64,000 bases of DNA from Bacteroidota bacterium (GTDB lineage Bacteria; Bacteroidota; Bacteroidia; Bacteroidales; TTA-H9). A model generated the notes under the pieces. It saw nothing but the letters and a program-made list of their open reading frames with translations, had not been told where the DNA came from and made no database searches. Both the position numbers and the translations under genes were made by a program. Positions 1 through 64,000 of this stretch are shown here, piece after piece; within the stretch, counting starts at the first letter, position 1; each line of letters opens with the position of its first letter. Where the stretch lies: contig QKGM01000004.1 of the NCBI GenBank assembly GCA_003250395.1, positions 38,646 to 102,645 of the forward strand. Direction: 5' to 3'.

Positions 1-69
1 AACATCGCGACCTGAATATTTACTTTCCCGAAGGTTGGTTTCCTATCTTATTCAATAAAAGTGAAAGCA

Positions 70-585
70 CTAATCTTCAGGCTCCCAAAGTTCAATCTTG
101 TTGCCTTCGGCATCCATAATATGTACAAATTTCCCGATACCTTCATACATCATTATGCTATCCAGAATGGTTACTCCATCTTTCAGGAGTTGATTAACAA
201 ACCCTTCAATATTCTGAACCTGATAATTAATCATGAAGTCCTTTTTCGAGGGGGAAAAATACTCATCTCCCCTGCTGAACGGTTTCCACTGAAGCGAATT
301 TATCTTATCAGGATTTTCAAGACTTCTGGATTCGAAACCAGAGGATCCCCAGTCATTGATCTTGATTCCCAGATGTTTTTTGTACCATTCCTTCGTGTCG
401 GTAAGATTATCACAGTAAAAGAAAATACCACCTATACCTGTCACCTTTGGTGTTATGGTGTCGGATGGTAAAGATGGGTTCTCATTCTGATTTTTATTTT
501 CTGCCATACTATTTGTTTTTTCAGTCTTGTAATTACAACTTATCAAAACTGTGGTCATCAATACTATTTTTACAATATTCCTCAT
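70..585 (-). CDS. VOC (glyoxalase/bleomycin-resistance fold) family lipoprotein
   Basis: 171-aa ORF with an N-terminal signal ending in a lipobox-like LISC. The body (GIGGIFFYCDN..WYKKHLG..DAEGNKIELWEP) matches the VOC-family pattern from memory. The antisense ORF 61..471 is judged a shadow. Confidence 0.7.
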   Translation of the reverse strand: MRNIVKIVLMTTVLISCNYKTEKTNSMAENKNQNENPSLPSDTITPKVTGIGGIFFYCDNLTDTKEWYKKHLGIKINDWGSSGFESRSLENPDKINSLQWKPFSRGDEYFSPSKKDFMINYQVQNIEGFVNQLLKDGVTILDSIMMYEGIGKFVHIMDAEGNKIELWEPED

Positions 586-1067
586 TTACTATATTTTATA
601 CATGATCCGATAGCTTAACTTTCAATCGACCTCTCAATTCGTCAAAATCACCACAAACTTACTTCTTTTCCTTCATCGCGTTAAAACTTTACTGTTAATT
701 TTCGCATTGCCTTTATATCTGTCAAAGGCACCTTTAACCGAACAGCTTTTGTACATGTCAGATATGTTCAATCTACCGTCGGCAAAATTGTATTAGCATC
801 AATGTCGCTGAGTTAGTGCTGAATCAAAATGGAAAATTCTCTCTCGACAAATATGAACTTAGTATTAAAATGCAGAGATAATGCCTGATATCCTTTTACA
901 GGGTTGCAGGACTGCTATCTTCCTGACACTATCACCCCGTTAAAATCAAACAGCACAACCAAAAAGGCAAACTATTTATGGTATGGCTTAACTATATTTC
1001 TAAAAGCAACGCCATTATCCATAGGACCTTGATGAGTGTTGCTAATTCCTGCCACGTATTCAATGAT

Positions 1068-1751
1068 TCAGTCATTACTCAAGGTAATTGTATAGCTACC
1101 TTCTTTATATATATCAATAATGAACCGACATTGTTTTCTGGTATCGCTGACTAATATGGTATAACTTATCTCGCAGTGAAGCGGACAGAAATATTGAAAT
1201 ATGCTGAACTTCTTCCCTGATTGAATAATTTGACCTGAAGAAATATCTATTTTCAAATCGGTGGGAGCAAAATCCGAAAATGCACTTTTAATAGAAAAAG
1301 TAATCATCTTATCAAGCTCACTAATTGACTCATTTTTCTTCACATCATAATTCATAATGCCCGATACAGATGAAACTCTATACGCAATATCAGGGTCTGT
1401 TGCACCAACGTATTCATCTTTCTCCCAATATCCTTTCAACGTATACTTTTTCCCTTCCAATGTATATTCAAATTTTCCTTTCCCGTTTTTTTGTCCATTA
1501 CTCCACGACCCCTGAAATGTATCACCATTTTTATAAATGTATTTTCCTTTCCCGTCGGGCAACCCGTCTTTAAAAGTTCCTACATAGGTGTCTTCTCCGA
1601 TTGATTTACCCTTTCCGTTTGCTAAACCGTTTACACATTTCCCCGTATATATCCCTGAAATTTTCTCAAGCAGTACTTGACAGGAGTCTGTCTGAGCATT
1701 GATACTTAAGGAAAAAACTACGATAATTAATGTTAAGGAAAGATTCTTCAT
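1068..1751 (-). CDS. MORN-repeat protein, secreted
   Basis: Repeated YxGxxxxGxxxGxG units (YVGTFKDGLPDGKGKYIYKNGDTFQGSWSNGQKNGKGKFEY). I moved the start to the ATG at 1751 (MKNLSLTLIIVVFSLSINAQ signal peptide) rather than the track start at 1856. Confidence 0.7.
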   Translation of the reverse strand: MKNLSLTLIIVVFSLSINAQTDSCQVLLEKISGIYTGKCVNGLANGKGKSIGEDTYVGTFKDGLPDGKGKYIYKNGDTFQGSWSNGQKNGKGKFEYTLEGKKYTLKGYWEKDEYVGATDPDIAYRVSSVSGIMNYDVKKNESISELDKMITFSIKSAFSDFAPTDLKIDISSGQIIQSGKKFSIFQYFCPLHCEISYTILVSDTRKQCRFIIDIYKEGSYTITLSND

Positions 1752-2441
1752 AATTTCAGTTATAAGGTGAATTGACTGTATCAGGTAAAAAGCAAAGATA
1801 TGAGGATTTATAAAATAAAAAATTGTAAAGCTGGAAGAAACAGATTGCTGTAACACGCTGTAATGAGTTTAATATCATACAGCGATTCAAGGGTAACCTC
1901 CGCAATAAAGATAGAATTTTGGAAAATTTCTTATGCTATCTGTCAGCAAATTACTTATTACCATTTTCCCGCTTTCCTTTTAATTACAATATAACACCCC
2001 ATTGGATATCAATACCGGCAGAATCTTCTAAAATTATCATGTAGCCGATTGGGCGGGTTGTTGACAATGCCGCTTCATAGACGTTGTAATTCTACATCGT
2101 TTCGGAAAATAGAATCATGAAAACGTGGCCATCCTACTAAATCATAAAATATCTCCACAACAACTGCGGCTACCGCCCATTCAAAGTGGGTTATAACAAC
2201 CCCCCGACGATCAGGGTAACCATTTCCGCCACGCATTGATTATCTGTTTCCGTCATGGGTTCAGGGGATCTGGTTCCATATATAACATTACCAAAATGAA
2301 AGGAGCTGCCTGGTGATAAAAACTCCGGTTCGCCGGAATATTTCCAGAATCGTCTTTAAGAAAATAATAAATCTCTTATCTTTGATCGGGTAAATGGACT
2401 AATCTGAAATAACCAGTTTACAGCATCAAATCTGACATAAC

Positions 2442-3383
2442 ATGAGAAAAACACATCTTATCAAACGCTTAGGTGTAATTATAGCTGTTTGTTCCTCTCT
2501 TTTCATGCTCACTTCCCCTGCCCAGGCACAAACAGAATGGGCTCCGGTGGGTGCTACATGGTACTTCAACAGACCAAGCTTTTCTTCGAGTGGCAGCTAC
2601 GTTTTATTTGAGTCGATCAAAGATTCGGTGATCAATGGTAAGGATGTGAGCGTGATAAAGGTAACAATAAACGGTGTAACACCTGTGAGCCATGAATATA
2701 TTCACCAGCATGGTGACAGCGTGTTCTATTTCAATTCACACAACAATGCCTTTTACTTACTGTACAACTTCTCGGCCGTTCCCGGTGATACGATTGTAGT
2801 ACATGACAGTTACACGAAACTTACTCCAGCATTCTTTCATGGGGAGGATAGTATCGATGGCTTCATTTACAGAGTTCTGGAGGTTGATTCGGTTTTTATT
2901 TCCGACCGATGGGTTAAAAGACAAAAAGTCGAGTCTTTCCCCACAGCCTGGGGGTTCACGGAATTTGGTGCCGATGCATACATTCTGAATGGTATCGGCA
3001 GCCAGTTGTATTTCTTTGGCTTAACAACATTTATAATGCCAAAGTTTTATCCATCCTTGCTTCGCTGTTACGATGAACCCGGCTTTAGCTTTATCAATCC
3101 CGCATGGAATCATGAGTGCGACTTTATCGCGGCAACCGGGAATGACCCAAAAGAGGCTGATTGCAGTGTTTACCCTAACCCTGTTGACGATATCGCCCGG
3201 GTACACCTTTCCGAACCGGTTGAAACCATCACGATACGAAGTATCGACGGGCGCGTACTTCAAACTTATACCCCTCAACAGACTGATGCACCGATCGATG
3301 TCTCCACGTTAACCAAGGGAAGCTACCTGATTATAATTACCTCGAAGCACCGGAATATATCCAAAATCATCATCAAAAAATAA
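2442..3383 (+). CDS. T9SS cargo protein of unknown function (type-A C-terminal sorting domain)
   Basis: Signal peptide (..SPAQAQ). The C-terminus CSVYPNPVDDIARVHL...GSYLIIITS fits the Por/T9SS CTD pattern. Confidence 0.75.
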   Translation: MRKTHLIKRLGVIIAVCSSLFMLTSPAQAQTEWAPVGATWYFNRPSFSSSGSYVLFESIKDSVINGKDVSVIKVTINGVTPVSHEYIHQHGDSVFYFNSHNNAFYLLYNFSAVPGDTIVVHDSYTKLTPAFFHGEDSIDGFIYRVLEVDSVFISDRWVKRQKVESFPTAWGFTEFGADAYILNGIGSQLYFFGLTTFIMPKFYPSLLRCYDEPGFSFINPAWNHECDFIAATGNDPKEADCSVYPNPVDDIARVHLSEPVETITIRSIDGRVLQTYTPQQTDAPIDVSTLTKGSYLIIITSKHRNISKIIIKK

Positions 3384-3487
3384 TTATCCTGTAATTCTGG
3401 TTATATTTTATCTTACCCATATAACCCTATAAACTGACTACATTCGGCCTGGTACACTCTCCCTACATCCACGTCGTGATAAACGAT

Positions 3488-3819
3488 CGAAAACGGGACC
3501 CACATCCCATTATTCCAACCGTATTCCAAAATTTAGACACGACGTTACGCCTGATTTCACCTTTTTTAAAAAAATTTCATCCAATATTGCAATTTTTTTG
3601 TGATTTTATCACCAAAACAATATTTTTTAATCCACTGATTATGCGTCATCTATAACCCGGTTTAACCCATAAGTCACAGTAAAGAGAGACCAAAGTCGTA
3701 TCAAAGATATGTTTTTCCTATGAAAAGCCTATGTTTACTGTATTCTCCGAATATCTTACATATGTACAAAACATAACTATATATTTTTTCTGGCATAATT
3801 TTAGTGGGAGCCGTTTTCA
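3488..3819. repeat. Copy A of a two-copy conserved non-coding module, bracketed by a 16-nt imperfect inverted repeat
   Basis: Hand alignment to 38696-38980. The offset is constant at 35174 nt from 3634 to 3800. Shared blocks are cccacatccc, aaatttca, actgatt, tatcaaagata, atgaaaNgcctatg and ctggcaYaatt. The IR arms cgaaaacgggacccac (3488-3503) and gtgggagccgttttca (3804-3819) match 13/16. Confidence 0.6.
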
Positions 3820-4579
3820 AATCCGTCATAATAGAAAACCGGGACCCGGGTCACTTGAAACATCATGAAAATACCGGGTGGTTAGTGATTACGCATCACA
3901 TTCTGAACAGCAAACTTCTCATCCCCCTTTATAAAATTAATGGTTTCTTTTACGATGTAGAATAATCAGATTAACATAGATGTTTCACCAGGAAGAACCA
4001 TTAATCAAATAAAGATTACTGAATTAACCCATGATGATCATAGAAATTGAATTCCGACAATTCAAAATGCCTGGGATAAAACCTGTGAATCCGGATCCTG
4101 ATAGCCCAAAGCAACGAAGTATTCAAAAAGAACCTTCGGATTGTAAACCGGTGGACTCTGCCATGCTCCCAGGAGAGGAAATCCAGGTAAATGTATCAGG
4201 AATTGTATCCACATAGCAGCGGGCAAACCGTGCTGTAAAGGCAGATATCATTTACCTGCAAAACCGATTGTAGCGACAAACTCAAAAACATTGAAAATGA
4301 ATATCCCGTTTAAAAGGAACAAGTGATTTCAATACAGGTATCTTACCACAAGGGATTGCAGGAAAAGAGCCGGGAGGTATTCCATTTTTGAACAGGTCAA
4401 CTTAGACTTCACTTCATGATTTACAGGCTACTAACATTGGTATGCATTTTATCGTACAAACCTGATTAACACACCTAATAAATAATACATACCAGATACC
4501 AGACACTCCTCCCGTCATAGAAAAACATACAACCACCCTGCATTTTTCAATAAATTGTTCACAGGTTGCCCGAACAACG

Positions 4580-4587
4580 TATATTTG
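4580..4587 (+). promoter_or_regulatory. Candidate Bacteroidota -7 promoter box (TAtaTTTG) for the TPR/LuxR gene
   Basis: Exact TAnnTTTG match 33 nt upstream of the ATG at 4621, with a TTG about 22 nt further upstream. Confidence 0.4.
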
Positions 4588-4620
4588 AACAACGATTGTT
4601 TAACTGAACCAGTTGGGGAA

Positions 4621-6426
4621 ATGTGGCGAAAACTATTTCTGTTCTTTACATGTATTATCTGGGCGGTGATTACTATCAGCCAATCAAACAACCGTCAACA
4701 GGAAATAAAAGGAATTCCGGGCATTGACTCATTGCTGATAATAGGTCAGTCGATGGATTCGGGCCCGGTCAGGATGCGCGAAGTATCGGAACAGGCGCTC
4801 ACCCTTGCCAAAGAGATTGACTATAAGAAGGGAATCATCCACGCGGCGTTTAACCTAAGCCTGTCAGAGTTCTACCAGAGTAAGTTTCTGTCATCGTATC
4901 AAATCCTTGACTCGTTATTGACGGAATTGTCTAACGACTCATTGACTTACTCGAAGTCATTCGATTACAATATTGCCAAATCAAAGATTTACTGCCTGAT
5001 GGCCATCATCTTTGATGAAACCGAGGACTACGAAAGGGCATTGGATAGTTATCTGGCAGCATTGAAGCTGATTGAAAAAACGAAAGAAAATTACGATAAA
5101 GCTCTTATCTACAAAGGCATTGGAATTATTAACTGGGGGATTGGCGAATACAAAAAGGCCGACTATTATTTTGATATAGCGCTTCAATTGAGCAAAGAAT
5201 TCAAGGATAAAAGAATTCAGTTCGACATCTATAACGAGAAATTCAAGTATTATATAAAGCATAAGGACTACCAGAATGCAGATATCTATTCCGGCAAACA
5301 GCATGAACTCTGTCAGAACAGCCAAAACATCTATATGGAGATAATTGCCGAAAAGAACCAGGCGCTGGTCTATTACCATCAGGGGAAAACCGAACTGGCT
5401 GAAGTATACATCAAAGAGTTGCTAAAGCAGAAAAAGTATCTGCAATTCCCGGATATTATTGCCGAATGCTATCTTCTTCTTTCAAACATGTACCTCGGGA
5501 ATAAAGAACCTGATCTGGCTCTGAATATGGCAAACCAGGCCTACCATTACGCGATGAAAACCGACCTTCCGCAATTGGAAGCCGATGCCCTGTTAAGCCT
5601 CTCGACGATTTATGAAACAAAAGGGCTTCTGTCAAAATCGCTTGCTCTTTTCAGAGATTATCATAATCTGACTGACTCAATCGATGAGAAAAACAATCGA
5701 CAGAAGATCATCGAAATGCAGTTCAGGCTTGACATGAACAAAATACTGAGAGAGAAGGCAAACCTCGCTGACAGCCTGACCATTAACCACCTGAGAAGTA
5801 CAAGAAAAACCTACCTGCTCTATGGGGCGCTAATCTTTATTACCCTGCTGATTTATCTTTCGCTGGCTCTTATGAAGAAATATCGTACAGAGAAAACAAA
5901 TTATGACCAGTTGGAGAAAAAACAAAAGGTAATTGATGAGCAAAGGCAAATAATCCTGAGCGATCAGGAAGAGAAATTCAGGATAGAACTGGAACACAAA
6001 AATCGTGAGCTGGTCAGCTATACAATGGCTCTTACAAGGGAAAATGAAAACAAGATAAAAATTGTAGAAGCCTTACAAAAGTTGAAAGAGAAAGCAGGCA
6101 GAGAGCCCTTAACATATTCAGACGGTATTGGACAGGTAATTAGCGAGATCAGACAAACCATCAACAGGAATTCCTGGGAAGAGTTCAGGCTCTACTTCGA
6201 GAATGTATACTCAGACTTCTTTATAAAACTTGAACAACAGTTTCCAGACCTGACCCGAAACGAGAAGAAGTTATGTGCATTCCTGAAATTAAACCTGGGC
6301 ACCAAAGAGATCGCTGCCATTACAAGCAGAGAGATCAGGTCGGTTGAGTCATCACGGGCAAGATTAAGAAAAAAGTTCAGGTTGCCATCTGATACCAGTT
6401 TTAATGAATTTCTGTCACACTTCTGA
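4621..6426 (+). CDS. TPR-repeat protein with a single TM segment and a C-terminal LuxR-type HTH (orphan transcriptional regulator)
   Basis: TPR-like Y/A-rich repeats, a TM segment (LLYGALIFITLLIYLSLALM) and a C-terminal LTRNEKKLCAFLKLNLGTKEIAAITSREIRSVESSRARLRKK resembling a LuxR/GerE HTH. The start is set to ATG 4621 (MWRKLFLFF...). Confidence 0.75.
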   Translation: MWRKLFLFFTCIIWAVITISQSNNRQQEIKGIPGIDSLLIIGQSMDSGPVRMREVSEQALTLAKEIDYKKGIIHAAFNLSLSEFYQSKFLSSYQILDSLLTELSNDSLTYSKSFDYNIAKSKIYCLMAIIFDETEDYERALDSYLAALKLIEKTKENYDKALIYKGIGIINWGIGEYKKADYYFDIALQLSKEFKDKRIQFDIYNEKFKYYIKHKDYQNADIYSGKQHELCQNSQNIYMEIIAEKNQALVYYHQGKTELAEVYIKELLKQKKYLQFPDIIAECYLLLSNMYLGNKEPDLALNMANQAYHYAMKTDLPQLEADALLSLSTIYETKGLLSKSLALFRDYHNLTDSIDEKNNRQKIIEMQFRLDMNKILREKANLADSLTINHLRSTRKTYLLYGALIFITLLIYLSLALMKKYRTEKTNYDQLEKKQKVIDEQRQIILSDQEEKFRIELEHKNRELVSYTMALTRENENKIKIVEALQKLKEKAGREPLTYSDGIGQVISEIRQTINRNSWEEFRLYFENVYSDFFIKLEQQFPDLTRNEKKLCAFLKLNLGTKEIAAITSREIRSVESSRARLRKKFRLPSDTSFNEFLSHF

Positions 6427-6904
6427 CGCCAGGCAATAGTATCACGGTGAAATGATTACATTTTCATGGTTTTCATACAGTAATTACATTTTACAGGGGA
6501 GGCTGAGAAGCAAATTAGCCTATACAATCAGACGATAAGGGTAGCCAACTTCAGGGTTAGAAGAAACGTCAATACTGCACCGTTCGTGTACAGGGTTAAG
6601 CAGAGATGAATCTGCGACACTGGTTGATTTATTCTTCCATAAAAACACCAGACACATCAGCGTAACTGTACTACTTACCGTTTGGCTTAAGAAGAAATTA
6701 ACTAACGATCCCGTCGATTGATGATTCAACCAGATCACCTTACTGAAATGTGAATAGCGCATTGGAAAAAGCAAAATGCAGTAGTAATCTGGTAGTCCCT
6801 GTTTCGATTTGCAGTAGTAATACCCTATACATTAACTTGCATTATCTCAGGTTGTCCGCCTAATTTTGCCCGACTCAATTGTTAAACCATTAAAACGAAT
6901 TTTT

Positions 6905-9538
6905 ATGAAGAATTTTTTGTTGACTACCTGCTTTATGGCGCTGTCGTTTATAAGCATATCTCAAAACATAAGGTATGTTAAAGTGGGAGGGACAGGCAAT
7001 GGCATCTCCTGGCAGGAAGCGTCGGGCGATATACAGGCAATGGTCAACTCATCATCACCAGGTGATCAGGTGTGGGTAGCAGAAGGGACATATATCCTGA
7101 GCGCCACTCTTCACATGAAACAGGGGGTTAATGTATATGGTGGATTCGATGGGACAGAAATCTCTCTCGAACAACGCGACTGGGAAACGAATGAAACAAT
7201 ACTTGATGGCAACTATTCGGTAGTAGTGCTGTATCAGGTCAGTACAGAAGGTGATTATTCCGAATCTGTCTGGGATGGATTTACCATTCAGAACGGGGTA
7301 TCCGATGCAAATAATGCAGGTGCCGGAGCCCATTTAGAACGGGGAGGGACAATTATCAACTGTAAGGTCATCAACAATCAGGCAGTCGATTTCGGAGGAG
7401 GAATTTACACCAGAAAAGGGGCCCGGATAGAAAACTGCTACATTGCAAATAATTATGCCAATAATGGTGGAGGTCTCTTCCTGGCCAATGGAGGTACAGT
7501 AATAAATTGTCGTATAACCCAAAACGAGGGGATGTCAGGCGGTGGTGTAGTTCCCTACGGTGGTGGCGAGGTGGTTAATTGCATCATAGACAGGAATACC
7601 GGAATATTTGGAGGCGGAGTTTATCTGGCCGGAGGCGGTACAATCGTAAATAGTGTTATCACAGGTAATAACGCAAGCTCGACAGGGGGCGGCATTTGGT
7701 CAAATTACACACAATACGGGGGACCTCCTTCTTCCGTGATTAACACTATTATCTGGGACAACACTTCTTCGGGTTCTGATCCTCAGGTATCTTTCTCGGG
7801 GACGGACAATTACGCGATAACCAATTTTGCCCATTGTGCCATACAGGATATTGGGTCAATAACCTGGGATTATATTGAAAATACTTACAATATCAATCTT
7901 GGTCCGGATAATGGTGGAACTGATGGCCCGGGATTTACTGATCCGGCTTTAGCCGATTATACCTTAACTGCCTCTTCACCTTGTATCAATATGGGAGACA
8001 ACAGTTATGCATTGTTTTATCAGAACGATTTTTACGGCAATTCACGAATCAGACAAGGGAGAATAGACATTGGTGCTAACGAGACTGATCAGGGAACACC
8101 CCCGACGGGACATCAAAGATATTATGTTTCAGGTCAGGGTAATGATGCAAATAGCGGATCGTCATGGTCTGATGCAAAATTAACGCTACAGGCGGCTTTA
8201 AATTCCGCGGCGGAAACAATCCTTCCAGGGACATCCATCGAGGTTTGGGTTGCTGAAGGAACTTATACACTAACTACTTCTGTCGAGATGAAAGAAGCTA
8301 TCTCGGTATATGGAGGCTTTACAGGTAACGAGAGTACAATTGAAGAAAGAAACTGGATAGCTAATGAAACAATTCTTAATGCTGATGCTTCATCAGCCAT
8401 CAGGAGATCAATCATCCAATATCCTGATTTTTTCGGAGCTACAACTTTTGACGGGTTCTCGCTAATAAACGGAAATGTTCCGGGTAAAGGTGGTGCTGCC
8501 ATTATCAGGAATAACGGTGTGTTGAAAAACTGTAAAATTGAGTACAATGCTGCCGGGTTGAGAGGTGGCGGAGTTTACCTTCAGGAAGGGGGAATAATAC
8601 AAAACAGTACCCTTGCAAATAACACTGCACTAATAGGTGGAAGTGCATTTTTTAATTACGGAGGAGAGATGACCGCCAGTATTCTTGAAAACAATTCAGC
8701 CGAATTGGGTGGAGCTATTTGCTGCGAAAACGGTGGATATATCAGAAACTGCCTCTTCAGGGAAAACAATGCCGATTACATAGGAGGCGGAGTTTGTATC
8801 TCTTTTGGAGCTGACCTTGTCAATTGTACTTTCGTAAACAATAATTCCCATCAATCAGGCGGAGGTATGTATGGCGAATACGACAACCAGATGGGTGGAA
8901 TTGGTTTGAGGATATCGAATTCAATATTCTGGAATAATTCATCCAACGGTTCCGGTCAGCAAATCAACCTAAATGGAGGAAATTCGCACATTTCGCTCTC
9001 CAATTGTGCTATACAGGACATTGATCAGGTCATATTCGGTTCAACTGAACTTCACGATAACATTAATCTTGACGCGGTTAATGACGATCCCGATGGACCT
9101 CAGTTTACGGATCCCGGCTCTGGAGTATTCGCCCTTACCAAAAACTCCCCCTGTGTCAATACAGGCGAAAACAACGTAGTTACCGACCAATTTGATCTTG
9201 CCGGCAACGATCGGATCCAGGGTCAAACTGTTGATATCGGAGCCTATGAAAGTCCCTTCTTGACTGCCATTCCTACAGTATTGCCGGTGGCATTATTTGT
9301 TCAGGCTTATCCTAATCCTGCTACTGACCGGGTGACTATTGACATGGCAGGGGCAACAGGTCCTGTAAGGGTAGAAATTTTAAATTCACTTGGTGCTATG
9401 ATACAGAAAACCAATTTCTCTGCCGGTGAGTACGATTCAAAGATTGAACTCGGACTGGAGGAAATTCCTTCGGGTACAATCTTCATTAAAGTATCATCCA
9501 ATGAAGGCATTAAGATTGCTAAATGTGTAAAACGCTAA
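6905..9538 (+). CDS. Right-handed beta-helix repeat T9SS cargo protein (two repeat halves, each ending in DIGANE/DIGAYE)
   Basis: Many GGG(I/V)Y..NG..I.NC..N.A repeats, internally duplicated (aa about 30-400 and 410-790). The CTD is AYPNPATDRVTIDM...GTIFIKV. The start is set to ATG 6905 (MKNFLLTTCFMALSFISISQ). Confidence 0.8.
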   Translation: MKNFLLTTCFMALSFISISQNIRYVKVGGTGNGISWQEASGDIQAMVNSSSPGDQVWVAEGTYILSATLHMKQGVNVYGGFDGTEISLEQRDWETNETILDGNYSVVVLYQVSTEGDYSESVWDGFTIQNGVSDANNAGAGAHLERGGTIINCKVINNQAVDFGGGIYTRKGARIENCYIANNYANNGGGLFLANGGTVINCRITQNEGMSGGGVVPYGGGEVVNCIIDRNTGIFGGGVYLAGGGTIVNSVITGNNASSTGGGIWSNYTQYGGPPSSVINTIIWDNTSSGSDPQVSFSGTDNYAITNFAHCAIQDIGSITWDYIENTYNINLGPDNGGTDGPGFTDPALADYTLTASSPCINMGDNSYALFYQNDFYGNSRIRQGRIDIGANETDQGTPPTGHQRYYVSGQGNDANSGSSWSDAKLTLQAALNSAAETILPGTSIEVWVAEGTYTLTTSVEMKEAISVYGGFTGNESTIEERNWIANETILNADASSAIRRSIIQYPDFFGATTFDGFSLINGNVPGKGGAAIIRNNGVLKNCKIEYNAAGLRGGGVYLQEGGIIQNSTLANNTALIGGSAFFNYGGEMTASILENNSAELGGAICCENGGYIRNCLFRENNADYIGGGVCISFGADLVNCTFVNNNSHQSGGGMYGEYDNQMGGIGLRISNSIFWNNSSNGSGQQINLNGGNSHISLSNCAIQDIDQVIFGSTELHDNINLDAVNDDPDGPQFTDPGSGVFALTKNSPCVNTGENNVVTDQFDLAGNDRIQGQTVDIGAYESPFLTAIPTVLPVALFVQAYPNPATDRVTIDMAGATGPVRVEILNSLGAMIQKTNFSAGEYDSKIELGLEEIPSGTIFIKVSSNEGIKIAKCVKR

Positions 9539-9603
9539 AGAAAGATACAGACAGAACTTAAAATCTGCGCTATACAGCAGGCTGGCAATTATCCGATGAT
9601 TCA

Positions 9604-9645
9604 AACATCCCGCATCCCGGTAACCCGGGAGCGGGATGTTTTCAA
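9604..9645 (+). terminator. Rho-independent terminator after the beta-helix gene
   Basis: aacatcccgc-a-tcccgg taac ccggga gcgggatgtt followed by ttttc. Confidence 0.6.
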
Positions 9646-10115
9646 TCAGTAGATCAGCCTGGTGGTCGAAAACCAAATTCCATTTACAAAATAAAAAAAC
9701 CGGGGATTAAATTGCTCTACATAAACCTGATCAGGATCGAAGAATCACCCCAAACCTTAAAAAATCCTGCGGTCCAATTTCCTTTTCATACTCTTTCAGG
9801 AAACCAGAAAAGCATAATACAATAAATGAAACAATTCACCAGAGCAGCAACAAACTGTGTATAACCTGTCTGATAAACAGTGAATATCGAGGTATACCAT
9901 CAAGAAAATTCCGTAACAATAATTTTCTAATCATGTACAGTTCTCTGGTCATGGCAATTACTTAGACCAGGAATCGGGATTGGTTACCATCCGGAAAACC
10001 ACATTAATAAATATTAAATAACGATGGCAAAGGCAATGCCTATGCAAACAGTTTATTAAATCGCTGCACCAAAAATAAATCTGTCTACCTTTGCCAGAAC
10101 ATTAACAGAAGTTGC

Positions 10116-10808
10116 ATGTCGTTAATACTAAGCATCGAAACCGCCACCTACATTTGTTCTGTTGCGCTAAGCGAAGGCGATCGTATCATTGCCATACGGG
10201 AAACCAATGAAAAAAATGCCCATTCCAGGCTTCTCACAGTATTTATTGATGAAATATTAAATGAAGCCGGAATAAAGGCAACCCAATTGGATGCCATCGC
10301 GGTAAGCGAAGGGCCAGGTTCCTACACAGGATTGCGGATTGGTGTATCGGCAGCCAAAGGCATTTGCTATGCTATAGGTAAGCCCTTGATTGCCATAAGT
10401 ACACTTAAGGCACTTGCTTTAGCCATGCAGTACGAATCGACCGATGGCGATCTGCTGATCCCGGCCATTGATGCCAGAAGAATGGAAATCTATACAGCTG
10501 TGTACGATACACAACTGAATGAACTCGCCGCACCGGGCCCAGTTATTGTTGATGAGTTGTTTTTCAGGAATCTTCCGGGACACAAAAGAATCATCATGGC
10601 AGGTGATGGAGTAGCCAAATGTGTCCCGATTGCAGAAGTTACAGATCATATTGTCCTTACAGGTGAGGTACACCCGTCAGCAAAAAGCATTGCCCGTCTT
10701 GCCTGGTTAAAGTTTCAGGAGAAAGATTTTGCTGACACAGCCTATTTCGAACCTTTTTACATGAAAGAGTTTCTTGCAGGTAAACCAAGTGTAAAAGGAT
10801 TACAGTAA
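10116..10808 (+). CDS. tsaB: tRNA t6A37 biosynthesis protein TsaB (YeaZ family)
   Basis: MSLILSIETATYICSVAL...GPGSYTGLRIGVSAAKG is the typical TsaB N-terminal pattern. Length is 230 aa. Confidence 0.85.
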   Translation: MSLILSIETATYICSVALSEGDRIIAIRETNEKNAHSRLLTVFIDEILNEAGIKATQLDAIAVSEGPGSYTGLRIGVSAAKGICYAIGKPLIAISTLKALALAMQYESTDGDLLIPAIDARRMEIYTAVYDTQLNELAAPGPVIVDELFFRNLPGHKRIIMAGDGVAKCVPIAEVTDHIVLTGEVHPSAKSIARLAWLKFQEKDFADTAYFEPFYMKEFLAGKPSVKGLQ

Positions 10809-10828
10809 AACCCGAATAAACAGACTTC

Positions 10829-11434
10829 ATGAATAAACTCGCCATCTTTGCTTCAGGTGCCGGCAGCAATGCCCTAAACCTTATCGAATATTTTAAAGGC
10901 CATCAATCAGTAGCCATCGATGCAGTGTACTGCAATCGTCAGGATGCCCCTGTTATCGGGAAAGCCAGGGCTGCCGGTGTTAAAGTTGTATTATTCAGTA
11001 AAAAAGATTTTCAAAGTGAGGCTTTTATCAGGGAATTAAAAGAGCGGGGTACCAACTGGATTATACTTGCAGGATTCCTGTGGCTGGTTCCCCTTTTAAT
11101 GGTAAAGACATGGCGCGGCAGGATTATCAATATCCACCCGGCACTACTACCCGACTTTGGAGGGAAGGGTATGTTCGGACATCATGTACACGAGTCAGTT
11201 ATTAAATCAGGACGAAGCCGGTCGGGTATTACAATTCACCTTGTCGACGATCATTACGATCATGGGGAGACGCTGTTTCAGGCAACCTGTCCCGTAATGA
11301 AGGATGATACTTCAGAAACCCTTGCTTCCCGTATTCACCTTTTAGAGCACAAGTGGTTTCCTGTTGTCATAGAAAGGTATATCGAAAGAGGGTCTGTTGA
11401 TTTCTCACAAGCCGATGTCGACGCATCATTATAA
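10829..11434 (+). CDS. purN: Phosphoribosylglycinamide formyltransferase
   Basis: IFASGAGSN...INIHPALLP.FGG.GM.G..VHE.V...G...SG.T.H.V...D.G motifs. Length is 201 aa. Confidence 0.9.
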   Translation: MNKLAIFASGAGSNALNLIEYFKGHQSVAIDAVYCNRQDAPVIGKARAAGVKVVLFSKKDFQSEAFIRELKERGTNWIILAGFLWLVPLLMVKTWRGRIINIHPALLPDFGGKGMFGHHVHESVIKSGRSRSGITIHLVDDHYDHGETLFQATCPVMKDDTSETLASRIHLLEHKWFPVVIERYIERGSVDFSQADVDASL

Positions 11435-12416
11435 TATTCCCATATTTGTTCCCGAAGAGGGTTGTCCGCACAGGTGTATCTTCTGCAACCAGTTTGGTAT
11501 AACCAATACCTCTTCACCACCCGCCCCGGATGAGGTTCCTGCCATCGTTATGCAATGGAGAAGTCGTTTCAGAAAAGAGGGGGCACGAATTGAACTGGCT
11601 TTCTTCGGAGGCAGCTTCACAGGTATAGCTCCAGAGAAACAGGAAGAATACCTTAAACAGGCATTGAGGTTGAAACGGGAGGGGAGCATCCATGCGATCC
11701 GGCTGAGCACCCGACCCGACTATATTGATTACGGATGTATAGAAAGATTACAACGCTATGAAGTGAGTACCGTTGAACTGGGAGCCCAGTCGATGGATGA
11801 CACTGTACTCAGGGCAGCAGGACGTGGCCATACGGCAGCACAGGTAATCCAGGCAACAAATCTTTTACAGGCGGCAGGGATCAGCGTAATACTCCAAATG
11901 ATGACAGGGCTGCCAGATGATACACCCGAAAAATCCATCCGCACCGCTCATGAGATCATCTCTCTGAAACCTGACGGTACGAGGATATACCCCTGTCTGG
12001 TTATGAAGGGCTCTCCCCTTGAACTGCAGTTCAGAGAGGGGAAATTTAAACCTCAAACGCTTAACGAGGCTGTGGTATTGGCGGCAACATTATCTGAAAT
12101 CTTTGAGGAAAGGGGTGTGAAAGTGCTGCGTGTCGGGCTCCACCCTTCAGCTGCGGATGAAGTAATTGCAGGTCCATACCATCCTTCATTCAGTGAACTG
12201 GTTTCCACTGAAAAATGGGGCAGACGGCTAATGCAAAAAATAAACCTGAATAGTCCCCACAAGAGAATTGCTATTTATTGCACACCGAAACAGATCAACT
12301 CGGTAGCCGGATTCAATGGTTATAATCGTAAGCTTCTGGAAGGTTATTTTGAACAGATCAGATTCTATCCTGATCCACTTTTAACAGATTCGATGCTGTA
12401 TGTTGATTATCTGTGA
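11415..12416 (+). CDS. Radical SAM protein (ELP3-like core, no acetyltransferase domain)
   Basis: IPIFVPEEGCPHRCIFCNQ carries a CxxxCxxC cluster at the extreme N-terminus. The start is set to ATG 11415, overlapping the purN stop by 20 nt. Confidence 0.8.
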   Translation: MSTHHYNIPIFVPEEGCPHRCIFCNQFGITNTSSPPAPDEVPAIVMQWRSRFRKEGARIELAFFGGSFTGIAPEKQEEYLKQALRLKREGSIHAIRLSTRPDYIDYGCIERLQRYEVSTVELGAQSMDDTVLRAAGRGHTAAQVIQATNLLQAAGISVILQMMTGLPDDTPEKSIRTAHEIISLKPDGTRIYPCLVMKGSPLELQFREGKFKPQTLNEAVVLAATLSEIFEERGVKVLRVGLHPSAADEVIAGPYHPSFSELVSTEKWGRRLMQKINLNSPHKRIAIYCTPKQINSVAGFNGYNRKLLEGYFEQIRFYPDPLLTDSMLYVDYL

Positions 12417-13116
12417 CAACCGTTTACCAGCTTCGATGAAACTTGCTCTTGAGGCCATAGGAGAAGTAGTGTGGTTTCAGGGACCCGATGTTTACAACGC
12501 CATCAGCGGTCATCCCGATATCTTCCTGTGTCAGATATACCCACAAATTGTAGTAGCTCCCAATACACCTAAAGAGGTAGTGCTCGGATTCAAGCAACAT
12601 GCCATACCATTTATAACCGGAGAAAAGCCGGCAGGGTATTCCTATCCCGACACAGCGCGTTACAATGCTTTGGCAGCAAATGGGTTATTTATCCATAACC
12701 TGTCGCACACCGATCCGGTTTTGCTGAATGCGACCGGTAATCTTAAGCTCATACATGTCAGGCAGGGTTATGTGAGATGCAATCTTCTGCCTCTCCCCGA
12801 TGGATCTTTCATCACTTCAGACTGGGGTATTCATAAAGCACTCACTTCCATCGGAACTGAAGTATATCATATTAGCCCGGAAGGGATAAAACTGGAAGGA
12901 TTTAACCATGGTTTTATCGGAGGCACTGCCGGGTGGAATGGTAACATATTAGTGTTTGCAGGTCATCCGGGCTACCTGAAGGAAGGTGAGCAACTAATGT
13001 TGTTATTACATCAGAAAAATATCTCATGGATATCATTGAGCGATGAACCTCTTTGGGATGCAGGCGGGCTTTTCTTTTTCGGGAGACAATGGCAGACGAA
13101 TCCAACGCATGTATAG
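12400..13116 (+). CDS. Conserved hypothetical protein, translationally coupled to the radical SAM gene
   Basis: 238-aa ORF whose ATG lies 17 nt inside the preceding gene. I recognised no family. Motifs HPDIFLC, GYVRCN and GFIGGTAG are noted. Confidence 0.55.
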   Translation: MLIICDNRLPASMKLALEAIGEVVWFQGPDVYNAISGHPDIFLCQIYPQIVVAPNTPKEVVLGFKQHAIPFITGEKPAGYSYPDTARYNALAANGLFIHNLSHTDPVLLNATGNLKLIHVRQGYVRCNLLPLPDGSFITSDWGIHKALTSIGTEVYHISPEGIKLEGFNHGFIGGTAGWNGNILVFAGHPGYLKEGEQLMLLLHQKNISWISLSDEPLWDAGGLFFFGRQWQTNPTHV

Positions 13117-13314
13117 GAAGGCTGATCAATAAGATCCTCCTATTCCATCAGCCAATTAACCTAAGCCTGGCAAACCGAAAGGGTCGGTTACTGGCGATCA
13201 ATCCGGGAATGATATCTCAGACGGCATCAGTCCTTGTTGCTGGCATTTGTTTGTCGCGTGATTTTATACTCCCTGACAGATGCCACCAGTAAAACTTTCC
13301 TTTACCTTTGCCTC

Positions 13315-14322
13315 ATGATACTTGTTACAGGTGGAACTGGCCTTTTGGGGGCACATTTATTACTCGAACTGACCCAACATGGGAATCATGTTAGGGCACT
13401 ACGTCGGGTTGGCTCCAGTCTACACGTTGTGGACTCTGTATTCGCCACTTCAACGGGTAATTCCGGTTTGCTGTCGATGATTGAATGGGTAGAAGGGGAT
13501 ATTCTGGATATTGAATCCCTCCTCCATGCGATGTCAGATATTGAACAGGTTTATCATTGTGCAGCCCTCGTTTCATTTGCCGCTGAAGACAGGCAAAGAT
13601 TATTACAGATCAATGTTGAAGGAACTTCCAATATGGTGAATGCAGCCATTAATGCTGGTGTGCGGCATTTTGTATACGTGAGCTCCATAGCCACATTGGG
13701 AAATACCCTAAACGGTGATCCTATATCTGAAGGTTCACCCTGGGAATCCCATCCAAAAGGATCGGCCTACAGCATATCGAAACATTCAGCGGAACGTGAA
13801 GTGTGGCGAGGAATGGCTGAAGGTCTCAGGGCAGTTATTGTTAATCCGTCGGTTATACTTGGCCCCGGAGATTGGTCGAAAGGAAGCAGTGAACTCTTCA
13901 CAGCCGTTTGGAATGGATTAAAATATACAACAACAGGAGTTAACGGGTATGTTGATGTAAGGGATGTCGCCAGAGCAATGGTAAGTCTCGCCAATGCCGG
14001 AATTACTAATGAAAGGTTTGTTATAAATGGTGCGAATGTTTCCTACAAGGAGCTTTTTGATGCAATAGCACAAAGCATAGGTAAGCCCGCTCCGACGACG
14101 ATGGTAACCCCCCTGGCCGGAGAACTGGCCTGGAGATTGTTCGCGATTAAATCAAAACTTTCGGGGAAAAAACCATTGATCACAAAAGAAACAGCAAGAT
14201 CAGCCCAGAAACGATATAGTTACTCCTCTCAGAAACTTATACAACGGATTGGTTTCAATTTTACCCCCTTTAAAGAGACAATCGAGTATGTATCGGGTCA
14301 ATTTCTAAAAAAGAATCATTAA
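13315..14322 (+). CDS. NAD-dependent epimerase/dehydratase (extended SDR)
   Basis: MILVTGGTGLLGAHL Rossmann motif and YSISK (YxxxK). The start is set to ATG 13315. Confidence 0.8.
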   Translation: MILVTGGTGLLGAHLLLELTQHGNHVRALRRVGSSLHVVDSVFATSTGNSGLLSMIEWVEGDILDIESLLHAMSDIEQVYHCAALVSFAAEDRQRLLQINVEGTSNMVNAAINAGVRHFVYVSSIATLGNTLNGDPISEGSPWESHPKGSAYSISKHSAEREVWRGMAEGLRAVIVNPSVILGPGDWSKGSSELFTAVWNGLKYTTTGVNGYVDVRDVARAMVSLANAGITNERFVINGANVSYKELFDAIAQSIGKPAPTTMVTPLAGELAWRLFAIKSKLSGKKPLITKETARSAQKRYSYSSQKLIQRIGFNFTPFKETIEYVSGQFLKKNH

Positions 14323-14336
14323 TAACCTTTCTGCTA

Positions 14337-15155
14337 TTATCTTACCGACGCTACACGATCACGCCATTCAGGGGTCAGAAAAGGTAAAAGCTCATTAGTC
14401 GGGATAAGAAGTTCTGTTGTTCCAAAAGCATAGGGTGCAACCTCATACTGATTATAAAGGAGATACAGTCCATTTGGAGTAAGCGCCATATTCTGAGGTA
14501 ACTGGAATCCATCATCAAACCAAAACCCATTATAGCTCCATGAGGCAGTATCTGATAGTTCATGAACCTGTCGGAAAGACATCTCAACCTTCTTAAGAAA
14601 TGACTCTTGTTGATTTTTATTTACAATTTGCCTTATATCGATGGGGCTGCCTGTAGTCAGATCAAAGGTTTTCAACCAGATTCTCGTATTGGGATGAGCA
14701 CCACCCATATAGCTAAAATCGAGTGCACTCAAACTAAATAAACCAGCATTATTTAATAACGGCTCAACCTTTCGGCTAATTGACCAACCCTGGCATGGTC
14801 CCTCATAATAATTCATCGCATTATGCCAGGTCCCGGCAAAGTAACTGAAAAGAGAATCGGGATCGGCTTCCAGAATACCAATACTGTCGGTAGCAAATAC
14901 AAACTGGTCGATGTACGCTCTAACCGAATCAGCCAAAAGACCATTAGGTAACGATTCCAGCCTGAAAGATAAGATATCGATGGTTATTGAATCAGAGTTG
15001 ATATCTCCGCACACTCTTTCAGATTTATGGTATAATTCAGTTGCAATTTTTATCGGGGGAATAATATTGCTGTTTCCTGAATTAAATTCACTGCATCCCG
15101 TAAATAAAAACACAGATAATACAGATGCAATAACACCGAAAAAAGTATTCTTCAT
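14337..15155 (-). CDS. DUF3298/DUF4163-like lipoprotein
   Basis: Lipoprotein signal (..LFTGCSEF), with FSYMGGAHPNT and YEVAPYAFGTTELLIP characteristic of DUF3298. The start is set to ATG 15155. Confidence 0.75.
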   Translation of the reverse strand: MKNTFFGVIASVLSVFLFTGCSEFNSGNSNIIPPIKIATELYHKSERVCGDINSDSITIDILSFRLESLPNGLLADSVRAYIDQFVFATDSIGILEADPDSLFSYFAGTWHNAMNYYEGPCQGWSISRKVEPLLNNAGLFSLSALDFSYMGGAHPNTRIWLKTFDLTTGSPIDIRQIVNKNQQESFLKKVEMSFRQVHELSDTASWSYNGFWFDDGFQLPQNMALTPNGLYLLYNQYEVAPYAFGTTELLIPTNELLPFLTPEWRDRVASVR

Positions 15156-15246
15156 GGCTAAAAGTAATAGTATAGGAAATGTAAAAATACAAAACCTCTG
15201 CCCTGGAGGCAGAGGTTTTGGAAACATATTATGGAAATATTAAAGA

Positions 15247-17559
15247 CTAATCCACCACCAGGCGAATCGTGTTGGTAGAATGTCCATCAGAAATCATAAC
15301 ATGGTAGACACCGCAACCAAATTGAGAAAGGTCGACATTTAAAACTTCTCCGGCATTCAATTCAAACTCCTTAACCTGCTGTCCTGCAAGATTAAAGATT
15401 CTTGCAGTAGTTTTTCCATCACCTGTATTTTCAACTTTAACAAAATCGTGAGTAGGATTAGGATATATGCGGAACTGTCCGTTTTCAGGATTTTCAACTC
15501 CGACAAAATTTTCAACTGCAATAGTATGAGCCTCTGAGAAGCTTGATGTTCCACATTCGTTAACGGCTTTTACCGTAATAAGCGCGTTATCATTGAACCA
15601 AACATTACCCCAAACGGCATTACCCGTGGTAGTATCCCCCAACATCAAACCAGCGGTTGCCGGTTCAATATTCCACTCATAGGTCTCAGCATAAGTAACG
15701 GCAGAGGTTGTAAAAGGAGTTTGCATACCAGGTGTAGCAATAACTTCGGTTGGTCCTGTTGGTGTTGTCGGAATTGCCGGGACTGCTTTCACTACCACAT
15801 TAGCGGAACCAATCATGTTAGCTTCACAACCATTTCCTGACCCTTTCACGGTATACGTTCCTCCGGTAGTCTGATTACCAAAACTGATCGCATTTCCCGT
15901 ACCGACAACCGGTGATCCGGTTACAACACCATTCAGATACAATGAATAGCTTAATCCACTCTCTGAATCATCGAGGCCAACAGGTACTCCATTAGTCCCT
16001 TCGCATGATGTTCCACCGCCAGTAACTGAAAAAGCTACAGGCCCCGGATTAACTGTGACAATAATTGGATTACTGGAAGGACCTTCGCATCCACCATTTA
16101 ACCCCTTAACGGTAATAGTAGCTGTACCACTGAATGCTGGATCCCAATCAACTGTACCAGTCGTCCAGAAAGTGGTAATGGTTCCTGCAGATGCAGGAGA
16201 AATCTCCCATAAATATCCAGAAACATTTGAAGCTCCGGTTGTAGAATACTCAGTATCCGGAGCATCCATACATAAGGAAGTAGGTCCTGTAGGTGTATCA
16301 GCCTGGGATGGTTCTGAATCTATGGAAATTGAAAGTGCTGGACTCCACAACCCGGGGCCACAATCGTTAACACCTCTTACCTTTAAAGTAGCAATACCTA
16401 AGAAACTCGGATCCCAGTCGATGACGGCATTATTGGTTCCGGGAGTGAGTGTCCCTGCTGTAGCAGGTGTAAGCACCCATTCATATGTAGATGCTGTATT
16501 TATTACCGAAACAGAATATGATGAATTGGGGGAATTCTGACACATTCCTGTGGATCCAAATATAGTCCCGGCAGCAGGGGGAGCAGCTGTGACATGAATA
16601 AAATCTGATTTAACTTCCTTGTTCCCCTGACTGGAATTCCAGGCGGTAAGGATAACATCATAATTACCCGGTGTTGAATATGTTACTGAAGGGTTTTGTA
16701 GTGTTGATGTAGTAGGATTCCCTCCAGGAAACTCCCAGCTCCAGTTGGTTGCACCGGTAGACTGATCCGTAAAGGAAATGGTTTCCGGACCACAAAAAGT
16801 AGTCTGGTTAGCAGTAAAATTCACTGGAAGCGGAGCAGGCAAGGCAGTCAGAGGTACTTTACTTCCCTGTAAGATTTCTTTTGTGGTATTATCCTGAATA
16901 AAGGCTACCAATTCACAGTTAGCTGCCACCCACGCCGGATCTTTGGTAAAAGCAAGGTTAATAAATTGAAAATTACCATTTGCGAAACTAATAGGTGTTC
17001 CATTATGATCAGGAGCCATTAACCGTTCAACATAGTTTAACTCTGTCATACCTTGCCATGACTGAGATATTTCAGACTCTGTAAGCACAAGGTGAACAAC
17101 CAGATTGGTTCCCGAATAATCGGCTACCTTATTAATATTCAATGTAACATTATAATCATTGCCAGACGAGGTACCTGTAACTCCAACAGTAAAAGACGAG
17201 AGTACAGCATTGCGGGCATCAACAAGAGGAATATAATCGGGATATTTACTTACCGTATGGCTCCCTCCAACTTCAGTAAGAGTACCATCAAAATTTGCTG
17301 TCGGATACCCTGTTAGGTTATAATAATTGTTACGCGCATCTGATGCCGTATTGGTATAAGAATCGCCGTTATGGTATTCAACTACAGCTACATTGTAACC
17401 GTTGGCAATGAGATCATCAGCTCCCATTGCAGCACCAGGACAATACTGACACCAGGTTCCTGTTCCGATTTCAAGAACAACCATTTGTCGAGGAACTTGT
17501 TGGGCAATAGTCCAACTAAAAAATGAAAAAGCAAAGATTAAAAGTGAAAGTTTTCGCAT
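15247..17559 (-). CDS. T9SS cargo with an N-terminal thioredoxin-like CxxC domain (WCQYCP), a PKD domain and four PKD-like Cys-containing modules
   Basis: The N-terminus QQVPRQMVVLEIGTGTWCQYCPGAAMGADDL is about 70 percent identical by eye to the neighbour at 17739-19214. It has a PKD-type block (FCGPETISFTDQSTGATNWSWEFPGGNP) and the CTD RIYPNPTHDFVKV. The start at ATG 17559 lies downstream of the terminator hairpin at 17605-17646. Confidence 0.8.
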   Translation of the reverse strand: MRKLSLLIFAFSFFSWTIAQQVPRQMVVLEIGTGTWCQYCPGAAMGADDLIANGYNVAVVEYHNGDSYTNTASDARNNYYNLTGYPTANFDGTLTEVGGSHTVSKYPDYIPLVDARNAVLSSFTVGVTGTSSGNDYNVTLNINKVADYSGTNLVVHLVLTESEISQSWQGMTELNYVERLMAPDHNGTPISFANGNFQFINLAFTKDPAWVAANCELVAFIQDNTTKEILQGSKVPLTALPAPLPVNFTANQTTFCGPETISFTDQSTGATNWSWEFPGGNPTTSTLQNPSVTYSTPGNYDVILTAWNSSQGNKEVKSDFIHVTAAPPAAGTIFGSTGMCQNSPNSSYSVSVINTASTYEWVLTPATAGTLTPGTNNAVIDWDPSFLGIATLKVRGVNDCGPGLWSPALSISIDSEPSQADTPTGPTSLCMDAPDTEYSTTGASNVSGYLWEISPASAGTITTFWTTGTVDWDPAFSGTATITVKGLNGGCEGPSSNPIIVTVNPGPVAFSVTGGGTSCEGTNGVPVGLDDSESGLSYSLYLNGVVTGSPVVGTGNAISFGNQTTGGTYTVKGSGNGCEANMIGSANVVVKAVPAIPTTPTGPTEVIATPGMQTPFTTSAVTYAETYEWNIEPATAGLMLGDTTTGNAVWGNVWFNDNALITVKAVNECGTSSFSEAHTIAVENFVGVENPENGQFRIYPNPTHDFVKVENTGDGKTTARIFNLAGQQVKEFELNAGEVLNVDLSQFGCGVYHVMISDGHSTNTIRLVVD

Positions 17560-17588
17560 ATTGTAAATGGTTAAAAATAATAATTGGT

Positions 17589-17596
17589 CAAAGGTA
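17589..17596 (-). promoter_or_regulatory. Candidate -7 box (TAccTTTG) for the 15247-17559 gene
   Basis: Exact TAnnTTTG on the minus strand, 29 nt upstream of ATG 17559. Confidence 0.4.
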
Positions 17597-17646
17597 AAAA
17601 AGGAAGGGTTCGGTTCGACCAATTTCGAATAGCCAAACCGAACCCT
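17595..17646 (-). terminator. Rho-independent terminator after the 17739-19214 gene
   Basis: On the minus strand, agggttcggtt..loop..aaccgaaccct (11-bp stem) is followed by tccttttttacc. Confidence 0.6.
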
Positions 17647-17738
17647 ATTTAATCAGGGAGTTGTATAGATATCATTACAACATATTACATTTCACATTAA
17701 CAATTCGTTATGAAAATACGTTGTAGAGTCAAAAAATA

Positions 17739-19214
17739 CTATCTATTGATAACAAACCTTTTTACAATTATCTTCTCTCCTGTTTCAATCCTAAGCACAT
17801 AAACCCCATTACTCAAACTTCTGACATTGAGGATTTGGTTATAGGTTGAGAAAGAACCTTTCATTACCTCGCTACCATTAGCAGAGGTAATAGTATAATT
17901 GGATAAACCATCCTCCTTACGTTGGATAGTAAGTATATCCTGAACGGGGTTTGGATAAATAGCTACTTCTTTGGTATTTATATTACCAACTGATGTACAG
18001 GGATCAAAATACAAATTCTGAGTTTTTGAAATAACACAGCCTTGCTCTGAGGTAACGGTAACCGTAAAAGTATGTTCACCAACCCCATAAACATTGCCAT
18101 CGGCTACAAGTTCAGCAGTCGTAATATCACCAGGCTGCCAGAGATAAGAAGAAGCTGCAGGAGTAGTAGCATCCAACGAAACACTTCCTGTTACGCAAAC
18201 AGTATCATTCGGAGTAACAACCATATTCACAGTGGTCATATCGCCAACTGATATATAAGCTTCTTTACCTATTGAATCAATCTGACCACCACGATCAACA
18301 ACAAGACTTACATCAAATGCTCCGCACTGATTATAAGTAACCGTAGGATTTTCATCGGTTGATGTTGCTGGATCTCCGCCGGGGAAATACCATTTATATG
18401 TCTCAGGGGCATGCATATATCCACCAGAAGTACTATTGGTAAAAGACACGGAATTGTTAAGACTTACTTGGGTTGATGCAGCTGTAAAATCAGCGGTCAG
18501 ATCAATTGCTGCCTGTTTTATTCCCCCTAACATCTCTTTGTTGGTTGCTTGTATAGCAGCAACAAACTCAACATCTTCAACAGGTACAGCAGAATTCATT
18601 GTAAAGTTAAGTGTAACAATAACCTGATTTGTTCCTGTGAAATCAAGTATCGTTCCGTTTTGATCCGGTACCATTAAACGGTTCACAAAATTCAATTCCG
18701 TTTGTCCTTGCCAGTTTTGAGCAATGTTTGATTGGGTTACAAAAAACTGCAATTTTGATCCACTCGGAGCAGAAGTACCAAGGTAGTCAATTGTAATGAC
18801 AGCCGTATAATCCAAGTCAACATTAGTGACAACCATATCCATAATGAAATCAGTCGGAATGGCTATCCGTTGGTTATACTTTGGCAAATAGTTGGAATAC
18901 ATACTTTGTGTATGTGAACCACCAGATACTTTCAGAACACCGTCAAAAATGGCAGTCGGGTAACCTGTCAAAGCATAGAAAGAATTTCTCGAGTTGCTGT
19001 ATTGATTAGCATATGAGTCACCATTATGGTTTTCAACGACGGCGACATGACAACCGTTCTCAACTAAATCATCAGCCCCCATTGCTGCTCCAGGGCAATA
19101 TTGACACCAGGTACCTGTTCCAATTTCAAGAATGACCATTTCTCGTGGCACCTGCTGGGCAATTAATGAAAAGGACATAAAAAGTCCGGCGAATAATAGA
19201 TAAATGTGTTTCAT
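17739..19214 (-). CDS. T9SS cargo with an N-terminal thioredoxin-like CxxC domain (paralogue of 15247-17559)
   Basis: QQVPREMVILEIGTGTWCQYCPGAAMGADDL, a PKD-type block (YKWYFPGGDPATSTDENPTVTY) and the CTD AIYPNPVQDILTIQ...GVYVLRI. Confidence 0.8.
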   Translation of the reverse strand: MKHIYLLFAGLFMSFSLIAQQVPREMVILEIGTGTWCQYCPGAAMGADDLVENGCHVAVVENHNGDSYANQYSNSRNSFYALTGYPTAIFDGVLKVSGGSHTQSMYSNYLPKYNQRIAIPTDFIMDMVVTNVDLDYTAVITIDYLGTSAPSGSKLQFFVTQSNIAQNWQGQTELNFVNRLMVPDQNGTILDFTGTNQVIVTLNFTMNSAVPVEDVEFVAAIQATNKEMLGGIKQAAIDLTADFTAASTQVSLNNSVSFTNSTSGGYMHAPETYKWYFPGGDPATSTDENPTVTYNQCGAFDVSLVVDRGGQIDSIGKEAYISVGDMTTVNMVVTPNDTVCVTGSVSLDATTPAASSYLWQPGDITTAELVADGNVYGVGEHTFTVTVTSEQGCVISKTQNLYFDPCTSVGNINTKEVAIYPNPVQDILTIQRKEDGLSNYTITSANGSEVMKGSFSTYNQILNVRSLSNGVYVLRIETGEKIIVKRFVINR

Positions 19215-19249
19215 GGCTTGTTTATTACGAATAAGTTAAAATTCCGAAC

Positions 19250-19257
19250 CAAAGATA
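19250..19257 (-). promoter_or_regulatory. Candidate -7 box (TAtcTTTG) for the 17739-19214 gene
   Basis: Exact TAnnTTTG on the minus strand, 36 nt upstream of ATG 19214, with a TTTG about 22 nt further upstream. Confidence 0.45.
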
Positions 19258-19282
19258 TACAAAACTATATATACAAATACAA

Positions 19283-19313
19283 ACCGCCTGGTTTTTTATC
19301 AAAACCAGGCGGT
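19283..19313 (-). terminator. Hairpin terminator after the C25 peptidase gene
   Basis: accgcctggtt / aaccaggcggt 11-bp stem, with a T-rich tract (ttgtatttg) following on the minus strand. Confidence 0.5.
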
Positions 19314-19349
19314 AAAGTATCACAACTAAAAAATTTATGTAATCAAAAT

Positions 19350-22300
19350 CTACTTGCTAACCATTATTCTGGAGACTACTGTTTTTCCATTTCCGGTAAT
19401 CTTCAATAGATAAATACCCGATGCCAGATTTGATAAAGTCATTGTATTTCTTCCCAATTTAAGACTACCGTTCTGGATTGTTTGACCCACAGAACTTATC
19501 AAATCATATCTGGCTTCATTAACTACCGTTTCTATTGTAATAAGCTCTTGAGCAGGAATGGGGTATACTTTGTAACCTGACAGAGTCAGGTCGTTTATCG
19601 ACACAAAGTTATCTACCTGAGGGGCAAATGCCTCGGTATATCCACTTTCACCGCATTCGTTTACAGCGCTCACAGATATGTAAGTCAAGCCACAATAGAA
19701 GCTCGATCCCCAAACTGCTGTTCCGGTGGTTGAATTACCCTCAATGCTTCCAGCTTCCGCAGGCTCTAGTTTCCAAGCATAAGTTACTGCTTCAGGGGAA
19801 CCTGTCGTCTCAAAATCGGTTGTGGGTGTCTCTGTAGCATTAATATAATCCGGGCCTATGGGAACTGAAGGCATCTGAGGAGCTGTCTTCACCGATACTG
19901 AGGATGATCCGTTCATTGGCACCTCACACGATGCCGAAGTTCCTATTACAGAATAGGTCCCGGAGGAGGTCTGACTGCCAAATGTAATTGCATTCCCGGT
20001 TCCTGTTACGATACTACCTGTTTGCGAACCGTTAAGTAATAATGAATAGTTGATACCGGTTTCCGATCCATCAAGACCAATCTCAACACCAGAAGCCCCT
20101 TCACAGTAAGATCCTCCACCAGTTATAGTATACAGCAACGGACCAGCCGAGACATCTATATCGAGCAGTGTTGATTCTGGACTTTCTCCACAGGTATTGA
20201 CTGCTTTTACACCCAGAGAAGCTACTCCAGTGTATCCAGCACCCCAGTTTACTGTACATAGAGTTCCATTGGGAACAAGTGTCCCAGATGAAACCGGATC
20301 AAGCGTCCAAATATATTCTGTAGCACCATTTACTACTGAAGTGTTGTATTGTGTAGAGGTATTGTGACAAACCACTGCAAGTCCTGATGGTTGTATTGGT
20401 GCAGAAGGTATAGTGCTTACCGAAATGTTCAACGGTTGTGAAAAGGGTCCATCGCCACAACTACCCGTAGCTTTCACCGATAGTTGCGCAAGGCCAGTCC
20501 ATGCATTATCCCAGTCAATGGTTACTGTTGTGCCACTGGGTGTCATAATACCTGCATTGGAGGGTGACAATTGCCATGTATACCCCGTTGCTCCCGTAAT
20601 GGAATTTGTGGTATAAGTGGTATTGACTGGATTCAGACAAAGGTCAGTATTTCCTGTGGGGATAGAGGGTGCAGCCGGGGTACCGTCTGGTTGGATGTAT
20701 GATGTCTTTGTCAGTGTACCTTGTCCATATTGGTTAGTGGAGATCAGAGTTACATCATAACTGCCAGCTACAGGATAGGTCACCGAAGGGTTCTGCAGGC
20801 TGGATGTGGCGGGAGTTCCGCCAGGGAAACTCCAGGACCAACTGGTTGGTGTATTACTTGAAAGGTCAGTAAAAGTGACATTTCCTGGGGCACAAAAAGA
20901 GGTTTGGCTTGCCGAGAAATTCACTACTGGTGAGGGTCCTCCTCCAATACACTGTATTTGGGCTTTCCATCCAGCATAAACCTGTGTGTTATCTGAAGTA
21001 AATCTAAATGTTAAGGCACCAGAAGAGTGAGTGGACTGAATAGTACCAGGTGAAGTGTTACCATTGAAGGGGCTACCAGATATCTGTGGAGATGAGGTAT
21101 TGGGGCCGTTGTATATATACAAGTAGTCATAGCCCCCTTCCGTTGAAAAAGAAAGGAATGTGGCTTTAACTTTCGCATTAGCTGTGCCTGGATTAAAGGT
21201 CATTGTATAATTCTCGTTATTCTGATAACTTCCTGTTTCGCCTCCCGAATCAAGAAAATAACCTGTACATGTAGATACTGTGGTATTTCCGATAATGAAA
21301 GTGGGGATGAGACCAATGACAACCTGTTTAACATCAGAAACAGAATACTGTGAAGAGACCCCTGCAGTGACATTAAAAGTCAGGTCAACAGGAGTTCCTA
21401 GAGGTGTAGATGAGCTAGCTGTTACGCTAAAGGTGGCAGTGCCGGAAAGCCCTATACCCAATGTACCAATTGAACTTGAGGTATTGTTGATTGTAAGATA
21501 AGGACTTGTACCGCCATTAATGGAGAGGGTAGCAGCCACATTGCCTACCAGGGCATGTCCTGAATTAGTTGTTGAAACCACAATATTAGCTGTTTCTCCT
21601 GGGTCAAGAATCCCATCATTATTGCATCCAGATCCGGAATCATCAATTGACAGTGCTCCTATGGTAAGGGCAGGAGCATTGGCGGTAACAGAAAAGGAGG
21701 AATTCCATGTACTGGCTCCACTGACTGACGACATTGCAAAATTAACAACATGTTGGTCAGGAATATTATTTGCAACAGTAAGAGCAAAGGCATTGTTTTG
21801 AACAACAGTAGCTCCTGCTCCGATGTCACCATATGACTGGTTATTATCTGTAATAGTCACATAGGTATCACTGGAAGTTATTGTTGCTACTACATTGCCA
21901 GCTGATGAAACACCAACATTCTTTAACCCAACATTCAATGAATTGGCTTCCCCGAAATCCATCTGTCCGTTATTGTTACCTGTCGGATCGCTGATAGTAT
22001 GAGAATCGTACACTATATACGGTCCAGCTGCAGGAACCACGTTAACATACCCTGTATAACGGCGAAAATTCTGTTTGGTAACTGTCACAATAACCTGATC
22101 AGGAGGAACCTGAGCCGGGATAGTAATGTTAACAGGAGACCCTGTTCCATTTCCAGTACCAATTATCGTGTTGTTAACTGTCAGCGCAATGAATGAACCT
22201 ATGGGCGCTGTTACCTGAAAAGTAGTCACTCCAGCATAAAGCACAGGGGCATGTGTTACAGTAAGGTTCTGTGGAACTTCACTAAAAAGCTGCATGAAGG

Positions 22301-24194
22301 CATCCCCATGCATATGAAATAGATTATAAGTAACTTCTTTATTATTAGTATTGTATGGCCATGATGACTGTTGCAGGAAATATTTCCCGGCTGCATTACC
22401 AAATGCAGGAAGAACACCACGTGAAGCTGGTGTTGTTCCATAAGCCGGCATAAAATCTGGCCACATATTGTCGAAGACTCCCCAAACATAAGTATCATTC
22501 ACGAAGGAGTATGATACCTCACTGGCACCCAATAGTCCAAGAGCTCCAGAATTTACGTTATTGTATGTATAACGGTGAAACTTTTCAGTAAAACATTCAT
22601 TGCTCCAGTTATACTTACCTGTCAGACAATTAATCGAAAAGATAAAAGAGAGATCTGTATTGGTCAGACCATTAATATTTGTATTGGTGTAATCAGGCTC
22701 ACCCCAACCTGTCTCTCCTCCATGATCACGATGCTGAAGGATAAATGCTCCGGCATTGAGAGCATTGTTTATCATAGTAGCGTTGCCACCACTCCATCCA
22801 CCTAACGTTGAAGGAGTGGCAGGTATATAGTTTAATCCACCAGGTCCAAAATAGTTCACCACAGTACTAGTATTGGTAGCTGTACTCCAGACTGAACCAG
22901 GTGTTCCCGAATATATTTCATTGATTCTTACCGGGGTCTTCCCCTGAACATGGAGAAAATAGCCCCCAACTGTTTCCGAACATATCTGAAACCAGCGTTC
23001 TGTTTGCCAACCGAGTGCAGTTATAGGGTGACTGTAAAAATAAGCACTTGTTGGCGGATTTCGCTCATAGTTAAGACCCTTACTTGCCATCGTGGCCAAC
23101 TGAGCTTCATTATTTGCGGTAATTCTGGCCATCACAATGTCTGGCATCTGGTCATTGTCAACATCAGCATATATATTGTCAGATACACAGTAGTTATTCC
23201 AGATTGGTGACATGATGTTTATAGTACCATCAGTTCCATAATCCCCAATAAGGAGGCAGGCAGCAGGAGGCGTAGTCCAGGTATTGTACGCATTGTTAAG
23301 GTATGATTCTATAGCGGTCACTGTGTTGCCTCCTACTTCATCGACGGTCTTAACCATTGTCGTTATACCTTGCCTAACACGCCAATTCTTAATCGAGTCA
23401 GCCCATGGCGCATAAGTTGAAGAAGAGCCACGAATAATAAGATATTCAGCACCCTGTTCTTCAGTTGGATTATTCAGGCTTTCCTGTATTCGTGCATTGT
23501 AATCAATTTCAGGTAATACCTCAGGATTAAGAACCATATCGCTGATAATAGGATCCCACCACCGGCTTCTAAGACGATCATCACCATAACGACCATTACC
23601 TCCCTGAAAAGTGATATCAATAGTGAGATCCCGAACCAACTCAAGCCGACGGGCTACAGCATTGTAGCGGAAGGGTGTCACCGCAACCATTACCATCTGA
23701 ACACCACGCACTGTTGTTACTTCTGATGTAATTACATTGCTTTCAGGATAATATGCATTTTTGCTATAAACGGAAACATTCTTTTCATAAAACAAAGGGG
23801 AGGGATCATTGTCAAGTGGTAATCTAGGAGCTGGTGCAATATCAACGTCATAAATATATTCGATAGCACCCGATGTAACTTTAACGACAGGATGAGATCC
23901 ATTTGGAATAGCTATATAACGGCTAACCGAAGGTACGTTTGGCATTCCTTCATCAGCAGGTACAAAGGCGTTGGAAAAAACAATATTTTTCATGGCTTCA
24001 CCTTTTATTTCTATGTTTTCCAGTGAGAACCTGTCAACAGAAAAGGTCAGCTTCATATTCTGGTTATCCGATGTCGCAATATGCAATCCCGGTGGATTAG
24101 GCGAATCGTTGTATACATAATCCTGTGCCCACAAAACTGGTGTTGCCATCAGACCTATTGCCAGTAATAAACTTCTGCGAAATAAATAATTCAT
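19350..24194 (-). CDS. Gingipain-like peptidase C25 family T9SS cargo (C25 catalytic domain, CUB-like domain, PKD domain, PKD-like modules, CTD)
   Basis: Candidate catalytic dyad HRDHGGETGW (His, hand-counted aa 491) and FSINCLTGKY (Cys, aa 523), with spacing like RgpB. A CUB-like block sits at aa about 975-1082 (CTGYFLDSGG..YDYLYIYNG..FRFTSD..GWKAQIQC) and a PKD block at aa about 1088-1168. The CTD is KVYPIPAQELITIE...GIYLLKI. Confidence 0.85.
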   Translation of the reverse strand: MNYLFRRSLLLAIGLMATPVLWAQDYVYNDSPNPPGLHIATSDNQNMKLTFSVDRFSLENIEIKGEAMKNIVFSNAFVPADEGMPNVPSVSRYIAIPNGSHPVVKVTSGAIEYIYDVDIAPAPRLPLDNDPSPLFYEKNVSVYSKNAYYPESNVITSEVTTVRGVQMVMVAVTPFRYNAVARRLELVRDLTIDITFQGGNGRYGDDRLRSRWWDPIISDMVLNPEVLPEIDYNARIQESLNNPTEEQGAEYLIIRGSSSTYAPWADSIKNWRVRQGITTMVKTVDEVGGNTVTAIESYLNNAYNTWTTPPAACLLIGDYGTDGTINIMSPIWNNYCVSDNIYADVDNDQMPDIVMARITANNEAQLATMASKGLNYERNPPTSAYFYSHPITALGWQTERWFQICSETVGGYFLHVQGKTPVRINEIYSGTPGSVWSTATNTSTVVNYFGPGGLNYIPATPSTLGGWSGGNATMINNALNAGAFILQHRDHGGETGWGEPDYTNTNINGLTNTDLSFIFSINCLTGKYNWSNECFTEKFHRYTYNNVNSGALGLLGASEVSYSFVNDTYVWGVFDNMWPDFMPAYGTTPASRGVLPAFGNAAGKYFLQQSSWPYNTNNKEVTYNLFHMHGDAFMQLFSEVPQNLTVTHAPVLYAGVTTFQVTAPIGSFIALTVNNTIIGTGNGTGSPVNITIPAQVPPDQVIVTVTKQNFRRYTGYVNVVPAAGPYIVYDSHTISDPTGNNNGQMDFGEANSLNVGLKNVGVSSAGNVVATITSSDTYVTITDNNQSYGDIGAGATVVQNNAFALTVANNIPDQHVVNFAMSSVSGASTWNSSFSVTANAPALTIGALSIDDSGSGCNNDGILDPGETANIVVSTTNSGHALVGNVAATLSINGGTSPYLTINNTSSSIGTLGIGLSGTATFSVTASSSTPLGTPVDLTFNVTAGVSSQYSVSDVKQVVIGLIPTFIIGNTTVSTCTGYFLDSGGETGSYQNNENYTMTFNPGTANAKVKATFLSFSTEGGYDYLYIYNGPNTSSPQISGSPFNGNTSPGTIQSTHSSGALTFRFTSDNTQVYAGWKAQIQCIGGGPSPVVNFSASQTSFCAPGNVTFTDLSSNTPTSWSWSFPGGTPATSSLQNPSVTYPVAGSYDVTLISTNQYGQGTLTKTSYIQPDGTPAAPSIPTGNTDLCLNPVNTTYTTNSITGATGYTWQLSPSNAGIMTPSGTTVTIDWDNAWTGLAQLSVKATGSCGDGPFSQPLNISVSTIPSAPIQPSGLAVVCHNTSTQYNTSVVNGATEYIWTLDPVSSGTLVPNGTLCTVNWGAGYTGVASLGVKAVNTCGESPESTLLDIDVSAGPLLYTITGGGSYCEGASGVEIGLDGSETGINYSLLLNGSQTGSIVTGTGNAITFGSQTSSGTYSVIGTSASCEVPMNGSSSVSVKTAPQMPSVPIGPDYINATETPTTDFETTGSPEAVTYAWKLEPAEAGSIEGNSTTGTAVWGSSFYCGLTYISVSAVNECGESGYTEAFAPQVDNFVSINDLTLSGYKVYPIPAQELITIETVVNEARYDLISSVGQTIQNGSLKLGRNTMTLSNLASGIYLLKITGNGKTVVSRIMVSK

Positions 24195-24235
24195 AAATCT
24201 CTTTTAATTTAAATACCCGATGATGATTGTTGTTA

Positions 24236-24243
24236 CAAAAGTA
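24236..24243 (-). promoter_or_regulatory. Candidate -7 box (TActTTTG) for the C25 peptidase gene
   Basis: Exact TAnnTTTG on the minus strand, 41 nt upstream of ATG 24194. Confidence 0.4.
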
Positions 24244-24441
24244 TCCGATTATATCATTATTTCAATCATTTCAAAATCTTTAGAAATAATTTAGACTGTC
24301 TTTAAATAATTCAAAGAAAACAGTAACCAGTTGTGTGATGGGACAATAGCTTAGACTAATTGTTGCCTGAATATACCCAGATGGCATTGTTGAAAAACAT
24401 TACCTGCCTCAAAATGTTAATTTCGAATAATCTACTCAATT

Positions 24442-25743
24442 ATGTCTATAGTAATTATTTGGTTTCGTCGTGACCTTCGCCTGTACGATAATTCGGCCCT
24501 CTTTCAGGCCATGGCCGATGGCAGAAAGGTTTTACCAGTATTTATTTTCGATAATGAAATTCTTCAAAAACTCCGATCGGATACAGATCCCCGGGTAGAA
24601 TTTATTCTCATGGCTTTGAAAGCACTCGATGCCAAATTGAAAGAATCCGGATCTTCCATACTAATCAAGCATGGCTCACCTGAAAAGGTATGGAGGGAAC
24701 TTATTCAAAATTATGAAATTGGTGCAGTTTTTGCCAACCATGATTATGAGCCATACGCACGGAAACGAGATGAGAAAATAGGTGAAATACTTGCCTCCCA
24801 TGGTATCCCGTTTCACACCTTCAAAGATCAGGTAATCTTTGAAAAAAATGAAATAACAAAAGAAAACGGTGCGCCATATTCTGTCTATACTCCATACAGC
24901 CGAAAATGGAAAAGCATGTTGGCTCAAATGCCAGTCAGGTTGCTCCCTGAATATTCCAAGGGTAACTGGTATCAACAGAATTTAAACTTTCCGGCACTCA
25001 AAGAGATAGGCTTTCGTCCCGGGGGAATTAAGTTCCCTGCATCAATTATTCAGGAGGAAATTCTCTCCCACTATGCCGAATTTAGAGACTTTCCAGCTCA
25101 TAAAGGGACATCGGAATTGGGAATACATCTCCGGTTTGGCACTATCAGCATCCGGCATTTACTTTTAAAAGCATTACAAATCAGTCCGACATTTGTTAAT
25201 GAACTTATTTGGCGAGATTTTTATCAAATGATCCTATGGCATTTCCCAAAGGTAGCAATGTCAGCTTTCAAGCCAGCCTATGATCATATTCCATGGATCA
25301 ACGATGAAACCCATTTTGAGCAATGGAAAGCTGGTGAAACTGGTTATCCACTTGTAGACGCAGGCATGCGGCAACTTGCAAAGAGCGGTTGGATGCACAA
25401 TCGGGTCAGGATGGTTGTTGCCAGCTTCCTGACCAAACATTTGCTGATAGATTGGCGATGGGGAGAAACTTGGTTTGCCGACAAATTATTGGATTATGAA
25501 TTGGCCAGTAACAATGGTGGTTGGCAATGGGCTACGGGATGTGGTTGCGATGCAGTTCCCTACTTCAGAGTATTCAATCCACAATTACAACAGCAAAAGT
25601 TTGATCCCAGGCTTGATTATATCCACAAATGGATCCCTGAATATGATAGTCCGTCCTACCCAAAACCAATCGTAAACCATGAAATGGCACGTGCAAGAGT
25701 AATATCTGTCTTCCGCAAATTCCTTAATCAGCCTTCACAATAA
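24442..25743 (+). CDS. Photolyase/cryptochrome family protein (short form; CPD photolyase or DASH-type cryptochrome)
   Basis: IIWFRRDLRLYDNSAL at the N-terminus, and WREFY-like, GWMHNRVRM and NNGGWQW FAD-binding motifs. Confidence 0.85.
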   Translation: MSIVIIWFRRDLRLYDNSALFQAMADGRKVLPVFIFDNEILQKLRSDTDPRVEFILMALKALDAKLKESGSSILIKHGSPEKVWRELIQNYEIGAVFANHDYEPYARKRDEKIGEILASHGIPFHTFKDQVIFEKNEITKENGAPYSVYTPYSRKWKSMLAQMPVRLLPEYSKGNWYQQNLNFPALKEIGFRPGGIKFPASIIQEEILSHYAEFRDFPAHKGTSELGIHLRFGTISIRHLLLKALQISPTFVNELIWRDFYQMILWHFPKVAMSAFKPAYDHIPWINDETHFEQWKAGETGYPLVDAGMRQLAKSGWMHNRVRMVVASFLTKHLLIDWRWGETWFADKLLDYELASNNGGWQWATGCGCDAVPYFRVFNPQLQQQKFDPRLDYIHKWIPEYDSPSYPKPIVNHEMARARVISVFRKFLNQPSQ

Positions 25744-26251
25744 AAACATTAAACAATCTGAATCTGTTGCCTGTTATATTGCTTCTATCAAATAAATAAT
25801 AACTGTTATGGCATTTACATATTCTTGGTAAATAGTAACAGTTACTTTAAGTTCCACCATTCGTGAACATAAAGAAATGAACCTCAATGCAATGAATGGA
25901 TATAAAATCTTGGTAACATTCTATTAACTACAAGAGAGATCATTGGAAATGTCATGCATGAAACTCTTTTCATTTGCAGTAGAATCGCATTTACCTTACC
26001 AAATGTGAATATCATTTGTTTTATCAACAAGGTAGTTACGATGTATATCTTTCCCAATCAGCGAGAAAACACTATCCAATTGAATAATTATCAGCAATTC
26101 ATATAAATAGATTCTCCAAAAATGAAAGACCTGAACAAGTTGGCAGTAATACCATCATATCTGGCTATATTTGTGATCGATAATAACGGAACTGCCATTT
26201 ATATACTTCATTTTATTCCCTGAATCGTTATTCTCATTGAAACTGTACATT

Positions 26252-28690
26252 ATGCCTTCAGTAAAATATAATCTGAATCAACTGGCCAAAACATTTAGCA
26301 AAGTAAGTCTTACATTTGCATACATAGCAATATTTATTTCCGGCAGTTCTGCTTTTGCACAAAAAGGAGTTATTAAAGGGCGTGTCTTCGATGTTTACAC
26401 CAACGAACCACTCCCATTTACAAATATTATAATTTATGGAACGGCAATCGGTACAGTTTCCGATCCAGAAGGAAACTTTGTATTCGAGAGTGTTGAACCG
26501 GGATTTATCAGGTTGCAGGCGTCCATGATAGGGTATGCCGTATTCGTAGGGGAGGATTTTCAAGTCACAACGGCAAAAACTGTGACTGTTGATATCCCGC
26601 TGAAACCTCTTTCTGTAAACCTTGAGAAGGTAGAAATTAAAGCCTCTCCTTTTGAAAAAAGGGCAGAAAGCCCTCTTTCAATGCGAAAGCTCGATATCTC
26701 TGAAATTGAGAAAAATCCGGGAGGAAACCGTGACATTTCCAAAGTCATTCAGGCACTACCGGGTGTTGCCTCTTCGGTTGCTTTTCGCAACGATCTTATT
26801 GTCCGGGGAGGAGGCCCATCTGAAAATCGATTTTTCCTCGATGATATAGAAATACCTAATCTTAATCATTTCGCCACTCAGGGGGCCTCTGGTGGCCCTG
26901 TCGGGATTGTGAATGTCGACTTTATCCGGGAGGTAGATTTCTATTCAGGTGCATTCCCCGCTAACAGAGGCAATGCACTAAGCTCAATGGTCGAGATGAG
27001 GCAAATGGACGGCAATCCGGATAAAATCGGGTTCAGGGCAACAATTGGTGCATCCGATTTAGCACTTGCTATGGAAGGACCGTTAACCCAGAAAGGTTCT
27101 TTCGTGTTTTCTCTAAGGCGTTCTTACCTGCAACTGTTGTTCGGTGCCATTGGCTTGCCATTTTTACCTACTTATAACGATTATCAGTTAAAGTACAAAA
27201 TCAGGTTTAATCGACACAATGAATTAAGTATCATAAGTATTGGAGCTCTTGACCAATCGGTTCTGAATCTGAATATTAAAAATCCGGATGAAGAACAGCG
27301 TTATCTCCTGGGTTACCTACCCGAAACCTCGCAGTGGAATTATGCAGTTGGAGCGGTATACAAACATTTCAGATCGAATGGATATGATACCTGGGTAATC
27401 AGCCGAAATATGCTTAGAAATTCATCTGATAAGTACCGCGACAATGACGAATCTGTCGATTCGAAAAAGACTCTTGATTATTCATCTGATGAGATAGAAA
27501 ACAAATTCAGATTTGAACGCACTATCCTTCACGGCCCATACAGGTTTAACTTTGGTTTGGGTAGTGAATATGCCCGATATTATAACAAGACTTTTCAAAA
27601 AATAGTCACGGACTCAGACCAGGTACTCGACTTCAACTATGAAACTACACTTGAAATTTTCAAAGGAAGTCTGTTCGGTCAGGCGACAAGAATGCTTCTC
27701 GAAGACCGGCTGACTCTCAGCCTTGGAGCCCGGATAGATGCATCCGATTACAGCAGGGAGATGAACAACCCGCTCAAACAGATTTCTCCCCGGCTTTCTA
27801 CATCATACTCATTAACAGAGAAATGGTCTGCAAACTTCAATATAGGGCGTTTCTATCAACTCCCTTCTTACACTACTCTTGGTTACCGTAATCAGGAAGG
27901 GCAATTAGTTAACCGTGACAATGGTATTACCTACATCCAGGCCAATCATATAGTGGCTGGAATTGAATATCGGCCTAATGAAAAAAGTCAGATTACGGTC
28001 GAAGGTTTTTATAAAATGTATAATAAATACCCTTTCTCTATCTCTGATTCTGTTTCCCTTGCAAGTAAATCGATTGACTTTGGCGTATATGGTGATGAAG
28101 AGGTAATCCCCGGCTCTGAAGGCAGGGCGTATGGGGTGGAGTTCCTTGCCCGATCACGCGACCTTAAAGGATTTAACATCATCTTCTGTTATACGTTGGT
28201 TCGAAGTGAATTCACTGATAAAAACAAGGTTTATATCCCTTCTGCATGGGATAATAAACACATCATCAACCTGACGGCTACCCGACAGTTCAACAGGAAT
28301 TGGAACCTCGGATTAAAATGGCGCTTCGTCGGAGGAGCCCCATATACCCCTTACGACCTGACGCTTTCTTCACAGCGTGAGGCATGGGATGCCAGGGGAA
28401 GAGGTTACCTCGATTATTCAAAATTTAATACACTTCGACTTAACAGCTTCCATCAACTCGATGTGAGGGTTGATAAGCAGTATTTCTTCAACAAATGGTC
28501 GTTACGTATATACTTGGACATTCAAAATCTCTACAACTTTAAATCCGAGCAGCCCGATTATCTTACCAACCTGTCGGTTGACGGTTTGCCAATGCCTGAC
28601 CCGAACAATCCTGATAAATACCTATTGCGTTCAATACCAAATACAGCCGGACAAACTTTGCCAACTATCGGTCTTATCGTAGAATTGTAA
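26252..28690 (+). CDS. TonB-dependent outer-membrane receptor with an N-terminal carboxypeptidase-regulatory-like domain
   Basis: GVIKGRVFD..TNEPLPFTNI...SDPEGNF (CarbopepD_reg-like), the plug motif DISKVIQALPGV, and a long beta-barrel-like body. The start is uncertain (TTG 26237 in the track, ATG 26252 preferred). Confidence 0.8.
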   Translation: MPSVKYNLNQLAKTFSKVSLTFAYIAIFISGSSAFAQKGVIKGRVFDVYTNEPLPFTNIIIYGTAIGTVSDPEGNFVFESVEPGFIRLQASMIGYAVFVGEDFQVTTAKTVTVDIPLKPLSVNLEKVEIKASPFEKRAESPLSMRKLDISEIEKNPGGNRDISKVIQALPGVASSVAFRNDLIVRGGGPSENRFFLDDIEIPNLNHFATQGASGGPVGIVNVDFIREVDFYSGAFPANRGNALSSMVEMRQMDGNPDKIGFRATIGASDLALAMEGPLTQKGSFVFSLRRSYLQLLFGAIGLPFLPTYNDYQLKYKIRFNRHNELSIISIGALDQSVLNLNIKNPDEEQRYLLGYLPETSQWNYAVGAVYKHFRSNGYDTWVISRNMLRNSSDKYRDNDESVDSKKTLDYSSDEIENKFRFERTILHGPYRFNFGLGSEYARYYNKTFQKIVTDSDQVLDFNYETTLEIFKGSLFGQATRMLLEDRLTLSLGARIDASDYSREMNNPLKQISPRLSTSYSLTEKWSANFNIGRFYQLPSYTTLGYRNQEGQLVNRDNGITYIQANHIVAGIEYRPNEKSQITVEGFYKMYNKYPFSISDSVSLASKSIDFGVYGDEEVIPGSEGRAYGVEFLARSRDLKGFNIIFCYTLVRSEFTDKNKVYIPSAWDNKHIINLTATRQFNRNWNLGLKWRFVGGAPYTPYDLTLSSQREAWDARGRGYLDYSKFNTLRLNSFHQLDVRVDKQYFFNKWSLRIYLDIQNLYNFKSEQPDYLTNLSVDGLPMPDPNNPDKYLLRSIPNTAGQTLPTIGLIVEL

Positions 28691-28708
28691 ACACCTTACC
28701 CCTAAAAC

Positions 28709-29455
28709 ATGAAAACGAACATCATTATCAATCTGTTACTTGTTACTTTTTTACTTGTATTTTCAACCCAACAACTCAAAGCCCAGAATGAAATACCACC
28801 TGTTGAAAAAATTGAAAGCAATCCAGGGGGACAAGGGTTGCTTATGACCTTAAAACTTGAAAAAGGTTCTGCTTACAATCATCCTTTAATCGTTGTATGG
28901 CTTGAGACAGAAGATGGAGAATACGTTGAAACGCTATTTGTTACTGAAACAATCGGTAAAGAAATGTATAAACAAGCCAACATATCATCTGAAAAGGGGA
29001 AGGAAGAGTCGGCCGATCTCCTCGCTGCTCTTCCTTATTGGATACATCAGTGCGAAAACAATAATTCCAACGGACTTCTGGTATCAAATCAGAACAATCT
29101 CAGTGCTGAAGATATAGTCCGGCCCACTCCTTGTGGCAGTTTCGATCTCTCGTTTCACCTTTCCAATTGCCCCGCTGGTAATTGCAGAATTCTGATAGAA
29201 CTCAATCAAATATATTATAAGGATAAATACCAGTATGGTCATCACTCAGGCGAACCCGAACCTCTCACCTCGGCACAACCATCAATTATTTATGAGGCTG
29301 TTGTCGACCCACATATTCTCCCCGATTCAATTTCAATGAAACCAATTGGATTGGGCGATAAAACAGGGAAAACCAGGATTCTGCAAACAAATCCTAAAAC
29401 AACGACACCTTCCAAGCAAATTGCTTCAAAAATAACGCTGGTCGTCGGACAATAA
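28709..29455 (+). CDS. Secreted protein, possibly DUF2271-like, coupled to the TonB-dependent receptor
   Basis: Signal peptide (..QQLKAQ). AYNHPLIVVWLETEDGEYVETLF is reminiscent of the DUF2271 core. It starts 19 nt after the receptor stop. Confidence 0.5.
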   Translation: MKTNIIINLLLVTFLLVFSTQQLKAQNEIPPVEKIESNPGGQGLLMTLKLEKGSAYNHPLIVVWLETEDGEYVETLFVTETIGKEMYKQANISSEKGKEESADLLAALPYWIHQCENNNSNGLLVSNQNNLSAEDIVRPTPCGSFDLSFHLSNCPAGNCRILIELNQIYYKDKYQYGHHSGEPEPLTSAQPSIIYEAVVDPHILPDSISMKPIGLGDKTGKTRILQTNPKTTTPSKQIASKITLVVGQ

Positions 29456-29500
29456 TAGCCATCCTATTCTCAACCAAAGGTAACCTTCATTTAGAGTATA

Positions 29501-31948
29501 TTATTCATATCTGATCGCTTCGACAGGATCAGTCATGGCAGATCTTACTGCATGCCAGGCTACAGTAAGGGAACCTACCAGTAACGAAGCAATTGCGGCT
29601 ATACCAAAAATCCAAAATTCAAATTCAATATGGTATGCGAAATTTTGTAACCATCGGTTCATGGTATACCAGGCCAATGGCCAGGCAATGAGGTTAGCTA
29701 TACCTATCCAAATCAAAAACGTCCGTAACAACATACTGGTAATAGTTGAAACAGATGCCCCAAGTACCTTCCGGATACCTATCTCCTTTGTCCGCTGTAC
29801 CACCATGAAGGAAACCAATCCGAAAAGCCCCATGCAACCAATAAGGATAGCAATCACTGAGAAAAATTTCACCAAACCCAATGTTCTGGCATCGCTTTCG
29901 TAATAATCTGACAACTCATCCTTATATGTATGGGCAGAAAAATAGGTATCCGGGAAATATCTTCGCCAGTAGCTTTCAGCAAGTGCAATCACTTTTGATT
30001 CTTGATTATCAACATACTGAATTATAGCAGTTACAAACCTTTTAGGTTCATGATAAAATGCTGTAGCCATCATCGGATCATGTAGAGAATATAGATTAAA
30101 ATCTTCAATTACACCAACAACAGTCGCATCATTTCCACTGATTAGTATTTTCTGCCTTACAGCATCAGCAGGGTCTTTGCATCCCATCATCTCAGTAGTT
30201 TTCCGATTGACAACCACTCCCCAGAAATCATCCTCCGATTTAACCCTCATGTGATTTGGTCGTTTATCAACACTGTCAGTTGTAGCTTTTTTAATCTCTT
30301 CCTTGAACCACTCACCTGCAATAAGTCTCAATCCGGTAGTTTTTAAATAATTCGAATCACAAGGTTTGAGATTTATCCTCATCTCCTCCTCATGCTTCTG
30401 ACCTGGCATCTGAAAGTTTGTAGTCATGTTTCTCCCTGAAGCCGGGCCTCCGATACCATAACTTACACTAATCACCACAGTATTTCCCATCAGATCGTTA
30501 CGCAAAGCATCTAATTTATCCTCTGACCTACTCGGCAATCCAATCATCATCCGTCCTTCTCTTGCAAACCCAAGGTCCTTGCTACGGATGTAATTCATCT
30601 GACGGGCGATAACCACCGTTGAAATAATTAGAACGATTGAAATAACAAACTGAAATACTACAAGACTGCTGTTTAAAGAAACCAATCCCTTCCGCCTGCC
30701 ATAGCTCTTTCCTTTTAAAGCCTTGATAGGATCAAATCCCGAAAGAATCATCGCAGGGTAAAACCCGGTAAGTATTACTACTACAAAAATAAGCAGGGGA
30801 ATGAATACAATGGCAAACCGACTGTTATACAACGATAAGGTTGAATTGATTCCCAAAAAGGTACTTAAATTGGGAAGGAAAACTTCAGCCAGAATAAGAC
30901 CACCTATTACTGCCATCAACGTTATAACACTTGTTTCAAGGATAAACTGCCTGAAAATATTCCCTTTCAAAGCACCCACAGCCTTCCTGATACCTACCTC
31001 TCTTGAACGGCGCATTGCCTGAGCTGTGGCGAGATTAACAAAATTGACAATACCAACCCCTAATATTAAAATCCCGATCAGAATATATACCCGTAAAGTC
31101 ATACGGCTGGTACTATATATACCGGAGATACTCGAATATTCAGGTTCAAAATGAGTGCTGGAGAGCGGCATTAAAAAATAGCGCCGGTTATCGTGTGCAC
31201 CATTATCCTTATTCTTAGCTTGCACCTGGGCAAGCCTGTAATCTGTCTCTGCAGTCGATTCATTCTCTCTTAGCAAAATGCAACACTCAAATCCCGACAG
31301 TGTTGTAGAAAAACTGTCATACTCAAAACCCATATACTCCCGATTTAGGAACCTGATCGGAATTATTATTGAAAACGGATTACTACTTTGTTTTGGAGGA
31401 TCCTCCAAAATTCCGGTTACTGTAACATATCGATTTTTCTCAAGCTTTATTACCTTACCTATGGGATCAATACTACCAAACAACTTGATCGCGGTACTTT
31501 TCGTCAAAACTACCGAAGACGGCTCGCGCAGGCAGCTTTCCGGGCTACCTTTATACCACTGATAATCAAATATATCAAAAAACAAGGAATCAACATACAA
31601 TATGTTGTTAAGTTGGAATACTTTCCCCTCGGCAACAACATCTTGTACAGCATCATTAAAATAGCGTGTGAGCTCTATCCCGGGATAATCGGCTCGCAAT
31701 GCTGCTCCTACAGGAAAAGGAACTGAACCATCCTGATCTGTTCCTTCGGCATTTACACTCTCCTGAACTACCCTGTAAATTCTGTCAGCTTTCTGATGAA
31801 ACCGGTCAAAGCCTCTTTCATATTCAACATAAAGAAAAATCATCACTGCAACACCAATCCCGATTGAAAGCCCTATAACATTAATTACAGTGAACAGTTT
31901 ATTACGCATAATACTGCGCATGGCTATACTAAGATAATTCTTCAACAT
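29501..31948 (-). CDS. ABC transporter permease, MacB-like with duplicated FtsX domains
   Basis: 815 aa with two 4-TM FtsX-like blocks, each preceded by a large periplasmic domain. The motif EIG(I/V)RK(A/V)(V/L)GA occurs twice. Confidence 0.85.
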   Translation of the reverse strand: MLKNYLSIAMRSIMRNKLFTVINVIGLSIGIGVAVMIFLYVEYERGFDRFHQKADRIYRVVQESVNAEGTDQDGSVPFPVGAALRADYPGIELTRYFNDAVQDVVAEGKVFQLNNILYVDSLFFDIFDYQWYKGSPESCLREPSSVVLTKSTAIKLFGSIDPIGKVIKLEKNRYVTVTGILEDPPKQSSNPFSIIIPIRFLNREYMGFEYDSFSTTLSGFECCILLRENESTAETDYRLAQVQAKNKDNGAHDNRRYFLMPLSSTHFEPEYSSISGIYSTSRMTLRVYILIGILILGVGIVNFVNLATAQAMRRSREVGIRKAVGALKGNIFRQFILETSVITLMAVIGGLILAEVFLPNLSTFLGINSTLSLYNSRFAIVFIPLLIFVVVILTGFYPAMILSGFDPIKALKGKSYGRRKGLVSLNSSLVVFQFVISIVLIISTVVIARQMNYIRSKDLGFAREGRMMIGLPSRSEDKLDALRNDLMGNTVVISVSYGIGGPASGRNMTTNFQMPGQKHEEEMRINLKPCDSNYLKTTGLRLIAGEWFKEEIKKATTDSVDKRPNHMRVKSEDDFWGVVVNRKTTEMMGCKDPADAVRQKILISGNDATVVGVIEDFNLYSLHDPMMATAFYHEPKRFVTAIIQYVDNQESKVIALAESYWRRYFPDTYFSAHTYKDELSDYYESDARTLGLVKFFSVIAILIGCMGLFGLVSFMVVQRTKEIGIRKVLGASVSTITSMLLRTFLIWIGIANLIAWPLAWYTMNRWLQNFAYHIEFEFWIFGIAAIASLLVGSLTVAWHAVRSAMTDPVEAIRYE

Positions 31949-31971
31949 ATCATTTCAGTTTTCATGATACA

Positions 31972-31988
31972 CTCAAGGATCGTGCCTT
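31972..31988 (-). promoter_or_regulatory. Candidate sigma-54 (-24/-12) promoter for the ABC permease gene
   Basis: The minus strand reads aaGGCACGatccTTGAg versus the consensus TGGCACG-N4-TTGCW, with correct spacing and the GC doublet read as GA. The -12 element lies 24 nt upstream of ATG 31948. A sigma-54 activator is encoded divergently. Confidence 0.45.
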
Positions 31989-32127
31989 AAATTACAACAC
32001 CCTGTATATTTAGTATTTACAATTAAAGACCCTAAGGACGACACCCTGTTTTGTTGTTTCGGAATGAAACGGTAGTCTGTAACACATCCGAACAATGTTT
32101 ACTTTTATAGCCTCATCCATATCAAAT

Positions 32128-33483
32128 ATGAATCTTTCTTCTCCATCCGGACATCTGTTAATTATTGACGATGACGAACACATCCTGATTACAACCAGAA
32201 TTTTGCTTAAAAGGTTGTTCTTTTCTGTCGATATCCTGACAATGCCCAAAGAACTCACGGCTAAACTCTTTGTCAGGAAATACGATGTGATACTCCTGGA
32301 TATGAACTTCCTGCCGGGTAATACTACCGGTGAAGAAGGATTGGATGTCCTCAGGCAAATAAGAAGTACCCAGCCTGAAGCCCGGGTTATCCTTATGACG
32401 GCCTATGGCGATATAAACCTCGCTGTGAAGGCAATGAAAAACGGAGCAACCGATTTTATTGTTAAACCGTGGGCAAACCAGGACTTACTATCTGCTGTTG
32501 AAACTGCCCGCAGGCTGGATACTTCCCGAAGCTACCAACCTGACAACACAACCTTTGAGCAAGAGCCATCCAGAATGATTATAGGTAGCTCCCCAACCAT
32601 GGAAGCACTATGGAAAATGGTAGCAAAGGTGGCCCCTACCGATGCAAACGTTTTGATAATGGGCGAAAACGGAACAGGAAAAGAACTGGTAGCCCGCGAA
32701 ATACATAATCTTTCGGGACGTGCTGAAGCACCTTTCATCCACATCGACTTAGGTGCTATTGCTGCCTCACTGTTCGAGGACGAACTCTTCGGTCATGAGA
32801 AAGGTGCTTTTACAGATGCTCGTGAATTGCGTTTGGGACCTTTCGAAAAAGCTTCTGGGGGGACATTGTTCCTCGATGAAATTGGAAATCTGCCCCTCAC
32901 TCTGCAAAGCAAATTATTAACTGCTCTGCAATCCCGGAAGGTTACCCGTCTAGGGTCAAATCGTCAGATTGATATTAATTTCAGGCTAATCTGCGCTACA
33001 AACAGCCAGTTAGGCGAGTTGGTAAAAACCCGGCAGTTTCGCGACGATCTGTACTTCCGGATAAATACTGTTGAACTCACTCTCCCTCCCCTTCGCGATC
33101 GCTGCGAAGATATCCCTGTTCTTGTTAATCATTTTCTTGAACGATATAGCTCACAATATAAAAAACCCACGCTTAAAATTGGAAATGAAATCATCAGAAG
33201 TATCCTCGCATACGAATGGCCTGGAAATATACGCGAGCTTCAACATATCATCGAACGGGCTGTCATAATGTGCGACAGTGAAAAAATTACAATAGCTGAT
33301 CTTCGCCTTCCTGTTCAACACGATTCAATAACTGGTAACAGCTCCCTTAACCTCGAGATGCTTGAAAAGGAAGCTATTCGCAAAGCACTGCTTACCCATG
33401 GAGGAAATCTTACCCAGGCAGCCCTGGAGCTTGGGCTTGGCCGTACAACCCTGTACCGCAAAATGGAAAAGTATGGCCTTTAA
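32128..33483 (+). CDS. Sigma-54-dependent response regulator (NtrC family: receiver, AAA+, Fis-type HTH)
   Basis: Receiver (LLIIDDDEH..DVILLDMNF), Walker A GENGTGKE, GAFTDA (GAFTGA variant), and C-terminal LGLGRTTLYRKMEKYGL. The start is set to ATG 32128. Confidence 0.85.
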   Translation: MNLSSPSGHLLIIDDDEHILITTRILLKRLFFSVDILTMPKELTAKLFVRKYDVILLDMNFLPGNTTGEEGLDVLRQIRSTQPEARVILMTAYGDINLAVKAMKNGATDFIVKPWANQDLLSAVETARRLDTSRSYQPDNTTFEQEPSRMIIGSSPTMEALWKMVAKVAPTDANVLIMGENGTGKELVAREIHNLSGRAEAPFIHIDLGAIAASLFEDELFGHEKGAFTDARELRLGPFEKASGGTLFLDEIGNLPLTLQSKLLTALQSRKVTRLGSNRQIDINFRLICATNSQLGELVKTRQFRDDLYFRINTVELTLPPLRDRCEDIPVLVNHFLERYSSQYKKPTLKIGNEIIRSILAYEWPGNIRELQHIIERAVIMCDSEKITIADLRLPVQHDSITGNSSLNLEMLEKEAIRKALLTHGGNLTQAALELGLGRTTLYRKMEKYGL

Positions 33484-34813
33484 ACACCATTTCAAACTGA
33501 TCTTCCGGGTTCTGCTCCTGGCCTCACTAATTATTCTGCTTACTATCTCCCTGCAGCAGGATAGATGGTTTGTAACCTCTTTCGTACTCGCATTTTTCAT
33601 CATATTATCGGTCCTGGAAATGATCTGGTTCATGGAGCGGTGGCGTCGCGAATTGAACCGATTTTTGTTACTTCTCCGTCACCGCGATTACTCCGGATTT
33701 GCCCCCGGAGGCGAAGCACCCGACGATTACCGTTCAACACTGGCTTCTATTGCCGATGAATTCAGAGCAGTAAGGCTCGAAAAAGAAAGGCATTATCAAT
33801 TCCTTCAGGCATTGACCCAGCATCTTCGTACTGCCATCATTTGCTTCCATCCCGACGGGAAAGTCGTTCTGGCCAATCAGGCTATTCACGACCTGCTTGG
33901 AATGGCTCTGATTTCTGAAATCAAACAGATAAAACGTGTAAGCGAAGCCCTTTACGACATCATTCAGGCACCTGAACAAAACAACCCAATCATTAAACTG
34001 GTTATCCGTGACAAACTTTACAGGCTTTCTGCACGTGGCACCAGCATCTCCTATGATCAGGAAATTGTTTCTATCGTATCTCTTCGTGAAATTGGATCGG
34101 AACTAGACGAAAATGAATCAGAATCGTGGAGAAAGCTCATACAGGTTCTCACCCATGAAATCATGAATTCGACAACGCCTGTTTCGTCCTTAAGCGAAGC
34201 CATTCAGCAAATGCTTGAAAACTATATACCCGATGCCGATGGTTCGGTCACACTTCCGGCCACCGACTTCACTGACCTATCCGACAGTATTAACAGCATC
34301 CGGTTCAGAAGTAAGGGACTTCAACAATTTGCCGAGACCTATAAAAATCTATCCAGGCTACCAAAACCAAACTTTGAACCATATCAGCTTACCAATCTGA
34401 TGCGCTATTTGAAAAACCTTCTTGACTCAGAATTTACATCAAGAAATATTAACCTGACTTTTCAGGTAGCCCCTGCCAACCTTACATTACTTGCCGATCA
34501 GGAAATGATCCAAAGGGTAATGATAAACCTGTTGCTCAACTCGATGTATGCAACCGAAACAATTCATGATGCACGAGTGCAAATCACGGCCTCACAATCA
34601 GAATCGGGAAGTATTCGCATTAGGGTGAAAGATAATGGCCACGGAATTGAACCAGCCCATTTCGAACAAATTTTCACACCTTTCTTCACCACCCGTAAAG
34701 GGGGTTCGGGCCTGGGTTTAAGCATATCACGCGAAATTATGCGACTGCACCGAGGCACGATCCATATACACTCTACCGTTGGGGCCGGTACTGAGGTAAT
34801 ACTTATGTTCTAA
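33473..34813 (+). CDS. Sensor histidine kinase (NtrB-like partner)
   Basis: Two N-terminal TM segments, an H-box LTHEIMNSTTP, and an ATPase with N, G1 (DNGHGI) and G2 (GGSGLGL) boxes. ATG 33473 overlaps the regulator stop (ATGGCCTTTAA). Confidence 0.8.
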   Translation: MAFKHHFKLIFRVLLLASLIILLTISLQQDRWFVTSFVLAFFIILSVLEMIWFMERWRRELNRFLLLLRHRDYSGFAPGGEAPDDYRSTLASIADEFRAVRLEKERHYQFLQALTQHLRTAIICFHPDGKVVLANQAIHDLLGMALISEIKQIKRVSEALYDIIQAPEQNNPIIKLVIRDKLYRLSARGTSISYDQEIVSIVSLREIGSELDENESESWRKLIQVLTHEIMNSTTPVSSLSEAIQQMLENYIPDADGSVTLPATDFTDLSDSINSIRFRSKGLQQFAETYKNLSRLPKPNFEPYQLTNLMRYLKNLLDSEFTSRNINLTFQVAPANLTLLADQEMIQRVMINLLLNSMYATETIHDARVQITASQSESGSIRIRVKDNGHGIEPAHFEQIFTPFFTTRKGGSGLGLSISREIMRLHRGTIHIHSTVGAGTEVILMF

Positions 34814-34882
34814 GAAACTGTAGCAGCCAGCCCGTATTCAGGATTCACCTCCCGGTTTTCGTCCGGAATCTGGTGTAAATTC

Positions 34883-35131
34883 TTAACCCGACTGATCCCT
34901 CTTTTCGGGTAATTCATTATTAATCATATATTTTCTTATACCATAGGCTAATGCCAATCCTAAACACATGAACAATCCTCCATTCAATGGTGCCCCGCCT
35001 CCTCCAGTCTGATTATCGGTCTGACTATGCTGAGGAGGTGGAGGTGGAGGATCTGCTTTTACTCTTCCTGTCAGAACAAAACTCATAAGCAAAAACAACA
35101 ATATTATATTTTTCAGGCTAAAACTCTTCAT
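34883..35131 (-). CDS. 82-aa signal-peptide protein with a Pro6 tract and a conserved C-terminal GG-TM-YGIRK motif (paralogue of 40652-40900)
   Basis: Starts 20 nt after the stop of the 853-aa T9SS gene. Its C-terminal 35 aa align with the other 82-aa ORF: AP(L/I)xGG(L/I)xxxLGLxxxYG(I/F)R(K/R)xM. Confidence 0.5.
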   Translation of the reverse strand: MKSFSLKNIILLFLLMSFVLTGRVKADPPPPPPQHSQTDNQTGGGGAPLNGGLFMCLGLALAYGIRKYMINNELPEKRDQSG

Positions 35132-35151
35132 AACTGTAGCTTAACAACTGG

Positions 35152-37713
35152 TTAATAAAACACAACACTCCTTGAATAAATACCATCCCGTGCCACGATC
35201 CGAACCACGTAGATACCACCTGGCAGATTAATCAACCAACTGTTATCGGGTTCATCATGTATAGCATACCTTAACATTACCTGTCCGGCCATATTAATAA
35301 TTTCTACACCGGATTCCCCGGCATCACATACATGTAGTACGTTGCCAACAGTATATACATGAATCCGGTCAGTAATAGGTGTACCTATCCCTACATCTCC
35401 CACCAACAGCTTAAAACGTAGTGGCAGATCGGCTTCAGATGAAGTGAAATTATAGACCGAATCAAGTGAAAGATTCTGATTTACGCCTGTCTTCAAATCA
35501 CAAAGAATCACATCATGCTGAATGGACTTCAAGCCGCAAACTTCAAGTGTATAGGCATCTGACTCATTTTTAATAAAAACAAGAGGTACCTCTGCAGGTT
35601 GGATCGCATCTGACAAGGTATTATAACTCAACCATTCCTCACCTGCAACCGAACAGAATACAGGCCCGTTCCCTTTCAAAAAATGTCCATCACAACATGA
35701 ATCAAATCCCGAAGTTCCCATCGGGCTAAACTCTACAACTGTCTCTTTTCCCGAAGAACGATCGGCAGCCATCGCTGTGAGCTTAAGGCAGGACTCTAAC
35801 GATGCTTTATACCAAACCTGAGCACTGTGTACTCGTTTTGCTGCAGGAATTGCAACCGAAGCGTTATTGTTCAATACCTCTACCATAAATCCATTCATCG
35901 AAGGAATCGGCCCATTTTGAATAGCAGAATAATCATTCAATGTTTCATTCCATATCTGGCATACGGCTCCTGTATTATAGTTTTCCCAGCTATTATCCCA
36001 CATCAGGGCACTGGGGTAAGGATTGCCCAGCAAATGCCAAGCCTGTGAAACAGAGGCATCTGTTTTGGTAAGACCCGTGATCGCATAACTACCCACAGTC
36101 ATCACACCTTTAAACTGCTTCATTCCCGTTTGTTCATAGGCAACCAAATAACCATGTCCCGTCCTGAATTCCGTTGTCCCGCCGTTCACCTCGTAAAAGG
36201 TGGGTGAAACCGTGGTATTCTTATAGTTAACCCAAACAGAATAGGGCTCCGACCATGAAAAAAAATCAAAATCGTTCCCAACCCCACCAGTAACGAAACC
36301 TCCATCTGCATTAATCTCTTGCCCTGCTACCGGCGAGGACATCAGGTGCCAGCCATTTCCCCCTTCGCTCCATCCTTCTATGGTTTGCTCTATCGTGGCA
36401 TTTACCCCCGCGGTAAGCAATATCAACGATCCGCCCTGCTCGATCTTCAACTCTTCCGCCATTCCCCCGGTCGAAAGAGTTCCCATAACTGTCAGGTTGC
36501 TGCCTGTCTGAAGAGTCAGTGTTCCTGATGAAATCCTCAGTCCTCCCGACAGAACGGCATTTGTAGCATTAAAAATCACCCCTTCAGGGTTTTGTAGTTC
36601 CAGGGTTGCATACCCTGTTGAAGTAATGGTGCCACCTCCTGAAATGGTTTGTTGCGCGGGGCCATTTAAATAAATTGTTCCTGAACTGGTAGGTGCAAAA
36701 TTTAATGCAGCCTCTGAGGCAACTGATATGTTACCCTTAATTGAATGACCTCCTGTCCCAACCATTTTCAAATTCAATGTGCCATTGGTAATCGTCAGGT
36801 TGTCTATTGAGTAAGGGTTATCACCATTGGGCGAAAGAGTCTTCATTGAAGCATCTACCTCGATGTCGGCAAATGTGCGTCCTGAAAACTTAATTGAAAG
36901 GTCGGTTGTCAGCTTAAACAAACTCCCGGTCTGAAAAACGATCACACTTCCTGGCGAAGCCAAAGCAAACGGATCCTCCCCCGTCATCGATATGTAACAG
37001 GAGCCCGCCTGAAAAACAACTGAATTCTGAGTAGTCTTTCCGAAGGGATTGCCATTGAAACCAGTACCTGCTGTGAAGCATGATCCTGCCTGAAACAATA
37101 TTCCATTTTCATCAGCCGATACAATCCGTTGAGTGCCATTGGTAAATTCAACTGAACCTCCAATTACCGCTGTTGCATTGTGTTCAAGAGCAATGGTCAG
37201 CCCTAATGATCCCATAATATTTAACTGTGATCCTGCCTCTACCACCAGATCATCTCCAGAACCACCAGTCAATGTCAAAGTCCGAGTACTGATCGGCATC
37301 AGGGTAATACTTGTATTTCCCGTAATAGAAATCTGTCCTACCCGTTCTGATGGTACATTCGTGATAACACGCGGGAACCCTATCCTGAAAATCAGGATAT
37401 CCGTTTCGGCAGGCGATTCACGTGACGGATTCCAGTTAACGGGATCCACCCATGAAGCAGAGCTTACTCCAATCCACTCATAAGTTTGAACTATAGCTTT
37501 TCCGGTGGTTGTAATATCCTGCCCGAAAGCAAACCCATCCTTACTAAATACTGAGATTTGACTGATAGATAATGGAGCAAGACAAGAACGGCTACTTTTT
37601 TTATCTTCCTCTCTTAATTTGTGAACCATTGCCATTGAATGCTGCCCCCAACCCAGTTGCATTACAAGTCCGGGGATGAAGACAAGCAATGTACGCAAAT
37701 AATACATTTTCAT
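35152..37713 (-). CDS. T9SS cargo protein with adhesin-like beta-helical G/T/S-rich repeats
   Basis: Signal peptide, a repetitive TLTGGSGDDLVVEAGSQLNI-type passenger-like region, and a degenerate CTD (..IINMAGQVMLRY...GGIYVVRIV). Confidence 0.75.
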   Translation of the reverse strand: MKMYYLRTLLVFIPGLVMQLGWGQHSMAMVHKLREEDKKSSRSCLAPLSISQISVFSKDGFAFGQDITTTGKAIVQTYEWIGVSSASWVDPVNWNPSRESPAETDILIFRIGFPRVITNVPSERVGQISITGNTSITLMPISTRTLTLTGGSGDDLVVEAGSQLNIMGSLGLTIALEHNATAVIGGSVEFTNGTQRIVSADENGILFQAGSCFTAGTGFNGNPFGKTTQNSVVFQAGSCYISMTGEDPFALASPGSVIVFQTGSLFKLTTDLSIKFSGRTFADIEVDASMKTLSPNGDNPYSIDNLTITNGTLNLKMVGTGGHSIKGNISVASEAALNFAPTSSGTIYLNGPAQQTISGGGTITSTGYATLELQNPEGVIFNATNAVLSGGLRISSGTLTLQTGSNLTVMGTLSTGGMAEELKIEQGGSLILLTAGVNATIEQTIEGWSEGGNGWHLMSSPVAGQEINADGGFVTGGVGNDFDFFSWSEPYSVWVNYKNTTVSPTFYEVNGGTTEFRTGHGYLVAYEQTGMKQFKGVMTVGSYAITGLTKTDASVSQAWHLLGNPYPSALMWDNSWENYNTGAVCQIWNETLNDYSAIQNGPIPSMNGFMVEVLNNNASVAIPAAKRVHSAQVWYKASLESCLKLTAMAADRSSGKETVVEFSPMGTSGFDSCCDGHFLKGNGPVFCSVAGEEWLSYNTLSDAIQPAEVPLVFIKNESDAYTLEVCGLKSIQHDVILCDLKTGVNQNLSLDSVYNFTSSEADLPLRFKLLVGDVGIGTPITDRIHVYTVGNVLHVCDAGESGVEIINMAGQVMLRYAIHDEPDNSWLINLPGGIYVVRIVARDGIYSRSVVFY

Positions 37714-38695
37714 TACACATTGAAATTTGGTTTTAGAATTTTAATATGGTAAACCATTCAGATTTACCGGTAACTAATATTCCGGCAGTTGTCAATCACG
37801 ATGAATTATCCTGAAAACTACTCTTCCTGACAGAACCGCTGGTTTGTCCGTATCCGGGTTGAATAACAGGCAAACTCCCATGCTTGCCCGACTCGTATCT
37901 GATCCTCCTTAGTAAAAGGTGGCCGTTGCGCTGTTGCAATGGCTGCCCCGTGATCCCGGCAATTCATGTCAGATGATAAAATGCTTGCCTGTTGCCGTCC
38001 GGTTGCAGCCCAGAATAATCAATTTTCCATTCGTTAATTCAAATGATACACTAATCTCATGTTGCTACCATATCTCAAAACAATTAAGGGTTTAGGTAAT
38101 GGATTTGTATTCTACACCTATCTTGACAGGAGTTCCAAAGAAATTCTGTCCTGATGTTCTCAGAAGTATTTCCGGTGTTTTGCTGTATGCTCCGGACTTA
38201 GTCGTCACCCCTCTCTTATCGAAGGGTTAAAAGTTCTGCGCTCTGATAAAACTCCGATAACCGGAATGAGAGTAATGCACACTTATTCAGATTGTCAGAT
38301 CGTGGATTAAAAGTTCAAGAACAAAATTAACTCATTTTATATAAAATTGAATTACAATGAGAAAAAAACTTTGACATGTTCTTCTGCTAAACTACCCCCC
38401 CTTTCAACGAATTTTCGGGTATCTAAATAAAAAATCAGCAATAAATGCGAACATGTTATCTGCCATCATGGAAATAAACCCACTATACGCCTGACAAATA
38501 TTCCTTCAGGTTGTTCAACATTAAAACAGCGCAACACATTCATCCAAATCATCCAGTATCTTCATGTGAGTCTCTGTTCTCTGATTCCCTCTAATTTAGA
38601 TTCAATTGCCTGGTTTAATCAATAAATTTCTCCTATCAGCGCTTTCCCGGAGAGCATACCTGCAGCTCTGATTTTTTTCGGACATTAAACAACTT

Positions 38696-38980
38696 CCCAC
38701 ATCCCAGGCATCCTTTCATGACCAATTCTGTTGCTCTTAAAGAAAATTTCAGCTTTTTGCATGCTTTTTTGCATGATGCATTGCCAAGCTAACCCGTTTT
38801 ATAACCAACTGATTTTATGTTATCTGTAAGCTGTTTCTATACCGGTGAAACCCAGAAGATATATTAAAGATATATCAAAGATACCTTTTCGATATGAAAT
38901 GCCTATGAATACAGTAACGTCTCGATATCATACATATAAAAAAAACCTGAATGTGTAAAATCCCTGGCACAATTCCGGCA
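38696..38980. repeat. Copy B of the two-copy conserved non-coding module
   Basis: See copy A. It contains tatcaaagata (38873-38883), three 11-nt phased RAAG units (38855, 38866, 38877) and cTGGCACaattccgGCA (38964-38980), which has sigma-54-type GG-N10-GC spacing. Confidence 0.6.
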
Positions 38981-39662
38981 GCAGGACTTGATCTGAAATA
39001 CCCGCTATACAGACAGTTGCAACTGACTGCAGGCAGGTTACCAGTAACCTGTCGGGAGGCATCTTTTAGAAATCAGATATCTGTATCACCTCATTACGGA
39101 CCAGTGCCAAGGGCAATTATGTTGGTCTGTTACGTAACAGTAGTATCAATCGTTGAAGAATTTATTTACCAGGGCTATCCTGTAATCAAGTATGAAGTCT
39201 TGTATATCACCAGGATAAAGAAAAAAGACGATCAGCTGAATCGTTTGCCTTTCAGGAAAGTACAACGAGGCTAAATCGCAGAAAGGCATCGGTACTATTC
39301 CAACCAGAAAGAGGTCATATCATTACTGATCTGTTTCAATTGCCTGGCATTTCATATTATTTCAGGCTAAATATTATAAGGTTATAACTTAGAAACCTGT
39401 AAACCTATGGGTCGAAATTATGAATTTCTACGGGTTACACTCCAACAACAATAATACTTTTAGCCTGTAAAACACTGTATCGAAAAATTGTACAAATTTC
39501 AGTTATACCATCACGAACAATTGAGAGCTGTTGATAATCATTTGTTGAAAACATCAATAACAATAACATATATCTGCACCAAACCGAAACCACGAAAAAA
39601 AGAAGAAATTTAGGCGGCTTTAGCAAGAATCACCAACCCTGAAGGCAAAATAAGCGACAGGA

Positions 39663-40400
39663 TCAGCAATTGTGGACAGCTTGTACAAGACCTTTGAGTA
39701 ATCCCGGATCTTTTTCCGCAGCATTACCAACCACGATCACATCTGCACCAGCCCTGCAGGCATCAACAGCCTGCTGTTGCGTTCTGATTCCACCACCTAC
39801 AATGATTGGAACCTCCACCATCTCCTTTACAGCGCTGATAATATCAACCGAAACAGGATTGTCGGCTCCACTCCCGCCATCAAGATAAATAACCGACAAT
39901 CCGAGCATCGCACCTGCGAGTGCTGTACAGGCGGCAATCTGAGGCTTATCTGCAGGTATGGGCTGCGTATTACTCATGTATAGCGCTGTGGTTGACCTCC
40001 CGCTATCAATCAACATATAACCCGTTGATATCACTTCCAATCCACTTTTTTTGAGGTATGGTGCGGCAGTAACCTGACGGCCAATAAGCATCTCGGCATT
40101 ACGTCCTGATATGAGCGACAGGAAAAGAATAGCATCCGCGTTGGGATTAATCTGCATACTACTCCCCGGGAAAATTACAACAGGAATATTCGTTTTGCTT
40201 CGAATCACTGAAAGACACAGCTCAAGTACATCATCGGCAATCAGACTACCACCGACAAAAAAGAAATCGATACCTGCCTCAAGACCTAATTCTGATACAT
40301 GCTCGAAATAAGCAGTATCATGGCCATCAGGGTCAACCAGTAGTGCGAAGCTTTTACGTCCTGCTGCTTTATTTTCTTTAATCGCGGGGTAAATCAGCAT
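39663..40400 (-). CDS. pcrB: Geranylgeranylglyceryl/heptaprenylglyceryl phosphate synthase family protein
   Basis: 245 aa with LLVDPDG, FFFVGGSL, VIFPG and IVGGGIR motifs typical of the GGGPS/PcrB TIM-barrel family, which is known in Bacteroidota. Confidence 0.8.
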   Translation of the reverse strand: MLIYPAIKENKAAGRKSFALLVDPDGHDTAYFEHVSELGLEAGIDFFFVGGSLIADDVLELCLSVIRSKTNIPVVIFPGSSMQINPNADAILFLSLISGRNAEMLIGRQVTAAPYLKKSGLEVISTGYMLIDSGRSTTALYMSNTQPIPADKPQIAACTALAGAMLGLSVIYLDGGSGADNPVSVDIISAVKEMVEVPIIVGGGIRTQQQAVDACRAGADVIVVGNAAEKDPGLLKGLVQAVHNC

Positions 40401-40651
40401 ACCTGAATTTGAAGTTTAAGCAAAGGTAAATGATTTTTCTTAATGATATCCTGGTCTTTCGGACTATTAATATTTTCCGTCTTTTTAATCCTCCTTTACC
40501 TGATAATTCATTAGGGGAAACAGATTTCCAGTACCGCTGACAGAGGTTTAATAAACCGGCCTTTAGTTATTAAACCTTAGTCAGGCAATTTATACAAACG
40601 GTTAATGGCAAATAAACACCACTCTATCAACAAAATAAACGAAAATTGATA

Positions 40652-40900
40652 CTAAGACTTTTTGAATGGATTCCAATGATCAAATTTCCCCTGAACCATC
40701 AATCTGCGAAATCCATAACCGGCAACAAGACCAAGAAGAAGTGCGATACCACCATAAATAGGTGCGTTGCTCCCGCTAAACGAATGCCCTCCAACAGGTA
40801 TCACGTCAGAATGGCTATCTGACATCGATTGCGCTGACAAAATAATGGTATTCAGAAAGATGAAAATTGTTAGGCTGACCCGTTGTATAATAGCGCTCAT
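40652..40900 (-). CDS. 82-aa signal-peptide protein with a conserved C-terminal GG-TM-YGFRR motif (paralogue of 34883-35131)
   Basis: Same length and architecture as 34883-35131: a signal peptide (..ILSAQS), a short Ser/His-rich segment, then NAPIYGGIALLLGLVAGYGFRRLM. Confidence 0.5.
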   Translation of the reverse strand: MSAIIQRVSLTIFIFLNTIILSAQSMSDSHSDVIPVGGHSFSGSNAPIYGGIALLLGLVAGYGFRRLMVQGKFDHWNPFKKS

Positions 40901-41332
40901 TAATATTTCAGATTATGTTAATTGGTTCATCTATCAAATTAGCTGATAACTGAATTCACCGTTACCGCTATATCTTAAACCGACGAAAGGCAACACTAAG
41001 ACAACAAAGAACAAAGTTTAGGTTGTATTACCTGGTCTTACCCCGAAGTTTATTAATATTACATCAGTTTAGCAAAGACATCCCTATTGGCGAAGCGCGA
41101 AATAAGTTTTTGCCTCGCAAATTTATTCCATTCGCTGGAAAAAAAGAAATAATTCATCAAAAGACAGTTTTTTCAATCGCCAGTAAAACCTGGCTTTTTG
41201 TTTCCGCAGCCGGGGTGACAACTTTGTATCCATCTCACACAAAACACATTCAATTATATAAATCTCTCTCAATCGTGCTGAAATATGATTTGTATTCGCT
41301 ACCGGCAAATTACACTCTTCAATAAACCGTAT

Positions 41333-42295
41333 CTAAAAACAGGCTCTTGCTATCCGGCAAATGTTATCAGGATTTCCCATCGTGTAAAAATGAACCGCAG
41401 GAACACCTGCACGGATCAGCTCTTTTGTTTGATTAACTGCCCATTCAACACCAACCTGCCTTACCTCCCCGTTAGTTTTACACTGTTCCACCAGGCGGAC
41501 TAATTCATCTGGTATCTCGATGTGAAAGGTCTTTGGCAACCCTATGAGATGTGATTTGGTGGCTATCGGTTTTAATCCGGGCACAATAGGAACATTTATT
41601 CCGGCCAGCCTGCAACGGTTAACGAAATCGAAAAACTTACTATTATCGAAAAAGAGCTGTGTTACAATATAATTGGCACCGGCATCCACTTTCTCTTTAA
41701 GGTAGCGTAAATCAGATTGCAGATTCGGGGCTTCAGCATGTTTTTCAGGATAACCTGCCACACCGACGCAAAAATTTGTGGCTGTTGAATTCTGAAGCTC
41801 TTCATCGAGATAGCGTCCATGATTCAGATCAATTATCTGCCTGACAAGGTCTACTGCATGTGAATGACCATCCGGCTCGGCAATAAACTTTTTCTGCGAT
41901 CGTTCAGGGTCACCCCTGACAGCCAGCACATTATGAATTCCAAGAAAATGAAGGTCAATCAACGCGTTTTCTGTCTCTTCCCGGGTGAATCCCCCACAAA
42001 TAATATGAGGTACTACATTAACCCTGCAATTGTATTGCAGGGCTGATGCAATGCCCACCGTTCCGGGTCGTTTTCTGACAGTCTTCTTTTCGAGCAAACC
42101 ATCAGCACGATGCTTATACACTACCTCTTCCTGATGATAAGTCACATTGATGTAGGGTGGGTTAAATTCAAGCAACGGCTCTATACTCCTGTGTATCTCC
42201 TCAAAGGTTCCTCCCTTGAGTGGGGGTAATATTTCAAATGAAAACAGGGTTTCGGTAGCAGATTTGAGTATTTCGTCTATATACATTTTCTTCAT
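41333..42295 (-). CDS. metF: Methylenetetrahydrofolate reductase
   Basis: FSFEILPPLKG at the N-terminus, and LAVRGD, GVAGYPE and QLFFD motifs. It lies 34 nt downstream of metH. Confidence 0.9.
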   Translation of the reverse strand: MKKMYIDEILKSATETLFSFEILPPLKGGTFEEIHRSIEPLLEFNPPYINVTYHQEEVVYKHRADGLLEKKTVRKRPGTVGIASALQYNCRVNVVPHIICGGFTREETENALIDLHFLGIHNVLAVRGDPERSQKKFIAEPDGHSHAVDLVRQIIDLNHGRYLDEELQNSTATNFCVGVAGYPEKHAEAPNLQSDLRYLKEKVDAGANYIVTQLFFDNSKFFDFVNRCRLAGINVPIVPGLKPIATKSHLIGLPKTFHIEIPDELVRLVEQCKTNGEVRQVGVEWAVNQTKELIRAGVPAVHFYTMGNPDNICRIARACF

Positions 42296-42328
42296 GTTAG
42301 GGAATCTGTCACAGAATAAACTTAAATC

Positions 42329-45300
42329 TCAGGATTTCTTTTCCTGAGCAGTTATCATCGAGGAAGGCTCGTAATTCAGGTTTACATTCAGCCATTTCTC
42401 TGCCTGGGAAACCGGTACACCTTTTCTTAAGGCATAGTCCTCTGCCTGATCACGGCTAATCTTTCCCAGTGCAAAGTATTGTGAATGAGGATGGGCGAAA
42501 TAGAACCCGCTGACCGATGCGGCAGGATACATTGCAAAACTTTCGGTAAGGTGTATCCCGGCCTTTGCCTGTACATCCATTAATTCGAATAATTCTTTCT
42601 TTTCAGAATGATCAGGGCAGGCAGGATAGCCAGGAGCAGGCCTGATCCCCTGGTACTCTTCTTTGAGAATCTGATGAATAGTTAGGTTTTCTGCTGGAGA
42701 ATAACCCCAGTATTCGGTTCTAACCCTGAAATGAAGCAATTCGGCAAATGCTTCTGCCAACCTATCGGCCAGTATCTTGAGCATGATAGCTGAATAATCA
42801 TCATGCGAGGCTTCGAATTCGCTGATCCATGACTCTATGCCGATCCCTGCAGTGACAGCAAATCCACCAAAATAATCTTTCAGGTCTCCCTCTTTCGGAG
42901 CTATAAAATCAGCCAGACAGAGATTGGGTACACCATCAGGTTTTATCTCCTGATTTCTTAAGAAATGGAAAGTTTTTAATACTTTTTCCGAATCATCAGG
43001 AGAACAGACCTCTACACTATCACCTACACGCCTCGCGGGAAGAAGAAACCATGTTGCATTTGCTCTCAGCATCCTTTCATTAATAATTCGTTTCAGCATA
43101 ACCCCTGCTTCATCATATAGTTTTCTGGCTTCAGCACCTTTAACAGGATCACTCAGGATAGCAGGAAACCTTCCACCCAGTTTCCAGGCGTGAAAGAAAA
43201 ATGTCCAATCTATAAAACCGGCTATTTCTCCTAAATCAAAATCTGACAAACTAAAAATCCCGACTTGCTGAGGTGCTTTTATCTCAACCCCGGTTTTTGT
43301 ATCAAATAAAAACCTGTTCTGGCGCGCCAGAGTCAGTGGCAGATACTTTTCTTCATTGCCTGACTTATTATATTTTCTCCTGAGTAGCTCGTATTTTGAA
43401 CTTACCGACTCAAGCAATGCCGGATTATTGTCCACAGAAAGAAGTTGCCTCATGATGCCAACCGCCAGAGAAGCATCCCTGACATGAATTACAGGGCCTG
43501 AAGCTGCAGGTTCAATTTTTACAGCGGTATGGATTTCTGAAGTTGTAGCACCCCCGATCAGCAAAGGGACTTTTATATCCATACGCTTCATCTCTTCAGC
43601 AACATGAACCATTTCATCAAGAGAAGGAGTAATTAGTCCGCTCAAACCAATAACATCAACCTGCCGCTCTATGGCAGTCTGCAGTATCTTAGCGGCAGGA
43701 ACCATAACTCCCAGATCGATAACTTCAAAATTGTTACAACCAAGAATAACTGCAACTATATTTTTACCGATGTCGTGTACATCGCCTTTAACAGTTGCTA
43801 AAAGAATCCTTCCGGCAGTTGAAACCTGGCCTCCCTTTACCCCTTTTTCAGCTTCAATGTATGGTGTAAGACAAGAAACAGCCTTCTTCATCACACGTGC
43901 ACTTTTCACCACCTGGGGAAGAAACATCTTCCCTGCACCAAATAGCGTACCCACGATATTCATACCATCCATCAGTGGCCCTTCAATAATATTGATTGAA
44001 GCTTTATAGAATGCACGTGCTTCTTCCACATCTGTTTCGATAAATTCAGTAATACCCCTTATTAAAGCATGCTTCAGGCGTTCCTGAACAGATGTATCGC
44101 GCCATTCTTCATGCTTCACTTCACCCTTTCCTCCATCCCGGATCTGCTCGGCAAAGGCTATTAAACGTCCGGTGGCATCCCTGCGTCTGTTAAGAACTAC
44201 ATCTTCAATAAGTTTCAAGAGAACGGGATCAATGTCATCGTATACAGGAATTACTCCTGCATTAACAATTCCCATATCCAGTCCTGCCCTAATTGCATGA
44301 AATAAAAACACTGAATGGATGGCCTCCCTTATATAATCGTTACCACGAAAGCTAAAAGAGAGGTTGCTGATTCCCCCGCTCACATGCGAATGGGGCAGGT
44401 TTTCCCGGATCCAACTGACTGTCCGGATAAAATCGACAGCATAATTATTATGCTCATCCATTCCTGTAGCAATAGCTAATACATTTGGGTCAAAAATGAT
44501 ATCACTTGCAGGGAAACCTATCTCTCCGGTAAGAATCTGGTATGCCCTGGCGCAAATAGAAGTACGTCGGTCAAAGGTATCAGCCTGCCCCAATTCATCA
44601 AAGGCCATCACCACTACTGCCGCACCATAACTCCTGATTATTCGCGCACGGTTTTTAAAGACGTCCTCTCCCTCCTTTAGGCTGATTGAATTAACTATTG
44701 GCTTGCCCTGTAAGCACTTCAATCCGGCTTCAATCACACTCCATTTCGAAGAATCAATCATTACCGGTACCCTGGCAATATCTGGCTCTGCCATGAGAAG
44801 TTTCAGAAAGCGGGGCATTGCTTTTTCAGCATCTATCATTGCATCATCAAGATTGATGTCTATAATTTGTGCACCGCTTTCAACCTGCTGTCTGGCCACC
44901 GAAAGGGCTTCCTCAAAGTTTTCTTCTCTTATCAGGCGGGCAAATTTCCGGGAACCACTGACATTTGTCCTCTCACCGATATTGATAAAATTACTTCCGC
45001 GAAAAGCTGTTAACGGTTCCAGCCCACTCAGGGTTAAGTGAGGTTCAGCCCTTACCGGTTGATGTACCCGGGCATCTGCGGCCATCTTAGCAAGGTGTTT
45101 TATATGTTCAGGGGTTGTTCCGCAACATCCACCAACAATGTTTACATTTCGCTGTTGCAACAATTCGTTGATGTGGTGCCCCATCTCTACAGGCGTTTCA
45201 TCATATCCGCCAAACTGATTTGGAAGACCGGCATTGGGATAGGCGCTGATATAAAAGGGTGCCTTACGTGCCAGTTCCTCGATGTAAGGACGCATTTCAC

Positions 45301-46078
45301 CGGCTCCCAGCGCACAGTTAAATCCGATACTTAGCAATTCAAAGTGGGCCACAGAATTAAGAAATGCCTCTAACGTCTGGCCTGATAATGTTCTTCCACT
45401 GGCATCTGTAATTGTCCCGCTAATCATTACCGGAAATCGGCGAATCTCACCTGAAGCTGTGGTTAAAGTTTCCAGTCCCTTCTCCTGTAACACTTTGCCG
45501 ACTGCAAAAAGAGCAGCTTTCGCGTTCAGTGTATCAAATATCGTTTCAATTAAGAGCAGATCTGCACCACCATCAAGCAATCCGGCTACCTGAACAGCAT
45601 AAGCATCAGCCAGTTGATCAAAGCTGACTGCCCGATACCCCGGATCGTTAACATCTGGTGACATTGAGGCCGTTTTATTGGTCGGACCTATGGCTCCAGC
45701 TACAAAACGCGGTTTATCAGGATTTATAACAGTGTATTTGTCAGCAGCTACCCTGGCAATTCCTGCTGCAGCAAGATTAAGTTCATAAGCCAGAGGTTCC
45801 AGTTGATAGTCTGCCTGTGAGATAGCAGTAGCATTGAAGGTGTTGGTCTCAATTATATCTGCTCCCGCCTCCAGATAGGCTTCATGAATCAACTGTATTT
45901 CTTTGGGGTGTGTGAGGCATAACAGGTCATTATTCCCTTTCAGGTCGATGGGATGATTCTTAAATAACTCCCCTCTGAAATCAGCCTCAGTAAACCTGAG
46001 CTGCTGAATCATGGTTCCCATTGCTCCGTCAAGTACAAGTACCCGCCTGGCTATTTCATCGTAAATGGTTGGTTTCAT
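42329..46078 (-). CDS. metH: Cobalamin-dependent methionine synthase
   Basis: All modules are readable: the Hcy domain ([11 protein letters not shown]), pterin domain, B12 cap and Rossmann domain with [10 protein letters not shown] (DxHxxG), and the AdoMet activation domain. The start may be ATG 46078 (MKPTIYDEI) or ATG 46090. Confidence 0.9.
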
Positions 46079-46135
46079 TATTCTTTCCATACAATATTTA
46101 AACAATATTAATTCAAAAGATGCTATGGAAAGGCT

Positions 46136-46166
46136 AAAAAAAAATCTCCACCGAACCCGGAGGAGA
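46136..46166 (-). terminator. Intrinsic terminator forming the expression platform of the SAM-I riboswitch
   Basis: On the minus strand, tctcctccg ggtt cggtggaga (9-bp stem with one mismatch) is followed directly by nine T residues. It lies about 46-58 nt upstream of the metH start. Confidence 0.65.
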
Positions 46167-46213
46167 GATGCATCAGTGAAGGAGTACCAACGAAAGCCGG
46201 AACTATTTAATGA

Positions 46214-46308
46214 CTTATCTGTCCCTTACGGGTAGGAGTTGGCACCTTGCCGCTCGGGCAGGTTGCCAAGGTTTCGACGGGCCTAATCCCTCAACCTTTC
46301 TGGATAAG
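46214..46308 (-). promoter_or_regulatory. SAM-I (S-box) riboswitch aptamer
   Basis: The minus strand reads CUUAUCCAGAAAGGUUGAGGGAUUAGGCCCGUCGAAACCUUGGCAACC...GGUGCCAACUCC...GAUAAG. It matches the SAM-I hallmarks: P1 CUUAUC/GAUAAG, GAGGGA, GGCCC, GAAAC, GGCAACC and GGUGCNAA. Confidence 0.75.
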
Positions 46309-47023
46309 CAAATCTTTCAAAAGAACTGGTTGCAAAGATAGAACAATTCGGTTCATCCGGCAACCTGAATTATTGCAGTCAGTGACAGACAATCTCTTAT
46401 TAAGAAATCGGATAGTTGCACAAAGGCTCTGCCTGAGAAACCAATAATTAAACCTTTCGTTTTATCAGGAAAAATAATCTTAACATAAAATTTGTATTCG
46501 AAAAATTCAATAAACACAGACCAACTGGTTAAAATAACTAATGACCCATGAAGCCAGAAATAATGGGATATGAGTCAATTATTTCAAATGAACCAGGAAG
46601 TTGGCAACGATGATGAGATATAGATTTCCCTTTATCTACGTAAATAGAAAATGACTGAGCATTAAATGATACAACCCGAATTCATAATAGTCCTGCCCGG
46701 CTCAACCTGTCGGTTGCTCTATTTATACCGGTTCTGACCAATGATCCAAAGCCTGCATTTCTGTACCATCCGTATTATTCACAGTATCTCAACCTATTAG
46801 GTGCAATACATTCACAGTTCACATCGTTAAAAGTAACAACGATCGCCTTTTTTTTCTAATTTAGCGCCATAAATGTAGCAGACGGATGATATCCTTACTA
46901 TCGGTACTGGCCCTTCGTCGCTTTTTGAACATTAAACGTCGCGACGACTTTTGCTCCTGAAATTCCGTTTCCAGGCACAGTTAATTGTGCATTAATTAAT
47001 TATTCATTTAAAACGAAATTTCA

Positions 47024-48400
47024 ATGGAACTTCCATTTGCTGAATCCTACAAAATAAAAATGGTGGAGCCTGTCCGCCGCAGTACACGCGAAGAGCGTGA
47101 AATCTGGATCAAAGAAGCCAGTTATAACGTATTTAAACTACGTTCAGATCAGGTTTATATCGACCTGCTAACCGACTCAGGAACAGGAGCTATGAGCGAC
47201 CGTCAGTGGTCAGCAATGATGCTGGGAGATGAGAGTTATGCCGGTGCGACGAGTTATTTCAACCTGAAAGAGTCTATTACAACTGTTATGGGATTTCCAT
47301 ACTTCATTCCCACCCATCAGGGCCGTGCTGCTGAGAACGTACTTTTCAGCGCATTGGTCAAAGAAGGGGATGTTGTACCGGGAAACTCGCATTTTGATAC
47401 TACCAAGGGTCACATCGAATTCAGACGTGCCAAGGCTATCGACTGTACAATCGACGAAGCATTCCATACAGAATTGATTCACCCGTTTAAGGGAAATATC
47501 GACCTGAACAAACTGGAGGCTGTGCTGAAGCAATACCCGAAGGAAAAGATCCCGATGATCATCGTAACCGTTACCTGTAATTCTTCGGGAGGACAGCCTG
47601 TATCAATGCAAAACCTGCGTGAAGTGAAGGCTCTTGCAGATCGTTATGGTATCCCTGTTTGTTTCGACTCTGCTCGTTTTGCCGAGAATGCCTACTTTAT
47701 AAAGATGCGTGAAGAAGGCTATGCCGGCAAAACCATCAAAGAGATAGTTAAAGAGATGTACTCTTATGCCGATATGGCCACGATGAGTGCTAAAAAAGAC
47801 GGCATCGTCAATATGGGCGGATTTATCGCTATGAATTCAGAAGAGATATTCCGTAAAGCAACGGTGTTTAATATCATGTTTGAAGGGTATATCACCTACG
47901 GAGGAATGTCGGGACGCGATATGAACGCACTTGCTGTAGGTCTCATGGAAAGCACCGAGTTCGATTATCTCGAAACACGAATTAAACAGGTTGAATACCT
48001 GGGCAATCGCCTGATTGAATTTGGTATTCCTATACAACGTCCTGTAGGAGGCCATGCCGTTTTCATCGATGCTTCCAGGTTTTTGACCAAGGTGCCCAGA
48101 GAACAGTTCATTGCCTGGGTATTGACTATCGAACTCTACCTTGAAGCCGGTATCAGGGGCGTCGAAATCGGTACGCTCCTTGCCGACCGGGATCCTGAAA
48201 CCCGTGAAAACCGTTATCCCGCCCTCGAAATGATACGGCTGGCTATTCCACGCAGGGTGTATACAAACAATCACATGGACGTGATTGCTGTTGCTATGAA
48301 AAATGTCTGGGATCGCCGTGATCAGATTTCTACCGGATATCGCATCAGGTATGAAGCTCCGATCATGCGTCATTTCACTGTAGAAATGGAGAAAATTTAA
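47024..48400 (+). CDS. tnaA: Tryptophanase / tyrosine phenol-lyase family beta-eliminating lyase
   Basis: YIDLLTDSGTGAMSDRQWSAMMLGDESYAG, PTHQGRAAE and SAKKDG (PLP lysine region). Length is 458 aa. I cannot separate Trp from Tyr specificity by eye. Confidence 0.8.
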   Translation: MELPFAESYKIKMVEPVRRSTREEREIWIKEASYNVFKLRSDQVYIDLLTDSGTGAMSDRQWSAMMLGDESYAGATSYFNLKESITTVMGFPYFIPTHQGRAAENVLFSALVKEGDVVPGNSHFDTTKGHIEFRRAKAIDCTIDEAFHTELIHPFKGNIDLNKLEAVLKQYPKEKIPMIIVTVTCNSSGGQPVSMQNLREVKALADRYGIPVCFDSARFAENAYFIKMREEGYAGKTIKEIVKEMYSYADMATMSAKKDGIVNMGGFIAMNSEEIFRKATVFNIMFEGYITYGGMSGRDMNALAVGLMESTEFDYLETRIKQVEYLGNRLIEFGIPIQRPVGGHAVFIDASRFLTKVPREQFIAWVLTIELYLEAGIRGVEIGTLLADRDPETRENRYPALEMIRLAIPRRVYTNNHMDVIAVAMKNVWDRRDQISTGYRIRYEAPIMRHFTVEMEKI

Positions 48401-48429
48401 TACGTTCCCATCTCACCATTTTATAACAA

Positions 48430-48461
48430 AGAGTTGCCGGAAATACCGGCAACTCTTTTTA
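48430..48461 (+). terminator. Rho-independent terminator after tnaA
   Basis: agagttgccgg aaata ccggcaactct followed by tttt. Confidence 0.7.
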
Positions 48462-48599
48462 TTTCTGAATTCATTAGATATTGAAAATTGATGATGGAAA
48501 TTACGAAACGAATTGCCATCTGAGAATAATCCCCGGGAAACAGTTTCTCCCGGGGTTTTGTAAAATCCTTAGCTATTATTCTTTCTTACTGATAGGCTC

Positions 48600-49910
48600 T
48601 TACCTGATAACCAGTTTTTTCCCGGATTTAATGGTACCGTCATTAGCTTGCATCATATATATTCCCCGGGGCAGATCAAGTTTCATTGATATCTCTTCTC
48701 CTCCCCTGGTAATACGCTGAACCCATTGTTTACCAGTCATATCGGCTACCCGTATAGTAACATCACCTGTAAAGGCTCGCAGGTCAACTGTTATATTGCC
48801 ATCAGAAGGTGACGGATAAACCGAAAGTTTATTCTGTTCAGCAGATTCGCCAATCCCAACCGAGTTGTATACTTCAACTGCAATTGACTGTGACCAGTTG
48901 CCACTGCCACATTCATTCATTGCCTTTACCCTGATTGAAGCTGAGCCTGCATAATTGTTCCATATAACTGTTGCTGTGAGTCCAGTACCAGTGATACTAC
49001 CAGCTTCAGCAGGCGTAATCTCCCATAAATAAGAGACAGCCCCCGAAGCACCCGTGGTAATATATTCACTTTGGATAACAGTAAACACATCGACGCTCAG
49101 TGGCCCTGTTGGCGTAGCTGAAACAGCAGGAAGTGGATTCACAGTAACTCCAAGATTGCTTTCTGCACCATTTCCGGCACTGTTGCTCCCGTATACTGTC
49201 ACGTTGCCGGATACGGCATTCACACCAAAATTAACAGTGATGGCAGTTGTCCCTTGCCCTGAAGCGATGGTTGCTCCGGTTGGTACAGACCAGACATAAT
49301 TAGTAGCTCCTGCAATGGTGCCTACTGAATAGTTTTGGGTTGATGCTACACAAGCAACAGCAGGGCCTGAGATAGGACCAGCAGGTGCAGGAGCACTCAA
49401 TGCTTCACTAACAGTAAGTGTACTTAGGGTAACCAACCCCGGATTTCCACGGGCAAATGCGCCATAGAAAGTCACACTGCCTGTTCCGGCAGCCGGAGCT
49501 GTCCAGCTAAAGGTCCAGGAATTAGTTGTAAGCGTGGCTAGGCTATGGGTCACATACTTACCACCACCTACAAGCTGGCTGCCAGTACCTGCCGCCAGGG
49601 TTCCGAGAAGTGTCCCGGAAGCATTTTGAGGAGAAACCTCGAAACCATACTTCTTGCCATCTCCAGTTAATGAGTTTGTAGCGGTAATCTGATAGGTTTC
49701 ACCTGGAACATAACCCGATCCGGGAATGTCAGAGGTTATCCAGCCCGGGCTGGTTGAAGCAGTACCACCATGACATGAGGTACAATTGTGGCCATCCCCT
49801 GGCGATCCGGTATATCCGGCCGGTGCTCCTGTAGGGTAAAAGGATTCATATGCACTCATGGCCACTACAATCATAATTGCGGAAATAAGGAGTAAAAGTT
49901 TTTTCTTCAT
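48600..49910 (-). CDS. T9SS cargo with an N-terminal domain carrying a CxxCH motif plus PKD-like modules
   Basis: Signal peptide, YTGSPGDGHNCTSCHGG, two PKD-like Cys modules homologous to those of the 791-aa and 1614-aa proteins, and the CTD SVYPSPSDGNITVDL...GIYMMQA. The start is set to ATG 49910. Confidence 0.75.
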   Translation of the reverse strand: MKKKLLLLISAIMIVVAMSAYESFYPTGAPAGYTGSPGDGHNCTSCHGGTASTSPGWITSDIPGSGYVPGETYQITATNSLTGDGKKYGFEVSPQNASGTLLGTLAAGTGSQLVGGGKYVTHSLATLTTNSWTFSWTAPAAGTGSVTFYGAFARGNPGLVTLSTLTVSEALSAPAPAGPISGPAVACVASTQNYSVGTIAGATNYVWSVPTGATIASGQGTTAITVNFGVNAVSGNVTVYGSNSAGNGAESNLGVTVNPLPAVSATPTGPLSVDVFTVIQSEYITTGASGAVSYLWEITPAEAGSITGTGLTATVIWNNYAGSASIRVKAMNECGSGNWSQSIAVEVYNSVGIGESAEQNKLSVYPSPSDGNITVDLRAFTGDVTIRVADMTGKQWVQRITRGGEEISMKLDLPRGIYMMQANDGTIKSGKKLVIR

Positions 49911-50707
49911 AATCTGCACTGTTTTTGTTTGAATACTAATCAATAACCACTTATTCTGGTTATACACCTAATAGAACATCTTTATATCAGTTAGGTTGTA
50001 ATAAAATTTGTTAACGACCTGTTAATTTATGCATTATCAGGTAATTAGAGTCACACTAACGATCAGGTAGTCTATTCTATAATTAAGATTACCAGCCAGA
50101 TACAGTGATCAAGGCAAGGCTGCTTAACAGGATAGAAAACAGCTGTTAATCTGATACGGTCCAAATTATCCGGTTTATTATCTGTGCGAAACTCACAATA
50201 GAATACAGCTGCCTCTATCCCTTACAGGTGGTTTAATAATATACTAATGCAATGTTTAATTAAACCGCAAATAGTTTTTCTCTTTATTTATAATCAAATA
50301 TTTAGCCCTTCTCATGCATAGAAAATAAATCAATCAGCTATTTCAGTTAGCCTATTAATGATTGAAACGTTTGATACTTTTCAGAAAATAAAAATGCCTG
50401 ATAAATGAATTTAGCAAGTCTAAGCCTGTGAAAGAGGAAATCTGCAACACCGAATTAATATCCAAATCAGCGTCGGAGCATGATTCAGCCTGAGTCAAAA
50501 TACCCCCCGGGTCGCTAATCATTTATGACAATGACAAGCCGGATCATACGGCGTAATGGGATACCCATATTGAGAGCCATTCCAAAATGGATTAATAAAG
50601 TGAAAAGACAAGCACCAGCCTGTACCCATCTGATTAGAGTTCTGCAACCGGTGCCTGGCCCGAATAGTTTACCGGAACACTGTCGATGACCAGATCACCA
50701 GGTTAGC

Positions 50708-51610
50708 TTATTCGTCCGGTTCTGCATGCACATGGACATGACACCTGGTAAAACTCTGTTCAAGTTTCTGTTCGATTGAATCGGTGAGGCTATGCGCCTG
50801 GCGTAAAGTCAATTCAGAATTAAGGTGTACGGTTACTTCAATAAAGGTATCAGGGCCGGATGTTCTCAGGCGCAAATCATGCCACATTCTGACTCCCTCA
50901 ATCTGTCTCAATACAGTTTCAACCTTCTGCATTGATTGTTCATCGGTGCTGTCAAGCAAAACATCCACAGCTCTCTTCCCAAGCCGAAAGGAAACCGAAA
51001 GGACTATCAGAGCTACTCCCAGAGCCGCGATGGCATCGGCCATATGGTAACCTAACTGCGCACAGATGAGCCCAAGCAACACGACGGAAGAACTCCAGAT
51101 GTCAGTCCTGAAATGAAGGGCGTCAGCTTCCAGCGCCTGGCTGTTATGCTTCTTCGCGGCACGTGATAACGCTCTTGAACGTGTATAATCGATGAGGATT
51201 GATCCAACCACAACCACGTAACTCCATAAGGTAACCTCTATTTCAGTATTTCCCGAAATCAATCGCGAAATACCTTCATAAATAATCCACCCACAGGTAA
51301 TAACCAGTAAAACAGTCTCAGCGAGAGCAGAAAAATTCTCAACTTTTCCATGACCAAACGGATGCCGCTTATCGGCAGGCTTATCGCTGATTGAGACCGA
51401 AATCCAGGTGATTACGGCGGCTACCAGATCAAGAGCCGAATGAAGTGCTTCGCTCAAAATACCCAGACTCCCGGTTAGAAATCCTATTAAAAACTTAAAC
51501 CCGGTTAGAAAAACAGCCGCAACAACCGAAAACATGGCAACCTGCCTTTTTTCCCGTCCAGCCTCAACGACTCCTGAAATATCTGCTGATTCAGTCATCG
51601 TTGTCATCAT
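50708..51610 (-). CDS. Cation diffusion facilitator family transporter
   Basis: Six TM segments, with HSALDLVAA and FGHGKVE motifs and a C-terminal cytoplasmic domain ending HVHVHAEPD. The start overlaps the stop of the upstream cytochrome b gene. Confidence 0.85.
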   Translation of the reverse strand: MMTTMTESADISGVVEAGREKRQVAMFSVVAAVFLTGFKFLIGFLTGSLGILSEALHSALDLVAAVITWISVSISDKPADKRHPFGHGKVENFSALAETVLLVITCGWIIYEGISRLISGNTEIEVTLWSYVVVVGSILIDYTRSRALSRAAKKHNSQALEADALHFRTDIWSSSVVLLGLICAQLGYHMADAIAALGVALIVLSVSFRLGKRAVDVLLDSTDEQSMQKVETVLRQIEGVRMWHDLRLRTSGPDTFIEVTVHLNSELTLRQAHSLTDSIEQKLEQSFTRCHVHVHAEPDE

Positions 51611-52298
51611 TTGACATTTCTACTTCATGACTGTCATTGCGTACCACTTTATTTACATTTCTGATTCCGGCCAATATAAAAACAATCAACAGCAGAAATG
51701 CAATTACCGATAGTATCTTCTGGCCGATATTCAATCGTGCTTCCGAGGCGATTACATTCTTGTAACCAGTAAAAATTGATCTGAAGGCACCCAACTCACG
51801 CTCACTAAAAAAAGACATTACCACACCTGCCAGATGAACTGCGATCAGAATCCAAAGCGCAGCTAACATCCCCTCATGAATATCACCCCATAAACCGGCT
51901 GTTGTTTCACTTACCTTGAAAACTGAAAGTGAACCCTCCTGCCCTGAATATGCTATAAATCCCGATAACACAACTATGCCCAGTGTAAGGTAAATGGCCA
52001 GCATTACCCAGGAAGACTCAAGGTTATGCCCTGCATAAATTCTCTTTTCTCCCTGCTTATGAGTACTAAGTTTTGAGGCCATTGATGGCGTCAATGCAAA
52101 ATGTTTAAACCGGGAATAACGGGGTCCGGCAAAACCCCAAATAATACGAAACAACAACAAAAACCCTACTGATAACCCTGCAAGAGCATGCCAATCAATT
52201 AACTCATCCTCCTCACCCAACAAAAAAGCGGCAACGATAAAACACGCTATTAACCAATGGATCAGCCGTGTAGGTAAAGTCCAAACATATGTTTTCAT
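51591..52298 (-). CDS. Cytochrome b561 / Ni-Fe-hydrogenase-type b cytochrome family membrane protein
   Basis: The N-terminus VWTLPTRLIHWLIA, four TM segments with conserved His residues (H14, WH, GHN, VHL), and an acidic tail. Confidence 0.7.
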   Translation of the reverse strand: MKTYVWTLPTRLIHWLIACFIVAAFLLGEEDELIDWHALAGLSVGFLLLFRIIWGFAGPRYSRFKHFALTPSMASKLSTHKQGEKRIYAGHNLESSWVMLAIYLTLGIVVLSGFIAYSGQEGSLSVFKVSETTAGLWGDIHEGMLAALWILIAVHLAGVVMSFFSERELGAFRSIFTGYKNVIASEARLNIGQKILSVIAFLLLIVFILAGIRNVNKVVRNDSHEVEMSNDDNDD

Positions 52299-52346
52299 AC
52301 CTGAATATTTTAAGATTTATAATTGGGAAAAATTCGACTGCAATTC

Positions 52347-52637
52347 TTAATGCTTGTCGGGCGGCTCCCAATGTTGAAAATAAAACACCGAGGGAATTAC
52401 GGCTACTATACCGGTGAGCACCAAATCAGCAGGAAATACTGTTTTCGTGTTGCTTCCCGGGATGTGATCCATATCATGGGTATGAAATTGCTCATATTGC
52501 TGATTGAAATCGTCAGGACCAGGATGCCGGTCAACCATCAACGTCATCCCTACAGTATAGGCTGTTTCAGATTCATGAACTGAATATGACAATAAAAGGA
52601 TGAAAGAAAATAACACCACTATCCTCACCATGATCAC
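52347..52637 (-). CDS. Small His/Asp-rich exported protein with a C-terminal TM segment (first gene of the cyt b561-CDF operon)
   Basis: Signal-like N-terminus (MIMVRIVVLFSFILLLSYSV) and a His-rich segment HTHDMDHIPG. It ends 48 nt upstream of the cytochrome b gene. The overlapping plus-strand ORF 52323..52583 is judged less likely. Confidence 0.45.
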   Translation of the reverse strand: MIMVRIVVLFSFILLLSYSVHESETAYTVGMTLMVDRHPGPDDFNQQYEQFHTHDMDHIPGSNTKTVFPADLVLTGIVAVIPSVFYFQHWEPPDKH

Positions 52638-52724
52638 AAGGTAATATCAATGACAAAATTAACGCTTTCGCTCACACAGAGCATCATCCTACGGAAAATT
52701 CCTTCCCTCTGTTGTATTTTTAAG

Positions 52725-52732
52725 TAGTTTTG
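52725..52732 (+). promoter_or_regulatory. Candidate -7 box (TAgtTTTG) for the 52781 gene
   Basis: Exact TAnnTTTG match 48 nt upstream of ATG 52781. Confidence 0.35.
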
Positions 52733-52780
52733 CAGCAGATCAGACCCATTTGTTTCCTGAATAATTAAACACTGACCACG

Positions 52781-53302
52781 ATGAAGAGAATACTGTACTT
52801 TCGACTGATGTGCCTGCTGTTCATGTTGTCAGCGGCAACACTGGATGCCCAGGAGAACGTGGAAAATCAACCTGAAATCCCGGCAAAAGCCGACGAAAGG
52901 ATTAGTAAGCAACTCGATTCGCTCGGATATAAATACACGGTAAACGACAAAGGAGACTTTAAGCTGATTTGCCGTCTTGGGGACGACAGGACACAGGTTG
53001 TATTCATCAATTCCTCAACACAGAATTTTCAGGATATTGAAATCAGGGAGATCTTCTCTCCGGCTGCTTTGCTAAAAGCCTCCGATTTCTCGGTCCCTTT
53101 CCTGAAAAAATTGCTCGAAGAAAACTATAACAAGAAAATCGGAGCCTGGCAAATGATATCAGGTAATGAAAGTTCTTTGATTACATACACGGTAAAGGCA
53201 GATGCCAATTGCCCTGCCCTGGAATTGAATAAGATTATATGGCTGGTGGCCCAAACAGCGGAAGAACTGGAAATTGAAATATCCCCTGAAGATAATTATT
53301 GA
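52781..53302 (+). CDS. Secreted hypothetical protein, possibly YbjN-like fold
   Basis: Signal peptide (..ATLDAQ). The pattern LDSLGYKYTVNDKGDFKL...TQVVFINS...IEIREIFS...LLEENYNKKIGAW is reminiscent of the YbjN family (from memory). Confidence 0.5.
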   Translation: MKRILYFRLMCLLFMLSAATLDAQENVENQPEIPAKADERISKQLDSLGYKYTVNDKGDFKLICRLGDDRTQVVFINSSTQNFQDIEIREIFSPAALLKASDFSVPFLKKLLEENYNKKIGAWQMISGNESSLITYTVKADANCPALELNKIIWLVAQTAEELEIEISPEDNY

Positions 53303-53382
53303 ACCGGAAAACGAATAACAGCCTCAGACCGGCTCAATTTCTGGCTTTACCATTGATTTAAGTCGAAGAAAAACAACCTGGC

Positions 53383-54021
53383 TCAAGGCGCCAGCCTTCT
53401 CATATTCCACCCGTTTTCAACGTCAGCAGTAAATACAATCCTGTCGTGCAACCGGTTTTCTCTTCCCTGCCAAAATTCTATCGTAACAGGATTTACCTTA
53501 TAACCACCCCAATAATCAGGCCTTTGATTCAGAAACTCGGTCCGGCTGGCAACATCGAAATAGAGCATTTCCAAATCCTGCCGTGAACCTATCTCCTTGC
53601 TTTGCGGCGATGCTATGGCACTGATCCTGCTTCCTTCAGGCCGATCCAGAAAATAGTGATCCGATTTATCAGCCGACACCCTTACTACTTCTCCTTCAAC
53701 CCTTACCTGTCGCTGAGTCAATGGCCAGAAAAAAACCAGGGCAGCTTTGCCTGAAGACTCTATTTCTAACCCCTTCCTGCTCCTGTAATTTGTAAAAAAA
53801 ACAAAACCCTCTTCTGAAACCTCCTTTAGAAGAACTATCCGGGCCGAAGGAGATCCCTCAGAATCACTGGTTGCAAGTGTCATGGCGGCAGGTTCTGGTT
53901 CACCTGACCTTATTGCCTCGTTGAGCCAATACTCAAATAATTCGAGCGGATTTGATTTCACGTTACCCTCATCAAGGTGGTATAATTGAAACTCATTACG
54001 CAGGTGGTGCAAACTTGTCAT
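53383..54021 (-). CDS. pdxH: Pyridoxamine 5'-phosphate oxidase
   Basis: RIVLLKEVSEEGFVFFTNYRSRKG, FWPLTQRQVRVEG, IEFWQGRENRLHDR and a C-terminal RLAP. Confidence 0.9.
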   Translation of the reverse strand: MTSLHHLRNEFQLYHLDEGNVKSNPLELFEYWLNEAIRSGEPEPAAMTLATSDSEGSPSARIVLLKEVSEEGFVFFTNYRSRKGLEIESSGKAALVFFWPLTQRQVRVEGEVVRVSADKSDHYFLDRPEGSRISAIASPQSKEIGSRQDLEMLYFDVASRTEFLNQRPDYWGGYKVNPVTIEFWQGRENRLHDRIVFTADVENGWNMRRLAP

Positions 54022-54260
54022 TTTTTTCTGTTTTCAAGCCTAACCGGATATCGGGGCTCATTGTTCAATGAAAGAAAGAAAGGATTTACAGATAAGGGAT
54101 TCAGGTGTCGCATACCGGTTTTTCTTAAAATAATAAACAGCTGACTTTGAATACCCCTGTTAATTCAAAATTGCATTAATCCTGCAGGAACTCATTTTTA
54201 GCTCAAACAGTACCCGAAGGTCACTACATACCACCAGTCATAACTTATAACCGGAGATGA

Positions 54261-54304
54261 ACCGTAGATCCACCGTAGATCCATCGTAGTCTCATCGTCT
54301 GCAT
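54261..54304 (+). repeat. Four decaying tandem units of an 11-nt repeat
   Basis: accgtagatcc / accgtagatcc / atcgtagtctc / atcgtctgcat. Confidence 0.7.
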
Positions 54305-54717
54305 TTGGTTCATGCCCGGGTAATATACGCCTGTAATCCTATTGAAGTTCTATCTGACTTATAGATTTTTAACTACAAAAATCAAACCAGAAATGATAAT
54401 TCTCAAAAGAAAATATAACCTCACATCTGATGATATGAATCCCATACTTGTAAATAACGGGAAGAGCAAACACGAAATGGATCTCACAATACTTCCTCAT
54501 AGAGGTATAAAAACCCGCCTTCAGCCGGCGGATATCACATACGGGCAAAGCCGGCTCTTGTCGGCCAATGGGAAAAATATTGCCGGCGGGAAAATGGGGT
54601 GAGTTGCCTTAACAGTTCACAAACCCGCTAAAATACAGAAGTCCTGCCATCAGCGATAGCAGGACTTCAGGGTCATAGACAAAGGTTAAGATATATAAAG
54701 GCCCCTCTAAAAACGGC

Positions 54718-55179
54718 TTATTCAGCCTTTTTGGCGGGTTCGTTCTTAGGTATCACTTTCCCTTTTAAGGTTAGCTTTACAGGACTACTATCAGCATTGG
54801 TGATAACGGTGATGGTTTTGCTGAATCCACCAGCTGCGGCAGCGTTATAGGTAGCTGAAATAGTAGTCGATTTACCGGCAAGCACCGGATCGGAAGAGTA
54901 TTTCAGATTGGTACAACCACAACTGCCCTTTGCCGAAGAAATCATCAGGGGTTCTTTTCCGCTATTGGTCAGTTTAAATTCAACACTTTTGGGAATACCC
55001 TGAGGTATTTCACCCATATCTATCACTGTTTGTTCAAATGTGGCAACAGGCTTATCAGGATTAACAGCCTGTTCCTGGGCAGCAGTCTTGGTTGAGGTTG
55101 CCGGCTGGCTCTGAGCCGAAGCGATTCCGGTTATCATTACCATTGAAATGAGAACCAGTGCTTTGTGAAATCTTTTCAT
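54718..55179 (-). CDS. DUF1573 domain-containing secreted protein
   Basis: Signal peptide, the GSCGCT motif, and PapD-like beta-sandwich length (153 aa). Confidence 0.8.
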   Translation of the reverse strand: MKRFHKALVLISMVMITGIASAQSQPATSTKTAAQEQAVNPDKPVATFEQTVIDMGEIPQGIPKSVEFKLTNSGKEPLMISSAKGSCGCTNLKYSSDPVLAGKSTTISATYNAAAAGGFSKTITVITNADSSPVKLTLKGKVIPKNEPAKKAE

Positions 55180-55260
55180 CTCTTTAAAAGGTTTAAATAT
55201 TTTTTAATCGAATTACTATGCAAAGATGCAATCTGATTCGCCTGGGTCAGGTTAACAGGA

Positions 55261-55308
55261 TGTAAAAGGATGTAAATGAAAAGTAAAAGTGTGTAAACAA
55301 AATGTAAA
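55261..55308 (+). promoter_or_regulatory. Five helically phased (T)GTAAA repeats in the divergent promoter region
   Basis: Repeat starts at 55261, 55271, 55282, 55292 and 55303, giving spacings of 10, 11, 10 and 11 nt. Confidence 0.5.
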
Positions 55309-55338
55309 GCAGGCTGCTTTAGGGGATTTTTAAGTACT

Positions 55339-56625
55339 TTGGCTCATCAAATTCCATGTAGATTGAACCGAAAACAAATCAGGATCGTAGTTTTGCTGGG
55401 TGCCTTGTCCATTCTGGGGATCATCACCGTGCAGACGTATTTTCTCTTACAGGCCTGGTCGATTAAAGAGAAACAGCTTACACAGTCGATCGAAATAGCC
55501 CTGAAGAATACGGCATACAGGTTCAGTAAGCTGAATGAAACAGCAATTCCGGCAACTAATCCGGTTCATCGTTTGTCGCACGATTATTTCGTTGTCGACA
55601 TAAATAATGTCATCGATGCCAATATTCTGGAGTTTTACTTACGCTCTGAATTCGACAAACTCAGTCTGCACCTTGCCTATGAATATGGAATCTACGACTG
55701 CCACACCGACAGGATGGTCTATGGCGACTTTGTACCGGCTGATGGATTCTCAAGCGATGCGCATCTGGGCAGGGAACTTCCAAAATACAGTGAATACACC
55801 TACTATTTCGGGGTGAGGTTTCTTTCACTCAACAACGCCATTACATCCGATATGACCGTATGGATTTTCTTCACAATCATACTTCTATTGTCGGTTGTTT
55901 TCTTTGCCTATGCCCTTTTTATTATTTTCAAACAGAAACGTTGGACAGAGTTGCAGAAAGACTTCATGAACAACATGACTCATGAATTTAAAACACCCAT
56001 CTCAAGCATTGCTCTGGCGGCCAACGTAGTCAGCGATCCCGGGGTGATTCACCAACCCGAAAGGTTACAGGTATATGGCACCATCATCAGCGAGCAAAAC
56101 AAGCGACTAAACCAGCTTGTCGACAAAGTGCTTGAAACTGCTAAACTGGAAACATCCAACATCCACATATTGCCTGAACAGATTAATCTGACAGAGCTCA
56201 TCGAATCAGTCACCGGGAGTTTCAGAAACAGCTTGTCAAAAGAGACAGTATTCTCGATCAGAACAACCGGCACCCCGGTAGCCATCTCGGCCGATGTGGT
56301 TCACCTGACCAATGTCCTGTACAATCTTACCGATAATGCAATAAAATACGGGCCCGGTAAGCCTGCAATAGAAATTTTCATCGAGTATAAAAACAGGGTG
56401 GTTTTATTGCACTTCAGCGACAACGGGAAAGGCATTCCGAAACAATACAGAAAAAAGATTTTTCAAAAATTCTTCAGATTACAGGATGGCCATCGCCAAA
56501 CAGCCAAAGGATTCGGACTCGGGCTATATTACGTGGGTATAATTTGCAAATGCCATGGCTGGAGTATCTCGCTCGAGACCCATGCCCCTTCACCGGCTTG
56601 TTTTCTGATTAAAATACCGGTGTAA
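55339..56625 (+). CDS. Sensor histidine kinase
   Basis: Two TM segments, an H-box MTHEFKTPISSI, and N, G1 (DNGKGI) and G2 (GFGLGL) boxes. There is no in-frame ATG near the 5' end. The start is TTG 55339 or TTG 55363 (MNRKQIRIVVLL...). Confidence 0.75.
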   Translation: MAHQIPCRLNRKQIRIVVLLGALSILGIITVQTYFLLQAWSIKEKQLTQSIEIALKNTAYRFSKLNETAIPATNPVHRLSHDYFVVDINNVIDANILEFYLRSEFDKLSLHLAYEYGIYDCHTDRMVYGDFVPADGFSSDAHLGRELPKYSEYTYYFGVRFLSLNNAITSDMTVWIFFTIILLLSVVFFAYALFIIFKQKRWTELQKDFMNNMTHEFKTPISSIALAANVVSDPGVIHQPERLQVYGTIISEQNKRLNQLVDKVLETAKLETSNIHILPEQINLTELIESVTGSFRNSLSKETVFSIRTTGTPVAISADVVHLTNVLYNLTDNAIKYGPGKPAIEIFIEYKNRVVLLHFSDNGKGIPKQYRKKIFQKFFRLQDGHRQTAKGFGLGLYYVGIICKCHGWSISLETHAPSPACFLIKIPV

Positions 56626-56643
56626 CCTTTTTATGATCAGACC

Positions 56644-57336
56644 ATGATAAAAGCGCGAATTCTATACGTTGAAGATGATGAAACCCTGTCATTCATCACG
56701 AAAGATAACCTCGAAATGCTTGATTATTCAATCAGTCACTGCAGCAGTGGAGAAGAAGCATTAAAGGTGATGCAGAACGAGAAATTTGATCTTTGTATGC
56801 TCGACGTCATGCTCCCTGATATCGACGGATTTACTCTCGCTCAGCATATAAGGGCAGGGAACAGCGAAATTCCCATCCTGTTTCTGACAGCACGTTCAAA
56901 CCAGGAAGACCGCCTTACCGGCCTACGTCTTGGAGCAGACGATTACATTACCAAGCCATTCGGCCTGGAAGAACTGGTGTTGAAAATAGAGGTATTCCTC
57001 AGGCGCAGGAAAATAGTGGTAGATCAAAACAGAAGTACCCGCCTCTGCATAGGCCGTTTGATCCTTGATCGTGACAACCTGATATTGTATGACGGGGAGG
57101 AGAAATCATCGCTTACTTTTCGCGAATGTACACTGTTGTCATTCCTAGCAGAAAACCTGGATCAGGTAGTAAAACGCGAAGAGATCCTTCAAAAGGTTTG
57201 GGGTAACGATCATTTCTTCTCAAGCCGTAGTCTCGATGTCTTTATTTCCCGCCTCCGGTCAATACTCAAAAAAGACCCTGATCTGCGGATCGAAAGTATC
57301 CACAATGTAGGTTACCGGCTAAAGGGGAAAATATAA
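56644..57336 (+). CDS. OmpR/PhoB-family response regulator
   Basis: Receiver (ILYVEDDE..DLCMLDVMLPDIDG..K) and a winged-helix C-terminus (LTFRECTLLSFLAEN...VGYRL). Confidence 0.85.
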   Translation: MIKARILYVEDDETLSFITKDNLEMLDYSISHCSSGEEALKVMQNEKFDLCMLDVMLPDIDGFTLAQHIRAGNSEIPILFLTARSNQEDRLTGLRLGADDYITKPFGLEELVLKIEVFLRRRKIVVDQNRSTRLCIGRLILDRDNLILYDGEEKSSLTFRECTLLSFLAENLDQVVKREEILQKVWGNDHFFSSRSLDVFISRLRSILKKDPDLRIESIHNVGYRLKGKI

Positions 57337-57338
57337 AA

Positions 57339-57366
57339 GGCTGCCTCAAACAATATCGAGGCAGCC
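57339..57366. terminator. Bidirectional hairpin between convergent genes
   Basis: ggctgcctc aaacaatatc gaggcagcc, a 9-bp stem. Confidence 0.5.
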
Positions 57367-57387
57367 CTTATATTAGTTAACCTACGG

Positions 57388-59079
57388 TTATCTTGAAATC
57401 AAAGCTCTTTGGGTTGTAATACCTTTTGCAGTGCGCACCTGCACCAGGTACAAACCAGGTTCAAAACTGCCGGTATTTATTTTATACTGTTCGCTTCCGT
57501 CATTTACAGTTGCATTGTAAACTTCCTGCCCGAGGACATTGCTCATCCTTATCCCGAGAATTGTTTCATCTGCTTGTACAAACATCACGTCGTTTGCAGG
57601 ATTTGGGAACAGATTTACCATGCCGGATTCTTCCCTATTAGCAACAGAAGTTCCCCCTGATTTAGTGAATAAGGTGATATTCGGGTAATATCCTACATCA
57701 TAGCCATAGGAAGGGGGGATCATCGGGTCAAAAGGCCCTCCGTCTGTTTCAGCAGCACGTGAACGGTTTCTGTCCTGATCGAACGAATTCATAAAGACCG
57801 GTCCAAAAATATATCCGACATCATAACTCTTGTTCGAATAAATTACCAGGTTTCCACCGTGATATTTGTATGGAGTATTCAGCGTAATGAGAGTCTGGTT
57901 GGGCCCTTTGTTGAAACTAACCATACCATAGAATACTGTGGTAAATAGCGACGGATCAATCCATTCCCCGTTAAGTTGCGCCTGAGATGTTTCACCCATT
58001 AAAACCTGAATCTGCACATCCTGCAAATCATCATCAAACTGATTATTATATAGGATAGCTGTGATTGAATCACCAATCGAACCAATTTCTTCAGGATAAT
58101 ACAAGGTTTGTGTAATGCTGAACATACTGAAGAAATTGTAAGGGAAAGATTCTACCGGTAATACACCAGAACCAATTGAAACAGGCACAATATTGTCGGG
58201 CTGAACCGTAACATTCAGGTTTTCTGACTGGTTATTTTCAGGTTTTTCGTCCCCGGCAAATTCGATGTATGCATAGATAAAGCTATTACCGGTTTCTCCT
58301 GTAGCAGGTGTCCACGACAGCTGATATACCTTTTTCTCGGCAAAAGCGATGGATTCACCTGCTACTGTTGCCAGTTCGGTTCCTCCCTCTTTCATCAGTT
58401 TAACGGTATAATTGGCCTGCGATAATTTGCCGCCATTGGTCACTTCAACAGAATAGGCAGATTCTGTACCAACAACAGGAACAGCCATTCCTGTAAAATT
58501 AGTACAGATAAGGTCATTATTTACCACTGTTTCGATGCTGATATCATCGATAAGCCACCAGTTAATGGCATTGGAGTTTCCTTCGTAACGGAAGGCAAAC
58601 TTCATTTCGGTTGCACCTGCCGGAACGTTGAAGTAGTATTTAAATTCATTCTGTGGGATGTTCATCGTACCGAGGGGCTGTTCCCAGAGTACCTCCCAAT
58701 TTGTGCCACCATCAAAAGTGATATCCAATCCGATTATTTCGCCCCAATCCATCTGGTAATTAATGAGATATTGCTTGTACTTAAGCATAAGAGCGGTCTG
58801 ACCTTCAACGTTAACCGGTGCGGAAATAAGCCGGCTGAGGCCCGCGGCCATGCTATAACCAAGGGCTAACTCGGGTGCTTCACCCCCTGCCATTTGGGAA
58901 CTGTTCACCGACCAGGGCGGTGCCTGAATAGCATCAAGAACCCAGTCAGGAGGAATCTGGCCTGTTGGATAATTGAAACCCTCGCTATAAATAACGGTTT
59001 GCCCTGAAACAGCATTGTTTATAAAGGCAAAAACCGTGATTAGCAACGAAGTGAATAAGGGTATAATTAACTTTTTCAT
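57388..59079 (-). CDS. T9SS cargo protein of unknown function (jelly-roll-like N-terminal domain)
   Basis: Signal peptide, EGFNYPTGQIPPDWVLDA...W (a choice-of-anchor/MAM-like pattern, from memory), and the CTD NLFPNPANDVMFVQ...GLYLVQV. The start is set to ATG 59079. Confidence 0.75.
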   Translation of the reverse strand: MKKLIIPLFTSLLITVFAFINNAVSGQTVIYSEGFNYPTGQIPPDWVLDAIQAPPWSVNSSQMAGGEAPELALGYSMAAGLSRLISAPVNVEGQTALMLKYKQYLINYQMDWGEIIGLDITFDGGTNWEVLWEQPLGTMNIPQNEFKYYFNVPAGATEMKFAFRYEGNSNAINWWLIDDISIETVVNNDLICTNFTGMAVPVVGTESAYSVEVTNGGKLSQANYTVKLMKEGGTELATVAGESIAFAEKKVYQLSWTPATGETGNSFIYAYIEFAGDEKPENNQSENLNVTVQPDNIVPVSIGSGVLPVESFPYNFFSMFSITQTLYYPEEIGSIGDSITAILYNNQFDDDLQDVQIQVLMGETSQAQLNGEWIDPSLFTTVFYGMVSFNKGPNQTLITLNTPYKYHGGNLVIYSNKSYDVGYIFGPVFMNSFDQDRNRSRAAETDGGPFDPMIPPSYGYDVGYYPNITLFTKSGGTSVANREESGMVNLFPNPANDVMFVQADETILGIRMSNVLGQEVYNATVNDGSEQYKINTGSFEPGLYLVQVRTAKGITTQRALISR

Positions 59080-59666
59080 GAAGTAGAGATTAAATGATAC
59101 AATGGCGACAAAGTAAACCCAAATTATACTTCCATGCAATTGGTGCTGATTGCTATTTTCTTCCAGACAGCAATAGGTGCCAGCACCTAGTATCACTTTA
59201 GTGTCAACGCCTATCTCATATCAGAGACAGAGCCTTAACCTTCATTTACAACACTTTATCTTTCCATTAGCCGTTGAAGCCATCGTGATCAGAGCAACTT
59301 CAATAACGGGTATATCTTACGCGAATTGCAGGATGGCATTACATGACCGGTGACGATGGAGATATGGCTTGTTGCCTTTTCTGTGTCATTTCCATGGCAA
59401 GCTACTCCTGTTTGGCTGAGGCTTTATTACAGCATCAGACCAGCTGGGGAGCGTTGATCGCTCGGCTATGAAGCCATTTTACCTTGTAAATAACACTTCG
59501 CCCCCTTGCCGGAGTGGATTCGTTGCACGGGGTATTGTAAGGTGTTGAGGTTCTCATAGGGTTTCCTTTATCTGCAAAGAAAATCATTCCTGAGATACAT
59601 AGAACAATCGCGATTATTGCAAATTGCCTTCAGTTTATCAACAGATAGAGCATTCTTTATCGGAAA

Positions 59667-61064
59667 TCAGTTGCCCTTGTCTTTCAAAAAAACAAGAGCT
59701 GTCTCGAGTGCTGTATCCTTACCTTTACGAAAGTCATCCAGGGTAAGATGCGACTCTATATCAGGCTTTATCCCTTTACCAACAAACTCGCGGCCATCCG
59801 GGTACATATCTTTTTTTGAACAAATTGACAGATAACCCCCATAGGGGAGATTCCAAACGACAGGATTTCCTGTACTGCCGGCTGTTGTTTCTCCGATCAG
59901 CGTAATGTGCTTTTGATTGTCGCAGAATACCAGAAAATCCTCGGCTGCAGAATAGGTCTGATGACCTATCAGAATCACTGTTGGCACAACGAGACGTTCG
60001 CGATTGACATTAAAAGTGAAATTAGCCTCTCCACCTTTCTCAAAATACTTATGATTCGCAATTTTATATAGCATTGCATTTTCGGCATTTCCAATAGTAT
60101 CCTTCAGATTAATATTCTGTCCCCACGACATAAGATCGGGTTTATGCACCCGAGTATACCATGTTGCACCAACAAGGTCATTATCAGGAGACAACAAGCT
60201 TAGTATCTGTGCTGCATAACCTGAATTTCCTCCCCTATTGTTGCGAATATCTATGATAAGTCGTTTCGCATGTTTAACAAGTTCGGGAAAAATAGCCTCG
60301 AAGTCATCAACAGTCTGTTTATCGTTAAATGAATTGATAACAACATAAGCAATATCATTAGGATACCATTTTAGCTCTACAAATTTCCACTCCTTATCTG
60401 CAGGAACTAAAGGGTCATTTTTAAATTCGGGTAGAATATCGTGAATTGTATGTGTTCTAATCTCCTCTCCATTGGGCGTCAGAAAAGTAATATCATAAGA
60501 GTCATATCTCAGTGAAGTGAAAATTTTACTTATTGACTCATCAAGTAAATGGTGCCTGGTTGAGGAACTTATGTAAGGCTCAACCATTTTTTCAATATAC
60601 TCAGCAGTCGGCATACCGTTTACTTCAACAATCTCGCTACCAACCGGTATCCAATCGCTCTGTTTGCTGCTGATTTGAGAGACCATAGCCCGTCCTTCAA
60701 CCGGCTTAACAACAATCTGAAACTTGTCGAAAAAGGTTGTAACAGTAGGATTGTATTCGTAATAAACATATGAATGCCCATCTCTTAGCATAGCACAGTA
60801 ACGGCTTAATAAACGATAGCATTCGTTATCGCTTTTAGATTCCATAACAGTCTCAATCAATGTCAGATATAAGCTATCCCAAGCTTTCTCTCCTATATTG
60901 TCCAAAAACGCCGCATTATATTTAGCCTCTGACCATACTTTCGATAGCGCATACACCTTATCTTCAGTGGTCATATAGGTATTAATTTTGTATGAGATAC
61001 GCTGTTGTGCGTTACTCATAATTATTGATGAGAAAAGGAACACGGCAATTATTAATTTCTTCAT
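59667..61064 (-). CDS. S41 family peptidase, secreted
   Basis: Signal peptide, IIDIRNNRGGNSGYA and TYSAAEDF motifs of the S41 (tail-specific protease-like) family. Confidence 0.8.
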   Translation of the reverse strand: MKKLIIAVFLFSSIIMSNAQQRISYKINTYMTTEDKVYALSKVWSEAKYNAAFLDNIGEKAWDSLYLTLIETVMESKSDNECYRLLSRYCAMLRDGHSYVYYEYNPTVTTFFDKFQIVVKPVEGRAMVSQISSKQSDWIPVGSEIVEVNGMPTAEYIEKMVEPYISSSTRHHLLDESISKIFTSLRYDSYDITFLTPNGEEIRTHTIHDILPEFKNDPLVPADKEWKFVELKWYPNDIAYVVINSFNDKQTVDDFEAIFPELVKHAKRLIIDIRNNRGGNSGYAAQILSLLSPDNDLVGATWYTRVHKPDLMSWGQNINLKDTIGNAENAMLYKIANHKYFEKGGEANFTFNVNRERLVVPTVILIGHQTYSAAEDFLVFCDNQKHITLIGETTAGSTGNPVVWNLPYGGYLSICSKKDMYPDGREFVGKGIKPDIESHLTLDDFRKGKDTALETALVFLKDKGN

Positions 61065-61503
61065 CTAAATCCAGTATTAAAATTATAAACCCATTAGAAT
61101 TTATAACTCATCATTATATCAATTATTGCAATCGGTATCAGCTTTATACCAAGCGAAAAAGGAATCACGATCGCACTTTCTTACCCGCTTCCAGCAGAAT
61201 TTTAACTCGAATAGTAAATTATAATAATCCTGGTGATATTGTGTCGGAAAAATTCAAAAGATTAATGGTTGCATTCCCTAGAATTTCCGATACAGGTTGT
61301 CTGATTAATCGCTTTTATCCCAATATCGGAAATTAATAAGAATAACAAAAATCCAGGGGTTATATGTATGCGTCTGTTTTCCATCTTAATGAGCCCAAAC
61401 GGTAAACTGAATGATTAGTAGTCAATTGCTTGGCAATATCCTGTAAAACTACTACACAATTTGATCGGGCTACAACCCCTGATAATAGTTACTTTACCTG
61501 CCA

Positions 61504-62751
61504 TTACTTATACAAAATGCCGGCATCCGTTATTTTTAGTTCACAATGTTTTTGCCTACCTATATCATCATTAAACTCAATGTCTTGCAGAAGATAATGA
61601 TACTTCTCGTATCTCTTGTCTGACTTTAATCTATCAACTACCTGTATCAATCGGCTCTGAATTGTTTTTGTGCTATGCATTAAATTTCTCCTAAAATTTG
61701 ATTTTTCTCTTTCATATTCTGTGTAATGTTCCCGCTCATTCCAGTTAATCCGTGGAGCTGTAAATAAAGAAATCTGTTCCGATAAAATCTCGAAAAGCAA
61801 TTCTGTTTCTTTACTATCAACGTCATGTTTTAGAATCTGCTCGTATATGTTTTCAGGCAAAGCATAAGACCAATTTTTGTCTCTGTCTTGATGACGACCG
61901 TAAAAATACAATCCGTGTTTATTCATGTTATGTATTACAATCTTTTCAAGTATCAACGTATCAAGCGGAACAATCTTTTCAGTTTGAAAAGCATGTTTTA
62001 AGCTTAGCACTAAATCAGCTGTCCGCTCGGCATACTTTTTTCTTAAAATCTGTTTGGTTGAATCGCGGAAAAATATGCCATGTATTTTTGCTTTGTCAAA
62101 TTCTGAGTCAATGTAATCAAATCGTTGTTTGTTTTGAGAGTAGTAACTTTGATTTAAAATATCTCTGTCTGCGTAAGTGGTTTTATATAAGTAAAAAGTT
62201 GTTAGAATGTAAAATACAATTGAAAGTAAAACCCAATAACGTGTTCTAAAAATCATTCGAATCGTATTCCAATGTGCGAAAAACACATAAATCGGAATTA
62301 ATACAAATATTAACCAGAAGTCATTTAATAAATCAAGGTGTCCATCGTATCCCTGCGAACCGTAGACGATTAAAGGCAAAATCGAACCAAATCTTGCGAC
62401 TAACATCAACGTAACAAAGGTGATTAAACAAGCATTTGAAATTGTGAAAGTTTTTAAGTATCGTTTTCTGATATTTTTATTTCTACCTCGTAACCAATAA
62501 ATAATAGTAAATCCAAATCCAAGGCTTGTTGCAAGGGATGCAAAAAACAAATCATAAAGTCTGAATTCTTTTTCAGTCAGAATATATGGGTCGGCCATAA
62601 AAGTTATCATTCTCAACGATTCTCTCGAATAATTGAAAAAGTAACTCAAAACAAAAGCAATCAGAATTCCGATAATTGTACCAGTCCAAAATTGTCTTTT
62701 GCCAAGGTTATCAATCGATATTTCTGGTTTTATAAATCCTTTGGTTAACAT
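61504..62751 (-). CDS. Multi-TM membrane protein with a charged C-terminal soluble domain, unknown function
   Basis: 415 aa. About five hydrophobic segments lie in the first 190 aa, followed by a K/E/R-rich region of about 220 aa. It sits in low-GC context. I recognised no family. Confidence 0.55.
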   Translation of the reverse strand: MLTKGFIKPEISIDNLGKRQFWTGTIIGILIAFVLSYFFNYSRESLRMITFMADPYILTEKEFRLYDLFFASLATSLGFGFTIIYWLRGRNKNIRKRYLKTFTISNACLITFVTLMLVARFGSILPLIVYGSQGYDGHLDLLNDFWLIFVLIPIYVFFAHWNTIRMIFRTRYWVLLSIVFYILTTFYLYKTTYADRDILNQSYYSQNKQRFDYIDSEFDKAKIHGIFFRDSTKQILRKKYAERTADLVLSLKHAFQTEKIVPLDTLILEKIVIHNMNKHGLYFYGRHQDRDKNWSYALPENIYEQILKHDVDSKETELLFEILSEQISLFTAPRINWNEREHYTEYEREKSNFRRNLMHSTKTIQSRLIQVVDRLKSDKRYEKYHYLLQDIEFNDDIGRQKHCELKITDAGILYK

Positions 62752-62808
62752 TTGCAGTGTCTTTCATTTAATGGGTACCAACGGTGGCAATAGCCGGGCG
62801 TTTTTCTT

Positions 62809-63711
62809 TCAGTCATTTATTACGATATATCTTGTTGTCAAATACTTGATCCAATTTTTGAAGTTGTCGTCAGGGCAATATTTGTTAAGTAAAGCAAAGA
62901 AATTTTCATAAGTCAAAGCAATAAATCTATTGTCATTTTGAATCAGCAAGTCAATGTATTCTTTGCTTGTCTTTATAAAATGTGAATTGTCAGACGGAAA
63001 TAAGGTTAAGGAAGTGAAGTGCTGAAATTTATCACTGTCAACAAGCAATATGCTCTCGCCAAGAATGTGGTTTCTCCATACTTGCCGAAATTTGTCAGTC
63101 GATAAATCTTTTATAGCATCTGGTTTGTAAAGTCCTGATTTTTTGGTAACAGAATAATAAGGTGAGTTTTTATCTTTAACGTCTTTCTCTTGTTTGGATT
63201 TTGTCGGAAGTTTATACTCTTTTTCTGTGTATTTTACTTCAATTCCAATCATTCCTTTTGTCCCGTCTGAATTTGTGTATTCAATGTATGTGTCAAACGA
63301 AGTTCCGTCATTAAGATATTTCTCTTTCGGTTTTGGTGCATATTCAATTACAATTTTGTCAATGGAATTGATGCGTGATTTTAAAATGTCGGCAATAACG
63401 TTTTTACAAAAATTTCTGTCTTTGTCTAAAGGAATGAATATGTTGAACGGAATATGTTCACTTCTAAGCAAGTTCGAATAGAGTGGTTTGTTGTACTTGC
63501 GATATTTTTTAACTGCATCAAAAATTCCGAAGTCGTCATAAAAATTCCTACCATTCTCTCCATCTTCTCTGGTCAGATAGTTACCATAAGTGTCAAATGG
63601 TAAGTCAAGATACTTTGCCCTAAAGATTGATTGATGAAGTCTTGCCCGTCTGAGAAAACCGCTTGGGTCAGTCCTGTCGTCTTTTGAATATTGCTTTCCT
63701 ATTTCTTGCAT
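62809..63711 (-). CDS. PD-(D/E)xK-like nuclease (putative restriction-endonuclease-like protein)
   Basis: SFDTYIEY...GMIGIEVKYTE fits a D...ExK core, with FRQVWRNH following. Low-GC context. Confidence 0.5.
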   Translation of the reverse strand: MQEIGKQYSKDDRTDPSGFLRRARLHQSIFRAKYLDLPFDTYGNYLTREDGENGRNFYDDFGIFDAVKKYRKYNKPLYSNLLRSEHIPFNIFIPLDKDRNFCKNVIADILKSRINSIDKIVIEYAPKPKEKYLNDGTSFDTYIEYTNSDGTKGMIGIEVKYTEKEYKLPTKSKQEKDVKDKNSPYYSVTKKSGLYKPDAIKDLSTDKFRQVWRNHILGESILLVDSDKFQHFTSLTLFPSDNSHFIKTSKEYIDLLIQNDNRFIALTYENFFALLNKYCPDDNFKNWIKYLTTRYIVIND

Positions 63712-63866
63712 AGTCGCATGATTTGCTGTCTTTTAAATGCCCCATAATGGTTAAGGCTATATACAGTAATGGATTGCTGATTTCTTTTCTGTCTGCCGAC
63801 ACAAAATTTCTATGCGGGGCAGAATGTTTTAATAACCACTGAAACCCTTATTGCATAGAGCCTGTG

Positions 63867-64000
63867 TTACCTGCTGGCATTTTCTAACTTACTTCTCAAT
63901 TCGCTTTGATATGTTTCCATAAATTTGCTTAAGTTCATAAAAGTATATCCAACTACTCGTATCAGCGGATTTTTATATGTTATTAGTTCTGTTGCTGTAA
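63867..64000 (-). CDS. 3' end of an ORF running off the window (unknown function)
   Basis: Hand translation of the minus strand gives ..TATELITYKNPLIRVVGYTFMNLSKFMETYQSELRSKLENASR followed by a stop (tta at 63867-63869). It is not in the supplied track because it is truncated. Confidence 0.3.
   Translation of the reverse strand, partial: TATELITYKNPLIRVVGYTFMNLSKFMETYQSELRSKLENASR

Follow-up and report, generated by a model that had tools for sequence, protein, structure and literature searches.

A two-copy non-coding module with 11-nt phased units and a candidate -7 promoter box in a Bacteroidales genome

Introduction

What is the role of a non-coding segment that occurs twice in a Bacteroidales genome, at loci 35 kb apart and with an identity of only ~65%? 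The question arises from the window, meaning the whole 64,000-nt stretch of DNA analysed here, in which an earlier note, made from the letters alone, had described a ~300-bp conserved module around 3488-3819 (copy A) and a second occurrence of it (copy B). That note read the module as a protein-binding regulatory array or a structured RNA, and it also raised the possibility of an invertible promoter cassette or a MITE-like element. The present analysis indicates that the module is most likely ordinary regulatory DNA, neither a mobile element nor a structured RNA.

Two homologous copies in non-coding DNA

The two copies align on the same strand, 3566-3800 with 38737-38974, and the Smith-Waterman score of this local alignment is 73, as compared with a mean of 25.0 (sd 2.3, maximum 33) for shuffled sequences. 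The homology is real and far above chance. The opposite-strand alignment scores 25, which is noise level, and inverted homology between the copies was ruled out on these grounds. By alignment and nhmmer, the whole extent of the similarity is 3499-3800 in copy A and 38696-38975 in copy B, and nhmmer recovers these two copies and no more within the 64-kb window. The alignment reported earlier over this extent stands from 3634 onward, where the offset is constant (35174) and the gap-free block 3634-3800 contains 108 identities in 167 positions. Its far-left island, CCCACATCCC, is present at 3499 and 38696 and nowhere else in the 64 kb, and it can be connected with the remainder only through an indel of ~25 nt. 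The 61/91 identities previously counted by hand in the right block (3710-3800) are exact, the 29/58 given for the middle block is in fact 32-33/58, and the perfect 11-mer TATCAAAGATA is the same at 3699-3709 and 38873-38883.

The exact islands shared by the copies are 6-11 nt long, and their spacing is strictly held over 167 nt while the flanks are randomised. The island CTGGCAYAATT (3790-3800, plus strand) contains TGGCAT in copy A, and TGGCAC both in copy B and in the ortholog of copy A described below. Short palindromes of differing sequence are indeed found in both copies, each preceded by a run of T: GTGAT-TTT-ATCAC (GTGATTTTATCAC) follows seven T at 3600-3612, and TGCAT-G-ATGCA (TGCATGATGCA) follows six T at 38770-38780. 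The GC content of the modules is 28-32%, with 41.8% for the window. Such an AT-rich composition is usual for promoter regions.

Neither copy is protein-coding. In each of the six frames, every codon position has 18-21 mismatches between A and B, which agrees with the earlier observation that no reading frame is kept, and the resulting codon changes are 2-6 synonymous versus 31-36 non-synonymous. Six-frame comparison, tblastx, and tblastn of the local proteins against both segments reveal no coding signal and no pseudogene. A search of 1.84 billion representatives gives no homolog of the 107-aa ORF overlapping copy B, and the short minus-strand ORFs occupy differing frames in A and B, one of them being frameshifted in the ortholog.

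An 11-nt phased array next to a candidate -7 box

Both copies are periodic, with lag 11 as the top autocorrelation lag in each (p = 0.005-0.017, corrected over lags 2-40). In copy A, a degenerate array of ~9-10 units phased at 11 nt extends over 3681-3790, with a lag-11 autocorrelation of 0.46 (null 0.28±0.05; p = 0.011 corrected over lags), and TRF reports no tandem array in this copy. In copy B, TRF identifies an 11-nt tandem repeat, AAGATATATCA, at 38856-38883 (2.5 copies, 94% matches), which holds the -7 box as well as two box-like units downstream of the box. The three RAAG units described at an 11-nt phase are in place, as AAAG/GAAG at 3681, 3692 and 3703 and at 38855, 38866 and 38877. 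The accompanying claim of a YTATG pair at 3717 and 3728 in both copies has to be corrected, as CTATG really starts at 3718 and 3729 and the first unit in B is ATATG. On the minus strand, copy A carries the direct repeats CATAGG-N5-CATAGG-N5-CATATC with 11-nt spacing (3706-3733), which abut and overlap the -7 box, and copy B carries CATAGG-N5-CATATC (38891-38907), which abuts it. The CATAGG-N5-CATAGG/CATATC element ends 7 nt from the box, and CATAGG-N5-CATAKS is confined to the modules and their orthologs.

The box is a minus-strand TATCTTTG, recovered by motif search as a candidate -7 promoter box at 3702-3709 in copy A and at 38876-38883 in copy B. It had been recognised within the 11-mer in the earlier note, and besides being present in both copies it is retained in the ortholog. 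The consensus TAnnTTTG is documented for this group of bacteria (PMC7366714; PMC8748976). Because no fewer than 12 window genes are preceded by it at a distance of 20-70 nt, TAnnTTTG is taken as a working -7 box in this genome, its window-wide count of 54 not being above the 62 expected by chance. The extended form TATCTTTGAT of the copy A box recurs unchanged at 2377-2386 on the plus strand, where it belongs to the promoter of the 313-aa gene. A -33 TTTG is absent at the canonical distance, ~17-21 nt upstream of the -7 box, and only TTTT/TTTC is found 13 nt upstream of it; the -33 element is frequently missing in Bacteroidota promoters (PMC7366714). The box could also simply result from the repeated unit ATATCTTT, three of which stand in tandem in copy B.

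Purifying selection on the box and its upstream region

Conservation of the blocks was checked in a related genome, the MAG GCA_003520805.1, where an ortholog of copy A is found (L017 9150-9493). Its conservation delimits a unit at 3477-3818, with 14 differences in 342 nt (4.1%), whereas the flanks diverge by 7.5% on the left (3384-3476) and by 18-21% on the right (3819-3921). Within this unit, the 94-nt block 3702-3795 is free of substitutions. One end of the block is the G that forms the last base of the minus-strand TATCTTTG, from which it extends ~95 nt upstream, covering about -5 to -99 from the putative minus-strand start. Since the adjacent 313-aa gene is 13% diverged at third codon positions from its counterpart at the ortholog (41/314), ~12 substitutions would be expected in the block and 0 are seen, a constraint estimate that represents one independent ortholog sequence, as the four assemblies are identical. 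The core (3681-3800) diverges by 2.5% versus ~9.5% for the other intergenic alignment (Fisher p = 0.012), and the nearby ortholog change 3701 T>C breaks the flanking palindrome yet keeps TATCTTTG. Judged from this comparison, the module is under purifying selection, centred on the -7 box and the ~95 nt upstream of it. This selection and the strict helical phasing fit the protein-binding regulatory array that had been suggested at the outset, with binding itself as a putative activity. The module is absent at the syntenic loci of relatives, and it is thus either dispensable or very lineage-specific.

Weighing other explanations

The module might be a non-coding RNA gene, either an sRNA or a cis-acting RNA on either strand, that functions through its RNA sequence or structure, the islands being RNA motifs. 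The islands AATCAGT, TGAAATTTT and GGGATGTGGG are also kept 3' of the putative start site, 3477-3700 is only ~5% diverged from the ortholog, the palindromes sit at one shared position with a sequence that differs between A and B, and unit A, when closed by its inverted repeat (IR), folds at z = -2.5 on the plus strand and -2.0 on the minus strand. We nevertheless consider it quite unlikely. Rfam searches of both intergenic regions yield only noise, at the gathering threshold and at E <= 10, and the core folds no better than shuffles (z-scores -0.98 to +0.54). The RNAalifold covariation term is unfavourable (positive) for either strand and many of the pairs cannot form in B, in a comparison of three sequences that has low power; ortholog substitutions disrupt predicted pairs, with no compensatory changes. 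No intrinsic terminator is predicted, and the tightest constraint lies upstream of the putative start, outside the transcript. These results go against the structured RNA of the earlier note. The MITE-like element that it offered as an alternative, or an IS end, fares no better, since there are only two copies, at ~65% identity, with no shared TIR. In such a case the copies would be relics of a mobile or duplicated element, for example a MITE-like insertion or a solo end, resulting from two old independent insertions that are decaying or partly exapted. Both copies do lie in indel-rich, lineage-specific parts of long intergenic regions: B is missing at the syntenic locus of GCA_003520805.1, which measures 423 nt there versus 1314 nt here and is unalignable, and A adjoins a 7.7-kb indel and is missing from the HGW-Bacteroidetes-22 contigs, where homology starts from 4135. 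Copy A also has its IR. But neither the rest of the window nor 243 kb of related loci contain a further module copy, and scans for the conserved-island pattern in 596 Gbp of genomes and in a JGI metagenome set return only chance matches in coding DNA (in pyruvate dehydrogenase, an ABC transporter and one other gene); as these collection scans did not return the source genome itself, the copy count covers the 64-kb window and the 243 kb of related loci. The same scan of viral contigs is empty, and BLAST against plasmids and phages gives no match. The termini differ between the copies, the A arms being missing from B, no direct repeat abuts these arms as a target-site duplication, and the window encodes no transposase. 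Finally, the strong purifying selection on the core is unlike a decaying remnant, and a relic of this kind seems rather improbable. A neutral origin, in which a segmental duplication long ago or a minisatellite of 11-mers left behind a pair that has no function today, is very unlikely. There are just two copies, ~65% identical, the array resembles decayed tandem 11-mers, and relatives do without the module; on the other side, 0/94 substitutions contrast with 13% at synonymous sites of the neighbouring gene, and the exact 6-11-nt islands have kept their fixed spacing amid randomised flanks. Two copies marking attL and attR of an integrated element were also rejected, as the relative has the intervening 35 kb as syntenic core genome and the identity of the repeats is just ~65%, and oriC, dif and DnaA boxes were dropped in view of the two copies and the lack of a good box.

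An invertible (phase-variable) promoter is another unlikely explanation. Here the 15-bp arms of copy A would be recombinase sites, and a flip of ~300 bp would put TATCTTTG, which sits between the arms at 3702-3709 on the minus strand, on the plus strand. After the flip, the promoter would face the genes for the TPR/HTH regulator (4621-6426) and for the 890-aa cargo protein in this genome; in the ortholog, it would face those for the second paralog of 313 aa, for an S8 peptidase and for a T9SS cargo protein of 631 aa. The bracketing IR, given as 13/16 in the earlier note, exists as a 13/15 match between a left arm GAAAACGGGACCCAC (3489-3503, plus strand) and a right arm at 3804-3818 on the minus strand (reverse complement GAAAACGGCTCCCAC), but by itself it does not exceed chance, as 20% of shuffled 751-nt regions yield an IR of at least 13/15 at a spacing of 100-500 nt. 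The third, direct arm at 3834-3849 matches only with a 1-nt indel and has decayed in the related genome (3 substitutions). It is true that the IR surrounds a promoter box with the spacing that invertons, as defined in PMC8748976, typically show, and that the products of the downstream genes are surface or secreted proteins, which invertons usually control. Moreover, the arms are unsubstituted in the ortholog bar the last base (the left one has no substitution at all), and they match the edges of the conserved unit, the 18-21% divergence starting directly beyond the right arm. However, copy B, with the same core, has no IR of comparable quality, no recombinase domain is encoded among the window ORFs of 150 aa or more (an enzyme acting in trans may be encoded elsewhere in the genome), the arm motif is not repeated elsewhere in the window, and the orientation is the same in all six assemblies, namely the window, L001 and four of the relative. 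A wider scheme, a portable promoter cassette coupled with DNA rearrangement, is distinctly doubtful: A would be a 330-bp inverton flipped in trans, switching a T9SS cargo operon or the TPR/HTH regulator, the inverted islands would be the sign of a second site for recombination or looping, and the 11-mer of B would vary in number. If true, this would mean phase-variable control of secreted proteins in uncultured groundwater Bacteroidales. At A, at its ortholog and at B, the CATAGGCWTTTCA island recurs in inverted form at a distance of 240-450 nt. At A, an inverted partial copy of core 3710-3746 (30/40 columns) is located at 3954-3993 on the minus strand, and a similar island persists in otherwise unalignable ortholog DNA (L017 9690-9719); at B, 38892-38903 has a perfect 12-nt inverted partner (GGCATTTCATAT) at 39346-39357 on the plus strand. 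These within-locus partners are weak and marginal, their scores being reached by 14/300 and 24/300 shuffles (~5% and 8%), respectively. Logan contigs break inside B at the 11-mer tandem repeat 38856-38883; inversion at the 12-bp IR was rejected as the cause, as the end coordinates do not fit and the 11-mer repeat coincides with the break instead. Most improbable of all is a plus-strand sigma-54 promoter formed by the 3'-terminal TGGCAC of the module, with the core as an upstream activator or bending region and the NtrC-type regulator encoded at 32095-33483 as candidate partner. Copy B reads TGGCAC-N5-cgGC (38965-38979, plus strand), with the correct GG-N10-GC spacing, the ortholog of copy A also has TGGCAC, a dyad TATC-N3-GATA lies ~90 nt upstream, and the genes for the activator and its kinase adjoin the B locus. 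But A and its ortholog are without the -12 GC and hence this spacing (they read TAGTG), the -12 region differs between A and B, and matches of that quality in the window are at chance level (44 observed versus 48 expected). Furthermore, B has no downstream plus-strand gene apart from the 107-aa ORF without homologs, and the relative carries the same activator and kinase yet no module B.

A model for an activator-dependent promoter

The explanation that best accommodates these data, which we put forward tentatively, is that each copy may be an activator-dependent, lineage-specific promoter module acting as DNA, with an upstream array of putative protein sites. The primary Bacteroidota sigma factor would use the minus-strand TATCTTTG at 3709-3702 and 38883-38876, and the ~90-nt array of degenerate 11-bp units abutting the box would replace a recognisable -33 TTTG. 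In this array, the box-proximal units CATAGG-N5-CATA(GG/TC) would be followed farther upstream by units of the GATAT/AATAT/CATAT type, all presented on one helix face. A regulator recognising head-to-tail direct repeats would bind them cooperatively, and the proximal repeat pair would substitute for the missing -33 in the style of class II activation. OmpR/PhoB-type winged-helix response regulators are the textbook readers of head-to-tail direct repeats. An OmpR-family pair is encoded at 55339-57336; it is merely present in the window, with no link to the module. Transcription would proceed leftward from ~3696 in A and ~38870 in B. In A and its ortholog, the predicted transcript would consist of ~220 nt of conserved non-coding sequence and would then run antisense to the 3' end of the 313-aa T9SS cargo gene, while that of B would head to the long leader of an 853-aa cargo-like gene. 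The orientation of A and B relative to their neighbouring genes is inconsistent, the putative A promoter facing a convergent gene from its 3' side.

The activator-dependent promoter can be compared with known systems. Like sigma-ABfr promoters (-7 TAnnTTTG, -33 TTTG), the modules carry a perfect TATCTTTG in an AT-rich context, and the extension TATCTTTGAT of copy A is identical to that of a gene promoter in the same window; unlike them, they are without a -33 TTTG at the usual distance, A has no gene directly downstream, and the start is a putative one. In OmpR/PhoB operators, such as Pho boxes and multi-repeat ArcA/PhoP sites, head-to-tail repeats spaced at 11 bp abut the -10 element and replace the -35. 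By analogy, the module has a 6-mer direct repeat with 11-bp spacing just upstream of its -7 box, units phased to about -100 and no -33 element; the repeat fits no known box, however, and a typical Pho box is shorter and less degenerate than the array. Ten 11-bp ParR iterons flank the promoter in the parC centromere of plasmid R1. The 11-bp direct units of the module may likewise surround a promoter element and lie on a single helix face, but the modules are chromosomal, without par genes, their units are highly degenerate, and the two loci lie 35 kb apart in syntenic core genome. Finally, copy A resembles Bacteroidales invertons (PMC8748976) in its intergenic IR pair, ~300 bp apart around TAnnTTTG and beside secreted or surface genes, and it departs from them in the chance-level 13/15 match of this IR, the lack of an invertase nearby, the absence of an IR in B and the single orientation in the assemblies.

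Significance

The module is restricted to one lineage, and close relatives are without it at the same positions. Its analysis illustrates that a single orthologous sequence can separate a two-copy, 65%-identical non-coding similarity from a relic. If the activator-dependent promoter is correct, the 11-bp unit would provide a ready probe, by DAP-seq or EMSA, for its regulator, and the lineage would have deployed a regulator-dependent promoter twice beside genes for type IX-secreted proteins.

Two diverged copies of one non-coding module

Many genes in the window, which derives from an uncultured member of the Bacteroidales, encode T9SS C-terminal sorting domains, and both copies of the ~300-bp module lie next to such or similar genes. 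Copy A (3499-3800) occupies a 1.24-kb intergenic region, with a 313-aa T9SS cargo gene on its left (2442-3383, +) and a TPR/HTH regulator gene on its right (4621-6426, +). Copy B (38696-38975) occupies a 1.95-kb region bounded by an 853-aa beta-strand-repeat, cargo-like gene (35152-37713, -) and by pcrB (39663-40400, -). When the two regions are aligned locally, 3566-3800 pairs with 38737-38974 in the same orientation at a score of 73, where shuffles average 25.0±2.3 (maximum 33); aligning opposite strands yields only noise. Since CCCACATCCC is confined to 3499 and 38696 across the whole window, the similarity extends to these positions, over an indel of ~25 nt. This bears out the two-copy alignment proposed in the earlier note, made from the sequence alone. 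Its constant offset of 35174 over 3634-3800 is likewise recovered, gap-free and with 108/167 identities, and its count of 61/91 for 3710-3800 is exact. A profile built from A and B finds these two copies and no third in the window. The absence of a conserved reading frame, also claimed there, holds as well: in none of the six frames do mismatches favour a codon position, and codon changes are 31-36 non-synonymous and 2-6 synonymous, so the module does not encode protein. Elsewhere in the window, a 159-nt direct repeat (80% identical, 17350-17508 and 19005-19163) lies inside two neighbouring PKD/T9SS cargo genes, which indicates that these are recent paralogs or have undergone gene conversion.

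Distribution and selection

The nearest relatives of the window genome are the MAGs HGW-Bacteroidetes-22 and GCA_003520805.1, in which the syntenic loci were located via the flanking proteins. The HGW-Bacteroidetes-22 contigs examined are homologous to the window only from 4135 onwards and do not carry module A. In GCA_003520805.1 the B locus is wholly syntenic (metH, MTHFR, pcrB, cargo gene, kinase, sigma-54 regulator) and keeps 620 promoter-proximal nt of leader, with 423 unrelated nt in place of the 1314 nt within which module B lies. Module A has an ortholog there (locus L017, 9057-9596, versus window 3384-3921; 91.7% identity), flanked by two tandem 313-aa paralogs. Beyond it the relative has 7.7 kb of DNA that the window does not, holding genes for an S8 peptidase and a 631-aa cargo protein besides the second paralog; this indel falls between ~3921 and 4135. 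Four assemblies of the GCA_003520805.1 population are identical here, so the ortholog counts as one independent sequence. The best-conserved islands of the module were also used as exact-pattern queries: genome and metagenome collections returned chance matches within coding DNA only, and viral contigs none. BLAST of the module against plasmids and phages found no match.

Several neighbouring features emerge from the same comparison. The 313-aa gene (window 2439-3416; L017 8112-9596 and 10001-10975) is cassette-like, with two or three tandem paralogs in the relative; the stretch homologous to the window opens with the start codon and, in the second paralog, closes 33 nt past the stop. The ~620-nt non-coding leader of the 853-aa gene (37718-38338) is 70-72% identical to the syntenic GCA_003520805.1 locus, where coding DNA is 76-80% identical. 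The TPR/HTH leader (4135-4620) is far better conserved than its own gene, diverging by 8.0% from HGW-Bacteroidetes-22 (~3% in 4315-4554) against 14.9% for the CDS (31% at third codon positions). This leader has no Rfam match, a fold z-score of -0.29 and no 3-nt periodicity in its differences.

Measured against the single independent ortholog, divergence is 7.1% in the 313-aa CDS (third positions take 41 of 67 differences, 13% of those sites), 5.5% in the intergenic DNA left of the module, 6.8% in the module's left part, 2.5% in the core (3681-3800) and 18-21% right of 3818. Within the core, 3702-3795 carries no substitution, where ~12 would be expected at the synonymous rate (chance of none ~2e-6, 0.87^94); evolution of the core is thus slower than that of the coding sequence beside it. 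The best conservation between A and B coincides with this invariant block. A further 11-nt-spaced direct repeat, TATTCCAA-N3-TATTCCAA at 3511-3529, lies towards the left of the unit, in a part specific to A and within 63 nt (3477-3539) that are substitution-free versus the ortholog; copy B lacks it.

A candidate promoter with an 11-nt array

The -7 element of the Bacteroidota primary sigma factor is TAnnTTTG (PMC7366714, PMC8748976). The minus-strand box that the earlier note had read in copy A, TATCTTTG (3702-3709), matches it and is preserved in the ortholog. The invariant block starts exactly at the last base of this box, and the only nearby position to differ is 3701 (T>C), which abolishes the TATC-N3-GATA palindrome but keeps TATCTTTG. 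The extended TATCTTTGAT recurs unchanged in the promoter of the 313-aa gene (2377-2386), and TAnnTTTG is found 20-70 nt upstream of at least 12 window genes, including in the SAM riboswitch leader of metH (RF00162, 77.5 bits, 46212-46310, -; TATCTTTG box at 46333-46340, -). Taking a start site a few bases past the box, the invariant block would cover ~-5 to -99, the position expected of a promoter together with its activator sites.

No -33 TTTG accompanies the module's box. Instead, a direct repeat ends 7 nt from the box (copy A, CATAGG-N5-CATAGG; copy B, CATAGG-N5-CATATC), and beyond it GATAT/AATAT/CATAT-type units continue in the same 11-bp register. Across the window and the retrieved loci, this proximal repeat is confined to the module. 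The 11-nt phasing asserted in the earlier note is sustained: autocorrelation peaks at lag 11 in each copy (0.46 and 0.49, null ~0.29; p = 0.005-0.017 after correction over lags 2-40), and TRF reports an 11-nt tandem array in B (38856-38883). Logan contigs from SRR7216773 break exactly on this array, one ending at 38885 and the next beginning at 38861 (25-nt overlap), which may be due to an assembly artefact or to variation in repeat number within the population.

Alternative readings

A structured RNA, one option raised from the sequence, is not supported. The unit of A closed by its inverted repeat does fold more stably than its shuffled versions (z = -2.5 and -2.0), but this restates the repeat; other fold z-scores run from -0.98 to +0.54, Rfam gives no match, the covariation terms come out unfavourable, copy B breaks many of the pairs, and ortholog substitutions disrupt predicted pairs. 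A MITE or IS end, the other alternative then offered, is equally unsupported, given only two copies, unshared termini, no TSD and no matches elsewhere in the collections scanned. A sigma-54 promoter fits B, which carries TGGCAC-N5-cgGC, but A and the ortholog lack the -12 GC, and window matches of equal quality occur at chance level.

An invertible promoter is a less probable reading, for copy A only; inversion would turn its box towards the T9SS cargo genes or the regulator. The flanking inverted repeat is indeed present (3489-3503/3804-3818, 13/15), and its arms bound the conserved unit of A, enclose the box and are conserved in the ortholog. However, taken alone the repeat is not above chance, as 20% of shuffles do as well, B has no counterpart, all six assemblies examined share one orientation, no recombinase lies nearby, and window ORFs of at least 150 aa include no transposase, integrase or invertase domain. 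Separately, an inverted copy of the CATAGGCWTTTCA island recurs 240-450 nt rightward in A (3954-3993), in the ortholog (L017 ~9690-9725, amid DNA otherwise unalignable with the window) and in B (39346-39357, a perfect 12-mer). Singly these pairings are marginal, their score being reached by 14/300 and 24/300 shuffles; their recurrence at one island hints at a second binding or recombination site.

A proposed regulated promoter

Head-to-tail 11-bp repeats replacing the upstream promoter element are a hallmark of winged-helix response-regulator operators, such as Pho boxes and ArcA and PhoP sites. The module resembles these in the same arrangement, by analogy only. Our tentative reading is a minus-strand promoter that depends on an activator and carries a phased operator array, and we place it a little short of an even chance. 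The homology between the copies, their non-coding nature, the 11-nt periodicity, the box and the selection on the core are demonstrated; that the promoter fires, that protein binds the repeats and what is targeted are inferred. Transcription would leave the box on the minus strand, with the phased repeats as candidate activator operator. In A and the ortholog it would head into a ~220-nt conserved non-coding stretch and then the 3' end of the convergent 313-aa gene, and in B towards the 853-aa gene. The window also encodes an OmpR-family pair (55339-57336; HisKA/HATPase kinase and Response_reg/Trans_reg_C regulator) adjoining a T9SS cargo gene (57388-59196, -); regulators of this class are candidate binders of 11-bp direct repeats, and nothing ties this pair to the module.

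This promoter reading has weak points. A and B share no orientation relative to neighbouring genes, and terminator prediction at the module gave none. The 853-aa gene has its own conserved TAATTTTG box (38322-38329, -), which would imply a ~600-nt 5' UTR. The box of B (38876-38883) belongs to a tandem run of three ATATCTT(T/C) units and may therefore be a by-product of the repeat. The module is nonetheless real, selected, lineage-restricted and non-coding, and most likely a regulated promoter of a kind already known.
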